Origin: Bacilli bacterium | Lineage (GTDB): Bacteria; Bacillota_I; Bacilli_A; RF39; UBA660 | DNA length: 64,000 bases | Assembly (NCBI GenBank): GCA_036342255.1 | Contig: JAZAUS010000008.1 | Span: forward strand, 7,661-71,660 | Direction of reading: 5' to 3' | Shown: one piece after another, positions 1 through 64,000 of the stretch | Layout: each line of letters starts with the position of its first letter | Numbering within the stretch: position 1 is the first letter of the stretch | Notes under the pieces: generated by a model | The model's input: the letters and a program-made list of their open reading frames with translations, nothing else | Told to the model about the DNA's origin: nothing | Database searches by the model: none | Program-made: the position numbers and the translations under genes

Positions 1-812
1 ATTACTCCTATAAAATATATTACTGATAGGATGGTAATGTTTTCTTTTAGATTTTTATTTGTTTTAAATAGTAATAATATACCTAGACCACTTCCTGTTA
101 ATAGGCCTGCTAGCATTGTTCCTATACTTATCATTTTAGATAGATATAATTCTGTAATAATAACGCTTCCAGCACAGTTTGGGATTAAGCCTACTAGGCT
201 AGATATAAAGTAAGTTAGAATATTACCATTTAGTAATAGTTTAGATACGTTATCTTCTCCTACTTTAAAGATTATTATATTAATTAATAGATTGGCGATT
301 AAGATAAATATACCTATTTTTAGGGTATGTTTTATACTTGATAATATTATGCCATCATGGTCACAGCTACAATGATCATGTTCACATATTTCTTTAATTC
401 TTTCTTTTCTTTTTTGTTGATTCTTTCTATATATAAGATCAATAATAATACCTATAATAATACCTACTATTACTTTAAAGGCTATTATTTTAATTAATAT
501 CATAATATTTACTTTTTCACTTATCATTATTGGGAGCATTTCATCGCTAGTTGATAAGAATACTGCTATTAGGGTTCCCATAGTTATTACTTTGGCTGAG
601 AATAAATTGGCAGCCATTGAGCTAAAGCCACATTGTGGTAAGGCTCCTAATATACCTCCTACTAAGGGGCCATATTTTTGGTTATTTGATAATATTTTTT
701 GGCTTTTTTTACTGAATTTATGTTCTATATATTCTAATAATAAAAATGTAATTAATAAATATGGCAGTAGTTTTAATGTATCTATTAAACCATCTATTAG
801 ACAATCTATCAT
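1..812 (-). CDS. Multi-pass membrane permease, ArsP_2-like (putative 10TM metal exporter family); 3' end lies beyond window
   Basis: Absent from ORF track because it runs off the edge. ATG at 812 preceded by AAGGTGA. My translation: MIDCLIDGLIDTLKLLPYLL..GALPQCGFS..CEHDHCSCDHDG..PNCAGS, mostly hydrophobic helices. Confidence 0.55.
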   Translation of the reverse strand, partial: MIDCLIDGLIDTLKLLPYLLITFLLLEYIEHKFSKKSQKILSNNQKYGPLVGGILGALPQCGFSSMAANLFSAKVITMGTLIAVFLSTSDEMLPIMISEKVNIMILIKIIAFKVIVGIIIGIIIDLIYRKNQQKRKERIKEICEHDHCSCDHDGIILSSIKHTLKIGIFILIANLLINIIIFKVGEDNVSKLLLNGNILTYFISSLVGLIPNCAGSVIITELYLSKMISIGTMLAGLLTGSGLGILLLFKTNKNLKENITILSVIYFIGV

Positions 813-955
813 ATAATCACCTTCTTTATATATTTCATTTTATTTATATAGACATTACAAATACTATTAATAATTATATATATTTTTTTAATAATTGCAA
901 GAGAAAAGATTAAACTTATGGTTTGATCTGTATTAATTTATTTTATAATTATTTA

Positions 956-1441
956 TTAGAGAATAAATTGAATTATTAATCCTGCTAAAAAGCATATTAT
1001 AATGGCTAAGGCTTCACCTATAAAGAAGCCTTTTATATGGAATAAGTAATTATGATATTCATCTATAATATCTTCAGTTCCTTTAAAAATAAAATATTTA
1101 TCATGACAAAACCAGATTATATCTAATACTATTAGATCCCATAGATTTACTATTGTCCATAATATAAATCCATAGATACAACTTTCTTTGAAAGTTGTAT
1201 AGCCATTAATATATCTTAATACAATACAAATAATTATTAAGAATAAGATTGATGCTAATATTTTGGCTATAATTTTATTTTCTTGAGTAGGAATTTTATT
1301 TTTATATTCGGCTAGTGATTTTACTCTATCTTGTATTTTGGGGGGATAATTATATAATGTCTTGATGGGTTCTCTAGACATTATATAGACCATTATGGTA
1401 AATATTAAACATAAGATAATACTTTCTATTATTATAATCAT
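956..1441 (-). CDS. Small integral membrane protein (about 4 TM), unknown function
   Basis: 161-aa ORF with hydrophobic segments (IIIIESIILCLIFTIMVYI, ILASILFLIIICIVL, ALAIIICFLAGLII); no recognisable catalytic motif. Confidence 0.45.
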   Translation of the reverse strand: MIIIIESIILCLIFTIMVYIMSREPIKTLYNYPPKIQDRVKSLAEYKNKIPTQENKIIAKILASILFLIIICIVLRYINGYTTFKESCIYGFILWTIVNLWDLIVLDIIWFCHDKYFIFKGTEDIIDEYHNYLFHIKGFFIGEALAIIICFLAGLIIQFIL

Positions 1442-1522
1442 GTTATCACATCCTATAGATAATTATATCATAATATAAATATGTTTAGATAAATAAAAAG
1501 GCACTTAATGTGCCCTTGTTAA

Positions 1523-2680
1523 TTAATTATTTTTTAGTAATAATGTTTTACTGAAACCTATAAGGCTTAGTACTAGCATTAGTACATAATATAAAATGTT
1601 ATCTCCTGTTTTAGGATTAGTTGTTTCTGTATTAGTTGAATTTGTTTCAGTATTTGTTTCTTCTTTATTAGGAGTATTTTTTACTACATTAAATGAAGTA
1701 GTTGCTGTTTTATCATCGTTAAATACAACTTTTAATGTATGTTCTCCTTCTGATAAAGTGTCTACAAATTCTTTTTTTAGAGTTATAATTGTGCTTCCAG
1801 ATCTTGAAGTATAGTTTTCTGGGTCAACTAGAATATCATCTACATATACTTTTCCACCTTCTTCAAATAGGCTGTAATCAGCGTCTATTTCGAATTCGGC
1901 TTCAGTATTATTATCTACTGTATATGTTTGATCTGCTCCTTCTATTACTTCATAAGAAGATTCATAAAAGGCTGCTGCGATTGTTTCTACATCACCTTCT
2001 ACTAGAGCTTCTGTTGTAAATGAATACTCTAAGTCTGTTGATTGGACTACTACAGATATTTTTCCTGTTTCAACATCAAATACATACCAACCATCAAAGC
2101 TATTACCTGTGTCTGGTATTACTTTTACTGTTACTGTTGTTCCGGCTGGTACTTGGTATGTTTTGTTTGTTGTATCGCATATTTTATCATTTATGCCTTC
2201 TCCAGAAATTGTGAAACATCCGTTTCCATGAGCAACTTTTGCTACGACAGTAGTTAGTTCTCTATGATCTAGTACAACATCATCTGAATAATCACTTACA
2301 GCTCCATTTTCTGTATAAACTACTACAGCAAAAGTTCTTGATTCTCCAGATTTTACTTCTATTGAATATGGTGATTCAAAGTCTGGATCAGATGTGTCAG
2401 TTGAATATATTTTCTTATATTCATTATTAATTTTTTCATATAGTATCCAACCATCTATTAAGCAATAAGGTGTTTCTCCTTCTTGTGCTGGTAAAAGCCA
2501 ATCTTCAAAATTAAGTCCTACATCATATGAATAAATATTGTTTTCACTTGATTTTAGCTCAGTAGTGATTCTTGGTTTTCCTGTTATTGTAGCAGCATTT
2601 ACTTTGGTAAATGGTATTGATAACATTATTGCTAAAACAAATACTAATACATACTTTCCTATTTTAAAAAGCTTTTTCAT
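1523..2680 (-). CDS. Secreted cell-surface protein with sortase-type C-terminal anchor
   Basis: Start reset to MKKLFKIGKYVLV (GGAGGGAAAAAA-ATG at 2680). Signal peptide ..TKVNA/A. C-terminus has NPKTGDN, a hydrophobic helix and a basic tail, like an LPXTG-type sorting signal. Confidence 0.6.
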   Translation of the reverse strand: MKKLFKIGKYVLVFVLAIMLSIPFTKVNAATITGKPRITTELKSSENNIYSYDVGLNFEDWLLPAQEGETPYCLIDGWILYEKINNEYKKIYSTDTSDPDFESPYSIEVKSGESRTFAVVVYTENGAVSDYSDDVVLDHRELTTVVAKVAHGNGCFTISGEGINDKICDTTNKTYQVPAGTTVTVKVIPDTGNSFDGWYVFDVETGKISVVVQSTDLEYSFTTEALVEGDVETIAAAFYESSYEVIEGADQTYTVDNNTEAEFEIDADYSLFEEGGKVYVDDILVDPENYTSRSGSTIITLKKEFVDTLSEGEHTLKVVFNDDKTATTSFNVVKNTPNKEETNTETNSTNTETTNPKTGDNILYYVLMLVLSLIGFSKTLLLKNN

Positions 2681-2780
2681 TTTTTTCCTCCCTGGTGTAT
2701 AGTATAGCATTATATTTTATTTTGGCAACAAATTTTTATTATTATTTCTTTATAATTATTATATTATTGACTATTTATAA

Positions 2781-3176
2781 TTATGATATATTGATTATAT
2801 CATCTATATTTATTTTCTTTTTATTAGTTAATATGATGGTGTTATAGACGGAATCTATTTGTTTTATATTGGCTGTAATAGTATTATAAGAGTCGCCTTT
2901 TTTCTTTAAATCTTTTATGAAGTATGTTATTGTTACTTGAGGTAATTCTTTGATATGGTTATTAATTATGGTTAGTTTTTCGTTTATTATTTGTTTCATT
3001 TCTTCAGATAGTTCTATTTTAGAGTTAGTTAATCGGGCTGTTTCGGCTACGGCATCTCCATAACCGTTAAGGGCTGCGAAGGGGGCAAATTGGGCGGCTC
3101 TTGCTTCTATTGACATTCTTTTATGTCTAGTAGATGTATGGTGCTGTAAATTAATAATATCACTATAATTATTCAT
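2781..3176 (-). CDS. YolD-like protein (accessory partner of Y-family polymerase)
   Basis: Motif RAAQFAPFAALNGY is typical of the YolD family. 4-nt ATGA overlap with the upstream polymerase gene. Confidence 0.7.
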   Translation of the reverse strand: MNNYSDIINLQHHTSTRHKRMSIEARAAQFAPFAALNGYGDAVAETARLTNSKIELSEEMKQIINEKLTIINNHIKELPQVTITYFIKDLKKKGDSYNTITANIKQIDSVYNTIILTNKKKINIDDIINIS

Positions 3177-4675
3177 TCGCTATGGCCTCCTATTTGCTTA
3201 TTTCTCTCTATGGTTCTAGCTCCTTTTATATAATTCATTCCTCTTAGGATAGAGTTTTTACCATATTTATTTTTTATGTCGATAATAACTTTTTGTAGTT
3301 CTCTTTCTTTTATTTCTTCTTCTTTTTGTTTTTTATTAATATTATCTATTTTACATAGATCTGTAAAGATGTCATATTGTTTATATATTACTTTACTATT
3401 TGCTTTTTCTTCAGTTATGAGGTTATTAAAAGAGATAGTTATTCTTCTTACTAATAGGTGTTTATTAGTAATTTTTTTATATAGTTCAACAATTTTTTTG
3501 GTGATGAGGCTTGAGGATGAGGTTTGGTGATCTATTCTGATGGTTCCATGAGATGGTTTGGGTACTCTTCTTCCGTAATAGTCTTTGGTTATTTCTCCTA
3601 TATAGTTATCTCTTATGTTAGGGCTTGATAAGTTATTTATATCATAATTTATGGTTAAGACTATTTGGTCTGTTACTAGTTTTCTGGATACTAGTTCTAA
3701 TGTTAGTAGATCGGTCATTTCTTTTACTATTAATAGGGCTTGTTCATAAGTATAGGGCTCTGGTAAGACTTGGCCGGATGAGATACTGTTAGAACTTGGG
3801 CGATAAGCTTTTATTTCTTTTATGGTTACGGGTTCCCAGCCCCAGGCATGATCTATTAATAGTTCGGCATTGATACCGAATAGTTTATATAGTAAGTCTT
3901 CATTGTTAAGAGAGCATCTAGCTATATCTCCCATGGTATAGAGATTATTTTGGGTTAATTTATTATAGTAGCCACTTCCTACTCTCCAGAAGTCTGTTAG
4001 GGGCTGATGATTCCATAATAGTTTTCGATACAGCATTTCATCTAGACAAGCTATTCTTACGCCTTTATTATTGGCTTTTTTATGTTTGGCTACGATATCC
4101 ATGGCTACTTTGGCTAGATACATATTAGTTCCTATTCCTGCTGTTGCAGTTATTCCAGTGGTGTCATAGACATCATTTAATATTCTTGTGATAAACTCTG
4201 TTGGTTTCATTTTATTGAATGTTAGATAAGGAGTTATATCACAGAAGACTTCATCTATGGAATAGACATGGATATCATTTGGTGATAGATATTTTAGATA
4301 GATATTATATATTTTGGTACTATACTCTACATATTTAGCCATTCTAGGAGGGGCTGTTATATAATCTAGTTTTAGATTGGGATTATTTTTTAAGTCAGAA
4401 TCTAGATATGAGGATGAGGTGAATCTTTTATATTTTGTTTTATATCTTCTTTCGTTATTTATATTCTTTACTTTTTGGATTACCTCAAATAATCTGGCTC
4501 TTCCTGGAATACCATATTGTTTTAGTGATGGGCTTACAGCTAGGCAGATAGTTTTCTCAGTTCTAGAATTATCGGCTACTACGAGATTGGTATTTAATGG
4601 ATCTAGGTGTCTTTCTACACATTCTACTGATGCATAGAAGCTTTTTAGATCGATACAGGTATATATTTTATTCAT
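3173..4675 (-). CDS. Y-family (UmuC/DinB/UvrX-like) translesion DNA polymerase
   Basis: N-terminus IDLKSFYASVECVERHLDP..LVVAD, YSIDEVFCDIT and overall 500-aa Y-family layout. LexA box in its promoter. Confidence 0.85.
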   Translation of the reverse strand: MNKIYTCIDLKSFYASVECVERHLDPLNTNLVVADNSRTEKTICLAVSPSLKQYGIPGRARLFEVIQKVKNINNERRYKTKYKRFTSSSYLDSDLKNNPNLKLDYITAPPRMAKYVEYSTKIYNIYLKYLSPNDIHVYSIDEVFCDITPYLTFNKMKPTEFITRILNDVYDTTGITATAGIGTNMYLAKVAMDIVAKHKKANNKGVRIACLDEMLYRKLLWNHQPLTDFWRVGSGYYNKLTQNNLYTMGDIARCSLNNEDLLYKLFGINAELLIDHAWGWEPVTIKEIKAYRPSSNSISSGQVLPEPYTYEQALLIVKEMTDLLTLELVSRKLVTDQIVLTINYDINNLSSPNIRDNYIGEITKDYYGRRVPKPSHGTIRIDHQTSSSSLITKKIVELYKKITNKHLLVRRITISFNNLITEEKANSKVIYKQYDIFTDLCKIDNINKKQKEEEIKERELQKVIIDIKNKYGKNSILRGMNYIKGARTIERNKQIGGHSE

Positions 4676-4693
4676 AGACTCGCCTCACTTCAT

Positions 4694-4707
4694 AGAACAC
4701 TTGTTCG
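4694..4707 (-). promoter_or_regulatory. LexA (Cheo/SOS) box
   Basis: Minus strand CGAACAAGTGTTCT matches the Firmicute CGAAC-N4-GTTC consensus, 9 nt downstream of the -10 of the polymerase promoter. Confidence 0.75.
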
Positions 4708-4715
4708 TCTATATA

Positions 4716-4744
4716 AGTATATCAATCTATTGGTGGTTAGTCAA
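4716..4744 (-). promoter_or_regulatory. Sigma-A promoter of the Y-family polymerase/yolD operon
   Basis: TTGACT-17-TATACT. Confidence 0.6.
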
Positions 4745-4756
4745 TATTATTTTAAA

Positions 4757-4789
4757 TAAAAAAATCCAGAATTAAATCTGGATTTTTTT
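4757..4789. terminator. Bidirectional intrinsic terminator
   Basis: A7-ATCCAGA-N6-TCTGGAT-T6. Confidence 0.65.
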
Positions 4790-5252
4790 AGTAATTATCA
4801 ATTTCTTCTAATTTTTCTTCTAGAAGTTTTATTGATTCTTTGTTGTAAATAGATTTCTTTTTACCTTTATATTTAATTGTATATGGTTCATAGTTTTTAG
4901 GATTATTTATATCTTCTTTAGAGATTAAATCATTTAATAAATCTTTTAATTCTTTAGTAGTACTACTATTAATAGTTTTATTATAAATCTCTTTTCCTTT
5001 ATAATCATAATGACCACCTTGAATGGAAGCATTGTAACTATCTTCTAACTTTTTAATACTTTTTTTGTTGGGATTGAATTCATAGTATACACTGGTATTA
5101 CTACCTCCATCATTTTGCATAGTAAGATATTTTAAATCTGTAGTAATTGTATATATATTATTATCTGATTCTTTGATTAATACTTTTATACCTATAAAAG
5201 TAAAGATGATAATTAATATAATGATAAATAATATAATTAGTTTCTTTTTCAT
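4788..5252 (-). CDS. Membrane-anchored/secreted hypothetical protein
   Basis: 154 aa with an N-terminal hydrophobic helix (KKLIILFIIILIIIFTFIGI); the rest is hydrophilic and Lys/Asn rich. Confidence 0.45.
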   Translation of the reverse strand: MKKKLIILFIIILIIIFTFIGIKVLIKESDNNIYTITTDLKYLTMQNDGGSNTSVYYEFNPNKKSIKKLEDSYNASIQGGHYDYKGKEIYNKTINSSTTKELKDLLNDLISKEDINNPKNYEPYTIKYKGKKKSIYNKESIKLLEEKLEEIDNY

Positions 5253-5280
5253 TTTACACCTCTATTTTTAATCTATATTA

Positions 5281-5625
5281 TTATTCTTGATTATTCCTTT
5301 TTAATGAATCTAGTGCTTTTAACTTGATTCTTTCTTCTTCTGCTTCTTTTATTAATTTGTTGTATTTACTTTTGTTAAGTATACTGGCTTCTGATTTTAA
5401 CTGTTCTAATGTGCGTATTCTTTCTTTAAGTTTAAAGTTTTCTAGTTTATGTGTTCCATTTATTAAATCTTCTTTTTCAAGTTCTAATTGTTTTAATTCT
5501 TTTGTTGGGGAATTTGGTTGGTCTTCATCATGCCCTATACTACATATGTGTTGTTTTAATTTTTCTATTCTTTTGTCTATTCTTTCTAGTTCTTTTTTCT
5601 TATAATCATCCATATCATTATTCAC
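5281..5625 (-). CDS. Coiled-coil hypothetical protein
   Basis: 114 aa, Lys/Glu-rich heptad-like sequence, no motif. Confidence 0.4.
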   Translation of the reverse strand: MNNDMDDYKKKELERIDKRIEKLKQHICSIGHDEDQPNSPTKELKQLELEKEDLINGTHKLENFKLKERIRTLEQLKSEASILNKSKYNKLIKEAEEERIKLKALDSLKRNNQE

Positions 5626-5697
5626 GTATAATCACCTCTATGGTTTAATTATATATTATTTATATATTTGTTGCAATAATATTTGTTTTTAAGTGAT

Positions 5698-5730
5698 AAA
5701 AAAGTTTCTCACAATTTTTTGTGAGAAACT
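5698..5730 (-). terminator. Intrinsic terminator after the DUF4190-like gene
   Basis: 12-bp stem AGTTTCTCACAA/TTGTGAGAAACT followed by U5 on the minus strand. Confidence 0.7.
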
Positions 5731-5744
5731 TTTATATATAATTA

Positions 5745-6005
5745 TTATAGTGAGGCATTTTGTAGGATTATTATTATGGCTAGGGAGATATAGATTAGTA
5801 GACAGATGGCTACTCCTATAATGCCGGTTATTAGGCCGGCTAGTCCTATTTTTTTGCCTTCTTTTTTATAAGATTTGGCTCCTAATACTATGGCTGTTAT
5901 ACCAGATGGTAGGGATATATACCAGAATAAGGTTGTTACTATGGAAATAATTCCTAGTACTAGTGATACTATATGTGATACTATTCTATTATTATTAGTT
6001 TTCAT
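5745..6005 (-). CDS. Small membrane protein, DUF4190-like
   Basis: 86 aa with two Gly-rich TM helices (LVLGIISIV..AIVLGAKS..GLAGLITGIIGVAI). 11-nt overlap with the upstream gene. Confidence 0.5.
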   Translation of the reverse strand: MKTNNNRIVSHIVSLVLGIISIVTTLFWYISLPSGITAIVLGAKSYKKEGKKIGLAGLITGIIGVAICLLIYISLAIIIILQNASL

Positions 6006-7995
6006 CTTTGTCCTCCTTTTTTAATTTTAGATTACTTATTTCTTTTAGGTCTTCTAGTTTATTTATTTTTATTTCAGATTCAGATACTGTATATAGGTTA
6101 TCTTCTATATATAGTCCTCTTAATAATTTAGATGGATAATAGTAGTATCTTGGTGTAGTATCTTTTTCGTGATTGATAACTCCTTTTAGTTTAAAGCCTT
6201 TTAGATCTATATGGTATACAAAGTATCCTTCTGATATGTAATTATCTTTTTGGGTAAAGTTTTCTATTTCTTCTTCATAAGTATCTGTTTCTTTTACAGA
6301 GAAATCTTCTTGATAGTTATTTACCGGGATGGCTAGTAATTGTTTTTCTTTAGAGAATAATAGGGCTTTAGGGTTTGTTAGGATTGCTGATACTGTTCTA
6401 GAGTCTCCTATTACAGTTTTGTCTATTTCTTTTGGGTGGTTTATATCTGTTACGTCAAATAGACACATTTTCATTCCTGTTATGGTAGCCCAGCTACTGG
6501 TTACGTTTCCATTACTATCTCTATTAATTACTTCTTTGGTATCCATACCTATTCCTATTAAATGGTTTTCATCATATGGATGTAGATAAGTGCTGTAACC
6601 TGGTATTTTTAATTCTCCTAGTACTTTAGGGTGTTTTGGATCTTTTAGGTCTATTACAAATAAGGGATCAGTATTTTTATAAGTTACTAGATAAGCTTTA
6701 TCTCCTATGAAACGAGATGCATACATTCTTTCATTTTCTTCTAGTTTTTCTGTTTCTCCTAATAGTTTTAGATTCTTATCTAGGATGGCTATTCTTGTTC
6801 CATCATCTGTTTCTAGAGCTATTCTAATATTTCCATTATATTCATCTAATGAATACTGATTAATAGTACTTCCTTCTATAGTAGTATTAGTAAGATATGT
6901 TACTCCTTTTTTGTTATCTATGTTGAATTTATATATTTTTGTTTTGCTTTTATATGAATAATCATCATTATCAATGGCATCTATTAGGCCAAAGACTCCT
7001 TTTAAGCCAAAGATGCTTTTAAGGCTTATTCTTCCATTAGAGTAATCTTCATCTAATAGATAGATATTATTTTTAGAGATATATGTGTTAGAGATATCTA
7101 TTAAGTATGAAGATAATTTAATATCTTTTATGTTATTTAGATCTAGTTCTGCTATTAGGGTTTGGTAGTTTTCAAAATGATCTTTTAGATAATAAATATT
7201 ATTGGTATTTATTTTTTTAGTTGTATTATCTTCTTTATAGTCTATAGATATTTTTTTATCTTTTTCTCTTAAATAACCTTTAGAGAAGATATATAGTTTT
7301 CCATTAATAGATCTTGTTGTGTAATATGGTTCTTGTAATTCAATTTTTTTTAGTAATTTGGGATTAGTTTTATCTTTTAGGTCATATACTTCTACGATAG
7401 TATTTTTATTATCGTAATATCTATAAGAACTATTACCTCTTACTATGTTATCATTTATTTCAGCAGATATAATTACTAATTTATTTTTATATAGTAATAG
7501 GTCAGATGGGATATTATTTTCATTATAGATTGTTGATTCTATAATTGGCTTGGATGAATCTTTTACATTAGTAATTATTACTTTATTTTCAGATATAGAA
7601 TATATATAATCTCCATCTGTTTTTAAGATATCAGCTTCATCTACTCCTTCTACTTGGATATTAGTTTCTGAATAATCTTTTTTAGTTCCTCCAGTTGTTG
7701 TAGAAGAACTAGTTGCTGTATCTTCTTCTTCTATATCTGTAGTTTTGTTATAATCTACTCCTCCCCAGGTATTATAATATCTTGGGCTGTAAGAATGTTC
7801 TACTAATATAGAGAATGGTAATGTGATTAGTTTTTGTATTAGTGAAAGATTTGTTTCTCCTTTTTGATTATATAAATTATATAATTCTTTTTCACTTTTT
7901 ATTGTTCTTATTTCATTATTATTTGTTTTACTAAATATTACAAATAATAATAGTATAGCAAGTATAGGTATTATTATTATCTTTTTATTTTTCAT
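5995..7995 (-). CDS. Secreted beta-propeller domain protein (Beta_propel family)
   Basis: N-terminal signal anchor. C-terminal YASRFIGDKAYLVTYKNTDPLFVIDLKDPKHPKVLGELKIPGYSTYLHPYDENHLIGIG matches the Firmicute/archaeal beta-propeller family. Confidence 0.7.
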   Translation of the reverse strand: MKNKKIIIIPILAILLLFVIFSKTNNNEIRTIKSEKELYNLYNQKGETNLSLIQKLITLPFSILVEHSYSPRYYNTWGGVDYNKTTDIEEEDTATSSSTTTGGTKKDYSETNIQVEGVDEADILKTDGDYIYSISENKVIITNVKDSSKPIIESTIYNENNIPSDLLLYKNKLVIISAEINDNIVRGNSSYRYYDNKNTIVEVYDLKDKTNPKLLKKIELQEPYYTTRSINGKLYIFSKGYLREKDKKISIDYKEDNTTKKINTNNIYYLKDHFENYQTLIAELDLNNIKDIKLSSYLIDISNTYISKNNIYLLDEDYSNGRISLKSIFGLKGVFGLIDAIDNDDYSYKSKTKIYKFNIDNKKGVTYLTNTTIEGSTINQYSLDEYNGNIRIALETDDGTRIAILDKNLKLLGETEKLEENERMYASRFIGDKAYLVTYKNTDPLFVIDLKDPKHPKVLGELKIPGYSTYLHPYDENHLIGIGMDTKEVINRDSNGNVTSSWATITGMKMCLFDVTDINHPKEIDKTVIGDSRTVSAILTNPKALLFSKEKQLLAIPVNNYQEDFSVKETDTYEEEIENFTQKDNYISEGYFVYHIDLKGFKLKGVINHEKDTTPRYYYYPSKLLRGLYIEDNLYTVSESEIKINKLEDLKEISNLKLKKEDKDEN

Positions 7996-8056
7996 ATAAT
8001 CCTCCTTATGGTTTTATTATAACATAGTATTATTATTTGTTAATAGTTTTGTTTAT

Positions 8057-8087
8057 AAAAAAATCTAGATAAAATAATTATCTAGAT
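8057..8087 (-). terminator. Intrinsic terminator (second of a tandem pair after the Abi gene)
   Basis: ATCTAGATAA/TTATCTAGAT stem + U7. Confidence 0.6.
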
Positions 8088-8093
8088 TAAAAT

Positions 8094-8158
8094 TAAAAAA
8101 ATAGGGCTCTATCCGAGAATAGACCCCTTACAAAAATGTATTACCATTTTTTCCTTGC
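8094..8158 (-). ncRNA. Possible micro transcription unit (about 65 nt; 12-codon ORF or sRNA) downstream of the Abi gene
   Basis: TTGACA-17-TATATT (8165-8193), AAGGAAAAA-ATG MVIHFCKGSILG stop, hairpin GGGTCTAT..ATAGAGCCC + U7. It could simply be the Abi terminator. Confidence 0.25.
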
Positions 8159-8194
8159 ATAGACAATATATCATATTTTTTCATCTATGTCAAA

Positions 8195-9184
8195 CTATTG
8201 TTCCAAGTTTTCTTTATAGTTTTTTTCAATTATCTTATCAAAATATTCATAAATGGATTTCAATAGTCCATTATTATTATAGTATTTTTCATTAAGAATT
8301 ATTCTTTTATAAAACAATTTACTTAATTCGTGATTTACATTTTGTTTAACACCTGTACTACTTATTATTTCATCAAATAAGTATAAAGTATAAGTAATTT
8401 GCCTAATTCTTGAATTTCTTAATTTATTAGTTCTGTTTTCTTTTCCAATTCCACATTTTTGTAGATAATTAATAACTAATGTATCTGCCCTATATGGATT
8501 GTCTTTTTTATCTAATTCAGATAATACACAAGAATTATGTGCTACAGCATTTCTAAGTTTGTTTACTTCTCTTAGAATAAATATATATTTATTATCTTCA
8601 AGATGATACTCTTTTGTAAAAAAATCAAAAAAGTTTATTAGTTCTCCAAATGTTATTATTTCTAAGAATTCCCATATTGGAATATTTTCAATTTTTGAAT
8701 CACCATCTAAATCATATTTTGAAAATATTTTATTATAGTATTCATTTGTTACTTTTTTTCTAATACTATCATGAATTCTTTTTGGATATTTTGTATCATT
8801 ATAATCATTTTCTAAATATAAATTTACTATATTATATCCATTTTCGTTTTCTAATTCTTCTATTGTATTTAGTATTCTTATTTTAAGATAGTGCTCTATA
8901 TCAATTATCATTTTAAATAATATTATTCTAGTTCTATAATCAATGATAGATAAATCTATTAAATAAGCAAAATCTAAATCAATATATTTACCTTTTAAAT
9001 CACCACATTGATATTTTGTAAAATTATTTTTATAAGCAGTTAGATTATAATAATTATTATTCTCTCTTAAATATTTTTCAGCTTCTTCTTCAGAACATTC
9101 TTCAAATTTAATGTTTTTCTTTTTTAGATATGGAACCATTTCTGATATTTTCATCATTGGTCTTAAAATTATTTTATTTGTCAT
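8195..9184 (-). CDS. Abi_2 (AbiD/AbiF-like) abortive-infection protein with HEPN motif
   Basis: 329 aa. KLRNAVAHNS fits the R-N-x3-H HEPN signature in the position typical of Abi_2 proteins. Own ATGTTATAAT promoter at 9214-9223. Confidence 0.7.
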   Translation of the reverse strand: MTNKIILRPMMKISEMVPYLKKKNIKFEECSEEEAEKYLRENNNYYNLTAYKNNFTKYQCGDLKGKYIDLDFAYLIDLSIIDYRTRIILFKMIIDIEHYLKIRILNTIEELENENGYNIVNLYLENDYNDTKYPKRIHDSIRKKVTNEYYNKIFSKYDLDGDSKIENIPIWEFLEIITFGELINFFDFFTKEYHLEDNKYIFILREVNKLRNAVAHNSCVLSELDKKDNPYRADTLVINYLQKCGIGKENRTNKLRNSRIRQITYTLYLFDEIISSTGVKQNVNHELSKLFYKRIILNEKYYNNNGLLKSIYEYFDKIIEKNYKENLEQ

Positions 9185-9240
9185 GTATTACACCTTCTTT
9201 AGTCATTGAGAGTATTATAACATAATTTAATAAAAAGTAA

Positions 9241-10095
9241 TTAATTTTTCATTTCTATTTCTAATTCATCTATATATTCATAGTTTAGTGCATTATTTGA
9301 TGTAACTACACTATCACCTATTTCTTGTTCTAAATCACGTCTGGCATTACCTGCTATTTTACCACCATGTCTTGCTACTTCTATATTATCATTTAAGCCT
9401 TTTGGTCTTTTCTTTTTTGCAATCTCTCTTGTTGCTAATTCTCCTAAATCTGCTAAAGCTACTTCAACATCTGTCATATTATCTCTTAATGACTCTTTTC
9501 TAAGGCCTTTAAATGATTTATATTCTTTAGCAGTCATACCTGACCATTCTTTATATATTTCATTTGTTAGAATAGCATATTCTATATTTTCAGTTATTCC
9601 ACCATTTTTCCATATATCAGTAAGCTTTTTTCTATCCTGAATACCTTTAATTCTTTTGGCTATCCAATTTTCGTCATAGCCTTTTTTTCTATATAAATCT
9701 ATTGCCCTCTGGACTGTTAATGATGGATCAAATGTTTCATCTATTCTTTCTTTACCTAGCTTTGCTAACCACTGCTTAATTGGTTCAGCATTCTTACTAG
9801 GAATTGACTCAATAATCCTGAACATACCTTCAATGTCTACAACATCAGTTTTATAGTATTTCCCATCAGAAGCTTTTAATTTCAGTTGGTTACAATTTGT
9901 AACCGACTCATTTCCTTCTTTTTTTAATCTATGTTTTAATACTTTCCAATAATTTCTTGGATTATCACTTTCTGACAGAATTCCTACTATATCTACAACA
10001 CTTATAAAATACTTTTCGCTTTCTTTATCCCAAATGGTTCTAATGGTTTCATTATTAAATAATTTATTTATTAAATGCATTTTATCTTGATTCAT
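9241..10095 (-). CDS. BRO-N domain protein (DinD/antirepressor-like)
   Basis: N-terminus FNNETIRTIWDKESEKYFISVVDIVGILSES..NPRNYWKVLK is BRO-N like. C-terminal part resembles DinD-type proteins. Confidence 0.7.
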   Translation of the reverse strand: MNQDKMHLINKLFNNETIRTIWDKESEKYFISVVDIVGILSESDNPRNYWKVLKHRLKKEGNESVTNCNQLKLKASDGKYYKTDVVDIEGMFRIIESIPSKNAEPIKQWLAKLGKERIDETFDPSLTVQRAIDLYRKKGYDENWIAKRIKGIQDRKKLTDIWKNGGITENIEYAILTNEIYKEWSGMTAKEYKSFKGLRKESLRDNMTDVEVALADLGELATREIAKKKRPKGLNDNIEVARHGGKIAGNARRDLEQEIGDSVVTSNNALNYEYIDELEIEMKN

Positions 10096-10116
10096 TTTTT
10101 ACCCTCCTTGTAATAT

Positions 10117-10145
10117 ATTGTAACAAACACTTGTTTGTGTGTCAA
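10117..10145 (-). promoter_or_regulatory. Promoter of BRO-N gene with palindromic operator in the spacer
   Basis: TTGACA-17-TACAAT. The spacer holds ACAAACAAGTGTTTGT, a perfect 6-bp inverted repeat and a symmetric two-mismatch variant of a LexA box. Confidence 0.6.
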
Positions 10146-10169
10146 CTGTTATTTTTCTAATTGACATGT

Positions 10170-10193
10170 AAAAGGCCTGAATGTTATTCAGGC
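10170..10193 (-). terminator. Terminator of the DUF4417 three-gene operon
   Basis: GCCTGAAT-AAC-ATTCAGGC + CUUUU. Confidence 0.55.
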
Positions 10194-10204
10194 TTGGTAT
10201 TATA

Positions 10205-10251
10205 AAATAAATATTTATCTGGTATTTGTTGGAATTAATCTCCTTTTGACT
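10205..10251 (+). repeat. Direct repeat copy A (relic of the 3' end of the hydrolase gene)
   Basis: AAATAAATATTTATCTGGTA identical (20 nt) and ~80 percent identical over ~47 nt to 13259-13306. Confidence 0.7.
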
Positions 10252-10260
10252 GGAGTTAAT

Positions 10261-10797
10261 TTATATATCTCTATTAGTTCTATTTATATCTACTTTAATA
10301 TTTGTTTCTTCACCTCTATATTGTTCTTTAATTGTATCTTTATTTAGAATGTCATCTATATCTTTATCAATATTAATCTCCATTGTTTCCATGTAGAACC
10401 AATCTCTAGATATTATATAATCATGTTCATCTGTTATGAAGACTATTGCTTCATCATATGATATTTCATACTCATCATTATAGTTAATTAAATCATTAAC
10501 TATTTTAATGGAGATGATTTTTTCGTTGATGTTTATATTTTTAACTGTATTATCATTTTCAAAATGACTAAAATCATATTCTTTATCTACTTTATCAATA
10601 GTAAAATATGTTATGTCTTCATAATCACCAATTAAATTTTTCTTGTGCATCTCATTAGATATGATGATTGCATAATCTGAAAAATCTAATTTTATTTTTC
10701 CAAACACTGGTTCAGTATAATATATTTTTTCTAATTTATTACCTTTTATATTTTTTAACAAATCTTCTTCTTTTATTATGAATTTTTGTTTAATCAT
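10261..10797 (-). CDS. Acidic hypothetical protein, translationally coupled to the upstream gene (possible immunity partner, speculative)
   Basis: Start reset to MIKQKF (GAGGAGGAAAAAAAAT-ATG at 10797). ATGATTAA overlaps the stop of the upstream gene. Confidence 0.45.
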   Translation of the reverse strand: MIKQKFIIKEEDLLKNIKGNKLEKIYYTEPVFGKIKLDFSDYAIIISNEMHKKNLIGDYEDITYFTIDKVDKEYDFSHFENDNTVKNININEKIISIKIVNDLINYNDEYEISYDEAIVFITDEHDYIISRDWFYMETMEINIDKDIDDILNKDTIKEQYRGEETNIKVDINRTNRDI

Positions 10798-11272
10798 ATT
10801 TTTTTTCCTCCTCAAAATGTATTCTTTGATTTTTTATTTTTGGATTAACTTTTGAACTTTTAATATTAATATCTACTGCTGGAGAATTGCCCGTCTTACT
10901 TGTTTTAGTATATACTCGATATGTAATAATTGATCCATCAGGTAAGTATGCTAGTTTGACATTACCATCAGATTTAATATAAGTGTAGCCTTTTGATATT
11001 TTGTTAAAAAAGTTTTCTGCTTCTGAGATTGGTTTGTCAGTATTTATTACTCTTATTTTTGTAGAAGATCCTTTTTTACCAAAGTAGCCACCTTTTGTTA
11101 TAGGATATTTGTTGGTAATAGCTTTTGCATTCTTATTAATGTTATATGTCTTTATGTTATTTATTGAATTTTCTAATTCCTTAATAAGAGATGAATAAGC
11201 TTGCTGTTCAAGTGATAATTGTTTGGAATTACCAACTCCAGTACTTCCTCCTATTTTATTAATTCTTCCCAT
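10790..11272 (-). CDS. Hypothetical 160-aa basic protein (possible orphan toxin-like module, speculative)
   Basis: Overlaps both neighbours (14 nt and 8 nt). The layout ..AENFFNKISKGY..LPDGSIITYRVYTKTSKTGNSPAVDINI..RIHF resembles small polymorphic-toxin C-terminal domains, but I recognise no family. Confidence 0.4.
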   Translation of the reverse strand: MGRINKIGGSTGVGNSKQLSLEQQAYSSLIKELENSINNIKTYNINKNAKAITNKYPITKGGYFGKKGSSTKIRVINTDKPISEAENFFNKISKGYTYIKSDGNVKLAYLPDGSIITYRVYTKTSKTGNSPAVDINIKSSKVNPKIKNQRIHFEEEKKYD

Positions 11273-11987
11273 ATAATTTTCTCCTGTTAGATTCTCTAAT
11301 GGTATTATCAGGAATTACAACTTTCACATTATTCTCGATAGCATATTTAAAGATATCATTAATTATATCATCATTAGTAGTTGAAGTATATACTATTATA
11401 GCATTTAGTTTTAAATGATCTACTGTAAATTTAATAGCTTTTTCTAATTTTTTTCTATTATCTTTATCAGTTAGGCAAGACATAGCATTAAAACATACAA
11501 CTTTGCATTCTTCTATTCCATCAATCATCGTTTCAAATGAATCTTCATCGGTATAAGTCATATTAGGGATTGTAATTATTCCTAATTCATTAGCAAACCA
11601 AAGTGCTACTAATCTCGAATCAAATATTCTTCCTTCGTTGATTGTAGGATAGATATTACCTACTAGACTATAGTCTGGAGATATTATCATTTTTACTCCG
11701 TGAAATCTTTTTTTATAGAAATCTAGTTTTTCTCTTATATTATATTTAATTGAATTTAATAATCCATCATGATCATCAAATTTTTCATCCCATAAGTAAA
11801 AACATAGAGCTGTTAATAATGTCTTAGTATATTTACCAGGTTCAGTATAAAGTGCGAGAAAGTCTGGATATACTTCTAAGTTGCATTTTAAATTTGGCAT
11901 TCTACCAGAGTTAGATGGTGTAGTTGTATTTAGTATTCTTAAATATTCTAATCGAGTTTTTATTTCTATATTATCAACTTTCCTCAT
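11259..11987 (-). CDS. DUF4417 family protein
   Basis: CFYLWDEKFDD, IISPDYSLVGNIYPTINEGRIFDSRLVALWFANELGIITIPNMTY match my memory of the DUF4417 conserved blocks (hFY.DD.kF / PDfS / N.yR / Gi.VIP). Confidence 0.55.
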   Translation of the reverse strand: MRKVDNIEIKTRLEYLRILNTTTPSNSGRMPNLKCNLEVYPDFLALYTEPGKYTKTLLTALCFYLWDEKFDDHDGLLNSIKYNIREKLDFYKKRFHGVKMIISPDYSLVGNIYPTINEGRIFDSRLVALWFANELGIITIPNMTYTDEDSFETMIDGIEECKVVCFNAMSCLTDKDNRKKLEKAIKFTVDHLKLNAIIVYTSTTNDDIINDIFKYAIENNVKVVIPDNTIRESNRRKLYGKN

Positions 11988-12115
11988 ATGTGCACCTGTT
12001 GATTGGTGATTTAAGTCTATTATTCATGATTACTCACCATTCCTTTCTAATAATAATTTGTAAAATATTCTTAATTTTTTTTTGAAAAATTGAACCTTCA
12101 TGATATAATAGACTT

Positions 12116-12184
12116 GTAACCGAATCTATTAGATTTTTGGTTCTTAGTACTTTGTTATCGCTAGTAACAAAGTACTTTTTCTTT
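12116..12184 (+). ncRNA. Small RNA candidate between ImmA and DUF4417 genes
   Basis: TTGAAA-16-TGATATAAT (12082-12109), then AACCGAATCTA..hairpin and a perfect 12-bp stem AGTACTTTGTTA/TAACAAAGTACT + UUUUCUUU. The terminator works only in the plus orientation. Confidence 0.4.
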
Positions 12185-12194
12185 ACAATCAATT

Positions 12195-12776
12195 TTATAT
12201 CACCTCTTCTTTCTTAGTTAACTGTTCATGATTAACATCAAACTGTTTAACTAATCTTCTTTCATAGTCTTTGAGAAACAAAGAATATCTTTTCCATTTA
12301 ATAAATCTAACCATTGAATAGTAGCCACATGCCATTGAGGTATTAAATTTTAAGGCTAAATCTATTGGGTCAACTAAACTAAATAAATTAACTAATGGTG
12401 GTGGTGCAATAATATAAACACCAAACCATTCAGCTTCATTTTCAGCTAAAGTGCATTCACATGTATGTTTTAATTCAATATGTCCTATTTCATGAAATAT
12501 AGTGGTTCTTATTCTTTCTGGAGTTAAAGAATCATTATATTCTATTATTCTTTCACCATTGTGGAAATAATTCAATCCATTTGGAAATCTTTCACAAATT
12601 ATTTTCATTTCTTCTTCAGTGTATTTATCAGTATACTTTATTAATACATACTTTCTTTTTTTACATATTTCAAATGGATTAATTGGAATAGTGTGTATAT
12701 CACATTCAACTAATGTTTTTACTACTTTTTTCTTAATATATTCATATCTTTCATCTCTGAGTCTAATTTTAGACAT
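12195..12776 (-). CDS. ImmA/IrrE-family zinc metallopeptidase
   Basis: HEIGHIELKH (HExxH) in a ~190-aa protein directly downstream of an XRE repressor gene. Confidence 0.8.
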   Translation of the reverse strand: MSKIRLRDERYEYIKKKVVKTLVECDIHTIPINPFEICKKRKYVLIKYTDKYTEEEMKIICERFPNGLNYFHNGERIIEYNDSLTPERIRTTIFHEIGHIELKHTCECTLAENEAEWFGVYIIAPPPLVNLFSLVDPIDLALKFNTSMACGYYSMVRFIKWKRYSLFLKDYERRLVKQFDVNHEQLTKKEEVI

Positions 12777-12790
12777 AAATTCCCTCCTGA

Positions 12791-13117
12791 TTATTTGTTT
12801 TTTAAGATAATTCTCATCAGTTCATCGTTTTGTTTATTAGAATAATTTTTAGAATTTCTTGCAAGTAATCCTTCCATTTCATTAAAGCTGATTTCTTTAT
12901 TAAATTCTTCTTTGTCTTTTCTACCTAATAAGTAATCTGTTGTTGTATGTAGAGCAGTGGCAAGATTGCATATTGTTTCTCCATGTGGAATTCTATCTCC
13001 TTTCATATATCTTGATAATGCAGCTTCGGTAATTCCTACATCTTGGGCAAGATCTTTTTGTTTGATATTTTCTCTTGCAAGAAGCTCTCTTAATCTTTCT
13101 ACGAATTTTTCTTCCAT
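12791..13117 (-). CDS. XRE-family helix-turn-helix transcriptional regulator
   Basis: KQKDLAQDVGITEAALSRYMKGDRIP is a classic XRE HTH. Palindromic operator in its promoter. Confidence 0.85.
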   Translation of the reverse strand: MEEKFVERLRELLARENIKQKDLAQDVGITEAALSRYMKGDRIPHGETICNLATALHTTTDYLLGRKDKEEFNKEISFNEMEGLLARNSKNYSNKQNDELMRIILKNK

Positions 13118-13170
13118 ATTATGTGGTTTCCTTTCTCAGTAAGATGACTTTACTCCTCTTACTTACCATT

Positions 13171-13200
13171 AGTATAATACAAAAATTATACTTTTGTCAA
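13171..13200 (-). promoter_or_regulatory. XRE gene promoter with overlapping 8-bp inverted repeat operator
   Basis: TTGACA (13195-13200), then AGTATAAT-N6-ATTATACT (13171-13192) spanning the -10 region. Confidence 0.55.
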
Positions 13201-13237
13201 CTAATTTGAGCTTAAAATTTATTTTTAAAACCCAGAA

Positions 13238-13864
13238 TTATTTTTCTGGGTTTATGTTAAATAAATATTTATCTGGTAATAGTTGGAATTGGTCATCACT
13301 TTTACTAAAGTGATGATCTTGTTTATCTTCTATATATACTTTTATTCTATTAGTTTCTATAGCTTTTAATAGATCTATATAATCTATAGATTGGTCATAT
13401 TCTCCATATATAAATTTAATAGATTCTCCTTTAAAGGATAGAGCTCCTTCTTTAGTTTTATGATAATTATACATTAGGGGACCATTTACTAGAGCCATTC
13501 TTTTTATTTTAGGATATTTATATCCATACCAGGCTCCTATTAGAGCACCATTGGAGAATCCTAAATAATATATTTTATAGTCTTTAAATATGTTAGCATA
13601 GTCTTCTATAATAGTCATGGCGTTATCTAAAGGGTTATGTCCATCAAAGGGATTTGATGAACATATAACACTACAGTTATATTTATTATTTAATCTTTTA
13701 GCCATCTTTATATATTTATTATTATATCCATATAAAGATCCATTCTGACCTGCTTTAATAAATACTATAGTATTATTACCATTTATTATTCCATAATCTA
13801 TTATTATATTATTCATAAACTTACTATGTATTTCTTTATCAAATACTAATTCTTCTTTAGACAT
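13238..13864 (-). CDS. Alpha/beta-hydrolase fold protein
   Basis: Start reset to MSKEELV (AGGTGA-N5-ATG at 13864). Nucleophile elbow GFSNG, then GEYDQS and QDHHF as candidate Asp/His. Confidence 0.55.
   Translation of the reverse strand: MSKEELVFDKEIHSKFMNNIIIDYGIINGNNTIVFIKAGQNGSLYGYNNKYIKMAKRLNNKYNCSVICSSNPFDGHNPLDNAMTIIEDYANIFKDYKIYYLGFSNGALIGAWYGYKYPKIKRMALVNGPLMYNYHKTKEGALSFKGESIKFIYGEYDQSIDYIDLLKAIETNRIKVYIEDKQDHHFSKSDDQFQLLPDKYLFNINPEK
13259..13306 (+). repeat. Direct repeat copy B (inside the 3' coding end of hydrolase gene 13238-13864)
   Basis: Partner of 10205-10251. The two copies bracket the 3-kb XRE/ImmA/DUF4417 module. Confidence 0.7.
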
Positions 13865-13868
13865 ATAT

Positions 13869-13898
13869 ATCACCTATATTGATTATAACATGAAAAAA
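13869..13898 (-). repeat. 30-nt identical promoter/leader block, copy 1
   Basis: Minus strand TTTTTTCATGTTATAATCAATATAGGTGAT, identical to 14838-14867. Confidence 0.8.
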
Positions 13899-13916
13899 GT
13901 AAGAATTGAGTCTTAC

Positions 13917-14834
13917 TTATTTTTCTATTTCATTATACATCATTAAAACATTTATTTTAGATAATATATCATATAGTTTTAATGCTGCTTTCATACATTC
14001 ATGCATTTCATTAGTATAGTTATTAAATTCATTTTTAAAATCAATTATTGGGACATTTAATCTAATTGATAGAGATTTACCTGTTTTAACTATTTTTAAG
14101 TCATTAGATAATTCTTTAATATATTTATTAAATATATCAATATAATTGGCCATTTTATTGAAAGTAAGATCCATATATCCTCTATCAGATTTATGCATAA
14201 TTTTTACTTGTTTAAAGTCTGTTAATAATTCAGGCCATGATGCACTAGAACCTCTTGGACCATGTATTTCATGTATTTTAATTGTCGGATAGTATAATCT
14301 AATAAATTCATAGTATTTTTCCCAAAATTTAGTTACCATTTCATTTTCAATAATAACATAACCAGATTCTTTTTCTTCTATAGCTTTATTGATTAGAGTT
14401 TTAGCATAAATATCATTAGATAGTACTTTAAGAATTTCTTCATAAGATATTTGATATTGATATTTTTCTACATATGGGTTGGTATTTAAATATTGTTTTG
14501 GTGCTATTATTATAGTTTTAAATTCATTATATCTATTATTACTTATTCCTCTTTTTCCTCTTTCAATATATCTTTCTGGTTGTAAATCCATAGCAGGAGC
14601 ATCAATTTTATCTTCAATTAATAATCCTACTTTATGATTTTCTTTTTCAATAATAACTGTTATATCAGATTCTCCTAGATCAGCATCTACATAAGAGTGT
14701 TCTACACTAATTACTTTATAATTTTTATAATTTAATTTATCTAAGAATAATTTAGTTAATTTATTATTAATGAAATTATTAATAACAAGAAGATCCATAT
14801 CTCTTTCTAATACTTTTTCTATTTTAAATAACAT
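13917..14834 (-). CDS. PD-(D/E)XK-type nuclease family protein
   Basis: Start reset to MLFKIEK (14834); the ORF-track N-terminus reads through the promoter. ESDITVIIE..VGLLIEDKIDA fits D/E..ExK. Confidence 0.55.
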   Translation of the reverse strand: MLFKIEKVLERDMDLLVINNFINNKLTKLFLDKLNYKNYKVISVEHSYVDADLGESDITVIIEKENHKVGLLIEDKIDAPAMDLQPERYIERGKRGISNNRYNEFKTIIIAPKQYLNTNPYVEKYQYQISYEEILKVLSNDIYAKTLINKAIEEKESGYVIIENEMVTKFWEKYYEFIRLYYPTIKIHEIHGPRGSSASWPELLTDFKQVKIMHKSDRGYMDLTFNKMANYIDIFNKYIKELSNDLKIVKTGKSLSIRLNVPIIDFKNEFNNYTNEMHECMKAALKLYDILSKINVLMMYNEIEK

Positions 14835-14837
14835 ATA

Positions 14838-14867
14838 ATCACCTATATTGATTATAACATGAAAAAA
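14838..14867 (-). repeat. 30-nt identical promoter/leader block, copy 2
   Basis: Identical to 13869-13898 and placed the same distance before the ATG. Confidence 0.8.
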
Positions 14868-14894
14868 CATATATAGATTATATTCTATATATGT

Positions 14895-16826
14895 TTATTC
14901 TTGATTTAATTTTTTTAACAATATTTCTAACATTTTATCACCATGTTCTTTACTTAATTGTTCTTTCCATTTTTTGTTATCATCTTTTGTTTTTATGTAA
15001 CTGGCCATAATTCTTAGTTTTAGACTTCCTTTATCTATTTGATTCTTATATGAGGCAACTTTTGCACTTGGTGCATCATTAGATAATTCTGAGTTAAATG
15101 ATTTTGAAACGAGACATAAATTGCCAAAATAATTTAATTCTTTTTTATTCTTCCATTCATCAAAGCCTTTGGGATTTCGTGGATAAAAGTGCTCTACTGA
15201 ATTTCTAAATTCAAATTCAAATTTATTATATTGTTTTTCTTTATTATTTTTCCATAATAAATAATCTAAATAATTAAACAATATATGATGAATGTCTACC
15301 CCTTCATAAAAATAATTGTTTTCTTTATTAATAGTATAATTATTATTGTCTTTTGATTTATTAAAATCTTTTATTATATTAATAATATTGTTAATAATTA
15401 TTTCCTCTATTTTATCTTCATACTCTTGATTATTTATATTATCAATAGTATTTAAATATTGTAATGCTTCTGTTATCCAGTGCATTACTTTTGGAGATGT
15501 ATACGATACTCTTAATGCGGCTTGCATCATTATTGAGTTTTTTGATATTGATTTCCAAGTTGGGGATTTCGAACTTGATTTTCTTAATATATCTATACTC
15601 CATTGTCCATCTTTATTTTCATTTGTATATTTTCTCTTTAAAATATAGGAATCAAATAAATATCTAGATTTTAATAGTAAGTAAATGAATTTTAGAGAAA
15701 AATCTTCTTTTGGATTTTTTTTATTTAATTTTAAATAATCTAAATTCTTTATAACTTTTTCAAAGCTCTCTATTAGTTTGTTTTCATCTAATAGATCGTT
15801 TAATATATCATCTTCATTATATTCTGGTTTTATTTCTTCTCGTACAAATACTTTTAGAATGTGTAATAAAAATATTGGATATTTTATTATACTTTCATAT
15901 TTGATTTCTTTATCTTTATCTTCATATTTGGTTATTATTCCTTCTTTACTGTCAGATAAATCTTCAATTATTTTTTTATAATTATTTGTGTTGTTTTTAA
16001 TATCATTAATTGAACAAGTTTTTGGTTGAAATTCAATGTTCTTATTTAAATTATCATATAATTCATCAAAGCTATTTATTATGAATTTGTTCCAATTATC
16101 TCCAAATATTTTTCTTCTTATTTCTGGTGTAAAATTCATTTGTACATATGAATTCATATCAGAACATGCTTCCCATATTTCTGAAAATATTTTTCTTTTA
16201 ATATTTCCTTTTGTTTCGTCATTTTTGTCTATAAAATTTAGTAATCTACTTTTAATTATATCTGTATTTAGTAGTTGCTCACCTCTTGTATTCATTATTT
16301 CAAAATAATGATTTAAATCTGTTTTTTCTGGAACTTCTGTTAGTATTAATTTTGTTCTTTCTAATTTTTGTTTTAACTTATCTTTATCTATTTGTTTAAT
16401 TGTTTCGTTGATATATTTTGCTTTTTCTATGATACTTATATCATATTGTTTACTTATTTCTTTTTTATCTATTAATTTATTTAAATCCTTTAGTGTTTTT
16501 GTTGATTTTTCTCTTAGGCTAAAATGTAGGGTATCTTTTATTGGAAGATTTAAACATTTTAATATGATGTATAGCGTTGTCAATCTTTGTTGACCATCTA
16601 TTATTTCATATTTACCATCATTATTCTTATGTGTTACCATTATTCCTAAATAATATGTTTTTTCTTTGAAATCCATTATGTCTTCAAATAATCTATCTAT
16701 TTGTTCTTCTTCCCATTCATATGATCTTTGATAAATTGGTATTATAAAATCCATATTTTTATCAAAGATACTTTTTTCTTTTTCTAATATATAAAGTTCA
16801 TCTATTTTATCATTATTTATTTTCAT
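14895..16826 (-). CDS. DUF262 + DUF1524 (GmrSD-like) type IV restriction-type nuclease
   Basis: Start reset to MKINNDK (GGTGA-N5-ATG). N-terminus IYQRSYEWEEEQ and IDGQQRLTTL (ParB-like DGQQR). C-terminus VEHFYPRNP..GNLCLVSKSFNSELSN (His-Me finger, DUF1524). Confidence 0.8.
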   Translation of the reverse strand: MKINNDKIDELYILEKEKSIFDKNMDFIIPIYQRSYEWEEEQIDRLFEDIMDFKEKTYYLGIMVTHKNNDGKYEIIDGQQRLTTLYIILKCLNLPIKDTLHFSLREKSTKTLKDLNKLIDKKEISKQYDISIIEKAKYINETIKQIDKDKLKQKLERTKLILTEVPEKTDLNHYFEIMNTRGEQLLNTDIIKSRLLNFIDKNDETKGNIKRKIFSEIWEACSDMNSYVQMNFTPEIRRKIFGDNWNKFIINSFDELYDNLNKNIEFQPKTCSINDIKNNTNNYKKIIEDLSDSKEGIITKYEDKDKEIKYESIIKYPIFLLHILKVFVREEIKPEYNEDDILNDLLDENKLIESFEKVIKNLDYLKLNKKNPKEDFSLKFIYLLLKSRYLFDSYILKRKYTNENKDGQWSIDILRKSSSKSPTWKSISKNSIMMQAALRVSYTSPKVMHWITEALQYLNTIDNINNQEYEDKIEEIIINNIINIIKDFNKSKDNNNYTINKENNYFYEGVDIHHILFNYLDYLLWKNNKEKQYNKFEFEFRNSVEHFYPRNPKGFDEWKNKKELNYFGNLCLVSKSFNSELSNDAPSAKVASYKNQIDKGSLKLRIMASYIKTKDDNKKWKEQLSKEHGDKMLEILLKKLNQE

Positions 16827-18195
16827 TGTTGTCACCTTCTTTATTTATTAGTTTTAATATTTCATATATTCTATACCATCTATGTTCTTTGGTGATGTTT
16901 TCTTTTATTTTTATATCTAAATTATATAAATCACTATGATAGATAGAATTTTTTATTATTATAAACATTGGAATTTCGTTTGTATATTTAGAATCACTAT
17001 TTATTCCTTGGGCATATTTGTTTATACTTGATAGATTTACCATTTCTAAATCAAATCTTAGTGATAATGCCCACATTAATAGTTTCTTTACTATTATAGG
17101 ATCTAGTCTATTAAACCTATCATAATAATATAATAAAGAACAATAGTATAATCTTATAATATATTTCATTCCTATGGTATTGTCATTTTCTTTTATTTGA
17201 TTTATTAATTCATTATTTGTTTTTTGGATTTCTATTCCTATTTCATCATTTAGATATATACTTAATAATTCATAAATTAGTCTATGATTTTTCTTCATGC
17301 ATTCATTTATTTCTTCTATTTTTTTAAAATATATATCTACCATTTCAAAAAAAGGTATTCCTGAATAGAATGGATGTCCTATTTCATAATGATTCTTATT
17401 TATATTTGTATAATTATAGTTTTCTTTGCATAAATCTATGGTTACACCTTTATAATTATTAATTTCATGGATAGTAAATGGTTGATAATTTTTGTGTGAA
17501 CTCCAATTTAAAATAGGATATAAATAATATGAGAACAGGTTATTTATTTCTTCTGAATTTCTGTTTTCCCATGATTTTACTTTTGAAGCTATTATTTTCA
17601 TTAACTTTTTATTATTTGAATTTGAATAGTTTTCTACTGCTTCTCTTAGATGAAATGCTTTTAATAAATCATGGGGATTTAACTCTTTTCCACGTGAGTT
17701 TTGAGAATCAAATAATTGAAATGCTTCATCTAGTGATTCAACATATACTACTAATACTTCTAGTATGTTTCTTATTGCATAATTAATTATTGTCTTTGAG
17801 TTTTTCTTGTTTTTTACCCAATTATTAATTACTGATATGTTCTCTTTTATTTTTGTTATTGTTTCTTTATTTGAAAACTTTTCTTCTAATAAAGTACTTC
17901 TAAAATTATTATCTATAATTATTTTTATAAGAATTAATGTTATTATTCTTTGTTGGCCATCTACTATTTCATATTTATTTTGTTTATTCTTATATAGTAT
18001 TATTGTACCTATTCTATATTTTATAGGTTTATTATTTTGTCCTTTATCATAATAGGCTTTTTCTATATCGTTTAATAGTGTTATAACACTATTAAATGAC
18101 CATTTATATGGTCTTTGATAGTTAGGTATTATTAAATTTTTCTTTGATAATAATGTTTTAACACTTATTATTTCAGTATTTTTTTTATTACTCAT
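16813..18195 (-). CDS. DUF262 (ParB-like NTPase/nuclease) protein, partner of the downstream GmrSD-like gene
   Basis: NYQRPYKWS and VDGQQRIITL. No DUF1524 motif. 14-nt overlap with the next gene. Confidence 0.75.
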   Translation of the reverse strand: MSNKKNTEIISVKTLLSKKNLIIPNYQRPYKWSFNSVITLLNDIEKAYYDKGQNNKPIKYRIGTIILYKNKQNKYEIVDGQQRIITLILIKIIIDNNFRSTLLEEKFSNKETITKIKENISVINNWVKNKKNSKTIINYAIRNILEVLVVYVESLDEAFQLFDSQNSRGKELNPHDLLKAFHLREAVENYSNSNNKKLMKIIASKVKSWENRNSEEINNLFSYYLYPILNWSSHKNYQPFTIHEINNYKGVTIDLCKENYNYTNINKNHYEIGHPFYSGIPFFEMVDIYFKKIEEINECMKKNHRLIYELLSIYLNDEIGIEIQKTNNELINQIKENDNTIGMKYIIRLYYCSLLYYYDRFNRLDPIIVKKLLMWALSLRFDLEMVNLSSINKYAQGINSDSKYTNEIPMFIIIKNSIYHSDLYNLDIKIKENITKEHRWYRIYEILKLINKEGDNNENK

Positions 18196-18387
18196 TGTAC
18201 TAACCTCTTTATAATTTATTCTTTATTATAATTATAACATAGATTTTTATTTGAATATTATTATATTCAATATAATTAATAAAATCATCTTTTTATTTAT
18301 TCTTTATAAAAAGATAGTAAATTATTTGGATAATGCTCTCTTCAAAGGGACGAATTTTTGTTCGTTTTATACCTGTGATAAATGATT

Positions 18388-18412
18388 AAATCCCCTATAT
18401 TTTAGGGGATTT
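18388..18412 (-). terminator. Hairpin terminator downstream of the five-gene operon
   Basis: AAATCCCCTA-N5-TAGGGGATTT. The U-tract is weak on the minus strand (AAUCAUUU). Confidence 0.45.
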
Positions 18413-18481
18413 AAATTTTTAATTATTTATAAAAGTTTATCACTATTTATAAATCTATATAGGTAAAAGTATAGGTAGCAA

Positions 18482-18877
18482 TTAAAATGGCCAATCTTCA
18501 TTATTTATGAAATTATTACTAGTGACAGGAATTTCTTCAACAGATTCATTATTAGATTCTACTTCTTCCATATCATTTTCTTCTGAAGAAACAATTTCAG
18601 TTTTATCTTCTAAAGAATCAGAGTTTTCTTTATATAATTCTAATAATTCTTCATCACTACAAATACTATTTATAATATTCTCTAAAGTAGTTTTATATAG
18701 TGCTAATTCAGGATTGTTTGAAGTTACTTCATATTCTGTTTTCTCACCATTTTTCTTCAAATCCAAGAAAGATTTAGATATTTCCTTAATATTATTAAAA
18801 TTCAATTTCTTTATTTCTTCGCTAATTTTATAGTAAATATTGTCATCATTATCTTTTTTTAATATTTCAATTTTCAT
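18482..18877 (-). CDS. Small highly acidic protein with SSB-tail-like C-terminus (EDWPF)
   Basis: 131 aa. C-terminal half is Glu/Asp/Ser/Asn rich and ends ..NNEDWPF. 11-nt overlap with the PHP-ATPase gene. Confidence 0.55.
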   Translation of the reverse strand: MKIEILKKDNDDNIYYKISEEIKKLNFNNIKEISKSFLDLKKNGEKTEYEVTSNNPELALYKTTLENIINSICSDEELLELYKENSDSLEDKTEIVSSEENDMEEVESNNESVEEIPVTSNNFINNEDWPF

Positions 18878-21332
18878 ATGTTAATTCTCCTCCATATATT
18901 TGATATCTTTTCTTAATATTTCGTTTACCACCATCTAATATTAAAGCTACCTTATTAGTTGCCACAAGTTTTTCTTCTTCAACATATTCAAGGCAATAAG
19001 AATTATAAGATATCTTATTATCATTATTAACAGATGCTTCAATAATCATATTAGCATCAGAATTTATTGCTACTATCGCATCATGAGATGTAACTATAAT
19101 TTGTTTTTCAATCTTTTGTGTTTTAATAAAGGTAGATAATGTTTCAGAAATAAAACTTTTATCTACATCATTTTCAGGTTGATCTATTAATATGATATCT
19201 GGTTGTTGTTCTTTGATTAATCTATTGAAATAAAATTCTATAGATTTTTTTGCAATATCACCTTTATTAATATCAGATATTAATTTCCAACCATTATTTT
19301 CGTCCAAATATAATTCTATATTTCTTGGAATATCACTTGCATCTGTAATTATTTCACTTAGATTAATATTAATTTCATTTAAAGATTTAATCAAATTCTT
19401 TGTAGAATCAGAATCAAGCAAATTAATTTTAGATAAGTTTAACGATCTGATTTTACCTTTAATTTTATCCAAATTAAATAATTTTGAATCTTCTAAATTA
19501 GTATTATTTACATTAAACAAATTATCATTTAAAGTTAAACGAGCATAATCATTAGAATTAGTTTCAATCTCTTTCTTCAATGATTCATATGGTAAACTCA
19601 ATTGAATTTCAGCTTCTCTTTTCTCATTAAGAAGTGTTCTTTTTAATAAATTAATCAATTTACCAAATTCACTTGTGTATATTTGTTCCCTAGACTTAAC
19701 TGTTTTTTCTTTATTTCCTAGTTTATTAATTGAATCCTCAATTTGTTCATTAATAACATCAACAAGTTTTTTTTCAAACTTGATTTGTCTAATTTTCTTT
19801 TTCACATTTAATGATTCAGTCTTCAAACTTTCTATTATTTCATTATATTTAAAAATTAAGTCATCAATCTTTTCTTTATCAACATCTAACGTCAATAATT
19901 CTTTAATTGAATTAAAATAATTAACAATTTTTTCTTGTTGACTTAATAATTCATTAATTCTTTTTAATTTAAACGTTTGAGTTTTAAATTCACTTTCATC
20001 AAAAATATATTTATTTAAATTAAAAGCATAATTAGAAATTTTATTTTTTGACAAAAAGTCTATAGCCGAATAAATATTTTGAAGTATCCTTTCCCCAACT
20101 TCAATATTATTTTTAATATCCTTTATACATTGATAATAATTATTTACATCATTTTTATAACGATTAATTATAACATTAGCATCATTATCATTATTTATGC
20201 CAAATTTTTCAGCTATTGATAGTTCATCATCTTGGCTCTTTAATATTTCGGAATAAATATTAGGAATTTCAATAATTTTTATATTTTTATTATCTATCTC
20301 ACTATCGTATTTAATATCCAAAACTGATGATTTTCCAACTTTCTTTTCATATGGATTAACTCCTTCTTTAGCACCATCTTTGGATGATTTAGAAGCAGCG
20401 GTTAACCCAATATTTTTTATTTCATAAAGAATCTGATTTAATAGTAAAGTTTTACCAGATCCAGAATTTCCAATTATTACATTTAATCCTGGTGACAATT
20501 TAATTAATGACTCTTCAAGAGATTTATTATTTTTAACCCTTATTTCTTTAATATAACGTTCTCTATTAATAATTTGATTCTCTAAAGATAATCGAGTATC
20601 TGAATTTCTTAAAGAAATTTCTAAACCCCTGTATGTTGGTAAAGCGTTAATTGAATATGATCCTTTTTCAAGAATTTTTTTCTTGCGATCCTCATCGTTA
20701 TCAAATTTATAATCACTGCCCACATATGCTGGAGTATCTTCACCAATTTCACTTGCATTTAAAACTTTATGAATTTTTTCTACCATAGAATACAAATAAT
20801 AGTCTTTTGTATTTTCAAATAGTATTGGAAAACCTGTGCCACTAATCAACGCTTTTATAACCCAATCGATTGTAGATGATTCAATTTTATGATTTAATAA
20901 TCCTTTATCTTTTATTGCATGAGGAATAAAAATAAATTCAAGATTTTCATGAAGATCACAAAAATCTTTTTTATTAAGCAAAACATTATTCCCTTTTGAT
21001 ACTCGCATATTAGTTAATTTATCCGAAAATTTTATTATATCAACATTAGGACTAAGTATTGATATAGCGTGAAATTCTAAACTATCAAATTTATAATCTA
21101 TCTCAACTCCAACTAAATGATTAATATTAAGCATGTCAGATATAATTGCTTGCTTAACATGTTCACTAATATCAATATTATTATGACATGTTACAGCTTT
21201 TAAATCCACATTTTGTTCCTTAAGCCAATTATAATAATCTCTATGAGTATAATTATCTTTAACTTTTTTTCCTTTACAATCTATATCATGGTTGGTATGT
21301 TGATGTAAATCAATTCTACTCCAATATTCCAT
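18867..21332 (-). CDS. PHP phosphoesterase domain fused to Rad50/SMC-like ABC ATPase with long coiled coil
   Basis: IDLHQHTNHD, EFHAIS, PHAIKDKG (PHP). GNSGSGKT Walker A, ~350 aa of heptad-rich sequence, then DIILIDQPENDVD Walker B and VTSHDA. Confidence 0.75.
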   Translation of the reverse strand: MEYWSRIDLHQHTNHDIDCKGKKVKDNYTHRDYYNWLKEQNVDLKAVTCHNNIDISEHVKQAIISDMLNINHLVGVEIDYKFDSLEFHAISILSPNVDIIKFSDKLTNMRVSKGNNVLLNKKDFCDLHENLEFIFIPHAIKDKGLLNHKIESSTIDWVIKALISGTGFPILFENTKDYYLYSMVEKIHKVLNASEIGEDTPAYVGSDYKFDNDEDRKKKILEKGSYSINALPTYRGLEISLRNSDTRLSLENQIINRERYIKEIRVKNNKSLEESLIKLSPGLNVIIGNSGSGKTLLLNQILYEIKNIGLTAASKSSKDGAKEGVNPYEKKVGKSSVLDIKYDSEIDNKNIKIIEIPNIYSEILKSQDDELSIAEKFGINNDNDANVIINRYKNDVNNYYQCIKDIKNNIEVGERILQNIYSAIDFLSKNKISNYAFNLNKYIFDESEFKTQTFKLKRINELLSQQEKIVNYFNSIKELLTLDVDKEKIDDLIFKYNEIIESLKTESLNVKKKIRQIKFEKKLVDVINEQIEDSINKLGNKEKTVKSREQIYTSEFGKLINLLKRTLLNEKREAEIQLSLPYESLKKEIETNSNDYARLTLNDNLFNVNNTNLEDSKLFNLDKIKGKIRSLNLSKINLLDSDSTKNLIKSLNEININLSEIITDASDIPRNIELYLDENNGWKLISDINKGDIAKKSIEFYFNRLIKEQQPDIILIDQPENDVDKSFISETLSTFIKTQKIEKQIIVTSHDAIVAINSDANMIIEASVNNDNKISYNSYCLEYVEEEKLVATNKVALILDGGKRNIKKRYQIYGGELTYEN

Positions 21333-21346
21333 TTAATACCTCCATA

Positions 21347-23227
21347 CTAGCTGTTGATTATATTATTAATATATTTTCTTAAATTATCGTCAGTACAATA
21401 AACATAACAACCTTTCATACCCCTAGTCATTAGTGTTCTATATGTATTTTTTATTATTAAATCAGCAATATTATTAGCTTCTTCTTGGCCTTTTTCTTTA
21501 ACTATTTTATTAATTCCTTTTAATGATTGATCTGTCTTAGCTCTTTTTGTATAATCAGTTATTATGTGTCCGTTTTCATATCTCATGTCATCTCCAATAA
21601 TAACTCCTATATAATCAAATTCTAATCCTTGGCATGTATGAATGCATCCAGCTTCATTTATGGAATCTTTATCAATTGCCCATGTTGTAGAACTACCTAA
21701 GTTCCAACTTATTTCAAAATTATATTCTGGTATTACTATGTCATGAATGTCTGTTTTATTTTTTCCTTCACTTATCCAGTTCCAGCAATATCCTGCTACT
21801 AATCTAGATTTATTATTTTTTTTATTTTTTTCTTCAATAGCTTTTCTTAATTCATTAGGATTATCAAATACTTTAAAGTCATAGTCAAATCCATCTATAT
21901 CAAAATTAGCAGTTTCTTTTATTTCTAGTAAGTTATTTAGCCATGCTATATAGCCATCAGAACCATTGCATCTAAATTGACTGTCTAATTCATAAGTATA
22001 TATGCCAGCATCTAATTCATTAGCGTATTTCTTAATTAAATCTTCACTACCAATATCTTTAAGGGTTACTTTTTGATTTTCATCTATAAAGAATATTGAA
22101 AAATTAGATGCATTAATTATTTCTTTAATTTGGTTTTCACCCTTGTTTTGAAATAAACCTGACTTTTCATTTAATCTATGTGCTTCATCTACTATTAATA
22201 CATCTAATTTATTGCTTTCTTCATCTACAAAATTACCTGATCCTTGAAATAGATGATTAATATATGTTTGGGTGTAATCTCCTCTTAACTTTGTGGAAAA
22301 AACATTTCTTGGAGCAGCATTTTTTGTTACATAGAAACATGTCATGTTTCTATTATTAAATTCTACTAATAGATTAATTGCTAATACTGATTTACCTGTA
22401 CCTGGTCCACCTCTTACTATCATTACATTCTTTTTATTACTAGCCACTGTATCAATAGCATTACTTAATGCATATTCATATATAATCTTTTGTTCATCAA
22501 TCATATAGAATTCTTTATTACCTTGTAACATTTTTGATAAAGAATCTTGAAGCATTTTAGATGGCCTAATTCTTCCATGATCTATTTCATAGAGAATGCT
22601 TCCATCATCTCCATCTTCTATATATCTTTTAATAAAATCTCTTAGTTTAATGACATCATTATGTCCAAATAATGGGGCTATATTTGTATATTCTTTATAA
22701 TTATCAGATAGTAATGTATCGTCATTATCGAAGTAATAATTATGTAAATAAGCACATGGTACTATATTAATATTTTTTAATTGGACTGATTCATTATAAT
22801 CTTTAATTAAATTAGCATAAGTCATTGCTTGGTATGATGGATGGTTGACATCTCTTAACCCTCCGCCTGTATATGTATTTACCTTATAAACACCATCTAA
22901 TTTACCTACTTCAGTTGCTTTATCCCATTGTTTTAATTCTACTATTACAACATTAGATTTATTTTTGTTATAGCCTGATATCATAAAGTCTATTCTACAT
23001 CCAGTTGGGGGTATATTATACTCAATAGCAATACCTGTATTATCTGGTATATCTTTATCATTTAATACTCCTCTCATATATTGCATAGAATTTTTCCATG
23101 AATTAAATTCTGGAGGACTTGGTCTTCTTTTAATTTTTTCTATATATTTATTTCTTATTTTATCCGCTATTAATCCTATATCTACATCATTAATAAAATC
23201 TTTTTTTATTCCTTCATATACTAACAT
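21347..23227 (-). CDS. DUF2075-type protein: PD-(D/E)XK-like N-domain + SF1-like helicase/ATPase
   Basis: RIDFMISG..VVIVELKQW, GGPGTGKS, LIVDEAHRL, SQFRCNGS, CQGLEFDYIGVIIG, RTLMTRGMKGCYVY. Confidence 0.8.
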   Translation of the reverse strand: MLVYEGIKKDFINDVDIGLIADKIRNKYIEKIKRRPSPPEFNSWKNSMQYMRGVLNDKDIPDNTGIAIEYNIPPTGCRIDFMISGYNKNKSNVVIVELKQWDKATEVGKLDGVYKVNTYTGGGLRDVNHPSYQAMTYANLIKDYNESVQLKNINIVPCAYLHNYYFDNDDTLLSDNYKEYTNIAPLFGHNDVIKLRDFIKRYIEDGDDGSILYEIDHGRIRPSKMLQDSLSKMLQGNKEFYMIDEQKIIYEYALSNAIDTVASNKKNVMIVRGGPGTGKSVLAINLLVEFNNRNMTCFYVTKNAAPRNVFSTKLRGDYTQTYINHLFQGSGNFVDEESNKLDVLIVDEAHRLNEKSGLFQNKGENQIKEIINASNFSIFFIDENQKVTLKDIGSEDLIKKYANELDAGIYTYELDSQFRCNGSDGYIAWLNNLLEIKETANFDIDGFDYDFKVFDNPNELRKAIEEKNKKNNKSRLVAGYCWNWISEGKNKTDIHDIVIPEYNFEISWNLGSSTTWAIDKDSINEAGCIHTCQGLEFDYIGVIIGDDMRYENGHIITDYTKRAKTDQSLKGINKIVKEKGQEEANNIADLIIKNTYRTLMTRGMKGCYVYCTDDNLRKYINNIINS

Positions 23228-23233
23228 ATTTAT

Positions 23234-24010
23234 TTACTCACTTCCCAATAATTTTGCATTTTCTACATTAAAACCATCTATTTTTAAGCTATTTATAATT
23301 TTATTTACAGGAATTATCATGGTGTTAATTCTTTGCATATACTTGTTATTTAATAAATCTTCATAATAAACTTCTACTATTATTTTTCTATGATTATTAT
23401 TATTTAAAGTTAAAATTAAATCAATACAAACTGTTTCATTTTTCTTTATAAAGGATTGGTATCCATTAAGTGAAAACTTTCTGTCTTCCTTTTCGTCAAC
23501 TTTTATTAAAATATTTATATTTTTGCTATGATTTAAACCTATATTTTCCATTTTAAAGTATAAATGATATGTATCACCATATTCACCAATTTCTATAGTG
23601 TGATTATAGTTATACCTTGAACTTAAACTATGAAATGAATAATTAAATATTGGAGCATTTTCAATTCTCTTATCCTCCTTATTACTTTCAATTTGAGTTT
23701 TTATTTGCTTCAAAGTTATCAAAACAACAAATACACCACTTATGATGGCACCAATGATTCCAATAATATATGAACTGATAAATTCGAACCATCTATTCAT
23801 ATTTATTCCATTTGCAATTCCTAGTGTAGTAGGCACATTATATCTATCCAATAAATAAACAATAATTGGTATAAAATATACGAATAAAAACAAAATATAT
23901 AAAACTCGTTCAGTCGGACTTTGGGATTCTTTGTACATTTTAACTCCTTGAATCACTGATACAATTGTAATAATTAATACTATGATATAACTTACAATCT
24001 TTATTGCCAT
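23234..24010 (-). CDS. Membrane protein: 3 N-terminal TM helices + ~130-aa soluble C-terminal domain
   Basis: TM segments IVSYIIVLIITIVSVIQGV, VLYILFLFVYFIPIIVYLL, YIIGIIGAIISGVFVVLITL. C-terminal part has alternating beta-like pattern, no motif. Confidence 0.55.
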   Translation of the reverse strand: MAIKIVSYIIVLIITIVSVIQGVKMYKESQSPTERVLYILFLFVYFIPIIVYLLDRYNVPTTLGIANGINMNRWFEFISSYIIGIIGAIISGVFVVLITLKQIKTQIESNKEDKRIENAPIFNYSFHSLSSRYNYNHTIEIGEYGDTYHLYFKMENIGLNHSKNINILIKVDEKEDRKFSLNGYQSFIKKNETVCIDLILTLNNNNHRKIIVEVYYEDLLNNKYMQRINTMIIPVNKIINSLKIDGFNVENAKLLGSE

Positions 24011-24018
24011 TCTACCAC

Positions 24019-24333
24019 CTACAACTTATTATATTTTGTACTTTTTCCTTTTGATTTCTCTATTGGATATTTCTTAGCTGTCTTTTCCATCTTATCTAAA
24101 ACTATTTGTTTAGGATCTACACCTAATTTATTTGCCATTTGTATACAGTAATTTAAAACATCTGCAAGTTCTTCTTTTACTTCTTCTAAATCGTAATTAT
24201 CATTCCACTGAAAACATTCTAATAACTCTCCTGCTTCAATACAAATGCTTTTAGCTAGATTAACTGGAGAATGAAATTGATCCCAATCTCTTTCTTCATT
24301 AAATTTTTCAATCTTTTCTTGTAATTCTTTCAT
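24019..24333 (-). CDS. MazG-like (YpjD/DCTPP1-type) nucleoside triphosphate pyrophosphohydrolase
   Basis: Start reset to MKELQEK (AGGTGA-N5-ATG). FHSPVNLAKSICIEAGELLECFQW..EELADVLNYCIQMANKLGVD is the all-alpha MazG signature. Confidence 0.8.
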   Translation of the reverse strand: MKELQEKIEKFNEERDWDQFHSPVNLAKSICIEAGELLECFQWNDNYDLEEVKEELADVLNYCIQMANKLGVDPKQIVLDKMEKTAKKYPIEKSKGKSTKYNKL

Positions 24334-24350
24334 AGATATCACCTGATTTA

Positions 24351-24360
24351 ATTATAACAT
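24351..24360 (-). promoter_or_regulatory. Extended -10 promoter (ATGTTATAAT) of the five-gene MazG..acidic operon
   Basis: Follows terminator 24444-24468. The -10 ends 17 nt before the ATG, so the leader is very short and begins at the SD. Confidence 0.55.
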
Positions 24361-24443
24361 AAGATTACAGTTTAACCGTAATTTCTAGTTCTATAATTTT
24401 CATTTTGCTCTCTTCCACCCTGATAGAACAATATACACTACAT

Positions 24444-24468
24444 AAAAAGGCGCGTTATTTATGCGCCA
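24444..24468 (-). terminator. Terminator after the HNH endonuclease gene
   Basis: GGCGC-N9-GCGCC + U5. Confidence 0.65.
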
Positions 24469-24481
24469 TTTTATTAATTTG

Positions 24482-25822
24482 TTATGAATAGAATTTTATT
24501 AAATCTTCTAGTTCAATCATTATATTACATTCTTTTAATCTATCAATTCTACTTCTGTATAGCTTTGTAATTATCTCGCGTTTCTCCTTAGGTGTTGCCA
24601 AATGTATTTTTCTATGACAAATAGGACATAAAGACACAATATTTGATTCTACATCTAAACTATATAAGAAATATGATTGTAATTGAATGGGAACTAGGTG
24701 GTGCGCTTCAACATAGTTTTCATTGTTTGCTTTAGAAGTAAAAGTCATATGACTATTATCAAATTCGCACAGATAGTTTGCAACCGCTTTAGCATTAGCA
24801 GCTTTTTGTGGATCTCTTCTAGCAGTGGCCTTTGAAAACTTGTTTGCCAATGGAACAGGTAAATCTAATATTTTTAATAGTGGTTCTGGATCTAAATTAT
24901 TTGATTGTGCTATATATAACTCGTCGTATATATCTTCAAATATGCTATTATTATCAGTTTCACTAATAATATTGGAATCTACAGTAACAATTGACGGTTC
25001 AACAATCATTTTTGCACTTTCAGAATCAACCATACCTGTTTTTGTTAATTCATCAATAATAGTATCAGGAATGTTTTCCTTATTTTTTAAATTATTATTA
25101 ATCTTATCTAATATCATTTTAGCATTTGTTGTTAAATAAAATTTAGGGAATCCATGTGATTCAAATTTATCATCGTTATTTACATCAATCAATTTAAGTT
25201 GTCTACATGTACTTAATATTCTGTAATTTATGTTTGGAGTATAATTACCATCTGATGGATTTTTTCCCCTACTAGAAAAGCCATAAAGGAGATAAATATC
25301 TGTACATATTTTAATTCTTTCTTCTTTGCTAGGCACCATTATTTCAAAATCTGAATAGCCATCTGGATAAGAAACAATATAACCGTTGATCAATCCTTCT
25401 CTTAGGGTAGCAAGAATATAATTTTGAAACATATTAATATCATCTAGAGAACATATTGATTCCAACTTATTTATAATATAATCTTCAATTGGAATACTTC
25501 CATAAATAAATTGTATGAACTCTTTAGTAAATTTATAATTTCGTGCCTCATCTGGATCAGTTAAAAATTTTATTTCAATCATTCCACGAATATTATCGGC
25601 TATAGTACTTTGGCCAGTCTCTGACAACTTACATATTTCATCCTCAATTTCTTTTTGACTAACAGTAGTCCTTTTTGTTTCAAGATACCACTTTTTAAAC
25701 TTTTCAACACAACTAAAAATATTTCTTGTTAAACTTTTCGCTGGTCTTAATCCATCTTCAAATATTAATTTATTTTCATTTTCTTTATAAAACTTTAAAA
25801 AATAATCAAAATTAAACTCCAT
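24482..25822 (-). CDS. HNH-motif endonuclease, probable restriction enzyme of the adjacent C5-MTase pair
   Basis: Start reset to MEFNFDYF. C-terminus EAHHLVPIQ..SNIVSLCPICHRKIH. Own TGATATAAT promoter after the MTase terminator. Confidence 0.65.
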   Translation of the reverse strand: MEFNFDYFLKFYKENENKLIFEDGLRPAKSLTRNIFSCVEKFKKWYLETKRTTVSQKEIEDEICKLSETGQSTIADNIRGMIEIKFLTDPDEARNYKFTKEFIQFIYGSIPIEDYIINKLESICSLDDINMFQNYILATLREGLINGYIVSYPDGYSDFEIMVPSKEERIKICTDIYLLYGFSSRGKNPSDGNYTPNINYRILSTCRQLKLIDVNNDDKFESHGFPKFYLTTNAKMILDKINNNLKNKENIPDTIIDELTKTGMVDSESAKMIVEPSIVTVDSNIISETDNNSIFEDIYDELYIAQSNNLDPEPLLKILDLPVPLANKFSKATARRDPQKAANAKAVANYLCEFDNSHMTFTSKANNENYVEAHHLVPIQLQSYFLYSLDVESNIVSLCPICHRKIHLATPKEKREIITKLYRSRIDRLKECNIMIELEDLIKFYS

Positions 25823-25859
25823 TACTTCACACCTCAATGATAATTATATCATATGATAG

Positions 25860-25882
25860 AAAAAAGGGCCATAAATGGCCTC
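25860..25882 (-). terminator. Terminator after the second methyltransferase gene
   Basis: GGCCA-TTTA-TGGCC + CUUUUU. Confidence 0.6.
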
Positions 25883-26932
25883 TTATTCGTATAAATAATC
25901 TACTATTGCCTTTGCAACTTGTTCTGCCAATAGAGGTGGAACAGCGTTTCCAACTTGTTTATATTGATTGACCTTTGATCCACTAAAAATATAATTATCT
26001 GGAAAAGATTGAATTCTAGCTGCTTCTCTTACAGACAAAATTCTATTTTCTTTATAATGAAAATATGTCCTATGACCTGTATCAATTGTATTACTTTGAT
26101 TTTTACTGTTCATTCTTCTTAATAATGAACTATATTTTCTATTACCTCTCAAGTTTTCTGGTAAATCCTTTATACTACCACCCTGAGGTACATGAGAAAT
26201 TAATTTTTTTGTTTCTTCAGTATGAAATGTTTGTTCATGATTATATACCATATCACAATTTTTTCTCATTTTCTTTTGGTATTTTGATATTGCGTCTGTT
26301 TTGTATTTTGAAGGATCATCATTTTTATCTAGTGATGGTAAATCAGATATTGCTTCTTCGCAAGTTACTTTATAATTGAATTTTTTAGGGAATTTAAATG
26401 TTCCTTTATCTAAATTCTCTTTAATTCCAATAAAAAATACCCTTACTCTGTTTTGTGGAACACCATAATCAGAAGCTACTAATTTATCTAGATAAACATT
26501 ATAACCAATTTTTTTAGCTCTTCTAATAATATCCTCTTTTACTTCACCATTTTTCATTGACAAAATACCTGTTACATTTTCAATAACAAAAAAATCAGGA
26601 TTAATTATTGATAATGTTTTAAAATATTCTTTATATAATTTATTTCTTTCATCATCCTCAGATCTTCTACCAGCTAAACTAAAGCCTTGGCAAGGCGGAC
26701 CACCAATTACACCAGAAACATGTTCATTAACATATTGTTTTATGAATTTTTCATCAATTTCAGCAATATCTTTGACAACACCAACTTTATTCTTTCTATT
26801 GTTATTAAAAGTATCTATTGCATTACTCCACATGTCGATAGCAAGAACACTTTCAAAATTTTGTTTTTCAAAGCCTAAGGTTAGACCACCGGCCCCACAA
26901 AACAAATCAATAACCTTTCTTTTACTCTTCAT
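25883..26932 (-). CDS. DNA (cytosine-5)-methyltransferase
   Basis: DLFCGAGG (I), GGPPCQGFS (IV), ENV (VI), QNRVRVFFIG (VIII), GNAVPP (X). Confidence 0.9.
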   Translation of the reverse strand: MKSKRKVIDLFCGAGGLTLGFEKQNFESVLAIDMWSNAIDTFNNNRKNKVGVVKDIAEIDEKFIKQYVNEHVSGVIGGPPCQGFSLAGRRSEDDERNKLYKEYFKTLSIINPDFFVIENVTGILSMKNGEVKEDIIRRAKKIGYNVYLDKLVASDYGVPQNRVRVFFIGIKENLDKGTFKFPKKFNYKVTCEEAISDLPSLDKNDDPSKYKTDAISKYQKKMRKNCDMVYNHEQTFHTEETKKLISHVPQGGSIKDLPENLRGNRKYSSLLRRMNSKNQSNTIDTGHRTYFHYKENRILSVREAARIQSFPDNYIFSGSKVNQYKQVGNAVPPLLAEQVAKAIVDYLYE

Positions 26933-28181
26933 TTTCTAAAACCTCCAATATCATATTAGAAACCGCGTTAGCCATTAACGGAGGCACAGCGTTTCCAACT
27001 TGTCTTAATTGTTCACCCTTATTACCGATAAATATAAATCTGTCTGGAAAGGATTGAATTCTAGCAGATTCTCTTGCGGAAGGAACTCTATTGAAGATAG
27101 GATGAAAATATACAGCATGACCAGTATCAATTGTAGTTGATTGACCTTTTCCGTCTAATCTTCTCATATAGTTTGAATGTCTATTATCTCTTTTCGAAGG
27201 AAATAATTCCTCAGGAACATCTTTCCAATTACCACCTTGTGGTACATAGCTTATTCTCTTTTGAACATCTTCATTAGGATAATTAATACGATGGTTAAAA
27301 ATATAATTAGTTCCATCATGCATCTTTTTTAAATACTCATTTGTAATTGAATCAGATATTGAATATACTTCATTTGTTTCATCTTTTGTGGCATTTTTTT
27401 CAATCTCGTATAAATCACATAATGCTTCATCAACAGTAGTCTTTTTATCAACCTTAAATTTATTAATACCGTTAAAATCAACTTTCCCAATATCATTTCT
27501 TATACCGACAAAAACAGCTCTCATTCTTTTTTGCGGAACACCATAATCAGAGGCATCTAATATTTTATATTGGACATTATATCCCATTTCTTCCATCAAT
27601 TCACAAATTTTCTTACGAGCAAACCCATTTTTATTAGTAAGTATTTGCCTAACATTTTCTATCATTATTGCCTTAGGTCTTAATTCTTTTACAAATCTTA
27701 AAAATTGAAAGAACAATTTGTTTCTTGGATCATCTTCCAATTTTTGATGCCTATTCAATGCAGAAAAGCCTTGACATGGTGGCCCACCTACTATTATATC
27801 TACATCTTTAAATCCAGTATCTTTAACTTCTATTTTTGTAATATCTCCACAAATAACGTTTGCCTGTGGAAAATTATACTTAAATGTTTTACATGCCGCT
27901 TTATCAAAATCAATTGCTCCTACAATTTCCATACGACTATTATGTTTAAAGCCTTCACTAATTCCACCACATCCACTAAACAAATCAATAACTCTATATT
28001 TTTTAAATTCACTTTTGCTATATAAGCCATCATCAATACTTTTTCTTATTTTATCCGAAAGACATTTTCCCTTATACTCTTTATCTATTTTATCTATTAC
28101 TTCAAAAGGTAATTTAATTTTAACTTCCTTACCTTGAATTGATTTTCTTCCGCTTCCTTCTCTTTTACCACCCTTATTCAT
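26922..28181 (-). CDS. DNA (cytosine-5)-methyltransferase with ~60-aa basic N-terminal extension
   Basis: DLFSGCGG, GGPPCQGFS, ENV, QKRMRAVFVG, GNAVPP. N-terminus GGKREGSGRKS. 11-nt overlap with the second MTase. Confidence 0.9.
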   Translation of the reverse strand: MNKGGKREGSGRKSIQGKEVKIKLPFEVIDKIDKEYKGKCLSDKIRKSIDDGLYSKSEFKKYRVIDLFSGCGGISEGFKHNSRMEIVGAIDFDKAACKTFKYNFPQANVICGDITKIEVKDTGFKDVDIIVGGPPCQGFSALNRHQKLEDDPRNKLFFQFLRFVKELRPKAIMIENVRQILTNKNGFARKKICELMEEMGYNVQYKILDASDYGVPQKRMRAVFVGIRNDIGKVDFNGINKFKVDKKTTVDEALCDLYEIEKNATKDETNEVYSISDSITNEYLKKMHDGTNYIFNHRINYPNEDVQKRISYVPQGGNWKDVPEELFPSKRDNRHSNYMRRLDGKGQSTTIDTGHAVYFHPIFNRVPSARESARIQSFPDRFIFIGNKGEQLRQVGNAVPPLMANAVSNMILEVLENEE

Positions 28182-28198
28182 AATGTCACCTCATTATA

Positions 28199-28227
28199 AT
28201 TATATTGAAAACGCAGACTTTTTTCAA
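28199..28227 (-). promoter_or_regulatory. Promoter of the two-methyltransferase operon
   Basis: TTGAAA-17-TATAAT, followed by GAGGTGA SD and the ATG at 28181. Confidence 0.55.
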
Positions 28228-28245
28228 TAGTTTTTTTAAAAAAAT

Positions 28246-28272
28246 GTAAAAAAAATGCATTATATAAATGCA
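28246..28272 (-). terminator. Terminator after the DUF262-HNH gene
   Basis: TGCATT-N5-AATGCA + U8. Confidence 0.6.
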
Positions 28273-28278
28273 CATTTC

Positions 28279-29484
28279 TTAATTATCACTTTTAGATGAA
28301 TTACAACTTGGACATAAAACTTGTCCATTTTCAATTTCTGTTTTTCCACCTTTACTCCATGGAACTATATGATCAGCTTCCCAATCATTCCAGTCACAAT
28401 GTTTTTTACATTGTTGACATATACCTTTATCACGTCTATATATAACTTGTCTTTGTGCTTCATCAAATGATCTTTGTGAATCCTTTAATGGTAATTTTTT
28501 TACTGTAGCTAAAAGTGATTCTTTTAATACCTTATGCCTATAAGTTAACGATTCATATGTATCAGAAGAGTTTGAAATCCATCTTTGATATAAAACTAAT
28601 ACTGGATCTTGTTCTTCTGCTTCTTTCATTCTATCTAATGTTCTATTGTTTTCAAATTCAATAAACCAGTCGTAGATTTCTTTTTCACGCCCCCTAATGT
28701 CATAATTAGGCATTAAATCCATAATTAATAGAAATAATGAAATAACGCTATACCTTTGTAATTCTGGAGCTTTATATTCAAACATTGTATTTAAATAATC
28801 TAATATTCTTCTAATATTTTTTGCTTGTTCGCAATTTTCATCAAAATCTGTATTATTCCAATACATATCATTTAAATCTTTATCTTTAACATTTGTTATT
28901 GTTCCATTTATAGCAAGCAAGCACATTTGAGCGGCAATCAAATCATATGTAAATCTACTATCTTTAAAATTAACCTTATCAAAAAATTGGTGAGAAGAAA
29001 CTGTTTTTACAAAATCTCTCATTTTACTTGGTATAGCATTTCGTTTTTCTTGTGCTTTTAAAGATGTACCATTTTGTAGACGTAAAAACATTTCCCTTAT
29101 TTCTTCATCATTTTTATCCAAAATAACAAAATCCAAATTATATGTATCAATTATATCAGATATTTCTGGTTCTAATTCGCTATATTTCTTATTTTTTATT
29201 TCAATATCGTTAATAGGATCAGCATCTTTAGGTAATGGATATTCATCATCATAGAATGACCAAATGGCACGTATTCTTTGTTGACCATCAACAACATCAT
29301 ACTTATTTTTATCTACTTCGTGCAAATATATTTTTGGAATATCATAATCATGTAATATTGAATCAATCAATAATTGTTTTTGATTTTTAGTCCAGACAGA
29401 TGGTCTTTGATAATCTGGATTTGTATTAATTTGTGTTCTTCTTTTATTTAAAGATAAAAGTGGCCATGTGGTTTTATTTAGCAT
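28279..29484 (-). CDS. DUF262 (ParB-like DGQQR) - HNH fusion nuclease, type IV restriction-like
   Basis: Start reset to MLNKTTW (AGGAGGAATAAT-ATG at 29484). DYQRPSVWT, VDGQQRIRAI. C-terminus ADHIVPWSKGGKTEIENGQVLCPSCNSSKS. Confidence 0.75.
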   Translation of the reverse strand: MLNKTTWPLLSLNKRRTQINTNPDYQRPSVWTKNQKQLLIDSILHDYDIPKIYLHEVDKNKYDVVDGQQRIRAIWSFYDDEYPLPKDADPINDIEIKNKKYSELEPEISDIIDTYNLDFVILDKNDEEIREMFLRLQNGTSLKAQEKRNAIPSKMRDFVKTVSSHQFFDKVNFKDSRFTYDLIAAQMCLLAINGTITNVKDKDLNDMYWNNTDFDENCEQAKNIRRILDYLNTMFEYKAPELQRYSVISLFLLIMDLMPNYDIRGREKEIYDWFIEFENNRTLDRMKEAEEQDPVLVLYQRWISNSSDTYESLTYRHKVLKESLLATVKKLPLKDSQRSFDEAQRQVIYRRDKGICQQCKKHCDWNDWEADHIVPWSKGGKTEIENGQVLCPSCNSSKSDN

Positions 29485-29585
29485 ATTATTCCTCCTTACA
29501 ATTTTAATATTATTATAACACAATAGTTGCTTTTTATTGATAATAAATATTTTGATTTTTCTATTTCTTAATTAGATTTATTCTT

Positions 29586-30131
29586 TTATAACACTAACAT
29601 GTTGGTAATATCTAAAGATAATGTTAATAAATTATTACATATTTCAAATAATTCTTTTTGATTATTTAAGTCATTAATGTTTTTGATTCCATGAAACATA
29701 TTATTTCTTACTCTACCTACCATTAACATCAATAATAAATATTTATTTTTTAAATTTGGAAATTCTATTATTTTTGATAATTCATTATATGAAATGTCTG
29801 ATTTTCTTACGCTGTAACGTTCTATAAATTGTCTTGTTGTTAATTCTCCATCTGTTTTTTTAAAATATATAATAAATCTATCATATAAACCTATTATATC
29901 TTTTTCGTAATCATCATTAATATTATTCAACACTTTATTTATAACACTTAATTTCCCTTTTTCATTATTTAATATTTTTGAAAACTTGTAATATGGATTT
30001 CCTTTGTCATCGGGAAATAAATATTTTTCGTAATTGTTCCATAAAATTGCGAAATCAGAAATTAATAGTCTTACATCATCTTCTACATCTGCTTCTATAT
30101 ATTTTTTTATTTGATCATATTTTCTTCCCAT
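29586..30131 (-). CDS. HEPN-like protein (Rx4H motif)
   Basis: Start reset to MGRKYDQ. GRVRNNMFHG gives R-N-x3-H near the C-terminus of an all-helical ~180-aa protein. Own TGATATAAT promoter. Confidence 0.5.
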   Translation of the reverse strand: MGRKYDQIKKYIEADVEDDVRLLISDFAILWNNYEKYLFPDDKGNPYYKFSKILNNEKGKLSVINKVLNNINDDYEKDIIGLYDRFIIYFKKTDGELTTRQFIERYSVRKSDISYNELSKIIEFPNLKNKYLLLMLMVGRVRNNMFHGIKNINDLNNQKELFEICNNLLTLSLDITNMLVL

Positions 30132-30193
30132 ATATATCACCTTTTTGGTTATTATATCATAAAAAAGTAGCTCTTGTTTAAAATTTCTTTTTT

Positions 30194-30436
30194 CTATTTA
30201 TCATCCTCAAAGTAATAGTCATCATCTTCTAGGTCTTCTTCTTCGAAGTTATAGGGTTCATATTCTTCTTTATTGACGAGGTCTTGTTGCCAGTCTTCTA
30301 ATCCGTAGTTATCTAGTTCTTGTTTAGTATATTTACTATTGATTTTGTTATGTTTTGTTTTATGAGTTCTTGGGTATTTATCATCAAAGACATCTATTAG
30401 TCTTATTCTATTGTGATTATAACATAAATAAGGCAA
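30194..30436 (-). pseudogene. Decayed paralogue of the 67-aa acidic protein at 36970-37173
   Basis: C-terminus LEDWQQDLVNKEEYEPYNFEEEDLEDDDYYFEDDK vs LDDYQKELIKKGEYNSSNFEEEDLEDDDYYYEDDK. The ORF-track start is a TTG inside a terminator stem, and there is no in-frame ATG/GTG or SD after the promoter. Confidence 0.45.
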
Positions 30437-30470
30437 CTATTAAATATAGTTGCTTTTAATTATTTATCTT
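30416..30470 (-). repeat. Terminator-promoter junction cassette, copy A
   Basis: ~55 nt, 3 mismatches + 2 indels vs 30996-31050. Hairpin GCAACTAT/ATAGTTGC + T-run + ATGTTATAAT. Confidence 0.7.
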
Positions 30471-30511
30471 ATTATGGTCTTTTTATTTATATCTTTAGAT
30501 TATTAAGTTAT

Positions 30512-30976
30512 TTATTTAAACATTTCTCTTGCTATTGTAAGCCAATAGCCATGTATAAAGTGTTCATTAAAGGTATTATTTTCAAATGGTATATTATATT
30601 TATTAGATAATTCTTTGGCATTTTTATAATAGTCATTATATATTTTTTTGTCTATATATAGTTTTCCACCAAAACCTGTGAAGATATGATTATATTTTTC
30701 ATTTTCATAATTATCTTCATACTTATGTTCTAAATTCATTGCGATTGGGAAATGTCTATATAATAAATCGTCTTCTTCATCAACATATATTATTTTGTTT
30801 TTTCCATTTTTTCTAAGAAAGAATATTCCACCTAATCCGCTCATTCTATTACCGGTTTCGTATAATAATAAATCATCTTCAGTATATTTATTACATATAT
30901 CCTTTAGATTATACTTATATTCAATATACTTTTGTTCTTGTTCTAGATTTTTAATTATTTTATTTACATTTAACAT
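30512..30976 (-). CDS. Hypothetical protein
   Basis: 154 aa with AGGTGA SD and ATGTTATAAT promoter; no recognisable motif. Confidence 0.45.
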   Translation of the reverse strand: MLNVNKIIKNLEQEQKYIEYKYNLKDICNKYTEDDLLLYETGNRMSGLGGIFFLRKNGKNKIIYVDEEDDLLYRHFPIAMNLEHKYEDNYENEKYNHIFTGFGGKLYIDKKIYNDYYKNAKELSNKYNIPFENNTFNEHFIHGYWLTIAREMFK

Positions 30977-30995
30977 AATTGCTCACCTAGATAGT

Positions 30996-31050
30996 ATTAT
31001 AACATAAATATGGCAACTATTAAGAATAGTTGCCTTTTAATTATTATCTT
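30996..31050 (-). repeat. Terminator-promoter junction cassette, copy B
   Basis: Partner of 30416-30470. Confidence 0.7.
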
Positions 31051-32191
31051 TTTGTGGAGATAGTTTTTTAGCTTTACCTTTATTAATCATATCATTTACT
31101 GTATTATTAAGATTAGTGGTATAGGTTTTATAGGTGTTATAGTTATTTTTGATGGTTATATATTTATTATTGGTATATTTACATAGTTCTTTTTTCTTTT
31201 TTCTAGGTATATAGAAATTTCTTTTTTTATCCATAGAGGTTGATATTTTATCTGATAGTTTTTTATATACTGTATTAAGGAGGATATAATTATATTTATC
31301 ATCTCCATCTATTAGATATCTTATGGTTTGAGCATTACCGTTTATTAGTCTTGTTTTTATTTCTTCTTTTAATAGATTATAAGTTTTATATATGGCATTA
31401 CCACTTACTTGGTCTAGATAGATATAGCAATCTTTATAGCTGGTGTCTAATATAATTGAATTATATTTTGTTAGGAATATTTTCATTATATCAAGGCTAC
31501 AATAATCGTTTATTATTTCATTTATTAAATCATCTTTTTTATTGGTAATGCCTTTTACTGTTATGGCTTTATCTATTTTATAGCCTTTTATAAGGGCTAA
31601 GATATCTTTTTCTAATTGGTGATTTGTTTCGTGGATAAGGGCATGCAGTGGTATTTGGCCATTATCTTTTAATCTAATGGCAATTGTTTTAGAGGTAATA
31701 GGATATGTGATACATATTCCTAATGTTGTGTGTTTTATATCGTTGGTGATATGATCTTTATCTTTTTTAGATATAAGAGATTTATTATGGTCTATTATTA
31801 TGTTTAATGAGGTATCGTTCTTTTTTTGAGATAGAGATAATTTTTTGAAAGATAATAATAATATTAATCTCTTTATATTGTTTATTTTATCATTATTAAT
31901 ATTATTATTAAAGACTATTTTAAATAATATTTTTTCTTTGAAATCTGGTCTTTCTTTTGCTATGGTATCTTTTAATTCTTTATATATTGTTTCTAACTCT
32001 TTTATGGTTTTATTGAATTCTATGGTTTTCTTATTTTCTATCATATAGATGATGTTTAGGTCTTTGAATATTTCTTCTATTTTGTCTTTGTTAGAGATGC
32101 CATAGAATTCAATAAAGGATTCTTTTAGATATTTTAATATTATATTCATTTCATTATTTAAATAATCTTTATATATTGTTTCATATTTCAT
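31037..32191 (-). CDS. Hypothetical protein with HExxH motif (possible metallopeptidase)
   Basis: 384 aa. LHALIHETNHQLE is the only catalytic-looking motif. TGCTATAAT promoter upstream. Confidence 0.4.
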   Translation of the reverse strand: MKYETIYKDYLNNEMNIILKYLKESFIEFYGISNKDKIEEIFKDLNIIYMIENKKTIEFNKTIKELETIYKELKDTIAKERPDFKEKILFKIVFNNNINNDKINNIKRLILLLSFKKLSLSQKKNDTSLNIIIDHNKSLISKKDKDHITNDIKHTTLGICITYPITSKTIAIRLKDNGQIPLHALIHETNHQLEKDILALIKGYKIDKAITVKGITNKKDDLINEIINDYCSLDIMKIFLTKYNSIILDTSYKDCYIYLDQVSGNAIYKTYNLLKEEIKTRLINGNAQTIRYLIDGDDKYNYILLNTVYKKLSDKISTSMDKKRNFYIPRKKKKELCKYTNNKYITIKNNYNTYKTYTTNLNNTVNDMINKGKAKKLSPQKDNN

Positions 32192-32378
32192 GGGATTACC
32201 TCTTCTATGTGGTTTGGTTATGTATTATAGCATAAAATAAGAAATGGTTAAAGTCTTCATATGTTTAGTATAATAATAATTATACTAAAATACTTGACTT
32301 TAACTATGTTTTTAGTGTAAAATATCTACTACAAACAAAGGGATTTACTTTTAGAAATATATTTGGTATAATTTCTTT

Positions 32379-32508
32379 GTAAGATAGATATAATATTATT
32401 GTAGATATTATTATATCTATGTCTTGGTCTATCAAATTAATTTGTTGGATCAAACCCGTGTTGGCGCCAAGCGCCGCTTAAAAAGGCAACCTTTATGGTT
32501 GCTTTTTT
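32379..32508 (+). ncRNA. sRNA candidate, diverged third member of the same family
   Basis: Promoter TTTACT-17-TGGTATAAT (32344-32372). AT-rich hairpin, GTTGGCGC-CAA-GCGCC (compensatory vs GTTGGTGC-TTT-GCACC). Terminator GCAACC-N5-GGTTGC + U6. Confidence 0.5.
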
Positions 32509-33016
32509 AATGATCAAAATCTATTCTATGTTCAAAACCATCAAATCTTAGAAAAATTGATTCTAATATTACTCCTAATATTTCTTGACCATTATCATAA
32601 TACATTACTATTTTATCAAATTTGTTAAAATAATTTTCATTATCTTTTATCATTTTATTGATTTCAGATGATAGTTGTTGTTTTAGTATCATTCCACTAT
32701 CTGTATATCTTTTATCAATAATAATCGTTTTATATTTTACTGGTATTCTTCTGGAAAATTGGTATATGGCATTGAAAATGCTTTTCCTGGTAGCAATTTT
32801 AAAGTTTTTGTAGTCTCCTCTTTTCATGATTAAGTCAGCCATATGAATCATATTAGTATATCCAATTTTTTCTAATCTATTATTTAGTTTATTTAGTTCA
32901 GTCATAATATCATCATTATGCTCATGAAAAGTGAATGATACACCGTAAAGTTCTGATGCACCTTTACCAAATCCAAATTCTCCTGTTTCATCTACAAATA
33001 TATTTAGTCTTTTCAT
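32507..33016 (-). CDS. DUF3800 family protein
   Basis: Start reset to MKRLNIF (AGAGGTGAA-N5-ATG). N-terminus LNIFVDETGEFG is the DUF3800 D-E-x-G signature. Confidence 0.6.
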   Translation of the reverse strand: MKRLNIFVDETGEFGFGKGASELYGVSFTFHEHNDDIMTELNKLNNRLEKIGYTNMIHMADLIMKRGDYKNFKIATRKSIFNAIYQFSRRIPVKYKTIIIDKRYTDSGMILKQQLSSEINKMIKDNENYFNKFDKIVMYYDNGQEILGVILESIFLRFDGFEHRIDFDH

Positions 33017-33094
33017 GATATTCACCTCTTTCAAGCTATTATATCTTCTATATGGTTTGGTTATTTATTATAACATAAAAAAAGACTAAAGTCT

Positions 33095-33592
33095 TTATTT
33101 ATTTAGTTTTTCTAATAATGTATTAAACATAATACCGTGGGACTCTAACATTTGATTAGAATCTATTAGGTTATTTATCTTTGAAGTAGTCATGTATTCT
33201 ACATGATCTACTTCTTCTTTTTGGACTGTTATATCTTTTATGTCTATATTATCTTTTATGTAATATAAATATCTTAATGGCATATCATAGGATAGATAGC
33301 CATATTCTTCTAGTTTGTTTGGATCTATATTTATTCCTAGTTCTTCTTTTACTTCTTTTATAATGGTTTCTAGTGGAGTGTATCCGCTAGAAACATGGCC
33401 TCCTGTTGAGGAATATAATCCTCCTTTTTGTTTGGATGTTTTTTGGATTAGGAATTCTCCTTTTTTGTTTTGGATAAAGATTATAGATAGGGCTATATGT
33501 TCACCTTCGTTCAATATAGCAGTTTTATCTCCTCTTATAATGGTTCTTCCTGTTTTATTACCTTTATCATCATAAATATCTAATAATTCCAT
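33095..33592 (-). CDS. NUDIX hydrolase
   Basis: Nudix box GGHVSSGYTPLETIIKEVKEELGI. Confidence 0.8.
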   Translation of the reverse strand: MELLDIYDDKGNKTGRTIIRGDKTAILNEGEHIALSIIFIQNKKGEFLIQKTSKQKGGLYSSTGGHVSSGYTPLETIIKEVKEELGINIDPNKLEEYGYLSYDMPLRYLYYIKDNIDIKDITVQKEEVDHVEYMTTSKINNLIDSNQMLESHGIMFNTLLEKLNK

Positions 33593-33611
33593 AATACCTC
33601 CTTAATATTTA

Positions 33612-34193
33612 TTATATATCTATTTTCCCTTCTGAGAAGTCTTTTAGGACTTTTATTAGTTGGATTTTTTCGGCTGCTTGAACTTTAGATGATACATCTT
33701 CAGGAGTATCTGAAGTGGATACTTTTACTTTAGTTTGGGAGATTATTTTTCCTTTATCGTATTCTTCATTTACGAAATGGATGGTAGCCCCGGTTTCTTT
33801 TTCATGGTTTTCCACTATTTTTCTGTGGACATTCATACCATACATACCTTTTCCACCGTATTTGGGTAAAAGGGCTGGATGGGTATTTATAATAGTATAG
33901 TTATTAATTATTTTTTTTGGTAATAGTTTTAGGTAACCTGCTAAGACTATTAGATCAATATTATATTGGTTTAGGATGTTATATAATTCTTCTTCATCAT
34001 TATAATCTTTTAAGATATAGTTATTAATACCTTTATTATGGGCTCTTGTTAGAGCATAGGCTTTACTAGTATTAGATATAACTATTTTTATATTAGCATC
34101 TAATTCATTATTGTTAATGGCATCTATAATGGCTTGTAGTGTTGAGCCATTACCTGATGCTAGGACGGCTAAGTTTTTTAATTTCTTTTTCAT
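33612..34193 (-). CDS. purN: Phosphoribosylglycinamide formyltransferase (PurN-type formyltransferase)
   Basis: LAVLASGNGSTLQAIIDA, INTHPALLPKYGGKGMYG, IHFVNEEYDKGKIISQ. Confidence 0.8.
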   Translation of the reverse strand: MKKKLKNLAVLASGNGSTLQAIIDAINNNELDANIKIVISNTSKAYALTRAHNKGINNYILKDYNDEEELYNILNQYNIDLIVLAGYLKLLPKKIINNYTIINTHPALLPKYGGKGMYGMNVHRKIVENHEKETGATIHFVNEEYDKGKIISQTKVKVSTSDTPEDVSSKVQAAEKIQLIKVLKDFSEGKIDI

Positions 34194-34204
34194 ACTCTAC
34201 TCCT

Positions 34205-35074
34205 TTATAATGATTTAATTTTTTTATGAGGATTATTGAATGCTTTTTCTATTTTTTCATATGTTATGGGATTTATAGTGTCATTATATTTATTTTCTAT
34301 GGCATTATCGATAGAGGTGTTAAGAAATATGTTAATTCTTGATGATAAGATATCGTTATCTAGTACATGTTTTCTTACTGAGTGGCCTCCATCACCTGCT
34401 ATGGCGAAACCTAATGATGAGTCATAATCTATAAATCCTTGTTTAATATTTTTGATAGATTCTATTGTTTTATTATCTTGTTCATAATCGTAATCTAATA
34501 CATCTCCAAATGTTATGGCTAAAGCTTGGGTTCCATCTTTTTTGATGGCTTCTCCACTTATGGCTGCTAGGCATATTTGAGATAAGATCATACTGATATC
34601 AGATTTGCTATAACCTACTTCTTGCATTTTTAATTTTAATAATTCTTCTATTCGTTTAAAATAATAGGCACCATTACAGTAGGTTACGAAGTTTATGTTT
34701 CTAAAATTTTTCATAGCAGATATGGTATCTATTCTTTTGTTATTATTTATAAATAATGGATAGAAGTATTTGGTTAGAAATTCTTCTAATTCTTTTGTCT
34801 CAGGAATGATATTTGAGAATCTTTGATTTTTTTCATCAAAGTCTCCAAAGCCTAAGCCAAATAATCTTCTATCTGGATCGTAATTAGTATTTATATCTGG
34901 ATTTACAAGAGGGGCTATGTAGTTCATAAAGCCATTAATATCTTGCAAGTAGGTAGGAAGAGCTAGAGCTGTTATGATACATGGTCCTTTTTTAAAGGGA
35001 TTTTCTTCTAATACTTCTTGTATTCCATATTTATTATGTTCTGTTTTACAGACTTTTTCATATAAATGTACCAT
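34205..35074 (-). CDS. Hypothetical protein (possible hydrolase fold)
   Basis: 289 aa. VTYCNGAYY and AGDGGHS are the only elbow-like or His-containing motifs; no confident family. Confidence 0.4.
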   Translation of the reverse strand: MVHLYEKVCKTEHNKYGIQEVLEENPFKKGPCIITALALPTYLQDINGFMNYIAPLVNPDINTNYDPDRRLFGLGFGDFDEKNQRFSNIIPETKELEEFLTKYFYPLFINNNKRIDTISAMKNFRNINFVTYCNGAYYFKRIEELLKLKMQEVGYSKSDISMILSQICLAAISGEAIKKDGTQALAITFGDVLDYDYEQDNKTIESIKNIKQGFIDYDSSLGFAIAGDGGHSVRKHVLDNDILSSRINIFLNTSIDNAIENKYNDTINPITYEKIEKAFNNPHKKIKSL

Positions 35075-35170
35075 TACATGCCCTCCTTTAATTTATTTAT
35101 TAGTACTTTTTTATATAAATATTATAACATAAAAAGCAACTATTGAAGTTGCTTTTATGCTTTTATTATA

Positions 35171-35620
35171 TTAAGGTCCAGTATATGGTGTTGCATCAAA
35201 TATTTTATCTCTATCTGGTTTTCTATCTAAGAAATCTTTTACTTCATCTTCATTATTAAATGTTACATCATGAATAACCCATAATACAATTCCATTTTTT
35301 TGATAAACATAGGCTCCTTTTTTACCCCATTTTATTAAGAATCTTTTATATAAAAACATATTTGGTGTATCAATTTTAAAATTTTGTTTTTCTAAATATT
35401 TTTTACATGATTCATAATTAAAAGGAGCTGATATGGTATAGATACCATACATAAATACTATAAATCCGATAGCAGCTAGAGTTAAAGATATAGGTACTAT
35501 CTCAAAATTATGTAAACTATTTAATGCAAAGAATAATATAAGATTTAATATAAGTATTATTGAACCCTTTATTATTGCTTTCTTTTTTGTTAATCTTTTC
35601 CAAAAAAATTTTTCTTTCAT
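35171..35620 (-). CDS. Membrane protein (2 TM) with soluble C-terminal domain
   Basis: Start reset to MKEKFFW (AGGTGA-N5-ATG). TM segments IIKGSIILILNLILFFAL and PISLTLAAIGFIVFMYGIY. Confidence 0.45.
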   Translation of the reverse strand: MKEKFFWKRLTKKKAIIKGSIILILNLILFFALNSLHNFEIVPISLTLAAIGFIVFMYGIYTISAPFNYESCKKYLEKQNFKIDTPNMFLYKRFLIKWGKKGAYVYQKNGIVLWVIHDVTFNNEDEVKDFLDRKPDRDKIFDATPYTGP

Positions 35621-35714
35621 TATTATCACCTTTAATAATTATAACATAAAAATCAACTTTAAAGATGCTTTTGTTATTTTTTTCTAATTTATATGTATAA
35701 ATATTTATTGGCAT

Positions 35715-36716
35715 TTATATTTTTATAATTTTGTTTAGAAATGGTGTTTTTGATAATATATGTGTAATAGATATGGATATTAATAATATTATTATACTCC
35801 AAAATATATTAATATAATTGTTATTAAATAAATGTAAGGGAGTTAAGAAATTGATTATAAAGATATGTATTATATATATTCCCATATTATATTGTAAATA
35901 GGTAGAATAATGTTTTTTATCAATTATTAATGTTTTAAATGATATGAATATTAAAGAAGATGTTATCATTACAATAATTGAATCATAAAAATTCTCTGCA
36001 AATTTGCTTGAGTATAATATATTACAGAATAATAATTCATATACTATTGTTATTATAATCATTATTATTGTAAGTATATAAAGTCTTTTTTTATTATTAA
36101 TTTTTTTATAGTCAATTTTAGTCATAATCCCACCTATCATGTAATATAATAACCAGATCCATATTCTTAAAGATTGAGTTACTTTTGACTTAGTTATTCC
36201 TAATCCTTTAAAATTTGAATAGATGGTAATTATATTAATAGTTATACATGTTACTAATAATAGTAAAGTTATTATTTTATATACATTGTATTTTTTTATT
36301 AATTTTTGTAATGGTATAAGGAATAAATATAAGATTATTAATGAACCAAGAAACCAAAAATGCCAAAAGGTTCCTTCTTGAGAAAAAGAACTAATTATAA
36401 GATAAAATATGCTAATATATTTATGTTTGATAAATAATGAATATATAAAAGGAATTAAATTCCATGTGAAGCATATAAATAATATTTTTAATATTTTTTT
36501 TATTACATAATTATAATCATTTTCTTTTTTCAAATGTAGGTATCCACTAATCATGAATAATAGTGGTATTGCAAAAACACCTGTATAATATAATGTAAGC
36601 GATATATCAAATCCGTTTTTATTTACTCCATTACATAATAAATGTAATATTATTACTAAGTATATGGCTATATTTTTTAACCAATCAATATTATAATCTC
36701 TACTAATGTTTTTCAT
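35715..36716 (-). CDS. Acyltransferase family 3 (membrane O-acyltransferase)
   Basis: Start reset to MKNISRDYNIDWLKNIAIYLVIILH (AAGGAG-N7-ATG). About 10 TM helices, typical Acyl_transf_3 N-terminal motif. Confidence 0.65.
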   Translation of the reverse strand: MKNISRDYNIDWLKNIAIYLVIILHLLCNGVNKNGFDISLTLYYTGVFAIPLLFMISGYLHLKKENDYNYVIKKILKILFICFTWNLIPFIYSLFIKHKYISIFYLIISSFSQEGTFWHFWFLGSLIILYLFLIPLQKLIKKYNVYKIITLLLLVTCITINIITIYSNFKGLGITKSKVTQSLRIWIWLLYYMIGGIMTKIDYKKINNKKRLYILTIIMIIITIVYELLFCNILYSSKFAENFYDSIIVMITSSLIFISFKTLIIDKKHYSTYLQYNMGIYIIHIFIINFLTPLHLFNNNYINIFWSIIILLISISITHILSKTPFLNKIIKI

Positions 36717-36835
36717 TTTATTCTCCTTTATTAAGAAAATCATTATCATGCAGTCTTTATCTTCAGTTATGTCTAATAATGTAAAGTAATAATTTTTCTT
36801 AAATTAATATATTCTTTTAATTTTTGATATATATA

Positions 36836-36958
36836 TTATTGATCTGCTAAAGCATTTATTATGGCTAATGGGAATAGTAGTATTAGCCATAATATACCTT
36901 TAATAAGATAGTATACTAGATATAATGGTAATAAAGTTATTTTAATTATAGTTTTCAT
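36836..36958 (-). CDS. 40-aa hydrophobic micro-protein (not in ORF track)
   Basis: AAGGAG-N5-ATG directly after the stop of the 67-aa acidic gene. Translation: MKTIIKITLLPLYLVYYLIKGILWLILLFPLAIINALADQ. Confidence 0.45.
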   Translation of the reverse strand: MKTIIKITLLPLYLVYYLIKGILWLILLFPLAIINALADQ

Positions 36959-36969
36959 AGATACTCCTT

Positions 36970-37173
36970 TTATTTATCATCTTCATAGTAATAATCATCA
37001 TCTTCTAGATCTTCTTCTTCAAAGTTAGATGAATTATACTCACCTTTTTTTATTAGTTCTTTTTGATAATCGTCTAGATCATTATTTTCTTGTTCTTCAA
37101 GATATTTGAATAAACCAAAAGCTTTAGATCTTTTGGTTTGGTCATTACTAAATAAATCGTTAAATAATCCCAT
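36970..37173 (-). CDS. Small acidic protein with NFEEEDLEDDDYYYEDDK tail
   Basis: 67 aa with GAAGGAGAAATTT-ATG and TGATATAAT promoter. Paralogous fragment at 30194-30436. Confidence 0.55.
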   Translation of the reverse strand: MGLFNDLFSNDQTKRSKAFGLFKYLEEQENNDLDDYQKELIKKGEYNSSNFEEEDLEDDDYYYEDDK

Positions 37174-37266
37174 AAATTTCTCCTTCTATAGTTATATTAT
37201 ATCATAATAATAAAAAATTTTTAATTTATATATTGACATATGTTTTTAATTTGGTATAATGTTTAT

Positions 37267-37372
37267 AGATAGATTTAATATCTATCTACCGATTTATTAG
37301 TTTATCTAATAAATCAACATTAGTTGGTGCTTTGCACCACACAAAAAAACATCATTTATGTGATGTTTTTTT
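37267..37372 (+). ncRNA. sRNA candidate, family copy 1 (three hairpins + intrinsic terminator)
   Basis: Promoter TTGACA-16-TGGTATAAT (37233-37260). Hairpins TAGATAGAT/ATCTATCTA, GATTTATTAG/CTAATAAATC, GGTGC/GCACC. Terminator ACATCA-N6-TGATGT + U7. Confidence 0.6.
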
Positions 37373-37487
37373 GTTTTGTATTAGTATAATTTAGATTTTT
37401 TCTATTTTAATAGTTACACTTATAAAAATTTTTTAAAAAAATTAATTTTTATATTGACATATATTTTTAATTTGGTATAATGTTTAT

Positions 37488-37593
37488 AGATAGATTTAAT
37501 ATCTATCTACCGATTTATTAGTTTATCTAATAAGTCAACATTAGTTGGTGCTTTGCACCACACAAAAAAACATCATTTATGTGATGTTTTTTT
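37488..37593 (+). ncRNA. sRNA candidate, family copy 2 (tandem duplicate, 221-nt period)
   Basis: Near-identical to copy 1, including the promoter (37454-37481). Its one in-RNA substitution, A to G in the hairpin-2 arm, keeps pairing as G-U. Confidence 0.6.
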
Positions 37594-37631
37594 GTTTTGT
37601 AGTTCTATTTATTTATAATATTTTTGCAATT

Positions 37632-37661
37632 AAAAATCATCATTATATGATGATTATTTTT
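37632..37661. terminator. Bidirectional terminator shared by the 4-TM gene and the convergent sRNA genes
   Basis: AAAA-ATCATCAT-TAT-ATGATGAT-TATTTTT, overlapping the stop of 37654..38265. Confidence 0.6.
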
Positions 37662-38265
37662 CTTTATAAAATGTTGTTAAAAACAAACAAAATCTGTATA
37701 GTATTATTTCACTTTGATTTATGGCGTAGTTTTTAGCAATTGCTTTTCCACCTATTGTTAGGGCTGATACGATAGCGGTTGATAATAGTGATATTATTAA
37801 AAAATTAGTATTTAATGTTTCACTTAAGGCACTTGCTATAGATATACAGCAAGCTCCTGATATTACTCCACATATATCTCCTATTACATCATTTAAGAAA
37901 CTAGCTACTTTATCTGTATTCTTTTTTAATTGTACAGCTAATTTAGATCCTTTTACTTTTCTAGCAGCCATTGAATTAAAAACACTTAGGTTAGAGGCTG
38001 TTACAGCTACTCCTATCATATCAAAAAATATTCCTAAGAAGATAAAGAATAATAATAGGATTATTCCAAAAATAATTGGTATATTTGGTAATAAGGTTTC
38101 TGATGCTAAAGACATTAATAAAGATATTATAAAGGCTATAGCAATTATTTTTATTATCCAATTATAATCTATTAGATTTTTTTTCTTGTTCTTCTCTATT
38201 ATTTTTAAATTTTTTAATTCTTCTTTTTTTATTTGTTTATTATTATTCAATTTGATCCCTCTCAT
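37654..38265 (-). CDS. 4-TM membrane protein immediately downstream of the large ncRNA (OapA-like position, unverified)
   Basis: About 200 aa. Basic N-terminus, four TM helices, repeated D(M/V)IG motifs (FFDMIGVAV, LNDVIGDICGVISG). The ATG at 38265 lacks an SD, so GAGAGGG-N6-TTG at 38250 is the more likely start. Confidence 0.6.
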   Translation of the reverse strand: MRGIKLNNNKQIKKEELKNLKIIEKNKKKNLIDYNWIIKIIAIAFIISLLMSLASETLLPNIPIIFGIILLLFFIFLGIFFDMIGVAVTASNLSVFNSMAARKVKGSKLAVQLKKNTDKVASFLNDVIGDICGVISGACCISIASALSETLNTNFLIISLLSTAIVSALTIGGKAIAKNYAINQSEIILYRFCLFLTTFYKEK

Positions 38266-38268
38266 AAT

Positions 38269-38794
38269 AAAAACTAGATATTATCTAGTTCTTTTTTTAT
38301 TAATGGCTATTTATACAGTAAACTTTGAATCTTAGGTCAAGTAGGATTTCCCTTACCTTTACAAATCGTTACCAATTTGCGGTTCCCCTTTAAAAAGATA
38401 AATATAGTATCACTAACTATATGACTTGATTACCACTTAGAATCCACTGCAATCCCGTACAAATCATTCTAGGAGTTTTCCTCACCACTGTTTATTACTA
38501 GTTCTCTTTTGCAAATATAATTTCAAGATGCACATATATATTGGCCAATTGATATATGTGTATTCATCTATCCCAGTATATTCACTCAAGACAAGCATGT
38601 TATAAAAATATAACTACAAATCAAATATTGGATTTAACACTATATGCCGTTATAGGAGCCCAATATCTTCCCTTTCCAATTCCACCCTAAGCTGGGCGCA
38701 AAAAGCAGATACTAGAAAGCATTTATGCTCGTTAGTGGATTTTTAGCCCCACCTTCGTAATAAAGGGAATGACTAGAATAATGTGCCATTAACT
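38269..38794 (-). ncRNA. Large structured ncRNA candidate (~525 nt); OLE-like synteny, family unverified
   Basis: Consensus promoter 38801-38829 and terminal hairpin CTAGATAATATCTAG+U5 (38269-38291). No ORF >=60 aa in any frame. G/C-rich runs and many local helices. RNase P, tmRNA and SRP signatures absent. Confidence 0.6.
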
Positions 38795-38800
38795 GGTGTA

Positions 38801-38829
38801 ATTATAGCATAAATATAGGATTTTGTCAA
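38801..38829 (-). promoter_or_regulatory. Promoter of the large ncRNA
   Basis: TTGACA-17-(TGC)TATAAT, perfect -35/-10 with an extended -10. Confidence 0.7.
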
Positions 38830-38885
38830 GAACTTGTTAACTTTTTGTAAATGTATTAACATAATATGTTTTAAGAATAATAATA

Positions 38886-39116
38886 CTATTTTTTATTTAA
38901 AGACTCTATCTTTTGTAATTCAAAGCGATATTTTTGACCATTTTTGTTTACTTCTTCTAAAAACATATTAATGGGTCTAGCATATAGTAATCCATCTCCG
39001 TATAAGGCTCTATATATAACTAATTCTTCGTCTGTTTCACTATGATAGGCTATGTCTTCTACAAGATATAAATCTCCTTTGAAGTGCTTATATATTCCTT
39101 TAATTTTTAATTTCAT
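38886..39116 (-). CDS. DUF1653 family protein
   Basis: [45 protein letters not shown] matches the DUF1653 pattern. Confidence 0.7.
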
Positions 39117-39216
39117 AATATTACCTCCTATTACTATTATAACAAATTATTGTAAACTAGTAGCTTTTTTTCAAAAAAAGTGCTATAATAGGTCCTGTTT
39201 CTTTGGAGGGGGTTTT

Positions 39217-40383
39217 ATGAAACATATTAGAAGAATATTATTAGCATTATATATTTGTTTATTTGGTTTATATTTGTTTAGTAATACTTATAACGATAAT
39301 ATATATAATAATATTAGTAATGCTATTAATGATATGATAGCTGATGCTAATAATAAAGATTTAGATAAGGTTAATGGTCTTGGAGATTTGGTTGATGATA
39401 AGGATATTAAGGACTTAGAAGATTCTAATGTCAGTGGTTATGGGGTATCTATTGATACTAGGTATTATCCTTATTATGGTATGCTAAGTAATAATGAGAA
39501 AGCTATATATAAGCAATTTTATGCTAATGTTAAGAATTTAAAAACGACATTTGTTCCAGTTGTAGATATTGATAAGAATGGAATTAATAGATCGTTTGTG
39601 GCTTTATTTTATGATCACCCAGAATTTTTTTGGTTAGATACTAGTTATTCTTATAAGTATACTAAGACTGGTAGATGTGTACAAATAATTATTAAATTTA
39701 ATGATACTATTAATGATATAGGTATTTCTAAGAGTAAATTTGAAGCTGCTAGCAATGAAATTATTAGTGGGGCTAATAGATATAATAGTAATTATGATAA
39801 AGAGAAATATGTACATGATGCTCTAATTAAGAATACTTCTTATAATGTTAATTCTCATTTGAATCAAAGTGCATATAGTGTATTAGTTGAGAAAACTTCT
39901 GTATGTGCTGGATATGCTAAAGCATTTCAATATATTATGAATAGATTGGGTATCCCAACATATTATGTTGTTGGTAGAGCTAATGGAGATCATGCTTGGA
40001 ATATTATATTGCTTGATGATGGTTATTATAATGTTGATGTTACTTGGGATGATCAGGGAAGTATTATATATGATTATTTTAATAGAAGTGATAAAGAGTT
40101 TGCTGATAGTCATTTTAGAAGAGATTTATCACTTTCATTACCTAGCTGTAATTCTTTTAAATATAGTGGTAATATATATAATAATATAAGTAAAGTAGTT
40201 AATGATAGGAAAGAAGTTGTAACTAATAATAAGGTTGTAAAAGAAGAAAAAATAGTTGTTGAAAAAAAAGAAATAGTTGAAGAAGAAATAAATAATGAAG
40301 TAGAAAGAGAATCTTTTGATAATATGGAAGATATCAATATAGATAATAATATTGAAAAAGAAGAAGATATTATAGAAGAATAA
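39217..40383 (+). CDS. Secreted transglutaminase-like (Cys-His-Asp) protein
   Basis: Start reset to MKHIRRILLALYICLF (GGAGGGGG-N4-ATG at 39217). VCAGYAKAFQY..GDHAWNIILLDDGYYNVDVTWDD core. Acidic repeat tail. Confidence 0.65.
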   Translation: MKHIRRILLALYICLFGLYLFSNTYNDNIYNNISNAINDMIADANNKDLDKVNGLGDLVDDKDIKDLEDSNVSGYGVSIDTRYYPYYGMLSNNEKAIYKQFYANVKNLKTTFVPVVDIDKNGINRSFVALFYDHPEFFWLDTSYSYKYTKTGRCVQIIIKFNDTINDIGISKSKFEAASNEIISGANRYNSNYDKEKYVHDALIKNTSYNVNSHLNQSAYSVLVEKTSVCAGYAKAFQYIMNRLGIPTYYVVGRANGDHAWNIILLDDGYYNVDVTWDDQGSIIYDYFNRSDKEFADSHFRRDLSLSLPSCNSFKYSGNIYNNISKVVNDRKEVVTNNKVVKEEKIVVEKKEIVEEEINNEVERESFDNMEDINIDNNIEKEEDIIEE

Positions 40384-40414
40384 AAAAGAGGAAAATTATT
40401 TTCCTCTTTTTTTA
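40382..40414. terminator. Bidirectional terminator between convergent genes
   Basis: A6-AGAGGAAAAT/ATTTTCCTCT-T7. Confidence 0.7.
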
Positions 40415-41058
40415 GTTTCTATTATATTTGTAACATCTTTATTAAAGAATTTTGTTAAGATGTCTACTTCTTTATTATCAATTTCATTTGTTGATATAAA
40501 TCTTTTAGAATCTTCTATTGATTTAATAGCTATTTTTCTTATATCTTCGTAGTTAGTATCTTTATCTATTTCTTTAATGGCTATTAAATCTTTAATAAGA
40601 TATTCAAATCTACCTAATTTTATAAGATATACTTTATCATTATTAGTAATAGTTATTCTATCAGGATCATATTTATCATATTCACAATTTATTATATAAT
40701 TATTACATTCATAAATACTTTCTTGATTTTCATAGCACATTGTGCTCTTTATTAGCATAGCTAAGTATTCTTGTAGAATATGTTGGCTGTTTTTCACTAT
40801 ATAATTTTTAGCTTGTTCATCGTCTTCATCTTTTGATAAGGCTTGTTCAAGCTTTTGTAAATCTTTTTTTAAGTCTTCTTCTATTGTTAATATATCCCCT
40901 GCATAAGTATATAAATCATTTTGTTCGATAGTTTTTTCAATAGTTGTATTTGATGGTTTGTTTTGGCAACCTGATATGAATGGTGTTGTGGTTGTTAAGA
41001 CAAAGGCTATAGCTAATGCGTTAGTATATACTTTTAAATTCTTAATATTTTTGGCCAT
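40396..41058 (-). CDS. Lipoprotein, unknown function
   Basis: Signal peptide with lipobox ..PFISGC. Confidence 0.55.
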   Translation of the reverse strand: MAKNIKNLKVYTNALAIAFVLTTTTPFISGCQNKPSNTTIEKTIEQNDLYTYAGDILTIEEDLKKDLQKLEQALSKDEDDEQAKNYIVKNSQHILQEYLAMLIKSTMCYENQESIYECNNYIINCEYDKYDPDRITITNNDKVYLIKLGRFEYLIKDLIAIKEIDKDTNYEDIRKIAIKSIEDSKRFISTNEIDNKEVDILTKFFNKDVTNIIETKKRGK

Positions 41059-41144
41059 AATAAAAACCCCCTCTCAAAAACGTTTACTATTATACACTTT
41101 TTGTTAATTTTGTCAAGTTTTTATTGAGATTATGGGGGTTATGA

Positions 41145-42020
41145 TTATTTTTTTGTTTTACAAGGATTGACGTGGATTACTACTAAGTATATTTCATCTA
41201 TTTCTTTTATTATTTCTTCTTCTAGATTATTTGCTATGTCATGACTGTCAAATGTAGATAGATTTCCGTCAACAAAGATACTAAATGATACTTGATAGCG
41301 ATAACCTATAGGGGTGGAATTAAAATGTATTACTTTTTTTACTTCATCATGTTTTTCTATAATTGACATTACTTTATTTTTGGTCTCTATAGAAATACTT
41401 TTATCCATTAATATATCATAGCTTTCTTTAAAGATGGTATATGCTGTTATGAAGATCCATGTAGATATTATTATTCCAACTACGCTATCAACTAAGAAAA
41501 TATTATATCTACTTAGGATGGCTGCTGATAAGTTTAGTGATGTTATAAAAGTATCATTTAGATGATCTTTAGAATTAGCTTTCATTAGTAAATTATTATA
41601 TTTTTTGGATATGGTATTGGTATATAAATAAAGTAATAATTTTACTATAATAGTTGTTAGGCAGACTATTAATAGGTAATTGGAATAATGATAATTATTT
41701 CTTTTGAATACTGATATTATTGATGATTTTAGGGATTTATAGGCTAGTATAAACATTACTATACTTATTAATAATGAATATATATATTCGGCTTTTCCGT
41801 GACCTAAGTTATGATCTTCATCAATTGGTTGACTTGCTATTTTATTGCCTATATATGTCATAATAGATGATAAGATATCGCTAGCTGAATTGAATGTATC
41901 AGCTAGCATAGCTTGGCTGTTGGTTATAATACTTATACTTCCTTTTATTATTAATAGAAAGATGTTACCTAGCATTCCTATTATACTGGCTATTTTTACA
42001 TCTTTATATCTTTGCTTCAT
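41145..42020 (-). CDS. Cation diffusion facilitator (CDF) family transporter
   Basis: Six TM helices. SQAMLADTFNSASD and DHLNDTF motifs. C-terminal cytoplasmic domain. Confidence 0.75.
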   Translation of the reverse strand: MKQRYKDVKIASIIGMLGNIFLLIIKGSISIITNSQAMLADTFNSASDILSSIMTYIGNKIASQPIDEDHNLGHGKAEYIYSLLISIVMFILAYKSLKSSIISVFKRNNYHYSNYLLIVCLTTIIVKLLLYLYTNTISKKYNNLLMKANSKDHLNDTFITSLNLSAAILSRYNIFLVDSVVGIIISTWIFITAYTIFKESYDILMDKSISIETKNKVMSIIEKHDEVKKVIHFNSTPIGYRYQVSFSIFVDGNLSTFDSHDIANNLEEEIIKEIDEIYLVVIHVNPCKTKK

Positions 42021-42075
42021 GTTATCACTCCTTAGCTAATTATTTATGCAAAAAAAGTTAGAAATTATTCTAACT

Positions 42076-43410
42076 TTATTTTGTTTTGCTTTCTCCTAAT
42101 GTTACATCTGCTGTTTGTTCTTTGCCGTTTCTTACATATGTTATTTTTATTTTATCATTTGGTTTTGATTTATATAATTGATATCTAAATTGAGCTAAAC
42201 TTTCTACTTTATTATCACCTATTTTTGTAATTATATCTCCTTTTTTTAATCCGGCTTTAGCTGCTGGAGAGTTTGATTCTACTCCATAGATAGCTACTCC
42301 TGCTTTTACATTTTCTGGTATTGTTATACCTGCTTGCCATAAGTAGAAACTATTGGTAAGATCTAGCATGCTTATACCTATGTATGGTCTTGATATTTTT
42401 CCATCTTTTTCTAATGATGAAGCATAATTTAAGGCATCTTTGATTGGTATTGCAAAGCCCATTCCTTCTACTGAGTCATCTACTAGTTTCATATTAGTTA
42501 TACCGATTACTTCTCCATTAATGTTACATATTGGACCTCCACTATTACCTGGATTAATTGCTGCATCTGTTTGTAAAACGTTCATGTAATAGTCTGAGGT
42601 AGTTGAATTAGAAAGAGCTACGGCTACTAGTCTATCTTTACCTGATAATATTCCTTTGGTTACAGTACCAGCATAATCAGCTCCTTCAGGAGAACCTACT
42701 GTAAATACTGTATCTCCAACTTTTGATTTGTCACTGTCACCCATGACAGCAGCTTTAATTTTTGTAGAATCTTTGGCACTTAAAACTGCTATATCTGAAT
42801 ATGCATCACTACCTACTATTTTAGTTTCTAATTTTTCTTTATTTGTAAATAGTACTTTTACTGAGTCGCAATTTGCTACAACGTGATGATTAGTTAAAAT
42901 ATATGCTTTACCATCAGTTTTTTTATAGACAAAACCAGTTCCAGTTGATGATAATTTGTCTTTTACATATCCTTCAACTACTACTACTGAATCATATACT
43001 TTATCTACAGATTCTGCTATGGTATTTGTTTCATCTAATTTAATACTACTAGTTACAACTCCATCTTGACTGGTAGTTGTTGTTGTTTTGGCTTTTAATA
43101 CAGCTAGGGCGCCTAAACTTCCACTGATGATTGCAACTAATATGACTAAAATTATGACTACACCTAAATTTATATTATTATCTTTTTTATTATATCTGTT
43201 ACTAATATATTCATAATCATCTTCATTAATTATTCTAGTTTTATTTTCAAGTTCTTCTTTCATTCTTTTTTCTTCTTCTTTTTTCTTTTCTTCTTCCTTC
43301 TTCTTTTTTTCTAGTTCTTTTTGCTTCTTTTCTTCTTCTTTTATTTCTTTGATGCGTTTTTCTAATTCTTCTTTTTCTTTTTCTAATTTATCTATATCAT
43401 TTTTTTCCAT
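42076..43410 (-). CDS. HtrA/DegP-family serine protease with PDZ domain
   Basis: Charged N-terminus plus TM. LTNHHVV, SDIAVL, GNSGGP triad context. C-terminal PDZ (GLKKGDIITKIGD). Confidence 0.85.
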   Translation of the reverse strand: MEKNDIDKLEKEKEELEKRIKEIKEEEKKQKELEKKKKEEEKKKEEEKRMKEELENKTRIINEDDYEYISNRYNKKDNNINLGVVIILVILVAIISGSLGALAVLKAKTTTTTSQDGVVTSSIKLDETNTIAESVDKVYDSVVVVEGYVKDKLSSTGTGFVYKKTDGKAYILTNHHVVANCDSVKVLFTNKEKLETKIVGSDAYSDIAVLSAKDSTKIKAAVMGDSDKSKVGDTVFTVGSPEGADYAGTVTKGILSGKDRLVAVALSNSTTSDYYMNVLQTDAAINPGNSGGPICNINGEVIGITNMKLVDDSVEGMGFAIPIKDALNYASSLEKDGKISRPYIGISMLDLTNSFYLWQAGITIPENVKAGVAIYGVESNSPAAKAGLKKGDIITKIGDNKVESLAQFRYQLYKSKPNDKIKITYVRNGKEQTADVTLGESKTK

Positions 43411-43479
43411 GTATACTTCTTCTCCTTTTCCTTATTCATTCTATGATTAAACTTTCAAATAATTATAAAAAAATTATGG

Positions 43480-44106
43480 TTAATTTTGGGATATGTGTTT
43501 TTTTATAATATTTGTATATATTATTAAATATATTATAGAAATACTATAGCCTGTAATTATATCACTACAATAGTGTACTCCTAAATAGATTCTACTTATT
43601 CCTACAAGTATTATTATTAGTATTAGTAATAACATTAATATTAGCTTTTTTTTCTTATCTTTTACATAATTATGGGTTAAATATAATAGATAACCGTATA
43701 GGGCCATACTGAGCATGGCATGACCACTTGGAAAGCTATATCCTCCTATTTTTATTAATCTATAGCCTATTGGTCTTGGCCTTCTTATTATATGTTTTAA
43801 TATTTGATTTAAGATAGCAGCTAATATAACATTTAATGGTACTGTTAAGGCTAATTTTTTGTTTTTAATTAATATAAAGCTAATTAGGGTAAATAATACT
43901 ATTCCTTCGGAATTACTTAATCTTGTTATTATTCTCATAACAGTATTAAGTGTGGGAGTTCTTAATTTTTTTACAAATATGTTATGGGCTATTATGTCAA
44001 TAGCTAGTGGTTTTTGATTAATAATACTATTAGTGATAGTGATGATTATTATTAATAAGATGATAATTATTATATTATTTTTATTCTTTTTTAAGAAATT
44101 AATCAT
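43480..44106 (-). CDS. PAP2-family phosphatase (BcrC/undecaprenyl-diphosphatase-like)
   Basis: KHIIRRPRP, SFPSGHA, SRIYLGVHYCSD. Confidence 0.8.
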   Translation of the reverse strand: MINFLKKNKNNIIIIILLIIIITITNSIINQKPLAIDIIAHNIFVKKLRTPTLNTVMRIITRLSNSEGIVLFTLISFILIKNKKLALTVPLNVILAAILNQILKHIIRRPRPIGYRLIKIGGYSFPSGHAMLSMALYGYLLYLTHNYVKDKKKKLILMLLLILIIILVGISRIYLGVHYCSDIITGYSISIIYLIIYTNIIKKHISQN

Positions 44107-44160
44107 ACTATCACTCCTAATTAGTCTCTATGTTATTATAACATATAAATTGGTTAATAA

Positions 44161-44469
44161 TTATTTTTTTATAATAAATTTGGTATTTTTTTCTAAATTA
44201 TTATAATAGTTTATTGGTAGTAATATGGTTTTATGGGCTTTATTATTTTCATAGATGGTGTTTTCATGCATAGCTTTTTTTATTGATAAGATATTATAAT
44301 CTTCATCAGTCATTACTACATCTATTCTTTGTTTAGATACTATGGAGCTATATTTATTACAATTATTTATTATTATGGCGTAATATAGTTTTTGAAATTT
44401 GTAGCGCATAATTCTGGGATTGGTTGTAATAGTAGCTTGTATATTTTTGCCTTTATATGTTAATATCAT
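44161..44469 (-). CDS. Small hypothetical protein (possibly DUF192-like)
   Basis: 102 aa. IDVVMTDEDYNILSI weakly resembles the DUF192 core. Confidence 0.35.
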   Translation of the reverse strand: MILTYKGKNIQATITTNPRIMRYKFQKLYYAIIINNCNKYSSIVSKQRIDVVMTDEDYNILSIKKAMHENTIYENNKAHKTILLPINYYNNLEKNTKFIIKK

Positions 44470-44500
44470 TTTTTTAAATAAAAAACTGATATTAAATCAG

Positions 44501-46831
44501 TTATTTATCTTTCCATTTCCAGTTTATTATTTCATCCATATCTTTACCAAATTCTTCAATATATTGTTTATGCATAACTAGTTTGTTTTGGCATAATTGG
44601 CTTAAGGATGAGGATTTGTTACCTAATATTGGTAGATGTCTTAATGCTGATAATACTAAATGGTAACGATCTATTTCATTTTGAACACGCATATCGAATG
44701 GTGTTGTTATAGTTCCTTCTTCTTTATAGCCATGGACATGTAAATCTTGATTATGTCTTTTATATGTTAGTTGATGGATTAGATGTGGATAGCCATGGAA
44801 AGCAAAGATGATTGGTTTATCTTTGGTAAAGATAGCATCATAATCTTCATCTTTTAATCCATGTGGGTGATTATAATCTGATTCTAGACGCATTAAATCA
44901 ACTACATTTACAACTCTTATTTTTAATTCTGGGAAATATTCTCTTAAGATGGAAGTAGCTGCTAAGGTTTCTAAAGTTGGTGTATCTCCGCAGCATGCCA
45001 TGATAAGATCTGGATCTGCTCCTTCATCATTACTTGCCCATTTCCATATTCCTATACCTTGTGTGCAATGAATTACTGCTTCCTCCATATTTAGCCATTG
45101 AGGAGTTGGATGTTTAGATGCTACTAAAACATTTATATAGTCTTTACTTTTTATACAGTGATGGAAGCAAGATAATAAGCAATTAGCATCTGGAGGTAGA
45201 TATATTCTTACTATGTCTGCTTTTTTTGTTACTAAATGGTTTAGAAAACCTGGGTCTTGATGTGTATATCCGTTATGGTCCTGTTGCCATACGTGAGATG
45301 TTAGAATATAGTTTAAGGATGATATTGGTCTTCTCCATGGTAATTGTTTAGATACTTTAAGCCATTTTGCATGTTGACTTGCCATTGAATCAACAATTCT
45401 AATGAAGGCTTCATAACTGTTAAAGAAGCCATGTCTTCCTGTTAATAGATATCCTTCTAATAATCCTTGACAAACATGCTCTGATAGTATTGAGTCTATT
45501 ACAACGCCATCAGCACTTAAGAACTCATCATTAGGTAATTTTTTAGCATTCCATTTTCTATTGCTGGCATCGAATACATAATTTAATCTATTTGATAATG
45601 TTTCATCTGGGGCAAATATTCTAAAATTATGCTTAGAAATATTTAGTTTTATAATATCTTTAATATATTTTCCTAATTCAATCATATCTTGAGCTTCAGT
45701 CTCTCCATGATTTATTTCTAAGCCATATTCTCTAAAATCTGGCATATTTAATTCTTGTAATAGTTTACCACCATTAGCGTTAGGATTAGCTCCCATTCTA
45801 TTTAATCCTTTTGGAGCTAATTCTTTTAATTCTTTTTTTAGAGTTCCATTTTCATCAAATAATTCTTCTGGGTGATAGCTTTTAAGCCATTTTTCTAATA
45901 AATCTAAATTTTCTTGTTTATTATCTATTTTTATTGGTACTTGATGGGCTCTAAAACTTCCTTCTATTTCTTTTCCATCTATTTCTTTTGGTCCAGTCCA
46001 ACCTTTAGGTGTTTTTAATATTATCATAGGCCATCTAGGTCTTTTATTTGATTTTTTATATTTTATGTCTTGTATTTTTTCTATTACTTCATCTAATATA
46101 CTAGCCATTCTTTCATGCATATATTCGGGATCGTCACCTTCTACATAAAAAGGTAGGTATCCGCAGCCTCTAAAATAGTCATCTAATTCTATATCTGTTA
46201 TGCGTGAGAATATGGTAGGATTAGCTATTTTATAGCCATTTAAATGAAGTATTGGTAATACTGTTCCATCTGTTTTGGGATTGATTATTTTATTTATTTG
46301 TAAAGAGGCTTGTAATGGGCCTGTTTCTAATTCTCCATCACCGATAACGCAAGCTGCTATAAGAGTTGGATTATCTAAAACAGCTCCGTAAGCATGAGCC
46401 ATGCTATATCCTAGTTCTCCTCCTTCATTAATGGATCCTGGTGTTTCAGGAGCAACATGAGATGATATACCTCCAGGGAATGAAAATTGTTTAAATAATT
46501 TTTTTAATCCTTCTTCATCTTCAGTAATATTTGGATATACTTCACTATATGTTCCTTCAAGATAGACATTTGAAACAATAGCTTGTCCTCCATGTCCTGG
46601 TCCTGATATATATATCATATTTAAATCATATTTTTTTATTACTCTATTTAGATGAGCATATATGAAGTTTTGTCCTGGTGCTGTTCCCCAATGTCCTACT
46701 ATTTTTGATTTCACATCTTTAAAGGATAATTTTGATCTTAATAAAGGATTATCTAATAAATATAATTGTCCTACTGATAAGTAGTTAGCTGCTCTCCAAT
46801 AGGCATCTAGTTTTTTTAATTCTTTTTTCAT
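44501..46831 (-). CDS. xfp: Xylulose-5-phosphate/fructose-6-phosphate phosphoketolase
   Basis: 776 aa. [42 protein letters not shown]. Confidence 0.9.
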
Positions 46832-46890
46832 ATTGTGCTCCTTTAATACTTTTTTGTTAAAATAAGCTAAAGATTTAGAACTTTAGCTTA

Positions 46891-47655
46891 TTATTTTTCT
46901 ATTTCATTTAATTTCTTATCTAAATCATTTATAATAGTTTGAAGTCGATCATAATTAATTCTTAAATTATCTTTTTCTTTTTGAATTTTTTCTTCTTCAC
47001 GTTTTTTATAATCAGTAAAATCTTTCTTTTCTTCTTTTAATCTATCTTTATCTGCTTCTAGTTTTGCACTTGATTCATCAATACTTAATCGCATCTCTTT
47101 TAATTCATCAATGTAATTATTTATTTCATTAACTCTTTTTGATAAGGCATCAAATAATTTATCAAAATTATTTAATTTTTCATTATGTTGCTTCTCTGTT
47201 TTTGTTTTTTCTTCTTTATGATTATTATCTTTTTCAAATTCTTCTTTTGATTCTTTTATATTTTTTCTAATTTCTTTTACTTCATCGGTTATGAATCTAT
47301 ATTGTGGGGACTTCTTTTCATTTGTAATAAGTCGATATTCTGTCCAAAATTGTTTAATCGAAGAAACTTTTGGTTTAACAACTATTCCTTTTTCAATATA
47401 ATTATTAAAATATAATATGTTATCAATTTCACTATCGACAGGAGTTAAGTTTTCAATATTATCATACATATTATTAATTCTATCACGATATTCTTTATGT
47501 CTAGAATAATTTGTTAATTTAACACTGTTATCTTCTTCAATTTTTTTGTTTTGGAATTCTGGTTTTTTATTCTTTTTAATTTCTCCAAGATTAGAAAATA
47601 GGTTTTCAGGTAATTCAATATTTCTTATTCTATTACTGTTATGCATCATTTTCAC
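46891..47655 (-). CDS. Coiled-coil hypothetical protein
   Basis: 254 aa, Lys/Glu-rich C-terminal heptads. 17-nt overlap with the upstream gene. Confidence 0.45.
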   Translation of the reverse strand: MKMMHNSNRIRNIELPENLFSNLGEIKKNKKPEFQNKKIEEDNSVKLTNYSRHKEYRDRINNMYDNIENLTPVDSEIDNILYFNNYIEKGIVVKPKVSSIKQFWTEYRLITNEKKSPQYRFITDEVKEIRKNIKESKEEFEKDNNHKEEKTKTEKQHNEKLNNFDKLFDALSKRVNEINNYIDELKEMRLSIDESSAKLEADKDRLKEEKKDFTDYKKREEEKIQKEKDNLRINYDRLQTIINDLDKKLNEIEK

Positions 47656-47923
47656 CTTCTAAACTGTATTTAGCAATTGACTTTAATATGTTTTTGATTT
47701 TTTCCCATTCTTCTCCATCTTGAATATTTTCAATAAATTGTTTATTATCAATTTTTATTACTTTACCAGAATATATGATAGTGTTGCCGTCGCGATCTTT
47801 TTCATTTTTACTGTAGATGATATACTTTTCTTCTCTATTAGGAATTTTGAATGCACAAATTAAGTCTACATCTCCTATTTCACGGTATCCATCTACTAAT
47901 GTGATTATTTTATTGTTCCCCAT
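47639..47923 (-). CDS. Small hypothetical protein (DUF1292-like)
   Basis: 94 aa. Pattern ..LVDGYREIGDVDLICAF..EEKYIIYSK.. weakly resembles DUF1292. Confidence 0.4.
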   Translation of the reverse strand: MGNNKIITLVDGYREIGDVDLICAFKIPNREEKYIIYSKNEKDRDGNTIIYSGKVIKIDNKQFIENIQDGEEWEKIKNILKSIAKYSLEGENDA

Positions 47924-48032
47924 TTTATTCTCCTCCTATCATATGTAGTCATTATATCATATATTTTTTTTTATAACAAGAAAATATTTGTAAAACATTA
48001 AAAAAGTTCTTTCATAACATAAACGTTATTTT

Positions 48033-48062
48033 TAGTTAAGTATTAGTTAATAATTTAACTTA
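48033..48062 (+). promoter_or_regulatory. Candidate LytTR/AgrA-type repeat sites upstream of agrB
   Basis: TAGTTAAG-N3-TAGTTAAT direct repeat plus inverted TTAACTTA, ~50-70 nt upstream of candidate agrB -10 elements. Confidence 0.3.
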
Positions 48063-48144
48063 ATATTTCCTTTTATAAATACTTCTTATAGTTTAGTTTT
48101 TTTTTGACATATTATAATTATACTATTTAATAGTAGGTGATGTT

Positions 48145-48735
48145 TTGAAGAAGAAAATATTGGATATGTGTATAAATATTATTTCTAAAAATAATAATTA
48201 TTCTAAAGATAAGTTGGAAGCTATTAGATATGGTCTTGAAGCGATATATTTAACTGTTACTAAAATGTTTGTTATTATCTGTATTGCTTTAACTCTTGGT
48301 ATGGTTAAAGAAGTTTTCTTACTACTTATTACTTATAATATTATTAGATCACAAGCTTTTGGTTTGCATGCTAGTAAAAGTATTTATTGTTTGATATCTT
48401 CTTTAATATCATTTATAGGAGGAGCATTTATTTGTAAATATATTATTATTCCAAAAATAGTTATGATTGTTTTGGCTATAGGGTGTAATGTTGGGTTATT
48501 ATTATATGCTCCTGCTGATACTTATAAGAGACCTCTGATAAATGATAAGAAGAGGAAAAGATTTAAATTTATTAGCTTTGTATTAGGTATAATATATTCT
48601 TTAATTATATTATTTAGCAATAGTAAAATTACTAATTATCTTTTAATAGGTATGATATTGGCTGTTATTATGATTTTGCCTATTACTTATAAGATTTTTA
48701 AATTACCTTATAATAATTTTAAGAATTATAAATAA
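48145..48735 (+). CDS. agrB: AgrB, accessory gene regulator protein B (AgrD-processing membrane peptidase)
   Basis: IRSQAFGLHASKSIYCLISS (catalytic His/Cys context) and YAPADTYKRPL. TTG start after AGGTGA. Confidence 0.85.
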   Translation: MKKKILDMCINIISKNNNYSKDKLEAIRYGLEAIYLTVTKMFVIICIALTLGMVKEVFLLLITYNIIRSQAFGLHASKSIYCLISSLISFIGGAFICKYIIIPKIVMIVLAIGCNVGLLLYAPADTYKRPLINDKKRKRFKFISFVLGIIYSLIILFSNSKITNYLLIGMILAVIMILPITYKIFKLPYNNFKNYK

Positions 48736-48796
48736 TGTGTTTAATTAGTGAATGCTAATTTAACAATAAAAAGAATATGTAAAGGAGGTTGTTATA

Positions 48797-48919
48797 ATGA
48801 AATTTATTGCTGATATTTTGGCTGCTATTGGTAATGGGGCAGCAACTGTTGGTACACAAGGTTGTTATATTTGGTTTATCGATGAACCAGAGATGCCAAA
48901 ATCTTTACTTGATAAGTAA
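48797..48919 (+). CDS. agrD: AgrD autoinducing-peptide precursor (not in ORF track)
   Basis: AAAGGAGG-N8-ATG. MKFIADILAAIGNGAATVGTQGCYIWFIDEPEMPKSLLDK has an amphipathic leader, a Cys + 4 ring (CYIWF) and a DEPExPKxLL recognition tail. Confidence 0.8.
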   Translation: MKFIADILAAIGNGAATVGTQGCYIWFIDEPEMPKSLLDK

Positions 48920-48920
48920 T

Positions 48921-48953
48921 AAAGAAGTCTATTTTTTAGAAATAGACTTCTTT
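48921..48953. terminator. Bidirectional terminator shared by agrD and the convergent kinase gene
   Basis: 14-bp stem AAAGAAGTCTATTT/AAATAGACTTCTTT. One arm encodes the last codons of the kinase. Confidence 0.7.
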
Positions 48954-50248
48954 ATTGTTAGTGTTTGAATGTATAATTTTTTTGTTATTTTAGTTTCTAA
49001 TATAAAAATATTATTCTTATTAATTAGATGATTGACTAATAATAGGCCATGTCCTCTATTAATATCTTTGGTTGAATACTTTTCTATGCCAATTCTTTCG
49101 AAATCTATTTTTTGATTATGGGAATTGGAAATAATAAATATACAATCTTTTTTAGTGTTTAAGTATACTTCTATGCTAAATTGGTGTTCTTTTGTTTCTA
49201 ATGCTCCTTCGATAGCATTATCTAATAGAACACCAAGTATTTTACCTAGATCACGATTTTGTTTTGTATTTAATTTATAAATAATTGAGTTTTCTACTCT
49301 GGTTGATATGTTTATAGCTGTTTTTAATCCTTTATTCTCTGCTTCTTGTGTTTTAAAGTAACATAATCCTTTGATACCATTAGCAGGTAGATAGCCAAAT
49401 TTGGCGTATATTTCATTTTTAAATTCATGTTTTTCATTTAGTATTTCATCAATGTATTTAATAATATCTTTTTCTTTTTGTTTATCTATAATTTTACTTT
49501 TTATAGATAGAAATTCATTTTTTGTTTCATGTCTTAATACTCTTATTTTTTCAATTTCTTTTTCATAACTAGTCATAAATTCTAATAATTTATCATATTT
49601 ATTAATTATCTTTTTATTCTCAATAGTTTGTTTTATGAGACTAAATAATACTATTAATAATACTATAATAGCTATTATATATATAAAAATATTTTGACCA
49701 AATTTGAATTCTTTTATTATAGTGTGAAAGAACATTCCAACACATATAAAGATTATTATAGAATAAATAATTATTTTTATATTATTATCTATTTGGGTAT
49801 TTATTAGTTTTTTTAGTGGTTTTCTTAATAAATATGTTATTATTAGAAATAAAATACATATAGATATGTTACCAATAATACTACCAGCGAAGCTATTATA
49901 GCATTCTTCTATGCTTAACTTTAAGATTTTGGTTACAAAAAACAATTCTAATAAGTCAGGAATTATTAGAATTATTAAGTATAAAAATGTTAGAAATATG
50001 GCTTTTTTTGTACTTATATTAAATGTATATTTATAAAATAACATGTTTATGATTGAGACTAAAACTGTTTTTAGGGTTCCATCTAAATAAGTATAAATTA
50101 TTGTATGAATAATGCATATTAAGAAAAGTATAAATAATATTTTATTTTTATTATTTTGATTTGATTCGGCAAGTATGATTTTTCCAAAAAAATATACACC
50201 TATAGTCATAATAACTATTCCTATATAGGTGCTAATAATTTGCCACAT
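48929..50248 (-). CDS. AgrC-like membrane histidine kinase (HATPase_c_5 type)
   Basis: Six or seven N-terminal TM helices. LRHETKNEF (H-box), LLDNAIEGA, NRGHGLLLV. Confidence 0.8.
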   Translation of the reverse strand: MWQIISTYIGIVIMTIGVYFFGKIILAESNQNNKNKILFILFLICIIHTIIYTYLDGTLKTVLVSIINMLFYKYTFNISTKKAIFLTFLYLIILIIPDLLELFFVTKILKLSIEECYNSFAGSIIGNISICILFLIITYLLRKPLKKLINTQIDNNIKIIIYSIIIFICVGMFFHTIIKEFKFGQNIFIYIIAIIVLLIVLFSLIKQTIENKKIINKYDKLLEFMTSYEKEIEKIRVLRHETKNEFLSIKSKIIDKQKEKDIIKYIDEILNEKHEFKNEIYAKFGYLPANGIKGLCYFKTQEAENKGLKTAINISTRVENSIIYKLNTKQNRDLGKILGVLLDNAIEGALETKEHQFSIEVYLNTKKDCIFIISNSHNQKIDFERIGIEKYSTKDINRGHGLLLVNHLINKNNIFILETKITKKLYIQTLTIKKSISKK

Positions 50249-50963
50249 ATTCTTTTAATCCTTTCTTATTTCTTGTTGATATTAAATATATGGTTTGATT
50301 GTTAAGAAAAGTTATTGTTCCTTCTGGATAATTAATTCTTTTTATTTTTTCTATATTTACAAGGCAAGATTTGTGAGATTGATAGAAACTAGGTCCTAAT
50401 TTGGTTTTGAGCTTAGATATGGTTGATAATATTTCATATTTACTTTTATCTTCCATATAGATGATACACTTTTGATTATCTGGAACTTTTTCAATATATA
50501 GGATACTGTTTATTGGTAATCTATATGAATTACGATTATAGTCGAATGATAAAACTCTTCTATTACTAATATTTTTGACAGCGTATTTTATTGTTTTTTC
50601 TAATCTATCTTGCCATAATTTATTTTTATTAATATAATCAATAGCTAGTAATCTGGAATAAAAAATATCATTTTGACATTCTGGATGAGCAGTTACAAAT
50701 ATTATTACGCTTTCTAGATCAGTTTCTCTTATATTAGAAGCTATTTCCAATCCAGATATTTCTGGTAATTCTATATCTAGTATATATATTTTTTGTTCTT
50801 GCTCTTGAGCTATAATTCTTTCTATTTCTTTATCGTATTTTTGGAATTTATTTATCTTATATTCAAAATTATAGGGCATCATTATTTTATTGATAATAAT
50901 TGCTATTTTTTCATTGCAATCTTTATTGTCTTCACAAATGATAAACCTCAACATTATTGTCAT
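50232..50963 (-). CDS. LytTR-family response regulator (AgrA-like)
   Basis: Receiver domain (FIICEDN, ILDIELPEISGLE) + LytTR (FYQSHKSCLVNIEKIKRI). Overlaps the kinase gene. Confidence 0.85.
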   Translation of the reverse strand: MTIMLRFIICEDNKDCNEKIAIIINKIMMPYNFEYKINKFQKYDKEIERIIAQEQEQKIYILDIELPEISGLEIASNIRETDLESVIIFVTAHPECQNDIFYSRLLAIDYINKNKLWQDRLEKTIKYAVKNISNRRVLSFDYNRNSYRLPINSILYIEKVPDNQKCIIYMEDKSKYEILSTISKLKTKLGPSFYQSHKSCLVNIEKIKRINYPEGTITFLNNQTIYLISTRNKKGLKEYVANY

Positions 50964-51071
50964 TTCTCCTTCCTAAAAAACACTTTTTTATTATATCATC
51001 TTTTTAATGAAAACTAGCTTTATTTTATGGTTTGGTATAAATATTACCAATATGTTATAAAAAAGATTTGA

Positions 51072-52382
51072 CTATTTAGTCAAATCTTTTATTAATAATT
51101 CTGTGGCTTTTTCTAACTGTTCATCTTTAGTTAAACTTTTTAGTTCAACTTTCTCAGTTGGTGTTACACCTTTCTTGTCAATCCAATTACCTTTTGGTGT
51201 TAACCATTTTTGAACTGTATATTTTATCATTGTACCATCTTTTAGTTTTTTGGCTTTTTGAACGGTTCCTTTTCCATAAGTTGTAGTACCTACTATATGA
51301 CCATTATAGCTTTCTTTAATAGCAGCTGCTAGTATTTCTGATGCAGAAGCACTATATTTGTTGGTTAGAACTGCTATTGGATACTCTCTATGTTCTGTAG
51401 TTTTATCTTTTTCTTTAATTGTTTTATTTTTACTAGATAATCTGTATATTATTTTTCCCTTCTTTAAGAACATGCTTGAAATGTCAGTTGCTGTGGTTAA
51501 ATAACCGCCATTGTTATTTCTTACATCTATAATTAGGGCTTCTATTTTTTTCTTTTCTAGTTTTTTTAACTCTTTTTTGAATTGGGTTGTGGTTACGGAT
51601 GAGAAAATTGATATGTTGATATAACCTATTTTTTTATTATCTTGTTCTATAATCTTGCTTGAGATTGTTGGTACGTTTATTTTTTCTCTTTTAATAATTA
51701 TATCTTTTTCTTCTTCACCTCTTTTAATGGTTAGTTTTATGGTTTTGTTCTTACTATTTTTTACATATTCGGCCATATCTGTAATACTTTTATTTTCAAA
51801 ATTTTTATCATCTATTTTTAAAACAATATCTTTTTCTTTTAAGCCAGCTTTTTTGGCTGGACTGTTGTCAAATATTTCAACAATAACGATATTCCCTTTT
51901 TCATCTTTTGATACACTGGCACCTATTCCTTCATATACACCGCCTACTGTTTCCATAAATGATTCTGTTTTTTCTTCATCACTATATGTAGTAAAACCAT
52001 CATCGACACTTGAAACCATTGAAGAGATAGCTGAATTTATTATTTTTTCCTTATCAACTTTACCATAATAACTTGTTGTTATAGCATCATAAGTATCTAT
52101 TAATTTATTTAGTTCTTTATACAATTTAATATAGTTTTTTCCACCAGATAAAAAATATAATACTATTAGGCACATTAGTGCTCCCATTAGTTGATAGTAT
52201 ATTGCGTTAAATATTTGACTTTTTAATTGTTTTTTATCTTCTTTGTTTATGTTATTTTTTTCTTTAAGTTTTTTTCTGGCTTCTTTGATAGTAGCTTTTT
52301 GTTGTTTTATTATTTTTTTAGCTTTTTCTATTTTGGATAACTCTTTAGAGGTATCTTTATCTTTTTTTATACGAAACTTCAT
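51072..52382 (-). CDS. S41 C-terminal processing peptidase (CtpA-like) with PDZ
   Basis: TM anchor, PDZ (GLKEKDIVLKIDD), IIDVRNNNGGYL, SASASEILAAAIKE, TTYGKGTVQ. Confidence 0.85.
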   Translation of the reverse strand: MKFRIKKDKDTSKELSKIEKAKKIIKQQKATIKEARKKLKEKNNINKEDKKQLKSQIFNAIYYQLMGALMCLIVLYFLSGGKNYIKLYKELNKLIDTYDAITTSYYGKVDKEKIINSAISSMVSSVDDGFTTYSDEEKTESFMETVGGVYEGIGASVSKDEKGNIVIVEIFDNSPAKKAGLKEKDIVLKIDDKNFENKSITDMAEYVKNSKNKTIKLTIKRGEEEKDIIIKREKINVPTISSKIIEQDNKKIGYINISIFSSVTTTQFKKELKKLEKKKIEALIIDVRNNNGGYLTTATDISSMFLKKGKIIYRLSSKNKTIKEKDKTTEHREYPIAVLTNKYSASASEILAAAIKESYNGHIVGTTTYGKGTVQKAKKLKDGTMIKYTVQKWLTPKGNWIDKKGVTPTEKVELKSLTKDEQLEKATELLIKDLTK

Positions 52383-52458
52383 GTAATAATCACCTTCTAT
52401 GTATTAGTCTAGCATATTATATTTTTTTTTACAATTAAAAAAGCAGATTTTAATCTGC

Positions 52459-52860
52459 TTATTTTTTGGAAATCTCGTCCTTACTTTTTTTATTATCCTC
52501 TTTTTTGGTTTGACTACTAGTAGAATCTTTTTTATTGTTGTCGGATTGAGCTAAAAATGTGACACGTTCTGCTATTATTTCAGTTTTTTTCTTTTTAGTT
52601 CCATCTTCATTTTGAATGACTCTGGTTTGAATTCTACCTTTAACGCCAATCATATCACCTGTTTGACAATACTCACTTGTATTTTCAGCAACATTTGTCC
52701 AAAGTGTGCAATCTAAAAAATCAGTGTCATATTCTCCATCCATATTTTTATAATTTCTTGGTACGGCTAGAGTAATTCTACTAATCTTTTTTCCGTTGTC
52801 AGTTATTTTTAGCTCTGGTGTTTTTACTAGGCGTCCAACCAAAACTACTTGATTAAGCAT
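52459..52860 (-). CDS. ssb: Single-stranded DNA-binding protein lacking the acidic C-terminal tip
   Basis: MLNQVVLVGRLVKTPELK.. OB fold. The tail ends ..KKEDNKKSKDEISKK rather than D-D-(I/L)-P-F. Confidence 0.85.
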   Translation of the reverse strand: MLNQVVLVGRLVKTPELKITDNGKKISRITLAVPRNYKNMDGEYDTDFLDCTLWTNVAENTSEYCQTGDMIGVKGRIQTRVIQNEDGTKKKKTEIIAERVTFLAQSDNNKKDSTSSQTKKEDNKKSKDEISKK

Positions 52861-52862
52861 TT

Positions 52863-52886
52863 TTCCCTCCCTTCAAGGAGGAATAT
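52863..52886 (-). promoter_or_regulatory. SD-sequestering hairpin in the ssb leader
   Basis: Minus strand TTCCTCC-TTGAAG-GGAGGGAA: the anti-SD pairs with the GGAGGG SD located 5 nt before the ssb ATG. Confidence 0.35.
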
Positions 52887-53107
52887 ATCATTTTAATATT
52901 CTTATTTCAAATTTAAATTTTTTGTTTTTTACTATCATATTTTTTTTGTTTTGGTTGGAATTTTTTTATTTGCTTTTTAAAAGATATTTTTGGTAAATAT
53001 TTTTTTTATTTTGAAGATTTTCTTAATGTATATTTATATTATTTTTTATTTTTATATTATTTTTTATTTTACATATATTTTACATTATTTATATAAAAAT
53101 AGAAGAA

Positions 53108-54409
53108 TTAATGCTTTAATTCTTCTATTATTGTATTAGCTATGGCTTGAGCATATTCATCTTTTTTAGTTGTTATAATTGAGAAATCTTCTGGATTTGT
53201 TAAGTATCCTAATTCTATAACATAAGCTTCTACACCTACGTTACTATTATAGTATTTATTTACACCTACTTTTTCTGAATTGCTATCATCTACATAAGCA
53301 CCAGTCATTATTCCTCCTGATTCACGAATCATATACATGTAATTAGAGTTTTGGGTTACGTTATATCTTTTATATCCTTTACTATCATAATATGCCATGT
53401 TATCTGCTATTTCTCTTTTAGTAAAATTATGAGTATATAGGCCATAATCAACTCTATAGTTTGTTACAGCTGATGTATGGATATTTGTTTTTGCTATTAT
53501 ATTTTCTACTAGTTTTGCTGAAAAGTCATAGTTAATATTGGCAGCAGTGTAAATGCCAAGTCCTCTTATGCTTGTATTATTACTGCTATTTACTTTAAAT
53601 GATAGTAAATATTTTGCATGTGATTCTTGGCCAATTACAGCTCTACCTCCATCGTTATATTCATCAAAATATTCATTTTCTGATAGACTATTTTTGGTTC
53701 TTGTAAGTTTTACTTTTATATTTCTTTCTTCGAGTATTTCTTTTACTTTTTCTGATATGGCTAATGTTACAACTGATTCATTTGTACCATTAGCTATTAC
53801 TCCTTTATCTATTCCACCACATGCTGGATCAAGGACTATGTCATATGTTTTTTCTTTTGACTTTTTAATATTAATATTCATTGTTTTCTTTGTGGTGTTT
53901 ATTATTATTTTATTACCATATTTACTAGTTGTATAATATGTTGTGGTTTTATATGATGTTTCATTTTCTAAGGGATAATACTTGTCTTTAGCTGGTTTAT
54001 TATTTTTTTTATCTTTGGGATAAGAAAATTTTAAATATATATTATACTCTCCTCTTTTTATATCATCTAAATATAAAGAGGTGTTCATTTCATCAGATAT
54101 GTTAAATTTTACTGTTGTTATGTTCTTTTTATATTTTATGGGATATTTTAGTTGTTGACCTGTTTTTTTGTTCCAAAAAATTAGATTTACATCTTTAAAG
54201 TTTGCATTTACTTTTTTTATAATACCTACCATGTTTAGGTGTTGGCCATATATATAATATTCTGATATAGTTGCATGGTTTTTTTCTGTTTCTAGCTTAG
54301 GTTTTATACTTGGAAGGTATTGGTTTTGATAATAATAATTGCAACTAAAGCTAATAATTATAATTATTAATAAAAAGGCTAGAATTTTTTTCAAATTATA
54401 CACCTCCAA
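53108..54409 (-). CDS. Amidase_3-like (N-acetylmuramoyl-L-alanine amidase family) protein with non-canonical metal ligands
   Basis: TM anchor. IVLDPACGGIDKG (canonical DPGHGG), LLSFKVNSS (canonical SIHxNA), YVIELGYLTNPED. Confidence 0.6.
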   Translation of the reverse strand: MEVYNLKKILAFLLIIIIISFSCNYYYQNQYLPSIKPKLETEKNHATISEYYIYGQHLNMVGIIKKVNANFKDVNLIFWNKKTGQQLKYPIKYKKNITTVKFNISDEMNTSLYLDDIKRGEYNIYLKFSYPKDKKNNKPAKDKYYPLENETSYKTTTYYTTSKYGNKIIINTTKKTMNINIKKSKEKTYDIVLDPACGGIDKGVIANGTNESVVTLAISEKVKEILEERNIKVKLTRTKNSLSENEYFDEYNDGGRAVIGQESHAKYLLSFKVNSSNNTSIRGLGIYTAANINYDFSAKLVENIIAKTNIHTSAVTNYRVDYGLYTHNFTKREIADNMAYYDSKGYKRYNVTQNSNYMYMIRESGGIMTGAYVDDSNSEKVGVNKYYNSNVGVEAYVIELGYLTNPEDFSIITTKKDEYAQAIANTIIEELKH

Positions 54410-55706
54410 TATTAATTTGCAATAATCTATTTAATTCAACGGCATATTCCATTGGTAATTCTTCTCTAAATTCATTTACAAAACCTAGAATTATTAATTC
54501 TTTTGCTTTTTCTTCACTTAGTCCTCTAGACATTAAATAAAATAATTTATCTTCACTTATTTTACTTATTGTAGCTTCATGTTCAAGGGAAGATGATTTG
54601 TTATCCACAATGTTTGTGGGAAAAGTATCACTTTTTGACTCTTTATCTATTAGAATGGTATCACATTGAACATGAGCTTGTGAGTTATGAGCGTTTTTTG
54701 AGATATATACTTTGCCTCGATAGGTAGCATTTCCTCCATTAGAAGCTATTGATTTGGATATTATATTGCTTTTGGTATATGGGGCTAAATGTATCATTTT
54801 AGCTCCTGTATCTTGTATTTGACCTTTACCTGCTCCGGCTACTGTTATACATGTTCCTCTAGCATTTGGTCCATTTAGTATACAGGCTGGGTATTTCATA
54901 TTAGTTTTTGACCCTACATTACCATCTATCCATTCCATTAGTCCATTTTCTTCAACAATGGCTCTTTTTGTTACTAAGTTATATACATCACTTGACCAGT
55001 TTTGAATTGTTGTGTATCTACATTTGGCATTTTTTTCTATGAATATTTCTACGACAGCTGCATGCAAGGCATCTTCTGTATATGTGGGAGCTGTACAACC
55101 TTCTATATAATGTAGTTCACTTCCTTGATCAACTATAATTAGTGTTCTTTCAAATTGTCCCATATTCTTGCTATTGATACGAAAATAACTTTGTAATGGT
55201 CTATCTAATTTTGTATGTGGTGGAATATAAATAAAAGTTCCTCCACTCCATACAGCTCCGTTTAATGCTGTAAATTTATTTTCGTTATACTTTACTAATT
55301 TTCCAAAATATTTCTTAAATAGATCTGGATGCTGTTTAAGAGCTGTATCAGTATCAAGAAATATTACATTTTTTTCTTCTAATTCTTTTATCATATTGTG
55401 ATAGATTACTTCGCTATCGAATTGGGCTCCCATGCCATCAAGATATTTTTTTTCAGCATCTATTACTCCTAAATCATCAAAGATGTTTCTAACAGAACAA
55501 GATATTTTTTCCCAATCATTAGTTAATTCTTCATCTCTTTTTTTATAATAGTTTATACTATCATAATCTATATCTAGTTTTGGGCCAAAGCTTGGATTAG
55601 GAGCTTTTTGAAAAAAATCAAAAGCTTGTAATCTTAAGTCTAGCATCCATTGTTGTTCTTCTTTGATGGTTGATATTTGTTTGATATCATCAATTGTTAA
55701 TTTCAT
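54396..55706 (-). CDS. sufB: Fe-S cluster assembly protein SufB
   Basis: FIYIPPHTKLDRPLQSYFRIN, GQFERTLIIVDQGSELHYIEGCTAP, ALHAAVVEIF. Confidence 0.85.
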   Translation of the reverse strand: MKLTIDDIKQISTIKEEQQWMLDLRLQAFDFFQKAPNPSFGPKLDIDYDSINYYKKRDEELTNDWEKISCSVRNIFDDLGVIDAEKKYLDGMGAQFDSEVIYHNMIKELEEKNVIFLDTDTALKQHPDLFKKYFGKLVKYNENKFTALNGAVWSGGTFIYIPPHTKLDRPLQSYFRINSKNMGQFERTLIIVDQGSELHYIEGCTAPTYTEDALHAAVVEIFIEKNAKCRYTTIQNWSSDVYNLVTKRAIVEENGLMEWIDGNVGSKTNMKYPACILNGPNARGTCITVAGAGKGQIQDTGAKMIHLAPYTKSNIISKSIASNGGNATYRGKVYISKNAHNSQAHVQCDTILIDKESKSDTFPTNIVDNKSSSLEHEATISKISEDKLFYLMSRGLSEEKAKELIILGFVNEFREELPMEYAVELNRLLQINIGGV

Positions 55707-55792
55707 AATATCACCTAATTTCTTCTATTATTATACATCAGGTTGTTAAAAATAAAAAGGAATTTTGTCTTTTTGGACAAAATTCCTGTATA

Positions 55793-56983
55793 TTAATTTG
55801 TTGTAAATAAGAGAAAGGCAATAATGAATGAGAAGGCAAATACTATTCCTAAGGCTAATACGATGTGAAATATATCTGCATAACCAGCATTTTGTTGATT
55901 TCTTTCAATAATTGCTTTTTCATTTAGTATTCTTTCAAAATAATTAATATTGGTTACAATATTATTAATAAGCATGTTATAGCTATTTAAATCTAAATTA
56001 TATTTAAATATCATTGATGCTGTATTTAGTATTTTATCTTTGTTATTTAGTATATAAGTAACTTTCTTTTCTATTTTATCATAATAATTGTAAAATAGGC
56101 ATTCCATTAATTCATAGCGATTACATGTTATACCATTAAATGATAAGATGTCATTATTTTTTAAAATAGATGGAAAGGCATTATCGAATAAAGGTGCATA
56201 TTTATATCTTTTTGTTTCCTTGTCACATAAGATTCCATAATCTTTAAAATTTCTTTCACTTTGATTAATTAGGCAATCATAGATAATCATTTCAAAATAT
56301 TTTTCTTCTATTTGTTTGAAATCTTCTTCTGTAATACTAGGAAGACTTTTTAATATTTTTAGTCCATAATCAATTGCTGTTACATAATCCTCTTTTGTAT
56401 TAGCTACTTTTAGTTGTTCACTTTTTTCGAACCATTCTTCCTTTTTGTATTTGCCAGCATTTATTAGTTTGAAAAATCTTTTGTTTAGATTTTCTAAATC
56501 ATAAAATTCATCTTCATTTATTATATTTTTTATAACTATAGAATTTTTTTCTTTATTAGCATTATATACTCTATATTCTTCTTCTATTTCAAATCCAAGA
56601 GCGCTACCAAATTGGCATAAAGATATTTCTATATCATCAACTTGAGTATGCTTTTGATAGCCTTTGAAGCTATTATCTACTATTACTTCTGATTTTTCAG
56701 GATTTGTTACTGCTATACTAACTGGTTGAAGATAAAAATTGCTATTTTGGTCAAAGGCTGTAATATAATAATTTTTCCCTTCTGGTAATGCAGGAGTATT
56801 AGCAATAATATTTTTTAAGTTGTTTTGAAAGCGATAGAAATCGCAGGTATTTGTTATTTCTTTAATAATAATATTTTGATCTCTGGTGTCGCTTTGATAT
56901 TTGGTTGTTATTAGATTGAATTGTTCTGCTGTTAGATTATAGCCTTTGCTTATTTGATTTATTAGATTTAAATTATTATTCAT
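55793..56983 (-). CDS. Hypothetical tail-anchored protein, weak HipA_C-like kinase fold resemblance
   Basis: INQSERNFKDYGIL..YAPLFDNAF loosely parallels GNxDRHxxNxG..LAPxYD. C-terminal TM helix IVLALGIVFAFSFIIAFLLF. Confidence 0.35.
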   Translation of the reverse strand: MNNNLNLINQISKGYNLTAEQFNLITTKYQSDTRDQNIIIKEITNTCDFYRFQNNLKNIIANTPALPEGKNYYITAFDQNSNFYLQPVSIAVTNPEKSEVIVDNSFKGYQKHTQVDDIEISLCQFGSALGFEIEEEYRVYNANKEKNSIVIKNIINEDEFYDLENLNKRFFKLINAGKYKKEEWFEKSEQLKVANTKEDYVTAIDYGLKILKSLPSITEEDFKQIEEKYFEMIIYDCLINQSERNFKDYGILCDKETKRYKYAPLFDNAFPSILKNNDILSFNGITCNRYELMECLFYNYYDKIEKKVTYILNNKDKILNTASMIFKYNLDLNSYNMLINNIVTNINYFERILNEKAIIERNQQNAGYADIFHIVLALGIVFAFSFIIAFLLFTTN

Positions 56984-57065
56984 ATTATCACTATCCTATT
57001 TTTTTAATTATATCATTATTATTATTAAAATAAAAGAGAAAAAATGAATATTTTTCTCTTTTATT

Positions 57066-59162
57066 TTATAATTTGCTTATACTTCGATGATTTTTTATGA
57101 ATTTTTTTACTCCTATGGGATGTGGAAATGCTATTGTTATTAGGCTTTTGTCTATATTAGTAACAACGCCTTCTCCATAATCAACGTGTTTTACATGGTC
57201 TCCTATTTGGTAATTGGCATCAAAATTATTTAACATGTTTTTCTTGCTAAATTTTGCTACTTTTGTAAAAATAGAAGTTGTTTTTTTGTCTGTTTCTATA
57301 TATTTAGGGTCTATTTCATTTATAAATCTACTTGGTGCATTGACATTTGTTTGTCCATATAGAAGTCTTTTTTTACAGTTAATTATCCAAAGATCTTTTT
57401 TTGCTCTTGTTATGGCTACATAGCATAATCTTCTTTCCTCTTCAATTGCATCATTTGTTCCTTCCATTATAGAATTATAGTGAGGAAATATTCCTTCTTC
57501 CATACCAATTACGAAGACGTAATCAAATTCTAAGCCTTTTACAGAATGAACTGTCATTAAACTTACTTTATCTTTGCCATCTTTGTGTTCCGTTACATCT
57601 GCTACTAGTGATACTTCGTTTAGGAAATCATCTAGAGATATTTCGCCAAAATCTTCTTCATAATTTTTGGTTATAGATTTGAATTCTTCTAGGTTTTCTA
57701 ATCTTATTTCATTTTCTAGTGTTTTTTCTTTGGTTAATTCTTCTCTTATGCCACTTTTTTCTAATATTTCTTCTACCATTTCTGTTAATGATAGGTTTTG
57801 ACAGTTTTTTTGTAAGTCTTGAATTATGTTTTTGAAGACTAATTCTTTTCCAGAATCAATAGCTTCAAACATGGATATATTTTGAGAATCAGCTTTCTCT
57901 GTGATATGGCCTATAGTTACGTTACCTATTCCTCTTTTTGGTACATTAATGACTCTCATTAAACTTACATCATCTTTTGGATTATTTATAAGGCGTAGGT
58001 AACATATTAGATCTTTTATTTCTTTACGATTGTAGAAGTAGAGGCTACCTATTATTTTATATGGTATGTTAGCTTTTAGCATTGATTCTTCTATTGCTCT
58101 TGATTGAGCATTAGTTCTATATAGAATAGCAATTTCATCATAAGTAGTCTTTTTTTCCTTGATAAGTTTTTTTATTTCTTTAGATACAAAATCACCTTCT
58201 GCTTTTTCATCATCTGTTTTTATATATTTTATTTTTTCTCCTTTATTGTTATTACTCCATAAATTCTTGTCTTTTCTTTGTTTATTATGTTTTATGATGG
58301 AATTGGCTGCATTTAATATATTTTGTGTTGAACGATAGTTTTCTTCTAGGAGAATTGTTTTACAATCGGGATAATCTTTTTCAAAATTTAAGATATTTTT
58401 GAAATTTGCTCCTCTAAAGGCATAGATGGCTTGATCATTATCTCCTACTACGAAGATGTTTCTATATTTTGAAGCTAGTATTTTACTGAATATATATTGA
58501 GCTTCATTAGTGTCTTGATACTCATCTATTAAAATATATTTATATTTTTCTTGATAGGAGTTTAAAATACTTGGGCTTGCTTTGAATAGTTTTATTGGTA
58601 ATACTAATAAATCATCGAAGTCTACGGAATTGCCTTGTTTTAGTTTTTCACAATATCTTTTATAAACTGTAACTATTTTGTGATCAAATTCTATTTTTTG
58701 GAAGTGATCAAGGCTAATTAATTCGTTTTTGGCTGAGCTTATTTTATTACGAATTAATTTAGCATTGTAAAATTTAGGATTCATATTTAAATCTTTCATT
58801 ATTTTTTTAATAACTGTTAATGTATCATCGCTGTCTAGGATGGTAAAGTTTTTGTCATATCCTAAAAATTCATAGTTTTCTTTAATAATTTTTAAGCCTA
58901 AGGAATGGAAAGTTGATATTTGGATGTAATAAGCATCGGGACCTATTAGTTTTACTACTCTTTCTTTCATTTCACGAGCTGCTTTATTGGTGAATGTTAT
59001 GGCTAAAATATTAGCAGGGGAAATGCCATTATCTATTAAATGGGCTACTCTTGACGTTAAAACTTTGGTTTTGCCTGATCCGGCTCCTGCTAGGACTAGC
59101 ATTGGTCCTTCAGTGTGTAAAACAGCTTCTTTTTGTTTTGGGTTTAGATTGTCTATATTCAT
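57066..59162 (-). CDS. pcrA: ATP-dependent DNA helicase PcrA/UvrD (SF1)
   Basis: Start reset to MNIDNLNPKQKEAV (AAAGGAAG-N7-ATG). AGAGSGKT, IDEYQDTN, VGDNDQAIYAFRGA, TVHSVKGLEFD, VAITRAK. Confidence 0.9.
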   Translation of the reverse strand: MNIDNLNPKQKEAVLHTEGPMLVLAGAGSGKTKVLTSRVAHLIDNGISPANILAITFTNKAAREMKERVVKLIGPDAYYIQISTFHSLGLKIIKENYEFLGYDKNFTILDSDDTLTVIKKIMKDLNMNPKFYNAKLIRNKISSAKNELISLDHFQKIEFDHKIVTVYKRYCEKLKQGNSVDFDDLLVLPIKLFKASPSILNSYQEKYKYILIDEYQDTNEAQYIFSKILASKYRNIFVVGDNDQAIYAFRGANFKNILNFEKDYPDCKTILLEENYRSTQNILNAANSIIKHNKQRKDKNLWSNNNKGEKIKYIKTDDEKAEGDFVSKEIKKLIKEKKTTYDEIAILYRTNAQSRAIEESMLKANIPYKIIGSLYFYNRKEIKDLICYLRLINNPKDDVSLMRVINVPKRGIGNVTIGHITEKADSQNISMFEAIDSGKELVFKNIIQDLQKNCQNLSLTEMVEEILEKSGIREELTKEKTLENEIRLENLEEFKSITKNYEEDFGEISLDDFLNEVSLVADVTEHKDGKDKVSLMTVHSVKGLEFDYVFVIGMEEGIFPHYNSIMEGTNDAIEEERRLCYVAITRAKKDLWIINCKKRLLYGQTNVNAPSRFINEIDPKYIETDKKTTSIFTKVAKFSKKNMLNNFDANYQIGDHVKHVDYGEGVVTNIDKSLITIAFPHPIGVKKFIKNHRSISKL

Positions 59163-59195
59163 TTTACTACTTCCTTTCAAAAAAAAGAGAAAATG

Positions 59196-60260
59196 TTAAA
59201 CTAATTTCTCTTTAGGGGAATTTATAACAGGGGCTGGTATTTTTTCATTTAAATAAATTCCTATTTTTTTATTATCAATATTTTTTATTATTTCATCATA
59301 AGATAATTCTACAAAACTTGTCCTACTATAATTATAACTATAGTATTTGTTGTTATGACTTATGAGAATAAAGTGTTCTTTATTCTCATATATATTATTT
59401 ATAAACAAATTATTGATATAGATATTATAGTTAGGACAATACTTTTGAAAAATTATATTATATATTATTCCTAATTCGATTGGTTTTATATCATTTACTT
59501 TTATAATATTTTGAGTTTTTAAGAGAATATCTTTAATTAGTTGTTCATTATTATAATTTATATTTTTTAAAGCTTGTTCTATTTTTATTTCATTATAATC
59601 ATCTTTTATATATTTTATTTTTTTATCTAGTGATAAATCATCATTATGACCTAAAAAATTTTTTGTTTTAAATGTGGCTTGAATTAAAGGAATATCTTGA
59701 GTTATATCAGTTAAGATATCATTATTATTAATAGATAGAACATTTTTTTGATATCCTATATTGCTAGTTGCGATTAATTTACAATTGATATTCATAATAC
59801 GGCATAAGTAAAGATATATTTTAGCAAAAGAAATATTAGTTCCTTTTAAATTATATAGTGAGCCCCATATATTATTTATTGTATTAATAATTTTTAGGTT
59901 GAAAGTCTCATTTTTATCTGGAAGAATATTTATGTCATAGCCCATAATTTTACCAATGGTTATGTATAAATATCTTGATATTTCTAATTCATTTAAATCT
60001 TCAGGTATACCTGTAATAATATCAGAGATTAATAATTCAGCTTCTTTGAAGATATCATATGATACATATATATATCCTCTTTTACCTTCTAATAAGTCAG
60101 AATAAGAATAGTTTTGTCCATTCTTTATTAGATATTCGATTACTTCTCTATTGGGATTATAAATATCAATATTAAGATATTTAACCGTATTATTATTTTT
60201 TAATTTTTCAATATCTTCCATTGTTGATATATTCATAATTATCTGGGACTTATCTTTCAT
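59196..60260 (-). CDS. Hypothetical protein
   Basis: Start reset to MKDKSQI (GGTGAGAAT-ATG). No motif recognised. Confidence 0.4.
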   Translation of the reverse strand: MKDKSQIIMNISTMEDIEKLKNNNTVKYLNIDIYNPNREVIEYLIKNGQNYSYSDLLEGKRGYIYVSYDIFKEAELLISDIITGIPEDLNELEISRYLYITIGKIMGYDINILPDKNETFNLKIINTINNIWGSLYNLKGTNISFAKIYLYLCRIMNINCKLIATSNIGYQKNVLSINNNDILTDITQDIPLIQATFKTKNFLGHNDDLSLDKKIKYIKDDYNEIKIEQALKNINYNNEQLIKDILLKTQNIIKVNDIKPIELGIIYNIIFQKYCPNYNIYINNLFINNIYENKEHFILISHNNKYYSYNYSRTSFVELSYDEIIKNIDNKKIGIYLNEKIPAPVINSPKEKLV

Positions 60261-60595
60261 ATTCTCACCATAATAATTATATAACACTTATTTTGAAAAT
60301 AAAACCTAATTATACAGTAAGTTTACAATTATTTTTGAATAATTAAAAATCTTATCTTTAAGATAAGATTTTATATACTTAATAATTCTATTCTCCTTTA
60401 ATACTTTTTAGATAATTAAGAAATTTGTTTTCAAAATAGAAGTCCTTTATATTTAGATTATATTTCTTTAACCATATAAATATCATTCATTTGGAATTCT
60501 TCTTTAATATTAAAATTTAATTTTTTAGTATTTCTTTTTTACTATCAAGGCATCTGACACATATTTCTAATTCTTGCTTCATATATCATTTTCTT

Positions 60596-61123
60596 TTATT
60601 TAGAAAGTATTTTTATTACTACTAGTATACATACAATTATAGTTATTATGCCTAAGATTAATAATATTATATTATCATAATTACCTTTGTTTATGGGTTT
60701 ACTTTTTTTTATTTTTACTAGTGGTGTGTTAGGATTTGGAACATCTAGTTTATAATGTAGCATACACTCTCTTAAAAGTGTTTTATTATAAGTAGTTATA
60801 TAACATTTTTTTTGGTTAAATTTGTTAATGCCATTTAATTCTAAGTTAGTTAATTCTAGTCCTTGTTTTTTAAGATTTTCTAAACTAGTTTTATTTAAAA
60901 AAGTTGTGATAATATTTTCTAAAGCTCCTTTTTCATCATCTTTTATATTACTATCTAGAGTGTATCCTTGGCTATTTGTTACTAATCTTGATACAAATAT
61001 ATTGTCTTCATTAGGATCTCTTTCAATAGAATATAGGCAATAATCTATATTACCATATTTAAAAGTACATATTATTAAAGCCATCATTTTTATGTTATTG
61101 GTCTCATTTATTAATTCATACAT
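60596..61123 (-). CDS. Hypothetical protein with C-terminal TM anchor
   Basis: 175 aa. C-terminus IILLILGIITIIVCILVVIKIL. Confidence 0.4.
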   Translation of the reverse strand: MYELINETNNIKMMALIICTFKYGNIDYCLYSIERDPNEDNIFVSRLVTNSQGYTLDSNIKDDEKGALENIITTFLNKTSLENLKKQGLELTNLELNGINKFNQKKCYITTYNKTLLRECMLHYKLDVPNPNTPLVKIKKSKPINKGNYDNIILLILGIITIIVCILVVIKILSK

Positions 61124-61167
61124 ACTTACACCTCTATTATAATATTAACAAAAAAAAAGAAAAATGC

Positions 61168-62727
61168 CTAGTTTATTTGACTATTTTTCTTTAAATTTTC
61201 TAATTTTAACATTTTTTCTTGATTTTGTTGACGTCCTTTTGATAAATTTGTTTTTATGGTTTCGATTTTATATTGGTTATTAATAACTAATTCTTCTATT
61301 TTATTTAGTTTGGTTAAGGTATCTGAATAACCTGGTATTTGGCTGTTGTATTGGGCTAGAAATTCTGATTTAATATTATTTATAGTTGATAATGTATCAG
61401 ATACTAGTTTTGAAGTATAATCTATATCATTTATTTTATCTTTTAATTCTTCATCATAATTAATAGCACTATAGTGTATTTCTGTACTTCTTTCAGGAGT
61501 CATACTATTAAGCATGTTTCTAGCTAGTCTGTTGACAGCCATTGTACCTATGAAAATTCTTGGTACAACAGGCATTCTTTTTGATAAAGTCATAGTTGCT
61601 ATAAATTGTAAAGATCCATTTATTATATTATTTAATCCATTAAATCTAAATCTAGTTATTTCTTCTCTGGTAATATCATTTATTTTTGACATTATTTCTT
61701 CTAAACGAGCATTCTGTTCATTTATTTCATTATCACATTTGTCCATTACATTATCTAAAGTGCCAACACAATACTTTATACTTTTATATTTAGTATCTTT
61801 TTCTTCTAGTTCATTTTTTTTATCTTTATAGTTGTCTATTAGTTCATCACTTATTGCTTTTATATTTGTCAATTTGTTGTATAGTTCTTGATATTCTTTA
61901 AGTAATTTATATTCTTTTATAAGATTTTTATTAAAACTATTGTTTTCAACTAGATGTCTATATTCTATTATATCGTCTATAATTAATGTATCATTTAAAT
62001 CTATAACATTTCCAAGGTCATAGCTGGTTCTATAGATATTATATTCAGCTATGATTTCATTTATTTTTTGTATTGTTTCATTAATCTTTTCTTTTATATC
62101 TTTAATTTTTTCTAATTCTATTTCATATTCTGTTGATTCTTTTAAATTATATAATTCATTTTCTAATACTTCTAATTCGGCTAGTTTTTTAGAGAAATCA
62201 TTTTTAATTTTGGCTATTATTCTTTCTTTTAGTTCTTCTAAATACTTATCATCCTTTTTTTCTTCTTTTGAATCCTTTATAGGTGTTTCTTCTTTTTGAG
62301 TTTGATTATTATTATGATGATTTCTAAAGATGCCTTTATTTATATTTTTAATATGATTAGGTATTATAGTTTTATCTTTTGTTTCTTTTATTGATTCTTG
62401 TTCTGAATCTTTATTATAATTATTATCTTCTTCTTTGTAATTATCTTTTTGTTTTTGTTCTTTTGTTTCTTCCTTTAATTGGTCTTTCTTTATGAAGATT
62501 CCTTTTTTGTGATTTGTTCTTCTAACTATTACTAATTTGGTATTTTGTTGTTCTTTTTCTATATAGTCTTTTATTTCTTTTACTTTTTCTTCGACAAATT
62601 CTTTTTGTTCATCTTGTTGTCTTTGTTGTTTTAAAGCTTTTTCTCTTCTTATTTGGTTAATACGTTGTCGGAATTTGCCTAAAAGGCCTGTTGTTCCTGA
62701 TGATGTATCTTGATTGTCGTTATTCAT
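61168..62727 (-). CDS. Large coiled-coil protein, unknown function
   Basis: 519 aa, highly charged heptad repeats, one hydrophobic patch (LQFIATMTLSKRMPVVPRIFIGTMAV). Confidence 0.45.
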   Translation of the reverse strand: MNNDNQDTSSGTTGLLGKFRQRINQIRREKALKQQRQQDEQKEFVEEKVKEIKDYIEKEQQNTKLVIVRRTNHKKGIFIKKDQLKEETKEQKQKDNYKEEDNNYNKDSEQESIKETKDKTIIPNHIKNINKGIFRNHHNNNQTQKEETPIKDSKEEKKDDKYLEELKERIIAKIKNDFSKKLAELEVLENELYNLKESTEYEIELEKIKDIKEKINETIQKINEIIAEYNIYRTSYDLGNVIDLNDTLIIDDIIEYRHLVENNSFNKNLIKEYKLLKEYQELYNKLTNIKAISDELIDNYKDKKNELEEKDTKYKSIKYCVGTLDNVMDKCDNEINEQNARLEEIMSKINDITREEITRFRFNGLNNIINGSLQFIATMTLSKRMPVVPRIFIGTMAVNRLARNMLNSMTPERSTEIHYSAINYDEELKDKINDIDYTSKLVSDTLSTINNIKSEFLAQYNSQIPGYSDTLTKLNKIEELVINNQYKIETIKTNLSKGRQQNQEKMLKLENLKKNSQIN

Positions 62728-62738
62728 AATTACCTCCT

Positions 62739-64000
62739 TTATAATTCTTTTAATTTTTTGTAGATTTTTACCATGGCATAGGTATCTAGTTCACAATATT
62801 TTAATAAATTATTTCTTACTTCTTCTTGTTCTTTTTTTGATAAATTATTTAGATTGGCATATGTTGACATGGCTTCTTGTCCGTTGTGAACTTGATCTAA
62901 GTTATGGTAGTCTAAGCTGGGATCATTGGGAAATAGAGCTGGTAAGACATATTTAATAGAATATGATCCATCCATTTCTTTGGTATAATAATCTCTATCT
63001 TTAAATGGGATCATTAAATCCTTTATATTATAATATATATTCATTAGATGCTCTGTTAAGTCTGGATAGAGATTAGCTAGATTTTTGATAACCATTTTTT
63101 CAAACATCATATTATAGGCTAGAACGCAGGTATCTTTAGGGATATCCTTTATTAGGCTTTCAGCTAGTGTTCTTCTTGGATCAATACCTGAAGATGCTAA
63201 AAATTCTTTATGCATTAGTTTACTATTTTCTTTTTCTAGATAATGAAGTGAGTATTGAAATGGTATTTGCATATATGGTTTTATACCATCATATTGAGGA
63301 ATAGATTGTTGATAGGTTTCAAAATCTAAAAAATATAAGGGGTATGATAAAGTAGATAAAAAATCTTTTATTTTATTTTTATTGATAAATGGGGCTTTAT
63401 CATATAGTGAGTATTCTATTTGCTCTTTATACTTCCAATTGATATCTTCATCTAATAAATCTTTATAATCATATAAGCCCTTATGATATAAATCAAACTT
63501 GGTACTGCTACGCATTCCTTTTATATTAAAAATATTATTAGCTGGTAGCTGTTTGGTACAGTATTTAAAGAAGGGGCAATTATATGGTGTTACACAGTGA
63601 ATACCAATATCATCTTTTGGTTCTTCTTTTGTTTTCATATAATCATTAATATAATTAATTTTTTCTTCTACTTCTTTTTGTTTTGATAGAGATATATCTG
63701 TAACATCTTTAATTATAAACAATTTGTTTAAGTCTAAATCTCCATCTCTTTCATAATCGCTATTAATATAAACTATACATGTTTTGGTTATATTATGACC
63801 TAATTTTTTTAGGACATATGTTTGATATGAGATATCATCTAGGTAGATATCTTTTACTTCTGTAGAACTTTTTACTTCATATATTTCATAATTATTATTA
63901 TTCTTTTTTAATATATCGATACTGCAGAAGTTATTGTTATAGGAAAAAGAAGCTTCTGTTATGATGATATTATCTTTTTCTAGAGCTTTGTTAGTTTCAT
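62739..64000 (-). CDS. DUF2779 (RecB-like nuclease with Cys cluster) protein; 5' end beyond window
   Basis: The frame stays open upstream of the ORF-track TTG (63722) to the window edge (..CSIDILKK..YEIYEVKSS..DDISYQTYVLKKLG..). GIHCVTPYNCPFFKYC Cys cluster. Confidence 0.6.
   Translation of the reverse strand, partial: ETNKALEKDNIIITEASFSYNNNFCSIDILKKNNNNYEIYEVKSSTEVKDIYLDDISYQTYVLKKLGHNITKTCIVYINSDYERDGDLDLNKLFIIKDVTDISLSKQKEVEEKINYINDYMKTKEEPKDDIGIHCVTPYNCPFFKYCTKQLPANNIFNIKGMRSSTKFDLYHKGLYDYKDLLDEDINWKYKEQIEYSLYDKAPFINKNKIKDFLSTLSYPLYFLDFETYQQSIPQYDGIKPYMQIPFQYSLHYLEKENSKLMHKEFLASSGIDPRRTLAESLIKDIPKDTCVLAYNMMFEKMVIKNLANLYPDLTEHLMNIYYNIKDLMIPFKDRDYYTKEMDGSYSIKYVLPALFPNDPSLDYHNLDQVHNGQEAMSTYANLNNLSKKEQEEVRNNLLKYCELDTYAMVKIYKKLKEL

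Follow-up and report, generated by a model that had tools for sequence, protein, structure and literature searches.

Does a run of five tightly packed genes in a defence island make up one anti-phage system, or is it an assembly of parts that also occur on their own? The question is raised by a 5.9-kb array in the window (the whole 64,000-nt stretch of contig JAZAUS010000008.1 that was analysed), which a first-pass annotation had put forward as a candidate for a single, undescribed five-gene defence system. Our reading, to which we give a probability of roughly 65%, is that in this genome the array is one transcription unit built from two independently mobile defence modules: module A (g1 and g3, with g2 between them) and module B (g4 and g5). 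Judged from sequence, the array is a mosaic of two separable anti-phage candidates in one defence island.

Layout and transcription signals of the array

The array consists of five open reading frames on the minus strand, separated by gaps of 8, 6 and 14 nt and joined at g4/g5 by an overlap of 11 nt; all five were found where the first-pass annotation had placed them. It lies within a minus-strand defence island of ~21 kb, which extends from Abi_2 at 8.2 kb to a DUF262-HNH gene at 29.5 kb. Identification of the neighbouring genes bore out the setting described earlier: two GmrSD-type genes are located downstream, and an HNH protein, two Dcm methylases and the DUF262-HNH protein are encoded upstream.

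The transcription signals are of unequal quality. The intrinsic terminator of the upstream HNH gene (24449..24467, minus strand) is real on this strand, with a stem of GGCGC-ATAAATAA-GCGCC followed by TTTTTAT (stem and T-run at 24467–24449), and the array is insulated by it from the R-M genes. An extended −10-like box, ATGTTATAAT (24351..24360, minus strand), lies between this terminator and g1; after it come a ribosome-binding site (AGGTG) and, at 24333, the ATG of g1. The box falls in a block of DNA whose conservation extends to other MazG loci, but promoter-like hexamers are not more frequent in this AT-rich DNA than in shuffled sequence (57 found, 59 expected), so that the proposed promoter is only suggestive. 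The hairpin reported downstream of g5 is likewise present (12 bp, 18386..18414, minus strand) and is a probable terminator, but the T-tail that follows it on the minus strand is weak. Another promoter-like box (ATGTTATAAT) comes next, near 18232–18241, ahead of the GmrSD genes. At the 14-nt junction of g3 and g4 neither a terminator nor a clear promoter was seen in the window, and g3 and g4 are therefore taken to be co-expressed here.

Module A: a MazG-like gene and a DUF2075 gene around a variable slot

The first gene of module A, g1 (24019..24333, minus strand), encodes a MazG-like, all-alpha NTP pyrophosphohydrolase of 104 residues (107 if translation starts at a GTG 9 nt upstream of the ATG). 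The assignment made from the sequence was upheld by a match to Pfam MazG-like PF12643 of 72.7 bits (cut-off 27), by a PHROG match annotated as pyrophosphatase, and by the metal motifs EXXE and EXXD, which are present as EAGELLE and EELADVL.

The third gene, g3 (21347..23227, minus strand), encodes an Nhi-like protein of 626 residues. Residues 266–613 match DUF2075 (PF09848, the Schlafen group-3 helicase domain SLFN-g3_helicase) with 368 bits, and all the motifs quoted earlier were recovered: the SF1 helicase motifs GGPGTGKS (aa 273–280), VDEAHRL (aa 346–352) and CQGLEFD (aa 532–538), and a PD-(D/E)XK-like motif, RIDFMISG ... VELKQW (aa 78–101; D80 ... E97-x-K99). The latter was read from the sequence, and residues 1–250 gave no HMM or structure match. 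PADLOC models of Nhi, AbiO and PDC-S41 were matched partially, over the helicase core.

The gene between them, g2 (23234..24010, minus strand), encodes 258 residues with three predicted transmembrane segments (hydropathy; residues 1–27, 32–57 and 75–104), as had been proposed, and a soluble C-terminal domain. It has no match in Pfam, PADLOC, NCBIfam or PHROG, and none of the other MazG-DUF2075 or g4 loci compared carries it; a relative of 37% identity is encoded elsewhere in the island of locus L080.

MazG was located upstream of DUF2075 in 7/7 distinct contexts sampled (g1 homologues of 70–85% identity), a small sample drawn solely from g3 homologues of 81–88% identity. The junctions are tight (0–12 nt), and the slot between the two genes is empty in one context, holds one of five mutually unrelated ORFs in each of five others, and is occupied by AbiU (437 bits) in the last. 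At the DNA level three blocks are conserved separately, namely MazG with the promoter region, DUF2075, and g4-g5, and the DNA of g2 is a window-specific insert among them. The occupant of the variable MazG-DUF2075 slot in this genome is g2. A g3 homologue of 70% identity (L011) follows a Fic gene and has no MazG. A minimal MazG-DUF2075 pair is present in L067–L070, among ordinary metabolic genes. Searching with g3 yielded at least 8000 database clusters at E≤1e-10; searching with g4 yielded 110. Module A is a widespread MazG-like and DUF2075 operon in which the middle gene is swappable; most of the sampled contexts lack g4.

Module B: a PHP-ATPase fusion and its small acidic partner

The 821-residue product of g4 (18867–21332, minus strand) was described at first as a PHP phosphoesterase fused to a Rad50/SMC-like ATPase with ~350 residues of coiled coil. 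Both domains are supported; the coiled coil is shorter. The N-terminal PHP domain (aa 1 to ~250; 20583..21332) is supported by profile matches and by its invariant residues (H10, H12, H30, H50, E77, H138 and D207); its last motif is SDY instead of DxH, and the canonical final His is lacking. A profile of g4 matched the PHP phosphoesterase of PDB 9etk with E=0.002, and the N-terminus matches TrlF_fam_ATP and PDC-M49A (41.7 bits in three fragments for the latter, which belongs to the multi-gene PADLOC candidate PDC-M49 and is matched weakly by 16/17 members of the g4 family).

The remainder of the protein (18867..20582, minus strand) is an SMC/Rad50-like ABC ATPase according to the AlphaFold2 model (pLDDT 77), Foldseek and hhalign. 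It carries a Walker A motif (GNSGSGKT, aa 288–295), a Walker B/D-loop (LIDQPENDVD, aa 715–724), an H-loop (TSHDA, aa 748–752) and an invariant C-terminal signature that is common to TrlF and Ppl (LDGGKxNIKKRYQIYGG, aa 799–815). The best Foldseek matches were the heads of SMC, condensin, MukB, JetC and Rad50 (E 3e-11 to 1e-7), and hhalign aligned the last 100 residues with a plasmid TrlF at 97.7% probability. In the model an antiparallel coiled coil of ~190 residues (about 383–575, ~95 per arm) emerges; no CxxC zinc hook was seen near its apex in sequence or model. Since a PHP domain and an SMC/Rad50-like ATPase with such an arm are combined, g4 has the logic of SbcCD or Mre11-Rad50 in one polypeptide.

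The first 11 nt of g5 (18482..18877, minus strand; 131 residues) lie within the end of g4, and wherever a locus includes the 3' end of g4, a g5-like ORF overlaps that end too; the other neighbours vary. The identities of g4 and g5 homologues co-vary (Pearson r=0.89, n=22 pairs). All g5 homologues are acidic (pI 4.0–5.5) and stand-alone small proteins, and the family comprises 54 representative clusters out of 1.84 billion. The conserved core (aa 1–90) is predicted to fold as beta-beta-beta-alpha-beta-alpha-alpha with pLDDT >90; it has no structural match in PDB or BFVD, and g5 matches no PADLOC model. The acidic tail (aa 91–131) is disordered and not conserved, and the terminal EDWPF, which had been singled out as a feature of the protein, does not extend beyond the closest relatives. 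Module B is a self-contained, unnamed pair whose two genes are translationally coupled and co-evolve.

One system or two modules

About 80 related loci were compared, of which ~45 carry g4 homologues. Among the latter, g5 is the sole gene that is never missing; a minority have g3 close by, in differing order, g1 is rare, and g2 is never in the array, so that g4-g5 usually occurs without g1, g2 and g3. Directly beside g4-g5, other loci carry BREX PglZ/BrxL, type I or type II R-M, Pycsar PycC, HinfI R-M with NOV_C, Fic (PDC-S72), SIR2 with DUF87 (SIR2-HerA-like) or TIR.

The two modules are nevertheless found within ~5 kb of each other in four arrangements, represented by the window together with L059, by L001, by the L011 group, and by the L055 group with its distant g4-like gene. 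This is commoner than random placement would give, and a functional link is possible. Because the proximity recurs in four different arrangements, the two modules may have been co-selected through cooperation, which we consider an unlikely reading, albeit the strongest of the alternatives. For instance, MazG could lower the (d)NTP level and thereby release an NTP-inhibited PHP nuclease, or DUF2075 could make 3' ends for g4. Ppl of E. coli is reported to be an NTP-inhibited 3'-5' ssDNA exonuclease that requires free 3'-OH ends (review PMC12904381), and in L060 a MazG gene is directly upstream of a distant g4-like pair. A further parallel is offered by Photorhabdus, where TrlF is in an operon with the Schlafen AlbA_2-type protein TrlG (bioRxiv 10.1101/2020.06.02.129163), the helicase domain of g3 being itself of Schlafen group 3. 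However, either module is mostly found without the other, and clustering in defence islands would by itself bring the modules together, as the same islands hold many unrelated systems.

Much less probable is an integrated five-gene system, in which MazG, the TM protein, DUF2075, the PHP-ATPase and the acidic protein would divide the roles of sensor, effector and regulator. It is favoured by the tight spacing, by the single promoter-terminator frame, and by L059, the closest relative with flanking sequence (g4 83% identical), in which DUF2075, g4 and g5 are adjacent as in the window. Against it, g2 occurs in no other locus, most g4-g5 loci are without g1 and g3, most sampled g1-g3 loci are without g4-g5, and where the modules do co-occur their order varies, with Fic, type IV REase or NUDIX genes in between. 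The single-system reading is thus unsupported, because the five genes fail to co-occur outside this genome (~45 g4 loci, 7 g3 contexts), an outcome that the first-pass annotation had itself named as speaking against it. Least probable of all is a non-immune set of genes for housekeeping or mobile-element DNA maintenance (an SbcCD-like end processor, a repair helicase and a house-cleaning MazG), which would suit the classical role of MazG enzymes, the action of SMC/Rad50-like ATPases in repair and the metabolic surroundings of the L067–L070 pair, but not the patchy distribution, the near-identical modules in unrelated contexts, the validated defence systems adjoining almost every g4-g5 locus, the AbiU gene inside a MazG-DUF2075 operon, or the adjacent integrases, recombinases and transposases.

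Proposed mechanism and significance

For the two modules we propose the following roles. In module A, MazG would hydrolyse canonical or modified (d)NTPs and so starve the phage or condition the nuclease, and g3, by analogy with Nhi, would probably unwind and cut phage replication intermediates; the slot between them is filled by a gene that differs between genomes, here that of the 3-TM protein g2. In module B, by analogy with Ppl, g4 would probably detect the ends of phage DNA and degrade them under the control of nucleotides. Its partner g5 is predicted to bind and regulate g4: it could be an inhibitor or DNA mimic that restrains the nuclease, or an adaptor seated on the heads or coiled coil.

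Taken jointly, g4-g5 would be an undescribed, obligate two-protein relative of Ppl, and MazG-[X]-DUF2075 a modular, three-part immune operon; we hold this combined claim only tentatively and think it rather doubtful as a whole. As parts of it, a small acidic protein of a fold without detectable relatives may govern a PHP-SMC/Rad50-like ATPase, the pair may have spread in gut Bacillota beside BREX, R-M and Pycsar, and the middle gene (AbiU, the 3-TM protein or four other unrelated proteins) may be swapped as a sensor or effector cassette. The recurrent co-location of the modules could reflect real cooperation, in which, for example, nucleotide hydrolysis by MazG relieves the NTP inhibition of a PHP exonuclease.

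Should g4-g5 prove to be protective against phages, a two-component branch would be added to the little-studied Ppl/TrlF family of PHP-ATPase nucleases, and g5 would offer a natural regulator with which to study what keeps such nucleases from attacking the DNA of the host. The MazG-[slot]-DUF2075 operon provides a concrete and common address in human and animal gut Bacillota for finding new abortive-infection genes, and raises the question whether a nucleotide pyrophosphatase is a general partner of Nhi-like (Schlafen-helicase-type) immunity. More generally, the tight packing of an operon in one genome is no evidence for a single system.

Comparison with known systems

No named system was called at the family level by the PADLOC or NCBIfam models, and Toprim and the gene sets of Lamassu, Wadjet, Septu and Hachiman are absent, as had been noted at first. 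The description of the array as undescribed holds at that level but not below it: g3 has the organisation of Nhi and Nhi-like proteins, and the validated protein Ppl is distantly related to g4.

Ppl itself is said to have been reported by Gao and colleagues in 2020 as a single-gene anti-phage protein with PHP and ATPase parts. Like Ppl (PADLOC PDLC02208, NCBIfam NF042955), g4 has an N-terminal PHP domain and an ABC-type ATPase (821 vs ~890 residues) and is found in defence islands, and the Ppl HMM matches the C-terminal signature that follows the H-loop in 17/17 members of the g4 family. The alignment is, however, limited to the last ~100 residues (PADLOC model, g4 residues 712–811, 30 bits), and g4 scores 26.3 bits against the equivalog NF042955 (cut-off 1000), short of a full-length match. 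Moreover, Ppl is described as a single gene of Enterobacteria, whereas g4 occurs in gut Bacillota and always with its coupled acidic partner.

TrlF belongs to the temperature-restriction locus trlR-trlF-trlG of Photorhabdus and is common on enterobacterial plasmids. Its model (NCBIfam NF045780) gave the best full-length architectural match, with residues 4–688 of g4 aligned to positions 5–747 at 118.1 bits, below the equivalog cut-off of 350. TrlF is present in defence contexts too, one copy on an E. coli IncI plasmid adjoining CBASS. In the window neither TrlG (AlbA_2 and HATPase_c_4) nor TrlR adjoins g4; L062 was the sole locus with a TrlG-type gene, which lies upstream of MazG there. No g5 partner accompanies TrlF in the TrlF locus that was examined. 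These alignments place g4 as a distant member of the Ppl/TrlF/PDC-M49A superfamily, below every family cut-off.

With Mre11-Rad50, SbcCD and SMC-like defence ATPases, g4 shares an ABC head interrupted by an antiparallel coiled coil, as well as the coupling of that head to a phosphoesterase nuclease, but its coiled coil is short, and its PHP domain is fused in cis, whereas Mre11/SbcD is a separate protein. Weak HMM matches of the N-terminal, Walker-A region link g4 to PtuA, GajA, LmuB and AriA; it differs from these ATPases of Septu, Gabija, Lamassu and PARIS, and from Wadjet JetC, in that its nuclease is PHP and not Toprim, HNH or Cap4. The effectors of Gabija, OLD, PARIS, Septu and Lamassu (Toprim, HNH PtuB, AriB, LmuA/C) are absent in the window.

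Nhi (Bari et al. 2022) and Nhi-like (Millman et al. 2022) are single-protein nuclease-helicase defences (bioRxiv 10.1101/776245; 10.1101/2022.05.11.491447). Their two-part plan appears to be that of g3, with a PD-(D/E)XK-type motif at the N-terminus and a DUF2075 SF1 helicase. The PADLOC Nhi model is matched at 50 bits over positions 180–386 of 470, less than its full length, and the upstream MazG-like gene and variable middle gene of g3 are undescribed for Nhi in the cited papers. The slot itself resembles the embedded defence genes, such as PrrC in type I R-M loci and the PADLOC 'HEC' candidates: different, unrelated genes occupy one precise position inside the MazG-DUF2075 operon. The host operon here is MazG with an Nhi-like helicase, as opposed to R-M or Hma, and its slot also takes the validated abortive-infection gene AbiU.

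Array layout and island setting

An ORF check of the window found the five minus-strand ORFs of the first-pass annotation at exactly the positions noted: g1 (24019–24333; 104 aa counted from an ATG with AGGTG in front), g2 (23234–24010; 258 aa), g3 (21347–23227; 626 aa), g4 (18867–21332; 821 aa) and g5 (18482–18877; 131 aa). Gaps of 8, 6 and 14 nt separate successive genes from g1 to g4, and the ORFs of g4 and g5 share 11 nt. A terminator of textbook form (GGCGC-ATAAATAA-GCGCC followed by TTTTTAT; 24467–24449, minus strand) closes the upstream HNH gene. Between this terminator and the start of g1 lies a −10-like 10-mer, ATGTTATAAT (24360–24351, minus strand), and a 12-bp hairpin is present 3' of g5 (18386–18414, minus-strand reading). 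Since promoter-like hexamers were not enriched compared with shuffled sequence, weight was given to the terminators alone; transcription of the array as a single unit is plausible. The ATGTTATAAT 10-mer is repeated at 18232–18241 (minus strand), ahead of a GmrSD-type gene pair starting at 18195, and may be an extended −10 shared by successive operons of the island.

The defence-island setting was likewise borne out, with two GmrSD-type genes (14895–18195, minus strand) on one flank of the array and genes for an HNH protein, two Dcm methylases and a DUF262-HNH protein (24482–29523, minus strand) on the other. Farther out, on the downstream side, are Abi_2 (8195–9184) and an M78/IrrE-type peptidase (12195–12776), and the same stretch holds a Bro-N protein, DUF4417 and unannotated ORFs (within 8195–13873), all on the minus strand. 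Together with the array, these flanking genes, which share its minus-strand orientation, make up a defence island of ∼21 kb; the presence of M78 and Bro-N genes may point to a degraded prophage or an integrative element. The 451-aa weak-HNH protein upstream of the array (24482–25837) has a homologue (E=6e-21) in a locus collected for comparison (L024:7238–8500), ∼3 kb from another g4-g5 pair, which is a further sign of the same island cargo being reshuffled between genomes.

The MazG-DUF2075 module

By sequence, g1 is a MazG-like NTP pyrophosphohydrolase (PF12643, 72.7 bits), with EAGELLE and EELADVL motifs. g2 has three hydrophobic segments and no family match in the PADLOC, Pfam, NCBIfam or PHROG libraries. 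g3 is a DUF2075/SLFN-g3 helicase (368 bits) in which every helicase motif quoted in the first-pass annotation was found, and its N-terminus carries a D...ExK motif. The PADLOC models for AbiO, Nhi and PDC-S41 cover g3 in part only, a PDB sequence search returned spurious or generic ABC matches only, and a scan of viral contigs gave no relatives.

A search with g3 at E≤1e-10 yielded at least 8000 clusters, and identity to g3 exceeds 80% in more than 100 of these. Seven distinct contexts of homologues with 81–88% identity were sampled. Each has, upstream of DUF2075, a MazG-like gene of 104 aa whose identity to g1 is 70–85%. The position between the two genes, here called the slot, is variable. 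It is empty (9-nt gap) in L067, a locus amid ordinary metabolic genes, and is occupied by a 103-aa Cys-rich secreted protein in L055, by proteins of 129, 293 and 369 aa in L080, L053 and L072, respectively, by AbiU in L062 (437 bits to the PADLOC model) and by the 3-TM protein g2 in the window. The slot proteins show no mutual relationship, and the junctions are tight throughout (0–12 nt). AbiU (Pfam AIPR) is full length and exactly in the slot, with gaps of 2–10 nt, at L062:4748–8878 and also in L063, L065 and L066; the slot of g2 can thus house a validated abortive-infection gene. The L080 island also has a g2-like gene (37% identical), which lies outside the slot. In place of the 369-aa slot gene of L072 (3882–4991), L073 (3883–4991) has two ORFs of 156 and 213 aa and L078 a shortened version of 303 aa, indicating that slot genes degenerate next to MazG and DUF2075 genes that remain intact.

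Directly upstream of MazG-X-DUF2075, a DUF3427 PLD-helicase (PADLOC type IV methyl-directed REase, 383 bits) was seen with a small NUDIX gene at L055:2184–5320 and L080:1107–4242, in both gene orders. Immediately before MazG-AbiU-DUF2075, L062 has a 477-aa SLFN_AlbA_2 + HATPase_c_4 protein (3065–4498), a domain pair also found in Photorhabdus TrlG. The halves of eukaryotic Schlafen group 3 proteins are AlbA_2 and the SLFN-g3 helicase; both are therefore encoded here by genes of their own, within islands to which TrlF-like PHP-ATPases are also drawn.

The PHP-ATPase and its small partner

No family-level call for g4 was obtained from PADLOC, Pfam, NCBIfam or PHROG, and Pfam gave no call at all. 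NCBIfam TrlF_fam_ATP spans residues 4–688 with 118 bits (cut-off 350), Ppl_antiphage scores 26 bits (cut-off 1000), and in PADLOC the N-terminus matches PDC-M49A and the last 100 residues match Ppl. The N-terminal profile of the family matches a PHP phosphoesterase structure (9etk, E=0.002) with the HxH, H and E motifs aligned; a PDB sequence search with the g4 profile returned generic ABC or spurious matches only. The PHP metal-ligand set (H10, H12, H30, H50, E77, H138 and D207) is invariant in the family, the last motif being SDY and not DxH. All ABC motifs are retained, as is an invariant C-terminal signature common to TrlF and Ppl. In the AlphaFold2 model (pLDDT 77) the ABC head is interrupted by helices at residues 383–575, so that the coiled coil is ∼190 aa long and not ∼350 aa as first estimated. 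The best Foldseek matches of the model were heads of SMC, condensin, MukB, JetC and Rad50 with coiled coils (E 3e-11 to 1e-7). A tblastn search against phages gave a single weak, C-terminal match.

The model of g5 consists of a confident 90-aa core and a disordered acidic tail. g5 had no family-level call in PADLOC, Pfam, NCBIfam or PHROG, and its model had no significant Foldseek match in PDB or BFVD (best E-values 0.7 and 0.1). The EDWPF tail was rejected as a functional motif, as it is found in the closest relatives only.

With g4 as query, 110 clusters (90% identity) were retrieved; most belong to gut Bacillota, such as Faecalibacillus, Stoquefichus and uncultured Bacilli. A scan of genome contigs yielded 6 loci only, and the contexts of g4 thus come mainly from metagenome contigs; about 50 loci were collected from pattern scans and exact look-ups, and each was searched with all five window proteins. 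In every locus containing the 3' end of g4, a g5 homologue overlaps it. Identity to the g4 and identity to the g5 of the window are correlated among the homologues (r=0.89, n=22), and the pI of every g5 homologue falls within 4.0–5.5. An exhaustive profile search placed the g5 family at 54 representative clusters, all of them small stand-alone proteins.

Everything around the pair varies by locus. The neighbours are NOV_C and a HinfI R-M system in Faecalibacillus, and Fic, then DUF2075, then a serine recombinase in a 58%-identity clade; elsewhere they are BREX PglZ/BrxL, type I and type II R-M, Pycsar PycC, DUF2130, or SIR2 with DUF87. DUF2130 recurs, downstream of DUF2075 in L080 and of g4-g5 in L019. 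A constant g5 beside g4 and otherwise changing neighbours mark g4-g5 as a two-gene defence candidate that is self-contained. A 26%-identical relative adjoins Band_7 and TIR. Distant g4-like genes (∼26% identical to g4) are likewise followed by an ORF of 95–105 aa that overlaps them (L055:1678–1995 and L060:2616–2903). These two ORFs are homologous to one another (32% identity, E=7e-7), and hhalign detected no homology between them and the g5 family (probability 0.9%).

Two modules side by side

The first-pass annotation had read the five genes as one undescribed defence system. Co-occurrence in the g4 and g3 loci does not support a single five-gene system: other loci do not keep the five genes together. 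The DNA comparison directly shows that the array is a mosaic. The MazG block including the −10 region (∼24020–24364), the DUF2075 block (∼21371–23244) and the g4-g5 block (18624–21370) each match a different set of loci, and the g2 segment matches none of the loci compared. The array is two separate modules side by side, module A (MazG-[slot]-DUF2075) and module B (g4-g5).

It is unlikely that the two modules are co-selected. They do occur within ∼5 kb of one another in four arrangements: in the window and in L059, a relative at 83%; as g4-g5-Fic-MazG-divergent DUF2075 in L001; as g4-g5-Fic-DUF2075 in the L011 group; and in the L055 group as a distant g4-like gene with its small ORF, type IV REase, NUDIX, MazG, X and DUF2075. 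In L060, moreover, a MazG 3' end (83% identical) lies 49 nt upstream of a distant g4-like pair. However, this proximity may reflect defence-island crowding alone, because the intervening genes (SoFic/PDC-S72-type Fic, type IV REase) are themselves independent defence candidates.

Proposed mechanism and relation to known systems

E. coli Ppl is reported to be a single-gene 3'-5' ssDNA exonuclease that needs free 3'-OH ends and is inhibited by NTPs in both its PHP and NTPase domains (2026 review, PMC12904381). By analogy, g4 may be a nucleotide-gated nuclease acting on DNA ends, a proposal based on the invariant PHP ligands, the complete ABC motifs and the shared C-terminal signature. Its Rad50-like head and coiled coil would form dimers on DNA, and g5 could be a bound regulator of g4, either an inhibitor/DNA mimic or an adaptor. 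Nhi combines a PD-(D/E)XK nuclease with an SF1 helicase and acts on phage replication intermediates (bioRxiv 10.1101/776245); modelled on Nhi, module A would act on such intermediates with a nuclease and a helicase.

Gabija, OLD, PARIS, Septu, Lamassu, Wadjet and SbcCD were rejected for both modules by membership tests. Literature searches on DUF2075 with MazG, PDC-M49 and PHP with ABC ATPase/Rad50 in defence yielded no description of either module, nor was a MazG partner or internal slot of Nhi-like genes found there. The initial view that the array matches no named system stands for g2, g4 and g5 as far as family-level calls in PADLOC and NCBIfam go, and has to be qualified in that g4 is related to Ppl/TrlF and g3 is Nhi-like. 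TrlF originates from a Photorhabdus temperature-restriction locus (bioRxiv 10.1101/2020.06.02.129163), and TrlF-type genes are frequent on enterobacterial plasmids: 134 records have them, and most of these plasmids are conjugative. In the one plasmid examined for this adjacency (E. coli IncI plasmid NZ_AP028312.1), an 893-aa TrlF family AAA-like ATPase (23097–27995) directly follows a CBASS cyclase and 4TM effector.

Ppl is the nearest characterised relative of module B. g4 has the architecture and C-terminal signature of Ppl and TrlF, yet falls below both family cut-offs, and its small obligate partner sets the g4 family apart. The name 'Nhi-like' was given by Millman et al. to a protein with the same domain organisation as, and zero sequence identity to, Nhi (bioRxiv 10.1101/2022.05.11.491447). 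With its DUF2075 helicase and candidate nuclease motif, g3 resembles Nhi in domain organisation, whereas the conserved MazG partner and the internal cargo slot are features of the g3 loci.

Follow-up and report, generated by a model that had tools for sequence, protein, structure and literature searches.

Tandem RNA genes downstream of oapA are probable non-coding paralogues of a DUF3800-linked RNA

In the 64 kb stretch of DNA analysed here (the window), two near-identical units stand one behind the other between oapA and the gene for a small acidic protein. What do these units encode, and to which known RNAs or elements are they related? The window has a G+C content of 22-30%, and its sequence is also present in bovine rumen metagenomes. 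A repeat search delimited the direct repeat to 37200-37387 and 37421-37608 with a spacing of 221 nt; Tandem Repeats Finder did not report it, most likely because the repeat covers less than two full periods. From the -35 box to the terminator tail, the units (37233-37380 and 37454-37601) are 98.6% identical and differ in two bases. By sequence, BLAST and nhmmer found these two genes, which we call W1 and W2, as the only full copies in the window. These results agree with the original prediction, which had described near-identical units with a 221-nt period. The parts of the two genes are as follows.

37233-37260, plus strand: promoter of W1 (TTGACA, 16-nt spacer, TGg-TATAAT; 12/12 consensus, extended -10)
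37265-37380, plus strand: W1 RNA (predicted start ~37265-37268; 135.8 bits with covariance model R1, see below)
37266-37274/37280-37288, plus strand: hairpin 1 of W1
37291-37300/37306-37315, plus strand: hairpin 2 of W1
37316-37324, plus strand: single-stranded linker of W1
37325-37330/37334-37339, plus strand: hairpin 3 of W1
37341-37355/37360-37374 and U tract, plus strand: terminator of W1
37381-37453: spacer between the copies, mostly unique sequence according to pairwise comparison of the units
37454-37481, plus strand: promoter of W2 (12/12 consensus, extended -10)
37486-37601, plus strand: W2 RNA, with four hairpins as in W1

A TTGACA-16 promoter and a terminator had been proposed for each copy, and both assignments were confirmed. 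The exact pattern TTGACA-N16-18-TATAAT occurs four times in the 64 kb window compared to 0.25 occurrences expected by chance, and the promoters of W1, W2 and the OLE RNA are among the four. The fourth promoter, an exact TTGACA-N16-TATAAT at 41089-41116 on the minus strand with TG before the -10 box, lies upstream of a gene for a protein of 220 aa (40396-41058). Between 36700 and 38900 there are two terminator-like sites only (37341-37374 and 37562-37595; 0.3 expected), one in each copy. W1 and W2 fold into the four hairpins that had been described (dG -42.7 kcal/mol, z about -11 each), whereas the RNA length, given before as ~105 nt, is nearer 112-115 nt. One of the two base differences (37242 G / 37463 A) is located in the promoter spacer. 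The other (37313 A / 37534 G) is the lone difference within the RNA and turns a U-A pair of hairpin 2 into a U-G wobble, which keeps the helix as had been noted. Owing to this wobble the minus-strand fold of W2 is 4 kcal/mol poorer; the minus strand of W1 folds nearly as well as its plus strand. The statement that no credible open reading frame is present also stood up. The reading frames in W1 and W2 begin with TTG only, cross hairpin 3 and the terminator, and have no ribosome-binding site in front of them. Their lengths disagree between the copies (21 vs 63 aa), and they are shortened in the homologue of a related contig (L026). A conserved small reading frame was found on neither strand of W1 or W2.

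The genes on both sides of the pair are encoded on the minus strand.

38287-38805, minus strand: OLE RNA, full length (Rfam RF01071, 271.5 bits)
37654-38250, minus strand: oapA, encoding the OLE-associated membrane protein, directly downstream of the OLE RNA (4514 homologues; weak CNNM match in Pfam)
~37630-37658, minus strand: terminator hairpin of oapA, separate from the terminators of W1 and W2
36970-37173, minus strand: gene for a small acidic protein of 67 aa, divergent from W1

The order on this strand is OLE, oapA, the acidic-protein gene, a 40-aa reading frame and an acyltransferase gene, with W1 and W2 inserted on the opposite strand between oapA and the acidic-protein gene. As had been stated, the RNA genes are thus divergent from the acidic-protein gene and convergent with the neighbouring unit. 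The latter, previously referred to as an "ncRNA/4-TM unit", is the ole-oapA cluster, since Rfam recognises OLE and oapA follows directly downstream. The OLE promoter (38801-38829) is a perfect consensus promoter. Just upstream of OLE lies a DUF1653 gene (38886-39116, minus strand), which is syntenic in the related contigs L029-L031 and L036-L038. These and the other contigs of relatives were obtained via homologues of OapA. In several related lineages the acidic protein (56-67 aa, C-terminal EEEDLEDDDYYYEDD) is encoded directly downstream of oapA, and its gene was located in L036 (3611-3808), where it begins just 14 nt past the oapA stop codon, in L030 (4661-4831) and in L026 (4803-4985). The protein has no match in Pfam or PADLOC and may belong to the ole-oapA cluster as a clade-specific component.

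The original prediction had not recognised the family of the RNA, which turned out not to be an isolated orphan. A covariance model (R1) constructed from W1, W2 and the L026 homologue identified a third RNA gene in the window (W3), which is situated 4.8 kb from the tandem copies, was missed by BLAST and nhmmer, and faces a gene of the DUF3800 family.

32344-32372, plus strand: promoter of W3 (TTTACT, 17-nt spacer, TGg-TATAAT; TTTGGTATAAT motif in common with W1 and W2)
32379-32512, plus strand: W3 RNA, of the canonical, DUF3800-adjacent form (R1 match 32402-32514, 53.2 bits, E 3e-10)
32382-32422, plus strand: long hairpin 1 of W3
32424-32453, plus strand: hairpin 2 of W3
32462-32476, plus strand: hairpin 3 of W3, GGCGC-CAA-GCGCC, preceded by the linker AAACCCGUGUU
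32478-32510, plus strand: terminator of W3
32507-33016, minus strand: DUF3800-family gene, 169 aa, convergent (tail-to-tail) with W3

W3 folds with a dG of -47.8 kcal/mol (z -8.1), compared to -36.1 for its minus strand. Two DUF3800 homologues led to thirteen further loci (L041-L053) in metagenome assemblies of JGI and ENA, including one from a human Hadza gut. In all 13, R1 detected the RNA on the strand opposite to the DUF3800 gene and directly downstream of that gene (50-58 bits, E 1e-9 to 1e-11), which amounts to 14/14 loci when W3 is counted, in at least three gene contexts. In L041, which was read base by base, the terminator is 3 nt away from the DUF3800 stop codon. The flanking genes vary among the window, L041 and L044, and the gene-RNA pair alone is constant. 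Every canonical copy for which upstream sequence is available, including those of L041, L042, L044 and L052, has a promoter of the type TTTACT/TTTACA, 17 nt, TGgTATAAT. A second covariance model (R2), built from the DUF3800-adjacent RNAs alone, matched L026 with 55.5 bits, W1 with 48.6 bits (E 7.5e-10) and W2 with 46.9 bits, E-values ranging overall from 1e-11 to 2e-9. Because R2 contains none of the tandem copies and nevertheless matches W1, W2 and L026, the homology is reciprocal, and the tandem genes represent a diverged branch of the RNA that accompanies DUF3800 genes.

Rfam 15 returned nothing at gathering thresholds for W1, W3 or the RNAs of L041, L042, L044, L047 and L051; permissive matches (ctRNA_pT181 at 25 bits vs 56, SraB, several miRNA models) were rejected as noise. 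Weak matches of our models in the window at 4669-4791, 13628-13710 and 24354-24478, which are either terminator-hairpin combinations or located within coding sequence, were judged to be due to chance, as was a TTTGGTATAAT site at 62979. The site at 24354-24478 on the plus strand, located between two minus-strand genes, was scored with 16-21 bits by both models; in it, one hairpin is followed by another stem, closed by a long loop, and by a terminator. It is probably a chance match, the alternative being a very diverged member of the family.

The helices proposed from the two copies were also borne out, as homologues retain all four of them by compensatory changes. RNAalifold, applied to an unfitted MAFFT alignment of nine distinct sequences, predicted 35 pairs in four helices, of which 12 are compensatory, which for nine sequences is good support, short of an R-scape-grade significance test. 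In this alignment 98.7% of the cells are paired, 0/500 column shuffles reached the observed values, and slid controls gave 0-3 compensatory pairs. Thirty cells, distributed over every helix, are G-U pairs, each of which would appear as a C-A mismatch if the other strand were the RNA. Since these cells fit the promoter strand only, the structured molecule is the promoter-strand transcript. The plus strand also folds more stably than the minus strand in both W3 and W2.

The two branches of the family differ in characteristic parts. The canonical RNA of gut and rumen Bacilli comprises ~135 nt. Its hairpin 1 is long and variable but for a conserved base, its hairpin 2 (GGUCU...GGAUC) covaries, and its 3' part, GGAUCAAACCCGUGUUGGCGCCAAGCGCCGCUUAAAAA, which includes the C-rich linker, is invariant. 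W1-type RNAs, in contrast, are devoid of the 5' arm of the long hairpin 1, carry the linker AACAUUAGU and have UUU as the loop of hairpin 3. As the invariant linker and the hairpin-3 loop have been lost, W1-type RNAs may not bind the canonical partner. Their promoters are nearer to the consensus (TTGACA in the window and in the L026 lineage) than those of the canonical genes. In W3 (32384-32420) and its equivalents in L041-L044, two pairings are open to the 3' arm of hairpin 1 (AUAUCUAU), one with the 5' segment, giving a long hairpin, and one with the central GUAGAUAU, giving a short one. The long form is the minimum-energy fold, while the short form is the RNAalifold consensus and the sole form possible in W1 and W2. 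According to these fold predictions, the canonical hairpin 1 may be a two-state element.

The DUF3800 protein of the window scores 16.8 bits against Pfam PF12686, which is under the cut-off of 21 and still its best Pfam match. Of roughly 900 homologue clusters, more than 100 with 78-93% identity have 222 aa, compared to 169 aa in the window, and three of the four full-length homologues that were scanned pass the PF12686 cut-off with 25 bits. The window gene shows a clean deletion of 53 C-terminal codons that ends at the shared terminator and leaves W3 intact. It removes LFQVSDML and with it the QxxD motif, which has been named as characteristic of DUF3800 (PMC7736814). Judging from this truncation, the protein is probably inactive. 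An AlphaFold2 model of the full-length homologue P0135 has a moderate pLDDT of 67 and RNase HII/H3/H2 as best matches, and its RNase H-like fold accords with published descriptions of DUF3800 (PMC7736814, PMC10910872). PADLOC assigned neither the DUF3800 homologue nor a neighbouring protein of 384 aa to a defence system.

To which extent is the W1-type RNA shared among relatives? The contigs L025-L028, with OapA 83% identical, contain it at the same site and in the same orientation with 89% identity. L026 carries one copy; L025 has two copies that span a scaffold gap, with a junction unlike that of the window; and the contigs L027 and L028 end within the repeat. No DUF3800 gene was found within 4 kb of the copies in L025 and L026, and the DUF3800 gene nearest to W1 and W2 is 4.2 kb away and truncated. 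L029 (OapA 81%) shows a decayed remnant at 4590-4700 on the minus strand (28 bits, z -2.2) that lacks a consensus promoter. Its hairpin 1 is gone and its hairpin 3 out of register; the terminator is retained and doubles as the oapA terminator. The RNA is absent downstream of oapA in L001, L030/31 and L036-L039. Altogether, three of nine related ole-oapA lineages have a W1-type RNA, one of them as the remnant, and six are without it. Because carriers and non-carriers interleave on the OapA tree, the element appears to have been lost repeatedly or, less likely, gained, and this patchy distribution indicates that it is dispensable. A metagenome scan with OapA yielded two loci, neither of which has the RNA. 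An 18-mer from hairpin 3 had 21 matches in 185,579 species genomes, with ~17 expected by our own estimate; similarity was confined to the 18-mer itself, and all were regarded as chance matches.

Sequence variation is distributed unevenly over the W1-type RNA. Among rumen strains, no part varies more than the linker (37318 C>T, 37322 A>T, 37323 G>A). The W1-type copies are uniform in hairpin 1, and the stem variants (37313 A>G, 37363 A>G) are compatible with wobble pairing. Between the window and L026, the stems have changed mostly in a compensatory manner: one pair of hairpin 2 is U-A in W1, U-G in W2 and C-G in L026, a G-C pair of hairpin 3 is replaced by A-U in L026, and the base of the terminator changes in two pairs from AC/GU to UU/AA.

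Transcription data were available from several metatranscriptomes. In four rumen metatranscriptomes that contain the OLE RNA of this organism (X3, X6, X7, X9), no contig lies on W1 or W2, which could be explained by the loss of RNAs of ~110 nt from such libraries. X21, the one RNA-labelled run with coverage of the repeats, is labelled "METATRANSCRIPTOMIC WGS" and of ambiguous library type; over 36 kb it contains just two long contigs, which cover the acidic-protein gene and the repeats. The repeat contig crosses promoter and spacer sequence, and the sister run X38 likewise covers promoter DNA. As a few DNA fragments could give the same pattern, we did not count X21 as expression. W3-type RNA was found in the RNA runs X39 and X41, where its depth is low and it is contiguous with the neighbouring gene.

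Together, we consider it probable that W1 and W2 are independently transcribed, ~112-nt non-coding RNA paralogues of the DUF3800-linked RNA, each with a consensus promoter of the sigma-A type, that likely bind a protein. We infer that both RNAs are made and act through their conserved helices. A protein-binding role is favoured because selection acts on the helices and not on the exposed stretch, and because the family from which W1 and W2 derive is linked to a single protein family. An ancestor of the clade would have acquired a copy of the whole gene, including its promoter, in the gap that separates oapA from the acidic-protein gene, and this copy would then have lost the 5' extension of hairpin 1, the invariant linker and the hairpin-3 loop. 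Tandem duplication would have followed in at least two lineages. The RNAs might act in trans as partner, decoy or regulator of a DUF3800 nuclease or of another RNA-binding protein. That they adjoin no DUF3800 gene, and that the nearby one is truncated, speaks against DUF3800 as their partner. As far as can be judged from sequence, two copies in tandem, each under a consensus promoter, suggest that a high dose of the RNA is selected for.

It may further be speculated that the family as a whole is dedicated to one partner, the chromosomal, RNase HII-like DUF3800 protein, which is highly conserved in gut Bacilli (about 80-93% identity over more than 100 clusters), and forms one RNA-protein machine with it, the tandem copies being a derived, high-dosage offshoot that acts in trans. 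We regard this as a possible, albeit unlikely, extension. The RNA could then serve as scaffold, guide, inhibitor or substrate mimic. W1 and W2 could titrate the DUF3800 protein, which in this genome is without its catalytic C-terminus, or could have adopted a new partner.

That W1 and W2 are classic base-pairing sRNAs, whose exposed stretch would pair in trans with mRNAs, perhaps those of neighbouring genes, and alter their translation or stability, seems improbable to us. The stand-alone gene with strong promoter and intrinsic terminator, the typical size, the sibling copies and the invariant C-rich linker of the canonical form would all suit this mode of action. However, the corresponding stretch of W1 and W2, unlike the canonical linker, is the most polymorphic part among strains, and since it is also the sole sizeable single-stranded one, we do not favour target pairing. 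Duplex prediction revealed no conserved complementary site in the DUF3800 mRNAs or the 64 kb window, and exact matches to the linker complement in the window and in a few loci were the RNA genes themselves only. Of the original interpretation, the tandemly duplicated, stand-alone gene for a structured RNA was therefore retained, whereas the implied target-pairing mode is not favoured.

Slightly less probable still, in our view, is that the units are decaying copies of the DUF3800-linked RNA gene that have no function and lie beside oapA by chance. Their patchy presence with the L029 remnant and the absence from sister lineages would be expected in this case, as would the loss of the canonical linker and hairpin-3 loop and the lack of a metatranscriptome contig. 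On the other hand, the promoters are stronger than the canonical ones in the window and the L026 lineage alike, the four helices are perfect or compensated, with mostly compensatory stem changes between the window and L026, and tandem duplication took place in two lineages with different junctions. Moreover, with 88.9% identity between the window and L026, the RNA is no less conserved than the block of W2, oapA and OLE (83.3%).

Very unlikely, in our view, is a cis-acting insulator, in which bidirectional terminators and convergent promoters would shield the acidic-protein gene from ole-oapA read-through and the RNA product would be irrelevant. In several relatives without the module, the acidic-protein gene follows oapA after 14-63 nt on the same strand, and the two look co-transcribed; the terminators are symmetric (A tract, stem, T tract), and in L026 the RNA terminator is the sole terminator after oapA. 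Nevertheless, the window retains its own oapA terminator, and the covariation of hairpins 1-3, the homology to DUF3800-adjacent RNAs and the plus-strand G-U pairs would be left unexplained. Hardly credible is an element acting at the DNA level, with palindromes as protein-binding sites or ends of a mobile element. In its favour, all four helices form almost perfect inverted repeats, W1 folds nearly as well when read from the minus strand, and relatives either carry or lack the element at one fixed site. Against it, G-U pairs in every helix would turn into C-A mismatches in the other strand or a DNA cruciform, and in every member the helices are bounded precisely by promoter and terminator. Neither a target-site duplication nor a nearby transposase gene was found, and phages, plasmids and viral contigs gave no match for W1 or W3, which by this test would not belong to a mobile or phage element.

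How does the family compare with known systems? Its neighbourhood invites comparison with the OLE/OapA cluster, as in three lineages a W1-type gene comes directly after oapA. The RNA has, however, no relation to OLE in sequence or structure, and six ole-oapA lineages are without it; a paper on OLE-linked genes makes no mention of it. In type I toxin-antitoxin systems of Bacillota, such as ratA/txpA and SR4/bsrG, a convergent antisense RNA is paired with a small hydrophobic toxin. W3 and the DUF3800 gene are likewise convergent and have a bidirectional terminator in common, and because this terminator is shared, the 3' ends of their transcripts would be complementary over ~30 nt. In contrast to these systems, the partner is a 222-aa RNase H-like protein, the overlap is restricted to the terminator, and W1 and W2 overlap no gene. 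Near-identical sibling sRNA genes, some of them in tandem and each with its own promoter and terminator, are also known from Qrr, LhrC, PrrF and the csRNAs, which have a conserved single-stranded seed. W1 and W2 resemble them in being near-identical and tandem, with a promoter and terminator each; they differ in that the helices are conserved and the linker is variable, and that no regulator-binding motif is evident upstream.

The closest counterparts are found among RNAs linked to DUF3800. Weinberg et al. 2017 described eleven unrelated RNA motifs near DUF3800 genes (DUF3800-I to -XI), which occur in either orientation and in several cases have terminators, and offered no functional hypothesis (PMC5737381); our literature search found no later functional work on DUF3800-associated RNAs. 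Like these motifs, the canonical members described here are structured and covarying, adjoin a DUF3800 gene encoded on the opposite strand and have an intrinsic terminator after them. They differ in score from DUF3800-I (RF02969; 16.9 bits on W3 and 18.1 on W1, gathering score 44.2) and DUF3800-IX (RF02968; 12.2 bits vs a gathering score of 36.8), and three separate hairpins and a terminator distinguish them from the DUF3800-I consensus. The canonical family thus seems to behave like a further DUF3800-associated structure, set apart by the Rfam models, and it may equal a published motif, should any of the eleven lack an Rfam model. W1 and W2 adjoin no DUF3800 gene and, by comparison of sequences, are a derived orphan offshoot of the canonical RNA. 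DUF3800 proteins have since been found fused or linked to retron reverse transcriptases and Cas12a2-type effectors. The canonical family, with its chromosomal, housekeeping-like gene context, strict tail-to-tail layout, invariant 3' domain and variable 5' hairpin, provides a simple and well-delimited example of a DUF3800 RNA. It also comes with natural variants for testing, namely a truncated DUF3800 gene beside an intact RNA, and orphan paralogues that have lost the invariant motifs and yet possess the strongest promoters and a tandem duplication. As W3 illustrates, a covariance model of a local repeat can reveal, within one window, a diverged sibling that BLAST and nhmmer miss.

Follow-up and report, generated by a model that had tools for sequence, protein, structure and literature searches.

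The closest described systems to the locus analysed here are those of the OLE (ornate, large, extremophilic) RNAs and their protein partner OapA. Hosts of OLE RNA belong to Bacillota and are typically anaerobes or extremophiles. Full-length OLE RNAs are found, for example, in Halalkalibacterium (Bacillus) halodurans and Clostridium acetobutylicum, and published OLE loci tend to lie among isoprenoid, DNA-repair and translation genes. In published cryo-EM structures, helix P4 is a dimer contact, the loops of P5.1 and P6.1 form a kissing pair and the P9 loop is symmetrical, and the site of OapB has been described as well (PMC12265935). Shortened forms are also known: in their description by Fernando and Breaker (2024; PMC11332333), variant 1 has shortened P7, P8 and P9 and often lacks the OapB site at the end of P13, and variant 2 lacks P7 and P8 but keeps the other conserved nucleotides and is frequent in RF39, an uncultured order of gut bacteria. 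For OapA, the literature gives PDB 7M1U as the best structural match and notes the lack of a proline highly conserved across CNNM domains (PMC11332333). OapA binds OLE RNA and is required to localise it at the membrane; according to the papers, there was no public model for this protein. Most hosts of variant 2 are reported to have neither OapB nor OapC (L7Ae family), and an anticorrelation of OLE with MpfA is reported.

Scanning the window, meaning the whole 64-kb stretch of DNA that was analysed, with all 4227 Rfam families, we found that OLE (RF01071, gathering score 50) matches the minus strand at 38805..38287 with 271.5 bits and an E value of 6.5e-76. The match is full length, covering model positions 1-616, and is not truncated. 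The locus is almost certainly an ole-oapA locus, composed of a strong promoter, a short-type OLE RNA of ~526 nt without P7 and P8, a hairpin and oapA directly 3', with the following parts:

38801..38829, minus strand: sigma-70-type ole promoter, with -35 box TTGACA at 38829-38824, a 17-nt spacer and extended -10 box TGCTATAAT at 38809-38801
38269..38794, minus strand: predicted OLE transcript of ~526 nt, from the likely start site to the end of the U-run
38269..38293, minus strand: terminator-like hairpin AAGAACUAGAU-AAU-AUCUAGUUUUU, lying past the OLE 3' end and ahead of the ribosome-binding site of oapA
38248..38263, minus strand: oapA translation start, with GAGAGGG at 38263-38257, a 6-nt spacer and TTG at 38250-38248
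37654..38250, minus strand: oapA, coding for a 198-aa membrane protein, with its TTG start at 38250
37632..37654, minus strand: terminator-like hairpin past oapA, AUCAUCAU-AUA-AUGAUGAU with a U-run, by direct reading

The preliminary description of this DNA had favoured an ole-oapA layout, which is borne out by the full-length OLE match and by the OapA hallmarks of the downstream protein. The Rfam scan that it proposed gave a clean match to a known family, which by its own standard makes the RNA known rather than novel. Beyond OLE, no Rfam family matched anywhere in the 64 kb with any of the 4227 models, including RNase P, tmRNA, SRP, ROOL, GOLLD and raiA; RNase P, tmRNA and SRP motifs had been sought there by eye and not found. 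OLE RNA, its oapA partner, the proximal promoter and the form without P7 and P8 are all already published, and any Rfam-based annotation would label the locus as OLE, so that it has little weight as a discovery. The surroundings had also been read largely correctly. The 620 nt from 38266 to 38885 hold no ORF of at least 60 aa, the longest overlapping ones being 49, 45, 44 and 38 aa, and their G+C content is indeed raised (31-34%, against 18-26% in most flanking segments; oapA peaks at 30%). That the region around them is tightly packed is roughly true, except that 36750-37650 is gene-poor too.

The linkage of OLE to oapA extends to the relatives. OLE was found with an OLE profile (nhmmer) at 81 of 90 fetched loci with homologues of the 198-aa protein, and three of the nine loci that it missed are cut by a contig end; the Rfam scan placed OLE just upstream of the oapA homologue in 43 of 52 loci. 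In the window, oapA begins at 38250 on the same strand, past the end of the OLE match at 38287. Like full-length OLE loci, this one has a promoter immediately upstream, a start near P1 and oapA immediately downstream on the same strand, and the two also have in common the conserved blocks and helices P1, P3, P4 with its A-rich loop, P5.1 with GCCCA, P6.1 with GGCAU, P9 with GGCC and the GNRA loop of the 3' domain. In contrast to full-length OLE RNAs such as those of the two species named above, the RNA here is AT-rich (33% G+C), and in place of the gene classes typical of published loci its neighbours are DUF1653, a transglutaminase-like protein, a CDF cation-efflux transporter and HtrA. The nearest relative, a "MAG: Bacilli bacterium" from ruminant gut, has the same gene order and 83% OapA identity. 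The one relative found by a reference-genome scan, done with exact peptide words and one query, is a Vallitaleaceae genome whose OLE scores 462 bits. Among the loci scanned, Rfam OLE scores are lowest and lengths shortest in the window and its close relatives.

The minus-strand promoter, described beforehand as perfect, does match the consensus at 12 of 12 positions and carries the TG of an extended -10 box, and a promoter is present at the equivalent position in most of the 44 loci examined. In Bacillus halodurans, a proximal promoter was experimentally shown to drive OLE (PMC3413148). We infer from the sequence both ends of the transcript, with the start near A38794, right at the P1 stem, as well as the abundance and termination efficiency of the OLE RNA here.

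Covariation was assessed on a MAFFT alignment of 40 OLE sequences folded with RNAalifold, to which P1 was added by hand. The helices, loops and domains located in the window are:

38793-38785 / 38307-38299, minus strand: P1 (our assignment of the name), GUUAAUGGC / GCCAUUAAU, closing the whole RNA
38780-38773 / 38472-38465, minus strand: P3 (named from the description in PMC12265935), UAUUCUAG / CUAGAAUG, enclosing the 5' domain P4-P9
38734..38753, minus strand: P4 hairpin GGUGGG-GCUAAAAA-UCCACU with its conserved A-rich loop, from the Rfam alignment
38673..38718, minus strand: P5/P5.1 hairpin with invariant GCCCA loop at 38697-38693, from the alignments
38622..38668, minus strand: P6/P6.1 hairpin with invariant GGCAU loop at 38648-38644, from the alignments
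38599..38614, minus strand: mini-hairpin GUUAUA-UUUU-UAUAAC, a remnant at the place of P7/P8, from the alignment
38505..38591, minus strand: P9, a long stem with palindromic tip loop UUGGCCAA (GGCC at 38546-38543), from the Rfam alignment and consensus helices
38560-38552 / 38539-38531, minus strand: P9 distal stem, CACAUAUAU / AUAUAUGUG
38309..38464, minus strand: 3' domain, closed by AUUUGUACGG at 38464-38455 and CUGUAUAAAU at 38318-38309
38380-38361, minus strand: hairpin GCA..UUG-GUAA-CGA..UGU in the 3' domain, with GNRA loop GUAA at 38372-38369, at the position of the published OapB site

For the 40 sequences, RNAalifold gives a consensus of 112 pairs, and compensatory changes occur at 76. 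Adding P1 raises the number to 121, of which 83 are changed on both sides; 95.2% of the cells are paired, against 81.3% in shuffles, and none of 500 shuffles came as high, while in a partner-sliding control at most 45% were paired. The window sequence itself forms 120 of the 121 pairs. By element, P1 is paired in 79% of cells with seven of nine pairs changed on both sides, P3 is 98.8% paired and mostly invariant, P4 is 100% paired with four of five pairs compensatory, and P5/P5.1 is 97% paired with nine of 15 pairs compensatory. The helices of the 3' domain are 92-100% paired, and all 10 pairs of its closing helix are compensatory. The signature OLE loops, whose roles are given in PMC12265935, are all present, namely CUAAAAAU in P4, GCCCA, GGCAU and UUGGCCAA, and the GGC of the P6.1 loop is complementary to the GCC of the P5.1 loop. 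Several G/C runs and local helices singled out in advance can now be placed by alignment position on conserved OLE elements: GGUGGGGC is the P4 stem and loop, GCGCCCAGC the GCCCA loop, GGGCUCC belongs to P6 and GGGGAACCGC to the 3' domain. Of the helices, CACATATAT/ATATATGTG forms the P9 tip around GGCC, and ATATAGT/ACTATAT belongs to the 3' domain, where it covaries. The third proposed helix, GATTGC/GTAATC, was set aside, as it lies outside both the Rfam and the RNAalifold consensus; both of its arms are nearly invariant and so give no covariation.

The OLE RNA here is ~100 nt shorter than is typical because its P7-P8 region is cut to ~24 nt with a hairpin of 5-6 bp. This region has 24 nt in the window; of 31 longer relatives, 30 have 68-123 nt and one (L068) has 42 nt. 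In the Rfam alignment 22 nt stand for 80 model positions; a few nucleotides between P4a and P5 are also missing relative to full-length OLE. Some 75 nt found in most OLE RNAs are absent from the short clade. The short form is common to the window and eight relatives, giving nine sequences of 517-533 nt that score 270-287 bits. In this clade the mean column identity of the RNA is 90%, whereas the OapA proteins are only 64-83% identical to that of the window. The mini-hairpin keeps its pairing through two-sided changes, with a U-A pair replaced by C-G in two members (L086, L087) and the second U-A pair replaced by C-G in three others (L089, L090, L002). Judged by the description of that variant, the short RNA fits published variant 2, and its score lies within the 235-310 bit band of variant 2, a published band that comes from a different covariance model (PMC11332333); a hairpin of 5-6 bp remains here at the place of P7/P8, which may or may not belong to the published consensus. 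Variant 1 was rejected as an assignment, as the P9 region has 57 nt, near the 59-66 nt of all longer relatives but one (L028), and a GNRA hairpin does occur at the P13 position. The full-length type with P7 and P8 (~600 nt) was likewise rejected, the segment from P6 to P4a being 24 nt.

The protein downstream has the hallmarks of OapA, and its probable identity as OapA rests on these and on the linkage to OLE. As had been argued for the translation start, TTG at 38250 is preferred over the upstream ATG: GAGAGGG lies 6 nt upstream of it, homologues have 192-199 aa, and the upstream ATG is absent from two relatives (L082, L085). The aligned start position is ATG in six others (L088, L086, L087, L089, L090, L002). 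The four transmembrane helices read from the sequence reappear in the AlphaFold2 model (pLDDT 82.8) as four long helices at approximately residues 29-56, 59-85, 112-146 and 150-178, and hydropathy gives four hydrophobic peaks. A DxxxD motif is present as DVIGD at residues 121-125, D121 and D125 being invariant in 28 homologues, and the N-terminus and central loop are basic. The protein is thus OapA-like in size (~200 aa), in its four transmembrane helices and DxxxD motif, in the basic character of its N-terminus and central loop, in its CNNM-like fold and in having its gene right after ole.

The HMM and Foldseek comparisons that had been suggested for this protein gave a sub-threshold CNNM match and CorB as the nearest structure, as for OapA. 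Pfam CNNM (PF01595) scores 25.0 bits, below the cut-off of 28.4, so that by this criterion the protein is not a member of the CNNM family, and none of the NCBIfam models matches it; neither database has a curated model for OapA. Its best PDB sequence match is CorB (7M1U/7M1T), whose structures also head the Foldseek matches, and the top five of these are all CNNM, CorB or CorC proteins, with probabilities of 0.95-1.00 and TM-scores of ~0.5 and no other good structural match. MpfA, CorB and CorC (PDB 7M1T, 7M1U, 7CFF) have three transmembrane helices and CBS/CorC domains, whereas the protein here has four helices and the DxxxD motif and ends after the membrane domain, with no CBS or CorC domain. 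The CorB segment GEIGPK aligns with GGKAIAK, its proline, which may be the one meant in the published description, facing an alanine in a weak alignment (E 0.28).

Between the RNA and oapA, the hairpin with five U residues reported earlier is real (CTAGAT-AAT-ATCTAG at 38288-38274, U5 at 38273-38269). When the A and U runs on either side are included, the stem extends to 11 bp at -9.5 kcal/mol (z = -4.1), and none of 200 shuffles folds as well; its core is weak, with two G-C pairs, and only this shortfall below three G-C pairs in the stem made a simple scan for terminators pass it over. The same stem with varying loops occurs in nine of nine short-clade loci, and a hairpin with a U-run is present here in ~27 of 44 loci (30 by script, with three discounted as weak or spurious), while ~14 of the 44 lack any hairpin in the ole-oapA interval. 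The core stem, CUAGA/UCUAG, repeats the sequence of the invariant P3 core, UCUAG/CUAGA; agreement over 5 nt could easily arise by chance, and the stems of other clades are different. We found no discussion of a terminator between ole and oapA in the OLE literature searched. In its place before oapA, the hairpin resembles a leaky terminator. Only ~18 nt separate the U-run from the oapA start codon, with the ribosome-binding site beginning 5 nt past the U-run, and neither a promoter scan nor the comparison of 44 loci revealed a conserved promoter in this interval. The best candidate for an internal oapA promoter, a 9/12 match at 38309-38280, was rejected, its -10 box lying in the hairpin loop, which differs among relatives. 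Given the short gap and the lack of a conserved promoter in it, the earlier proposal that oapA depends on read-through of the hairpin appears reasonable. Because the hairpin core is identical to that of P3 and the stem is unchanged in the nine short-clade members, OLE folding or OapA binding could compete with the hairpin, which in this AT-rich gut lineage might then be a regulated switch and not a passive leaky terminator. We consider such a switch improbable; if true, it would tune the amount of oapA mRNA made per OLE RNA.

That the hairpin stands right between the RNA and the ribosome-binding site of oapA might also suggest that the RNA is a giant cis-acting 5' leader, a riboswitch or attenuator controlling oapA, rather than a trans-acting RNA. 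As there is no room for a promoter between the two, oapA is probably co-transcribed with the RNA. However, the RNA is a full-length member of the OLE family, and in B. halodurans OLE is abundant, stable and discrete and binds OapA at the membrane (PMC3413148; PMC12265935). The ~14 of 44 loci without any hairpin further indicate that attenuation is not family-wide. The giant leader raised in the preliminary description is therefore not needed to explain the RNA, although co-transcription with oapA is probable, and we regard the leader reading as very unlikely. A new class of large structured RNA (ROOL-, GOLLD- or raiA-like, or of no known kind) or a housekeeping RNA (RNase P, tmRNA, SRP) has negligible probability: with OLE the sole match among 4227 families, the Rfam scan refutes both and excludes the ROOL-like and new-class alternatives considered beforehand, and nothing was found in their favour.

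The low scores (270-287 bits), short lengths (517-533 nt) and loss of the P7-P8 region might suggest a decaying OLE remnant, a pseudogene. Against this, RNA column identity stays at 90% over nine lineages in which OapA has diverged to 64-83%, 120 of 121 consensus pairs form in the window, and the mini-hairpin and P9 keep their pairing through compensatory changes within the clade. Promoter, hairpin and intact oapA are all conserved as well, and published work, in its descriptions of these forms, treats OLE RNAs without P7 and P8 as natural variants, neither helix being a dimer contact (PMC11332333; PMC12265935). A pseudogene is thus extremely unlikely, and the preferred reading remains an ole-oapA locus of the short type.

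Judged from its sequence, the RNA keeps those elements that published structural and biochemical work links to function: P3, P4, P5.1/P6.1, P9 and the GNRA hairpin of the 3' domain. By homology with H. halodurans genetics and Clostridium cryo-EM structures, the strong housekeeping-type promoter would start transcription at ~38794 and give an OLE RNA of ~526 nt, which would dimerise through its retained loops (P4, P5.1/P6.1, P9). OapA, a four-helix relative of the membrane domain of CNNM/CorB Mg2+ transporters, would hold the RNA at the membrane, and the OLE-OapA particle may help the cell against stresses such as excess Mg2+, alcohols, cold or poor carbon sources. The weak A-tract, hairpin and U-tract at 38293-38269 would stop most transcripts, yielding a discrete RNA, and a minority would pass the hairpin to become oapA mRNA. 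The locus offers a compact, self-contained example of promoter, 526-nt RNA, hairpin and oapA, a layout recognised correctly from raw sequence. For the family, the RNA represents a natural minimal OLE form, 90% conserved across its clade, which could help the choice of constructs for structural and functional work.

Scanning the whole window against all 4227 Rfam families, we found OLE (RF01071) as the single match, on the minus strand at 38805..38287, scoring 271.5 bits where the gathering score is 50 (E 6.5e-76) and spanning model positions 1-616 without truncation. One full-length match among all Rfam families settles the RNA class; RNase P, tmRNA, SRP, ROOL, GOLLD and raiA are excluded, since OLE alone was returned. 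The preliminary description had called for this comparison, and the clean match places the RNA in a known family. Its leading reading, an ole-oapA arrangement, is supported by the full-length OLE match together with a downstream protein that has OapA traits. Its account of an ORF gap, promoter, G/C enrichment and hairpin was also accurate, each lying where it had been placed: on the minus strand, the 620 nt at 38266-38885 contain no ORF of at least 60 aa (the longest overlapping ones have 49, 45, 44 and 38 aa), and G+C is 31-34% compared to 18-26% in most flanking intervals. The two transcription signals bordering the RNA are as follows.

Transcription signals of ole
38829-38801, minus strand: ole promoter, TTGACA (38829-38824), 17 nt, TGCTATAAT (38809-38801); 12/12 match, extended -10 TG
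38288-38269, minus strand: terminator-like hairpin, CTAGAT-AAT-ATCTAG (38288-38274), followed by U5 (38273-38269)

The OLE RNA of the window is short, and it shares this form with eight fetched loci (L082, L085, L088, L086, L087, L089, L090 and L002) whose OapA proteins are 64-83% identical to that of the window. OLE matches in this clade measure 517-533 nt and 270-287 bits, the shortest and lowest-scoring of the scanned loci, compared to 553-667 nt and 308-462 bits elsewhere. The segment running from P6 to the 3' strand of the putative P4a helix accounts for almost all of the difference: it has 21-26 nt in short-clade members and, among the 31 longer RNAs, 68-123 nt in 30 and 42 nt in locus L068. 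The P9 regions of the two groups are similar in length. Going by element order from P6 to P9, P7 and P8 are the stems that are missing. What is left of their region is a hairpin of 5-6 bp (38614-38599), whose pairing is kept within the clade via two-sided changes. Decay of the short RNA can be rejected, as its nine sequences have 90% mean column identity despite OapA proteins that have diverged much further.

Fernando and Breaker (PMC11332333) describe an OLE 'variant 2' that has neither P7 nor P8, is common in RF39, an uncultured gut order, and scores 235-310 bits with the authors' own model. The window RNA likewise lacks P7 and P8, its 271.5 bits being by the Rfam model and not by theirs. 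'Variant 1' is rejected, as a GNRA hairpin is present at the published OapB site. Both the RNA family and the variant form seen here were known before. Neither P7 nor P8 is a dimer contact (Lyon and Breaker, PMC12265935). The nearest relative, L082, shares with the window the gene order PAP2, HtrA, CDF, hypothetical, transglutaminase-like, OLE, oapA; its origin, a 'MAG: Bacilli bacterium' from a ruminant gut sample, is compatible with RF39 but not proof of it.

The fold is supported by covariation. For 40 aligned OLE sequences, RNAalifold gave 112 pairs, 76 with compensatory changes, and adding P1 by hand raised the consensus to 121 pairs. Pairing across them is 95.2% compared to 81.3% for shuffled alignments, and 83 show two-sided changes; none of 500 shuffles reached any of these measures, and sliding the partners gave at most 45% pairing. 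Of these 121 pairs, 120 are formed by the window sequence.

A TTGACA / TG-n-TATAAT-like promoter stands at the equivalent place before most of the 44 OLE loci compared, and the transcription start predicted from it in the window, at about 38794, coincides with the first base of P1. In B. halodurans, a proximal promoter of this kind was shown to drive high-level OLE synthesis, the 5' ends falling where P1 begins (Wallace et al., PMC3413148), so the promoter is an already known feature. Directly upstream of it lies a gene for a 76-aa DUF1653 protein (38886-39116, minus strand; 86 bits), also found in the equivalent place in L085 and L088; no terminator was seen between this gene and the ole promoter in the window.

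At the other end of the RNA, the hairpin with its flanking A/U runs forms an 11-bp stem (-9.5 kcal/mol, z = -4.1; 0/200 shuffles fold as well). The stem ACUAGA/UCUAG and U5 are identical in all nine short-clade loci, with a variable loop. A script found a hairpin and U-run at the equivalent position in 30 of 44 loci, three of them judged weak or spurious; about 14 have no hairpin, and oapA follows OLE directly there. Only 18 nt separate the U-run from the oapA TTG in the window, and no conserved promoter fits this interval. From this gap and the hairpin, we infer a leaky terminator, which would yield a discrete RNA while a fraction of transcripts continues into oapA. The core CUAGA/UCUAG of this hairpin (hairpin at 38269-38293) has the same sequence as the invariant P3 core UCUAG/CUAGA (38773-38777, 38468-38472), which may well be chance; other clades have a different stem at this position, e.g., AGUAG/CUACU or GGAGC/GCUCC.

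The downstream ORF (37654..38265) matches Pfam CNNM below threshold (25 bits, cut-off 28.4) and has no NCBIfam match. It has more than 4500 homologues, and the close ones, 192-199 aa long, place the start at TTG 38250. The preliminary description rightly preferred this codon: GAGAGGG lies 6 nt upstream, the aligned position is ATG in L088, L086 and others, and the upstream ATG is absent from L082 and L085. An AlphaFold2 model (pLDDT 82.8, pTM 0.72) has four long helices (29-56, 59-85, 112-146 and 150-178), in agreement with the hydropathy profile; the two Asp residues of its DVIGD motif, D121 and D125, do not vary across 28 homologues, and the N-terminus and 85-120 loop are Lys/Arg-rich. CorB entries 7M1U and 7M1T are the best PDB sequence matches, and in Foldseek the first five places all go to CNNM/CorB/CorC membrane domains. 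According to PMC11332333 and PMC12265935, OapA crosses the membrane with four helices, carries DxxxD, adopts a CNNM-like fold whose top structural match is 7M1U, and is basic on its cytoplasmic face; the downstream protein shares the four helices, DxxxD, the fold and the basic N-terminus and loop. PMC11332333 further describes OapA as without a proline conserved in CNNM domains; in a weak alignment, an alanine stands opposite the proline of CorB GEIGPK, compatible with that loss without establishing it.

Among 89 fetched loci encoding homologues of this protein, OLE lies directly upstream of the homologue gene in 43 of the 52 scanned with Rfam. With an nhmmer OLE profile, 81 of 90 loci match; of the nine that do not, three are cut by a contig end. 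Six loci (L010, L032, L040, L055, L062 and L066) encode clear OapA homologues with DVIGD and have a protein-coding gene as upstream neighbour; nhmmer found no OLE in their fetched flanks, nor did Rfam at E 0.001 in the five other than L040, which was outside that scan. Either ole lies elsewhere in these genomes or OapA can exist without it.

Convergent with oapA, a 188-nt unit occurs twice in tandem (37200-37387 and 37421-37608, plus strand; 92% identity between the copies). Both copies carry a perfect promoter, TTGACA-16-TATAAT with TG (37233-37260; 37454-37481), after which come about 115 nt containing three hairpins and then a 15-bp terminator hairpin with a U-run (37341-37374; 37562-37595). 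The unit folds at -41.6 kcal/mol and has no credible Rfam match (best E 0.64-0.72). Homologous units immediately follow oapA, on the strand opposite to it, in L085, L084 and L082, the one in L082 being 89% identical and accompanied by extra partial copies. The unit resembles a small-RNA gene that has been duplicated. In two close relatives, aminoacyl-tRNA synthetase genes a short way past oapA have T-box leaders (L082 7284-7497, above the Rfam threshold; L088 3909-4089, below it); the window has no Rfam T-box match, so gene order downstream of oapA differs there. The window also carries an agr-like quorum-sensing set (48145-50963: AgrB on the plus strand, GHKL histidine kinase and LytTR response regulator) and, further downstream, a GmrSD/HNH nuclease adjoining a C5 cytosine methylase (26922-29523).

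CDF-family cation-efflux genes occur in the window (41145-42020, minus strand), L085 (735-1634), L086 (962-1840) and L087 (964-1839). In L086 and L087, the first protein-coding gene upstream of ole is the CDF gene; in L085 it is one gene away, with DUF1653 between, and for the window and L082 the distance is three genes. This recurring link of ole to metal-ion transport agrees with its published association with metal homeostasis genes.

Homology to the OLE systems studied by H. halodurans genetics and Clostridium cryo-EM suggests a mechanism. The window RNA has the P4, P5.1/P6.1 and P9 loops and would dimerise through them, and OapA would serve as its membrane anchor. By analogy, the RNA-OapA particle would help the cell withstand stresses that include excess Mg2+, alcohols, cold and poor carbon sources, possibly by influencing a CNNM-like cation transport activity of OapA.
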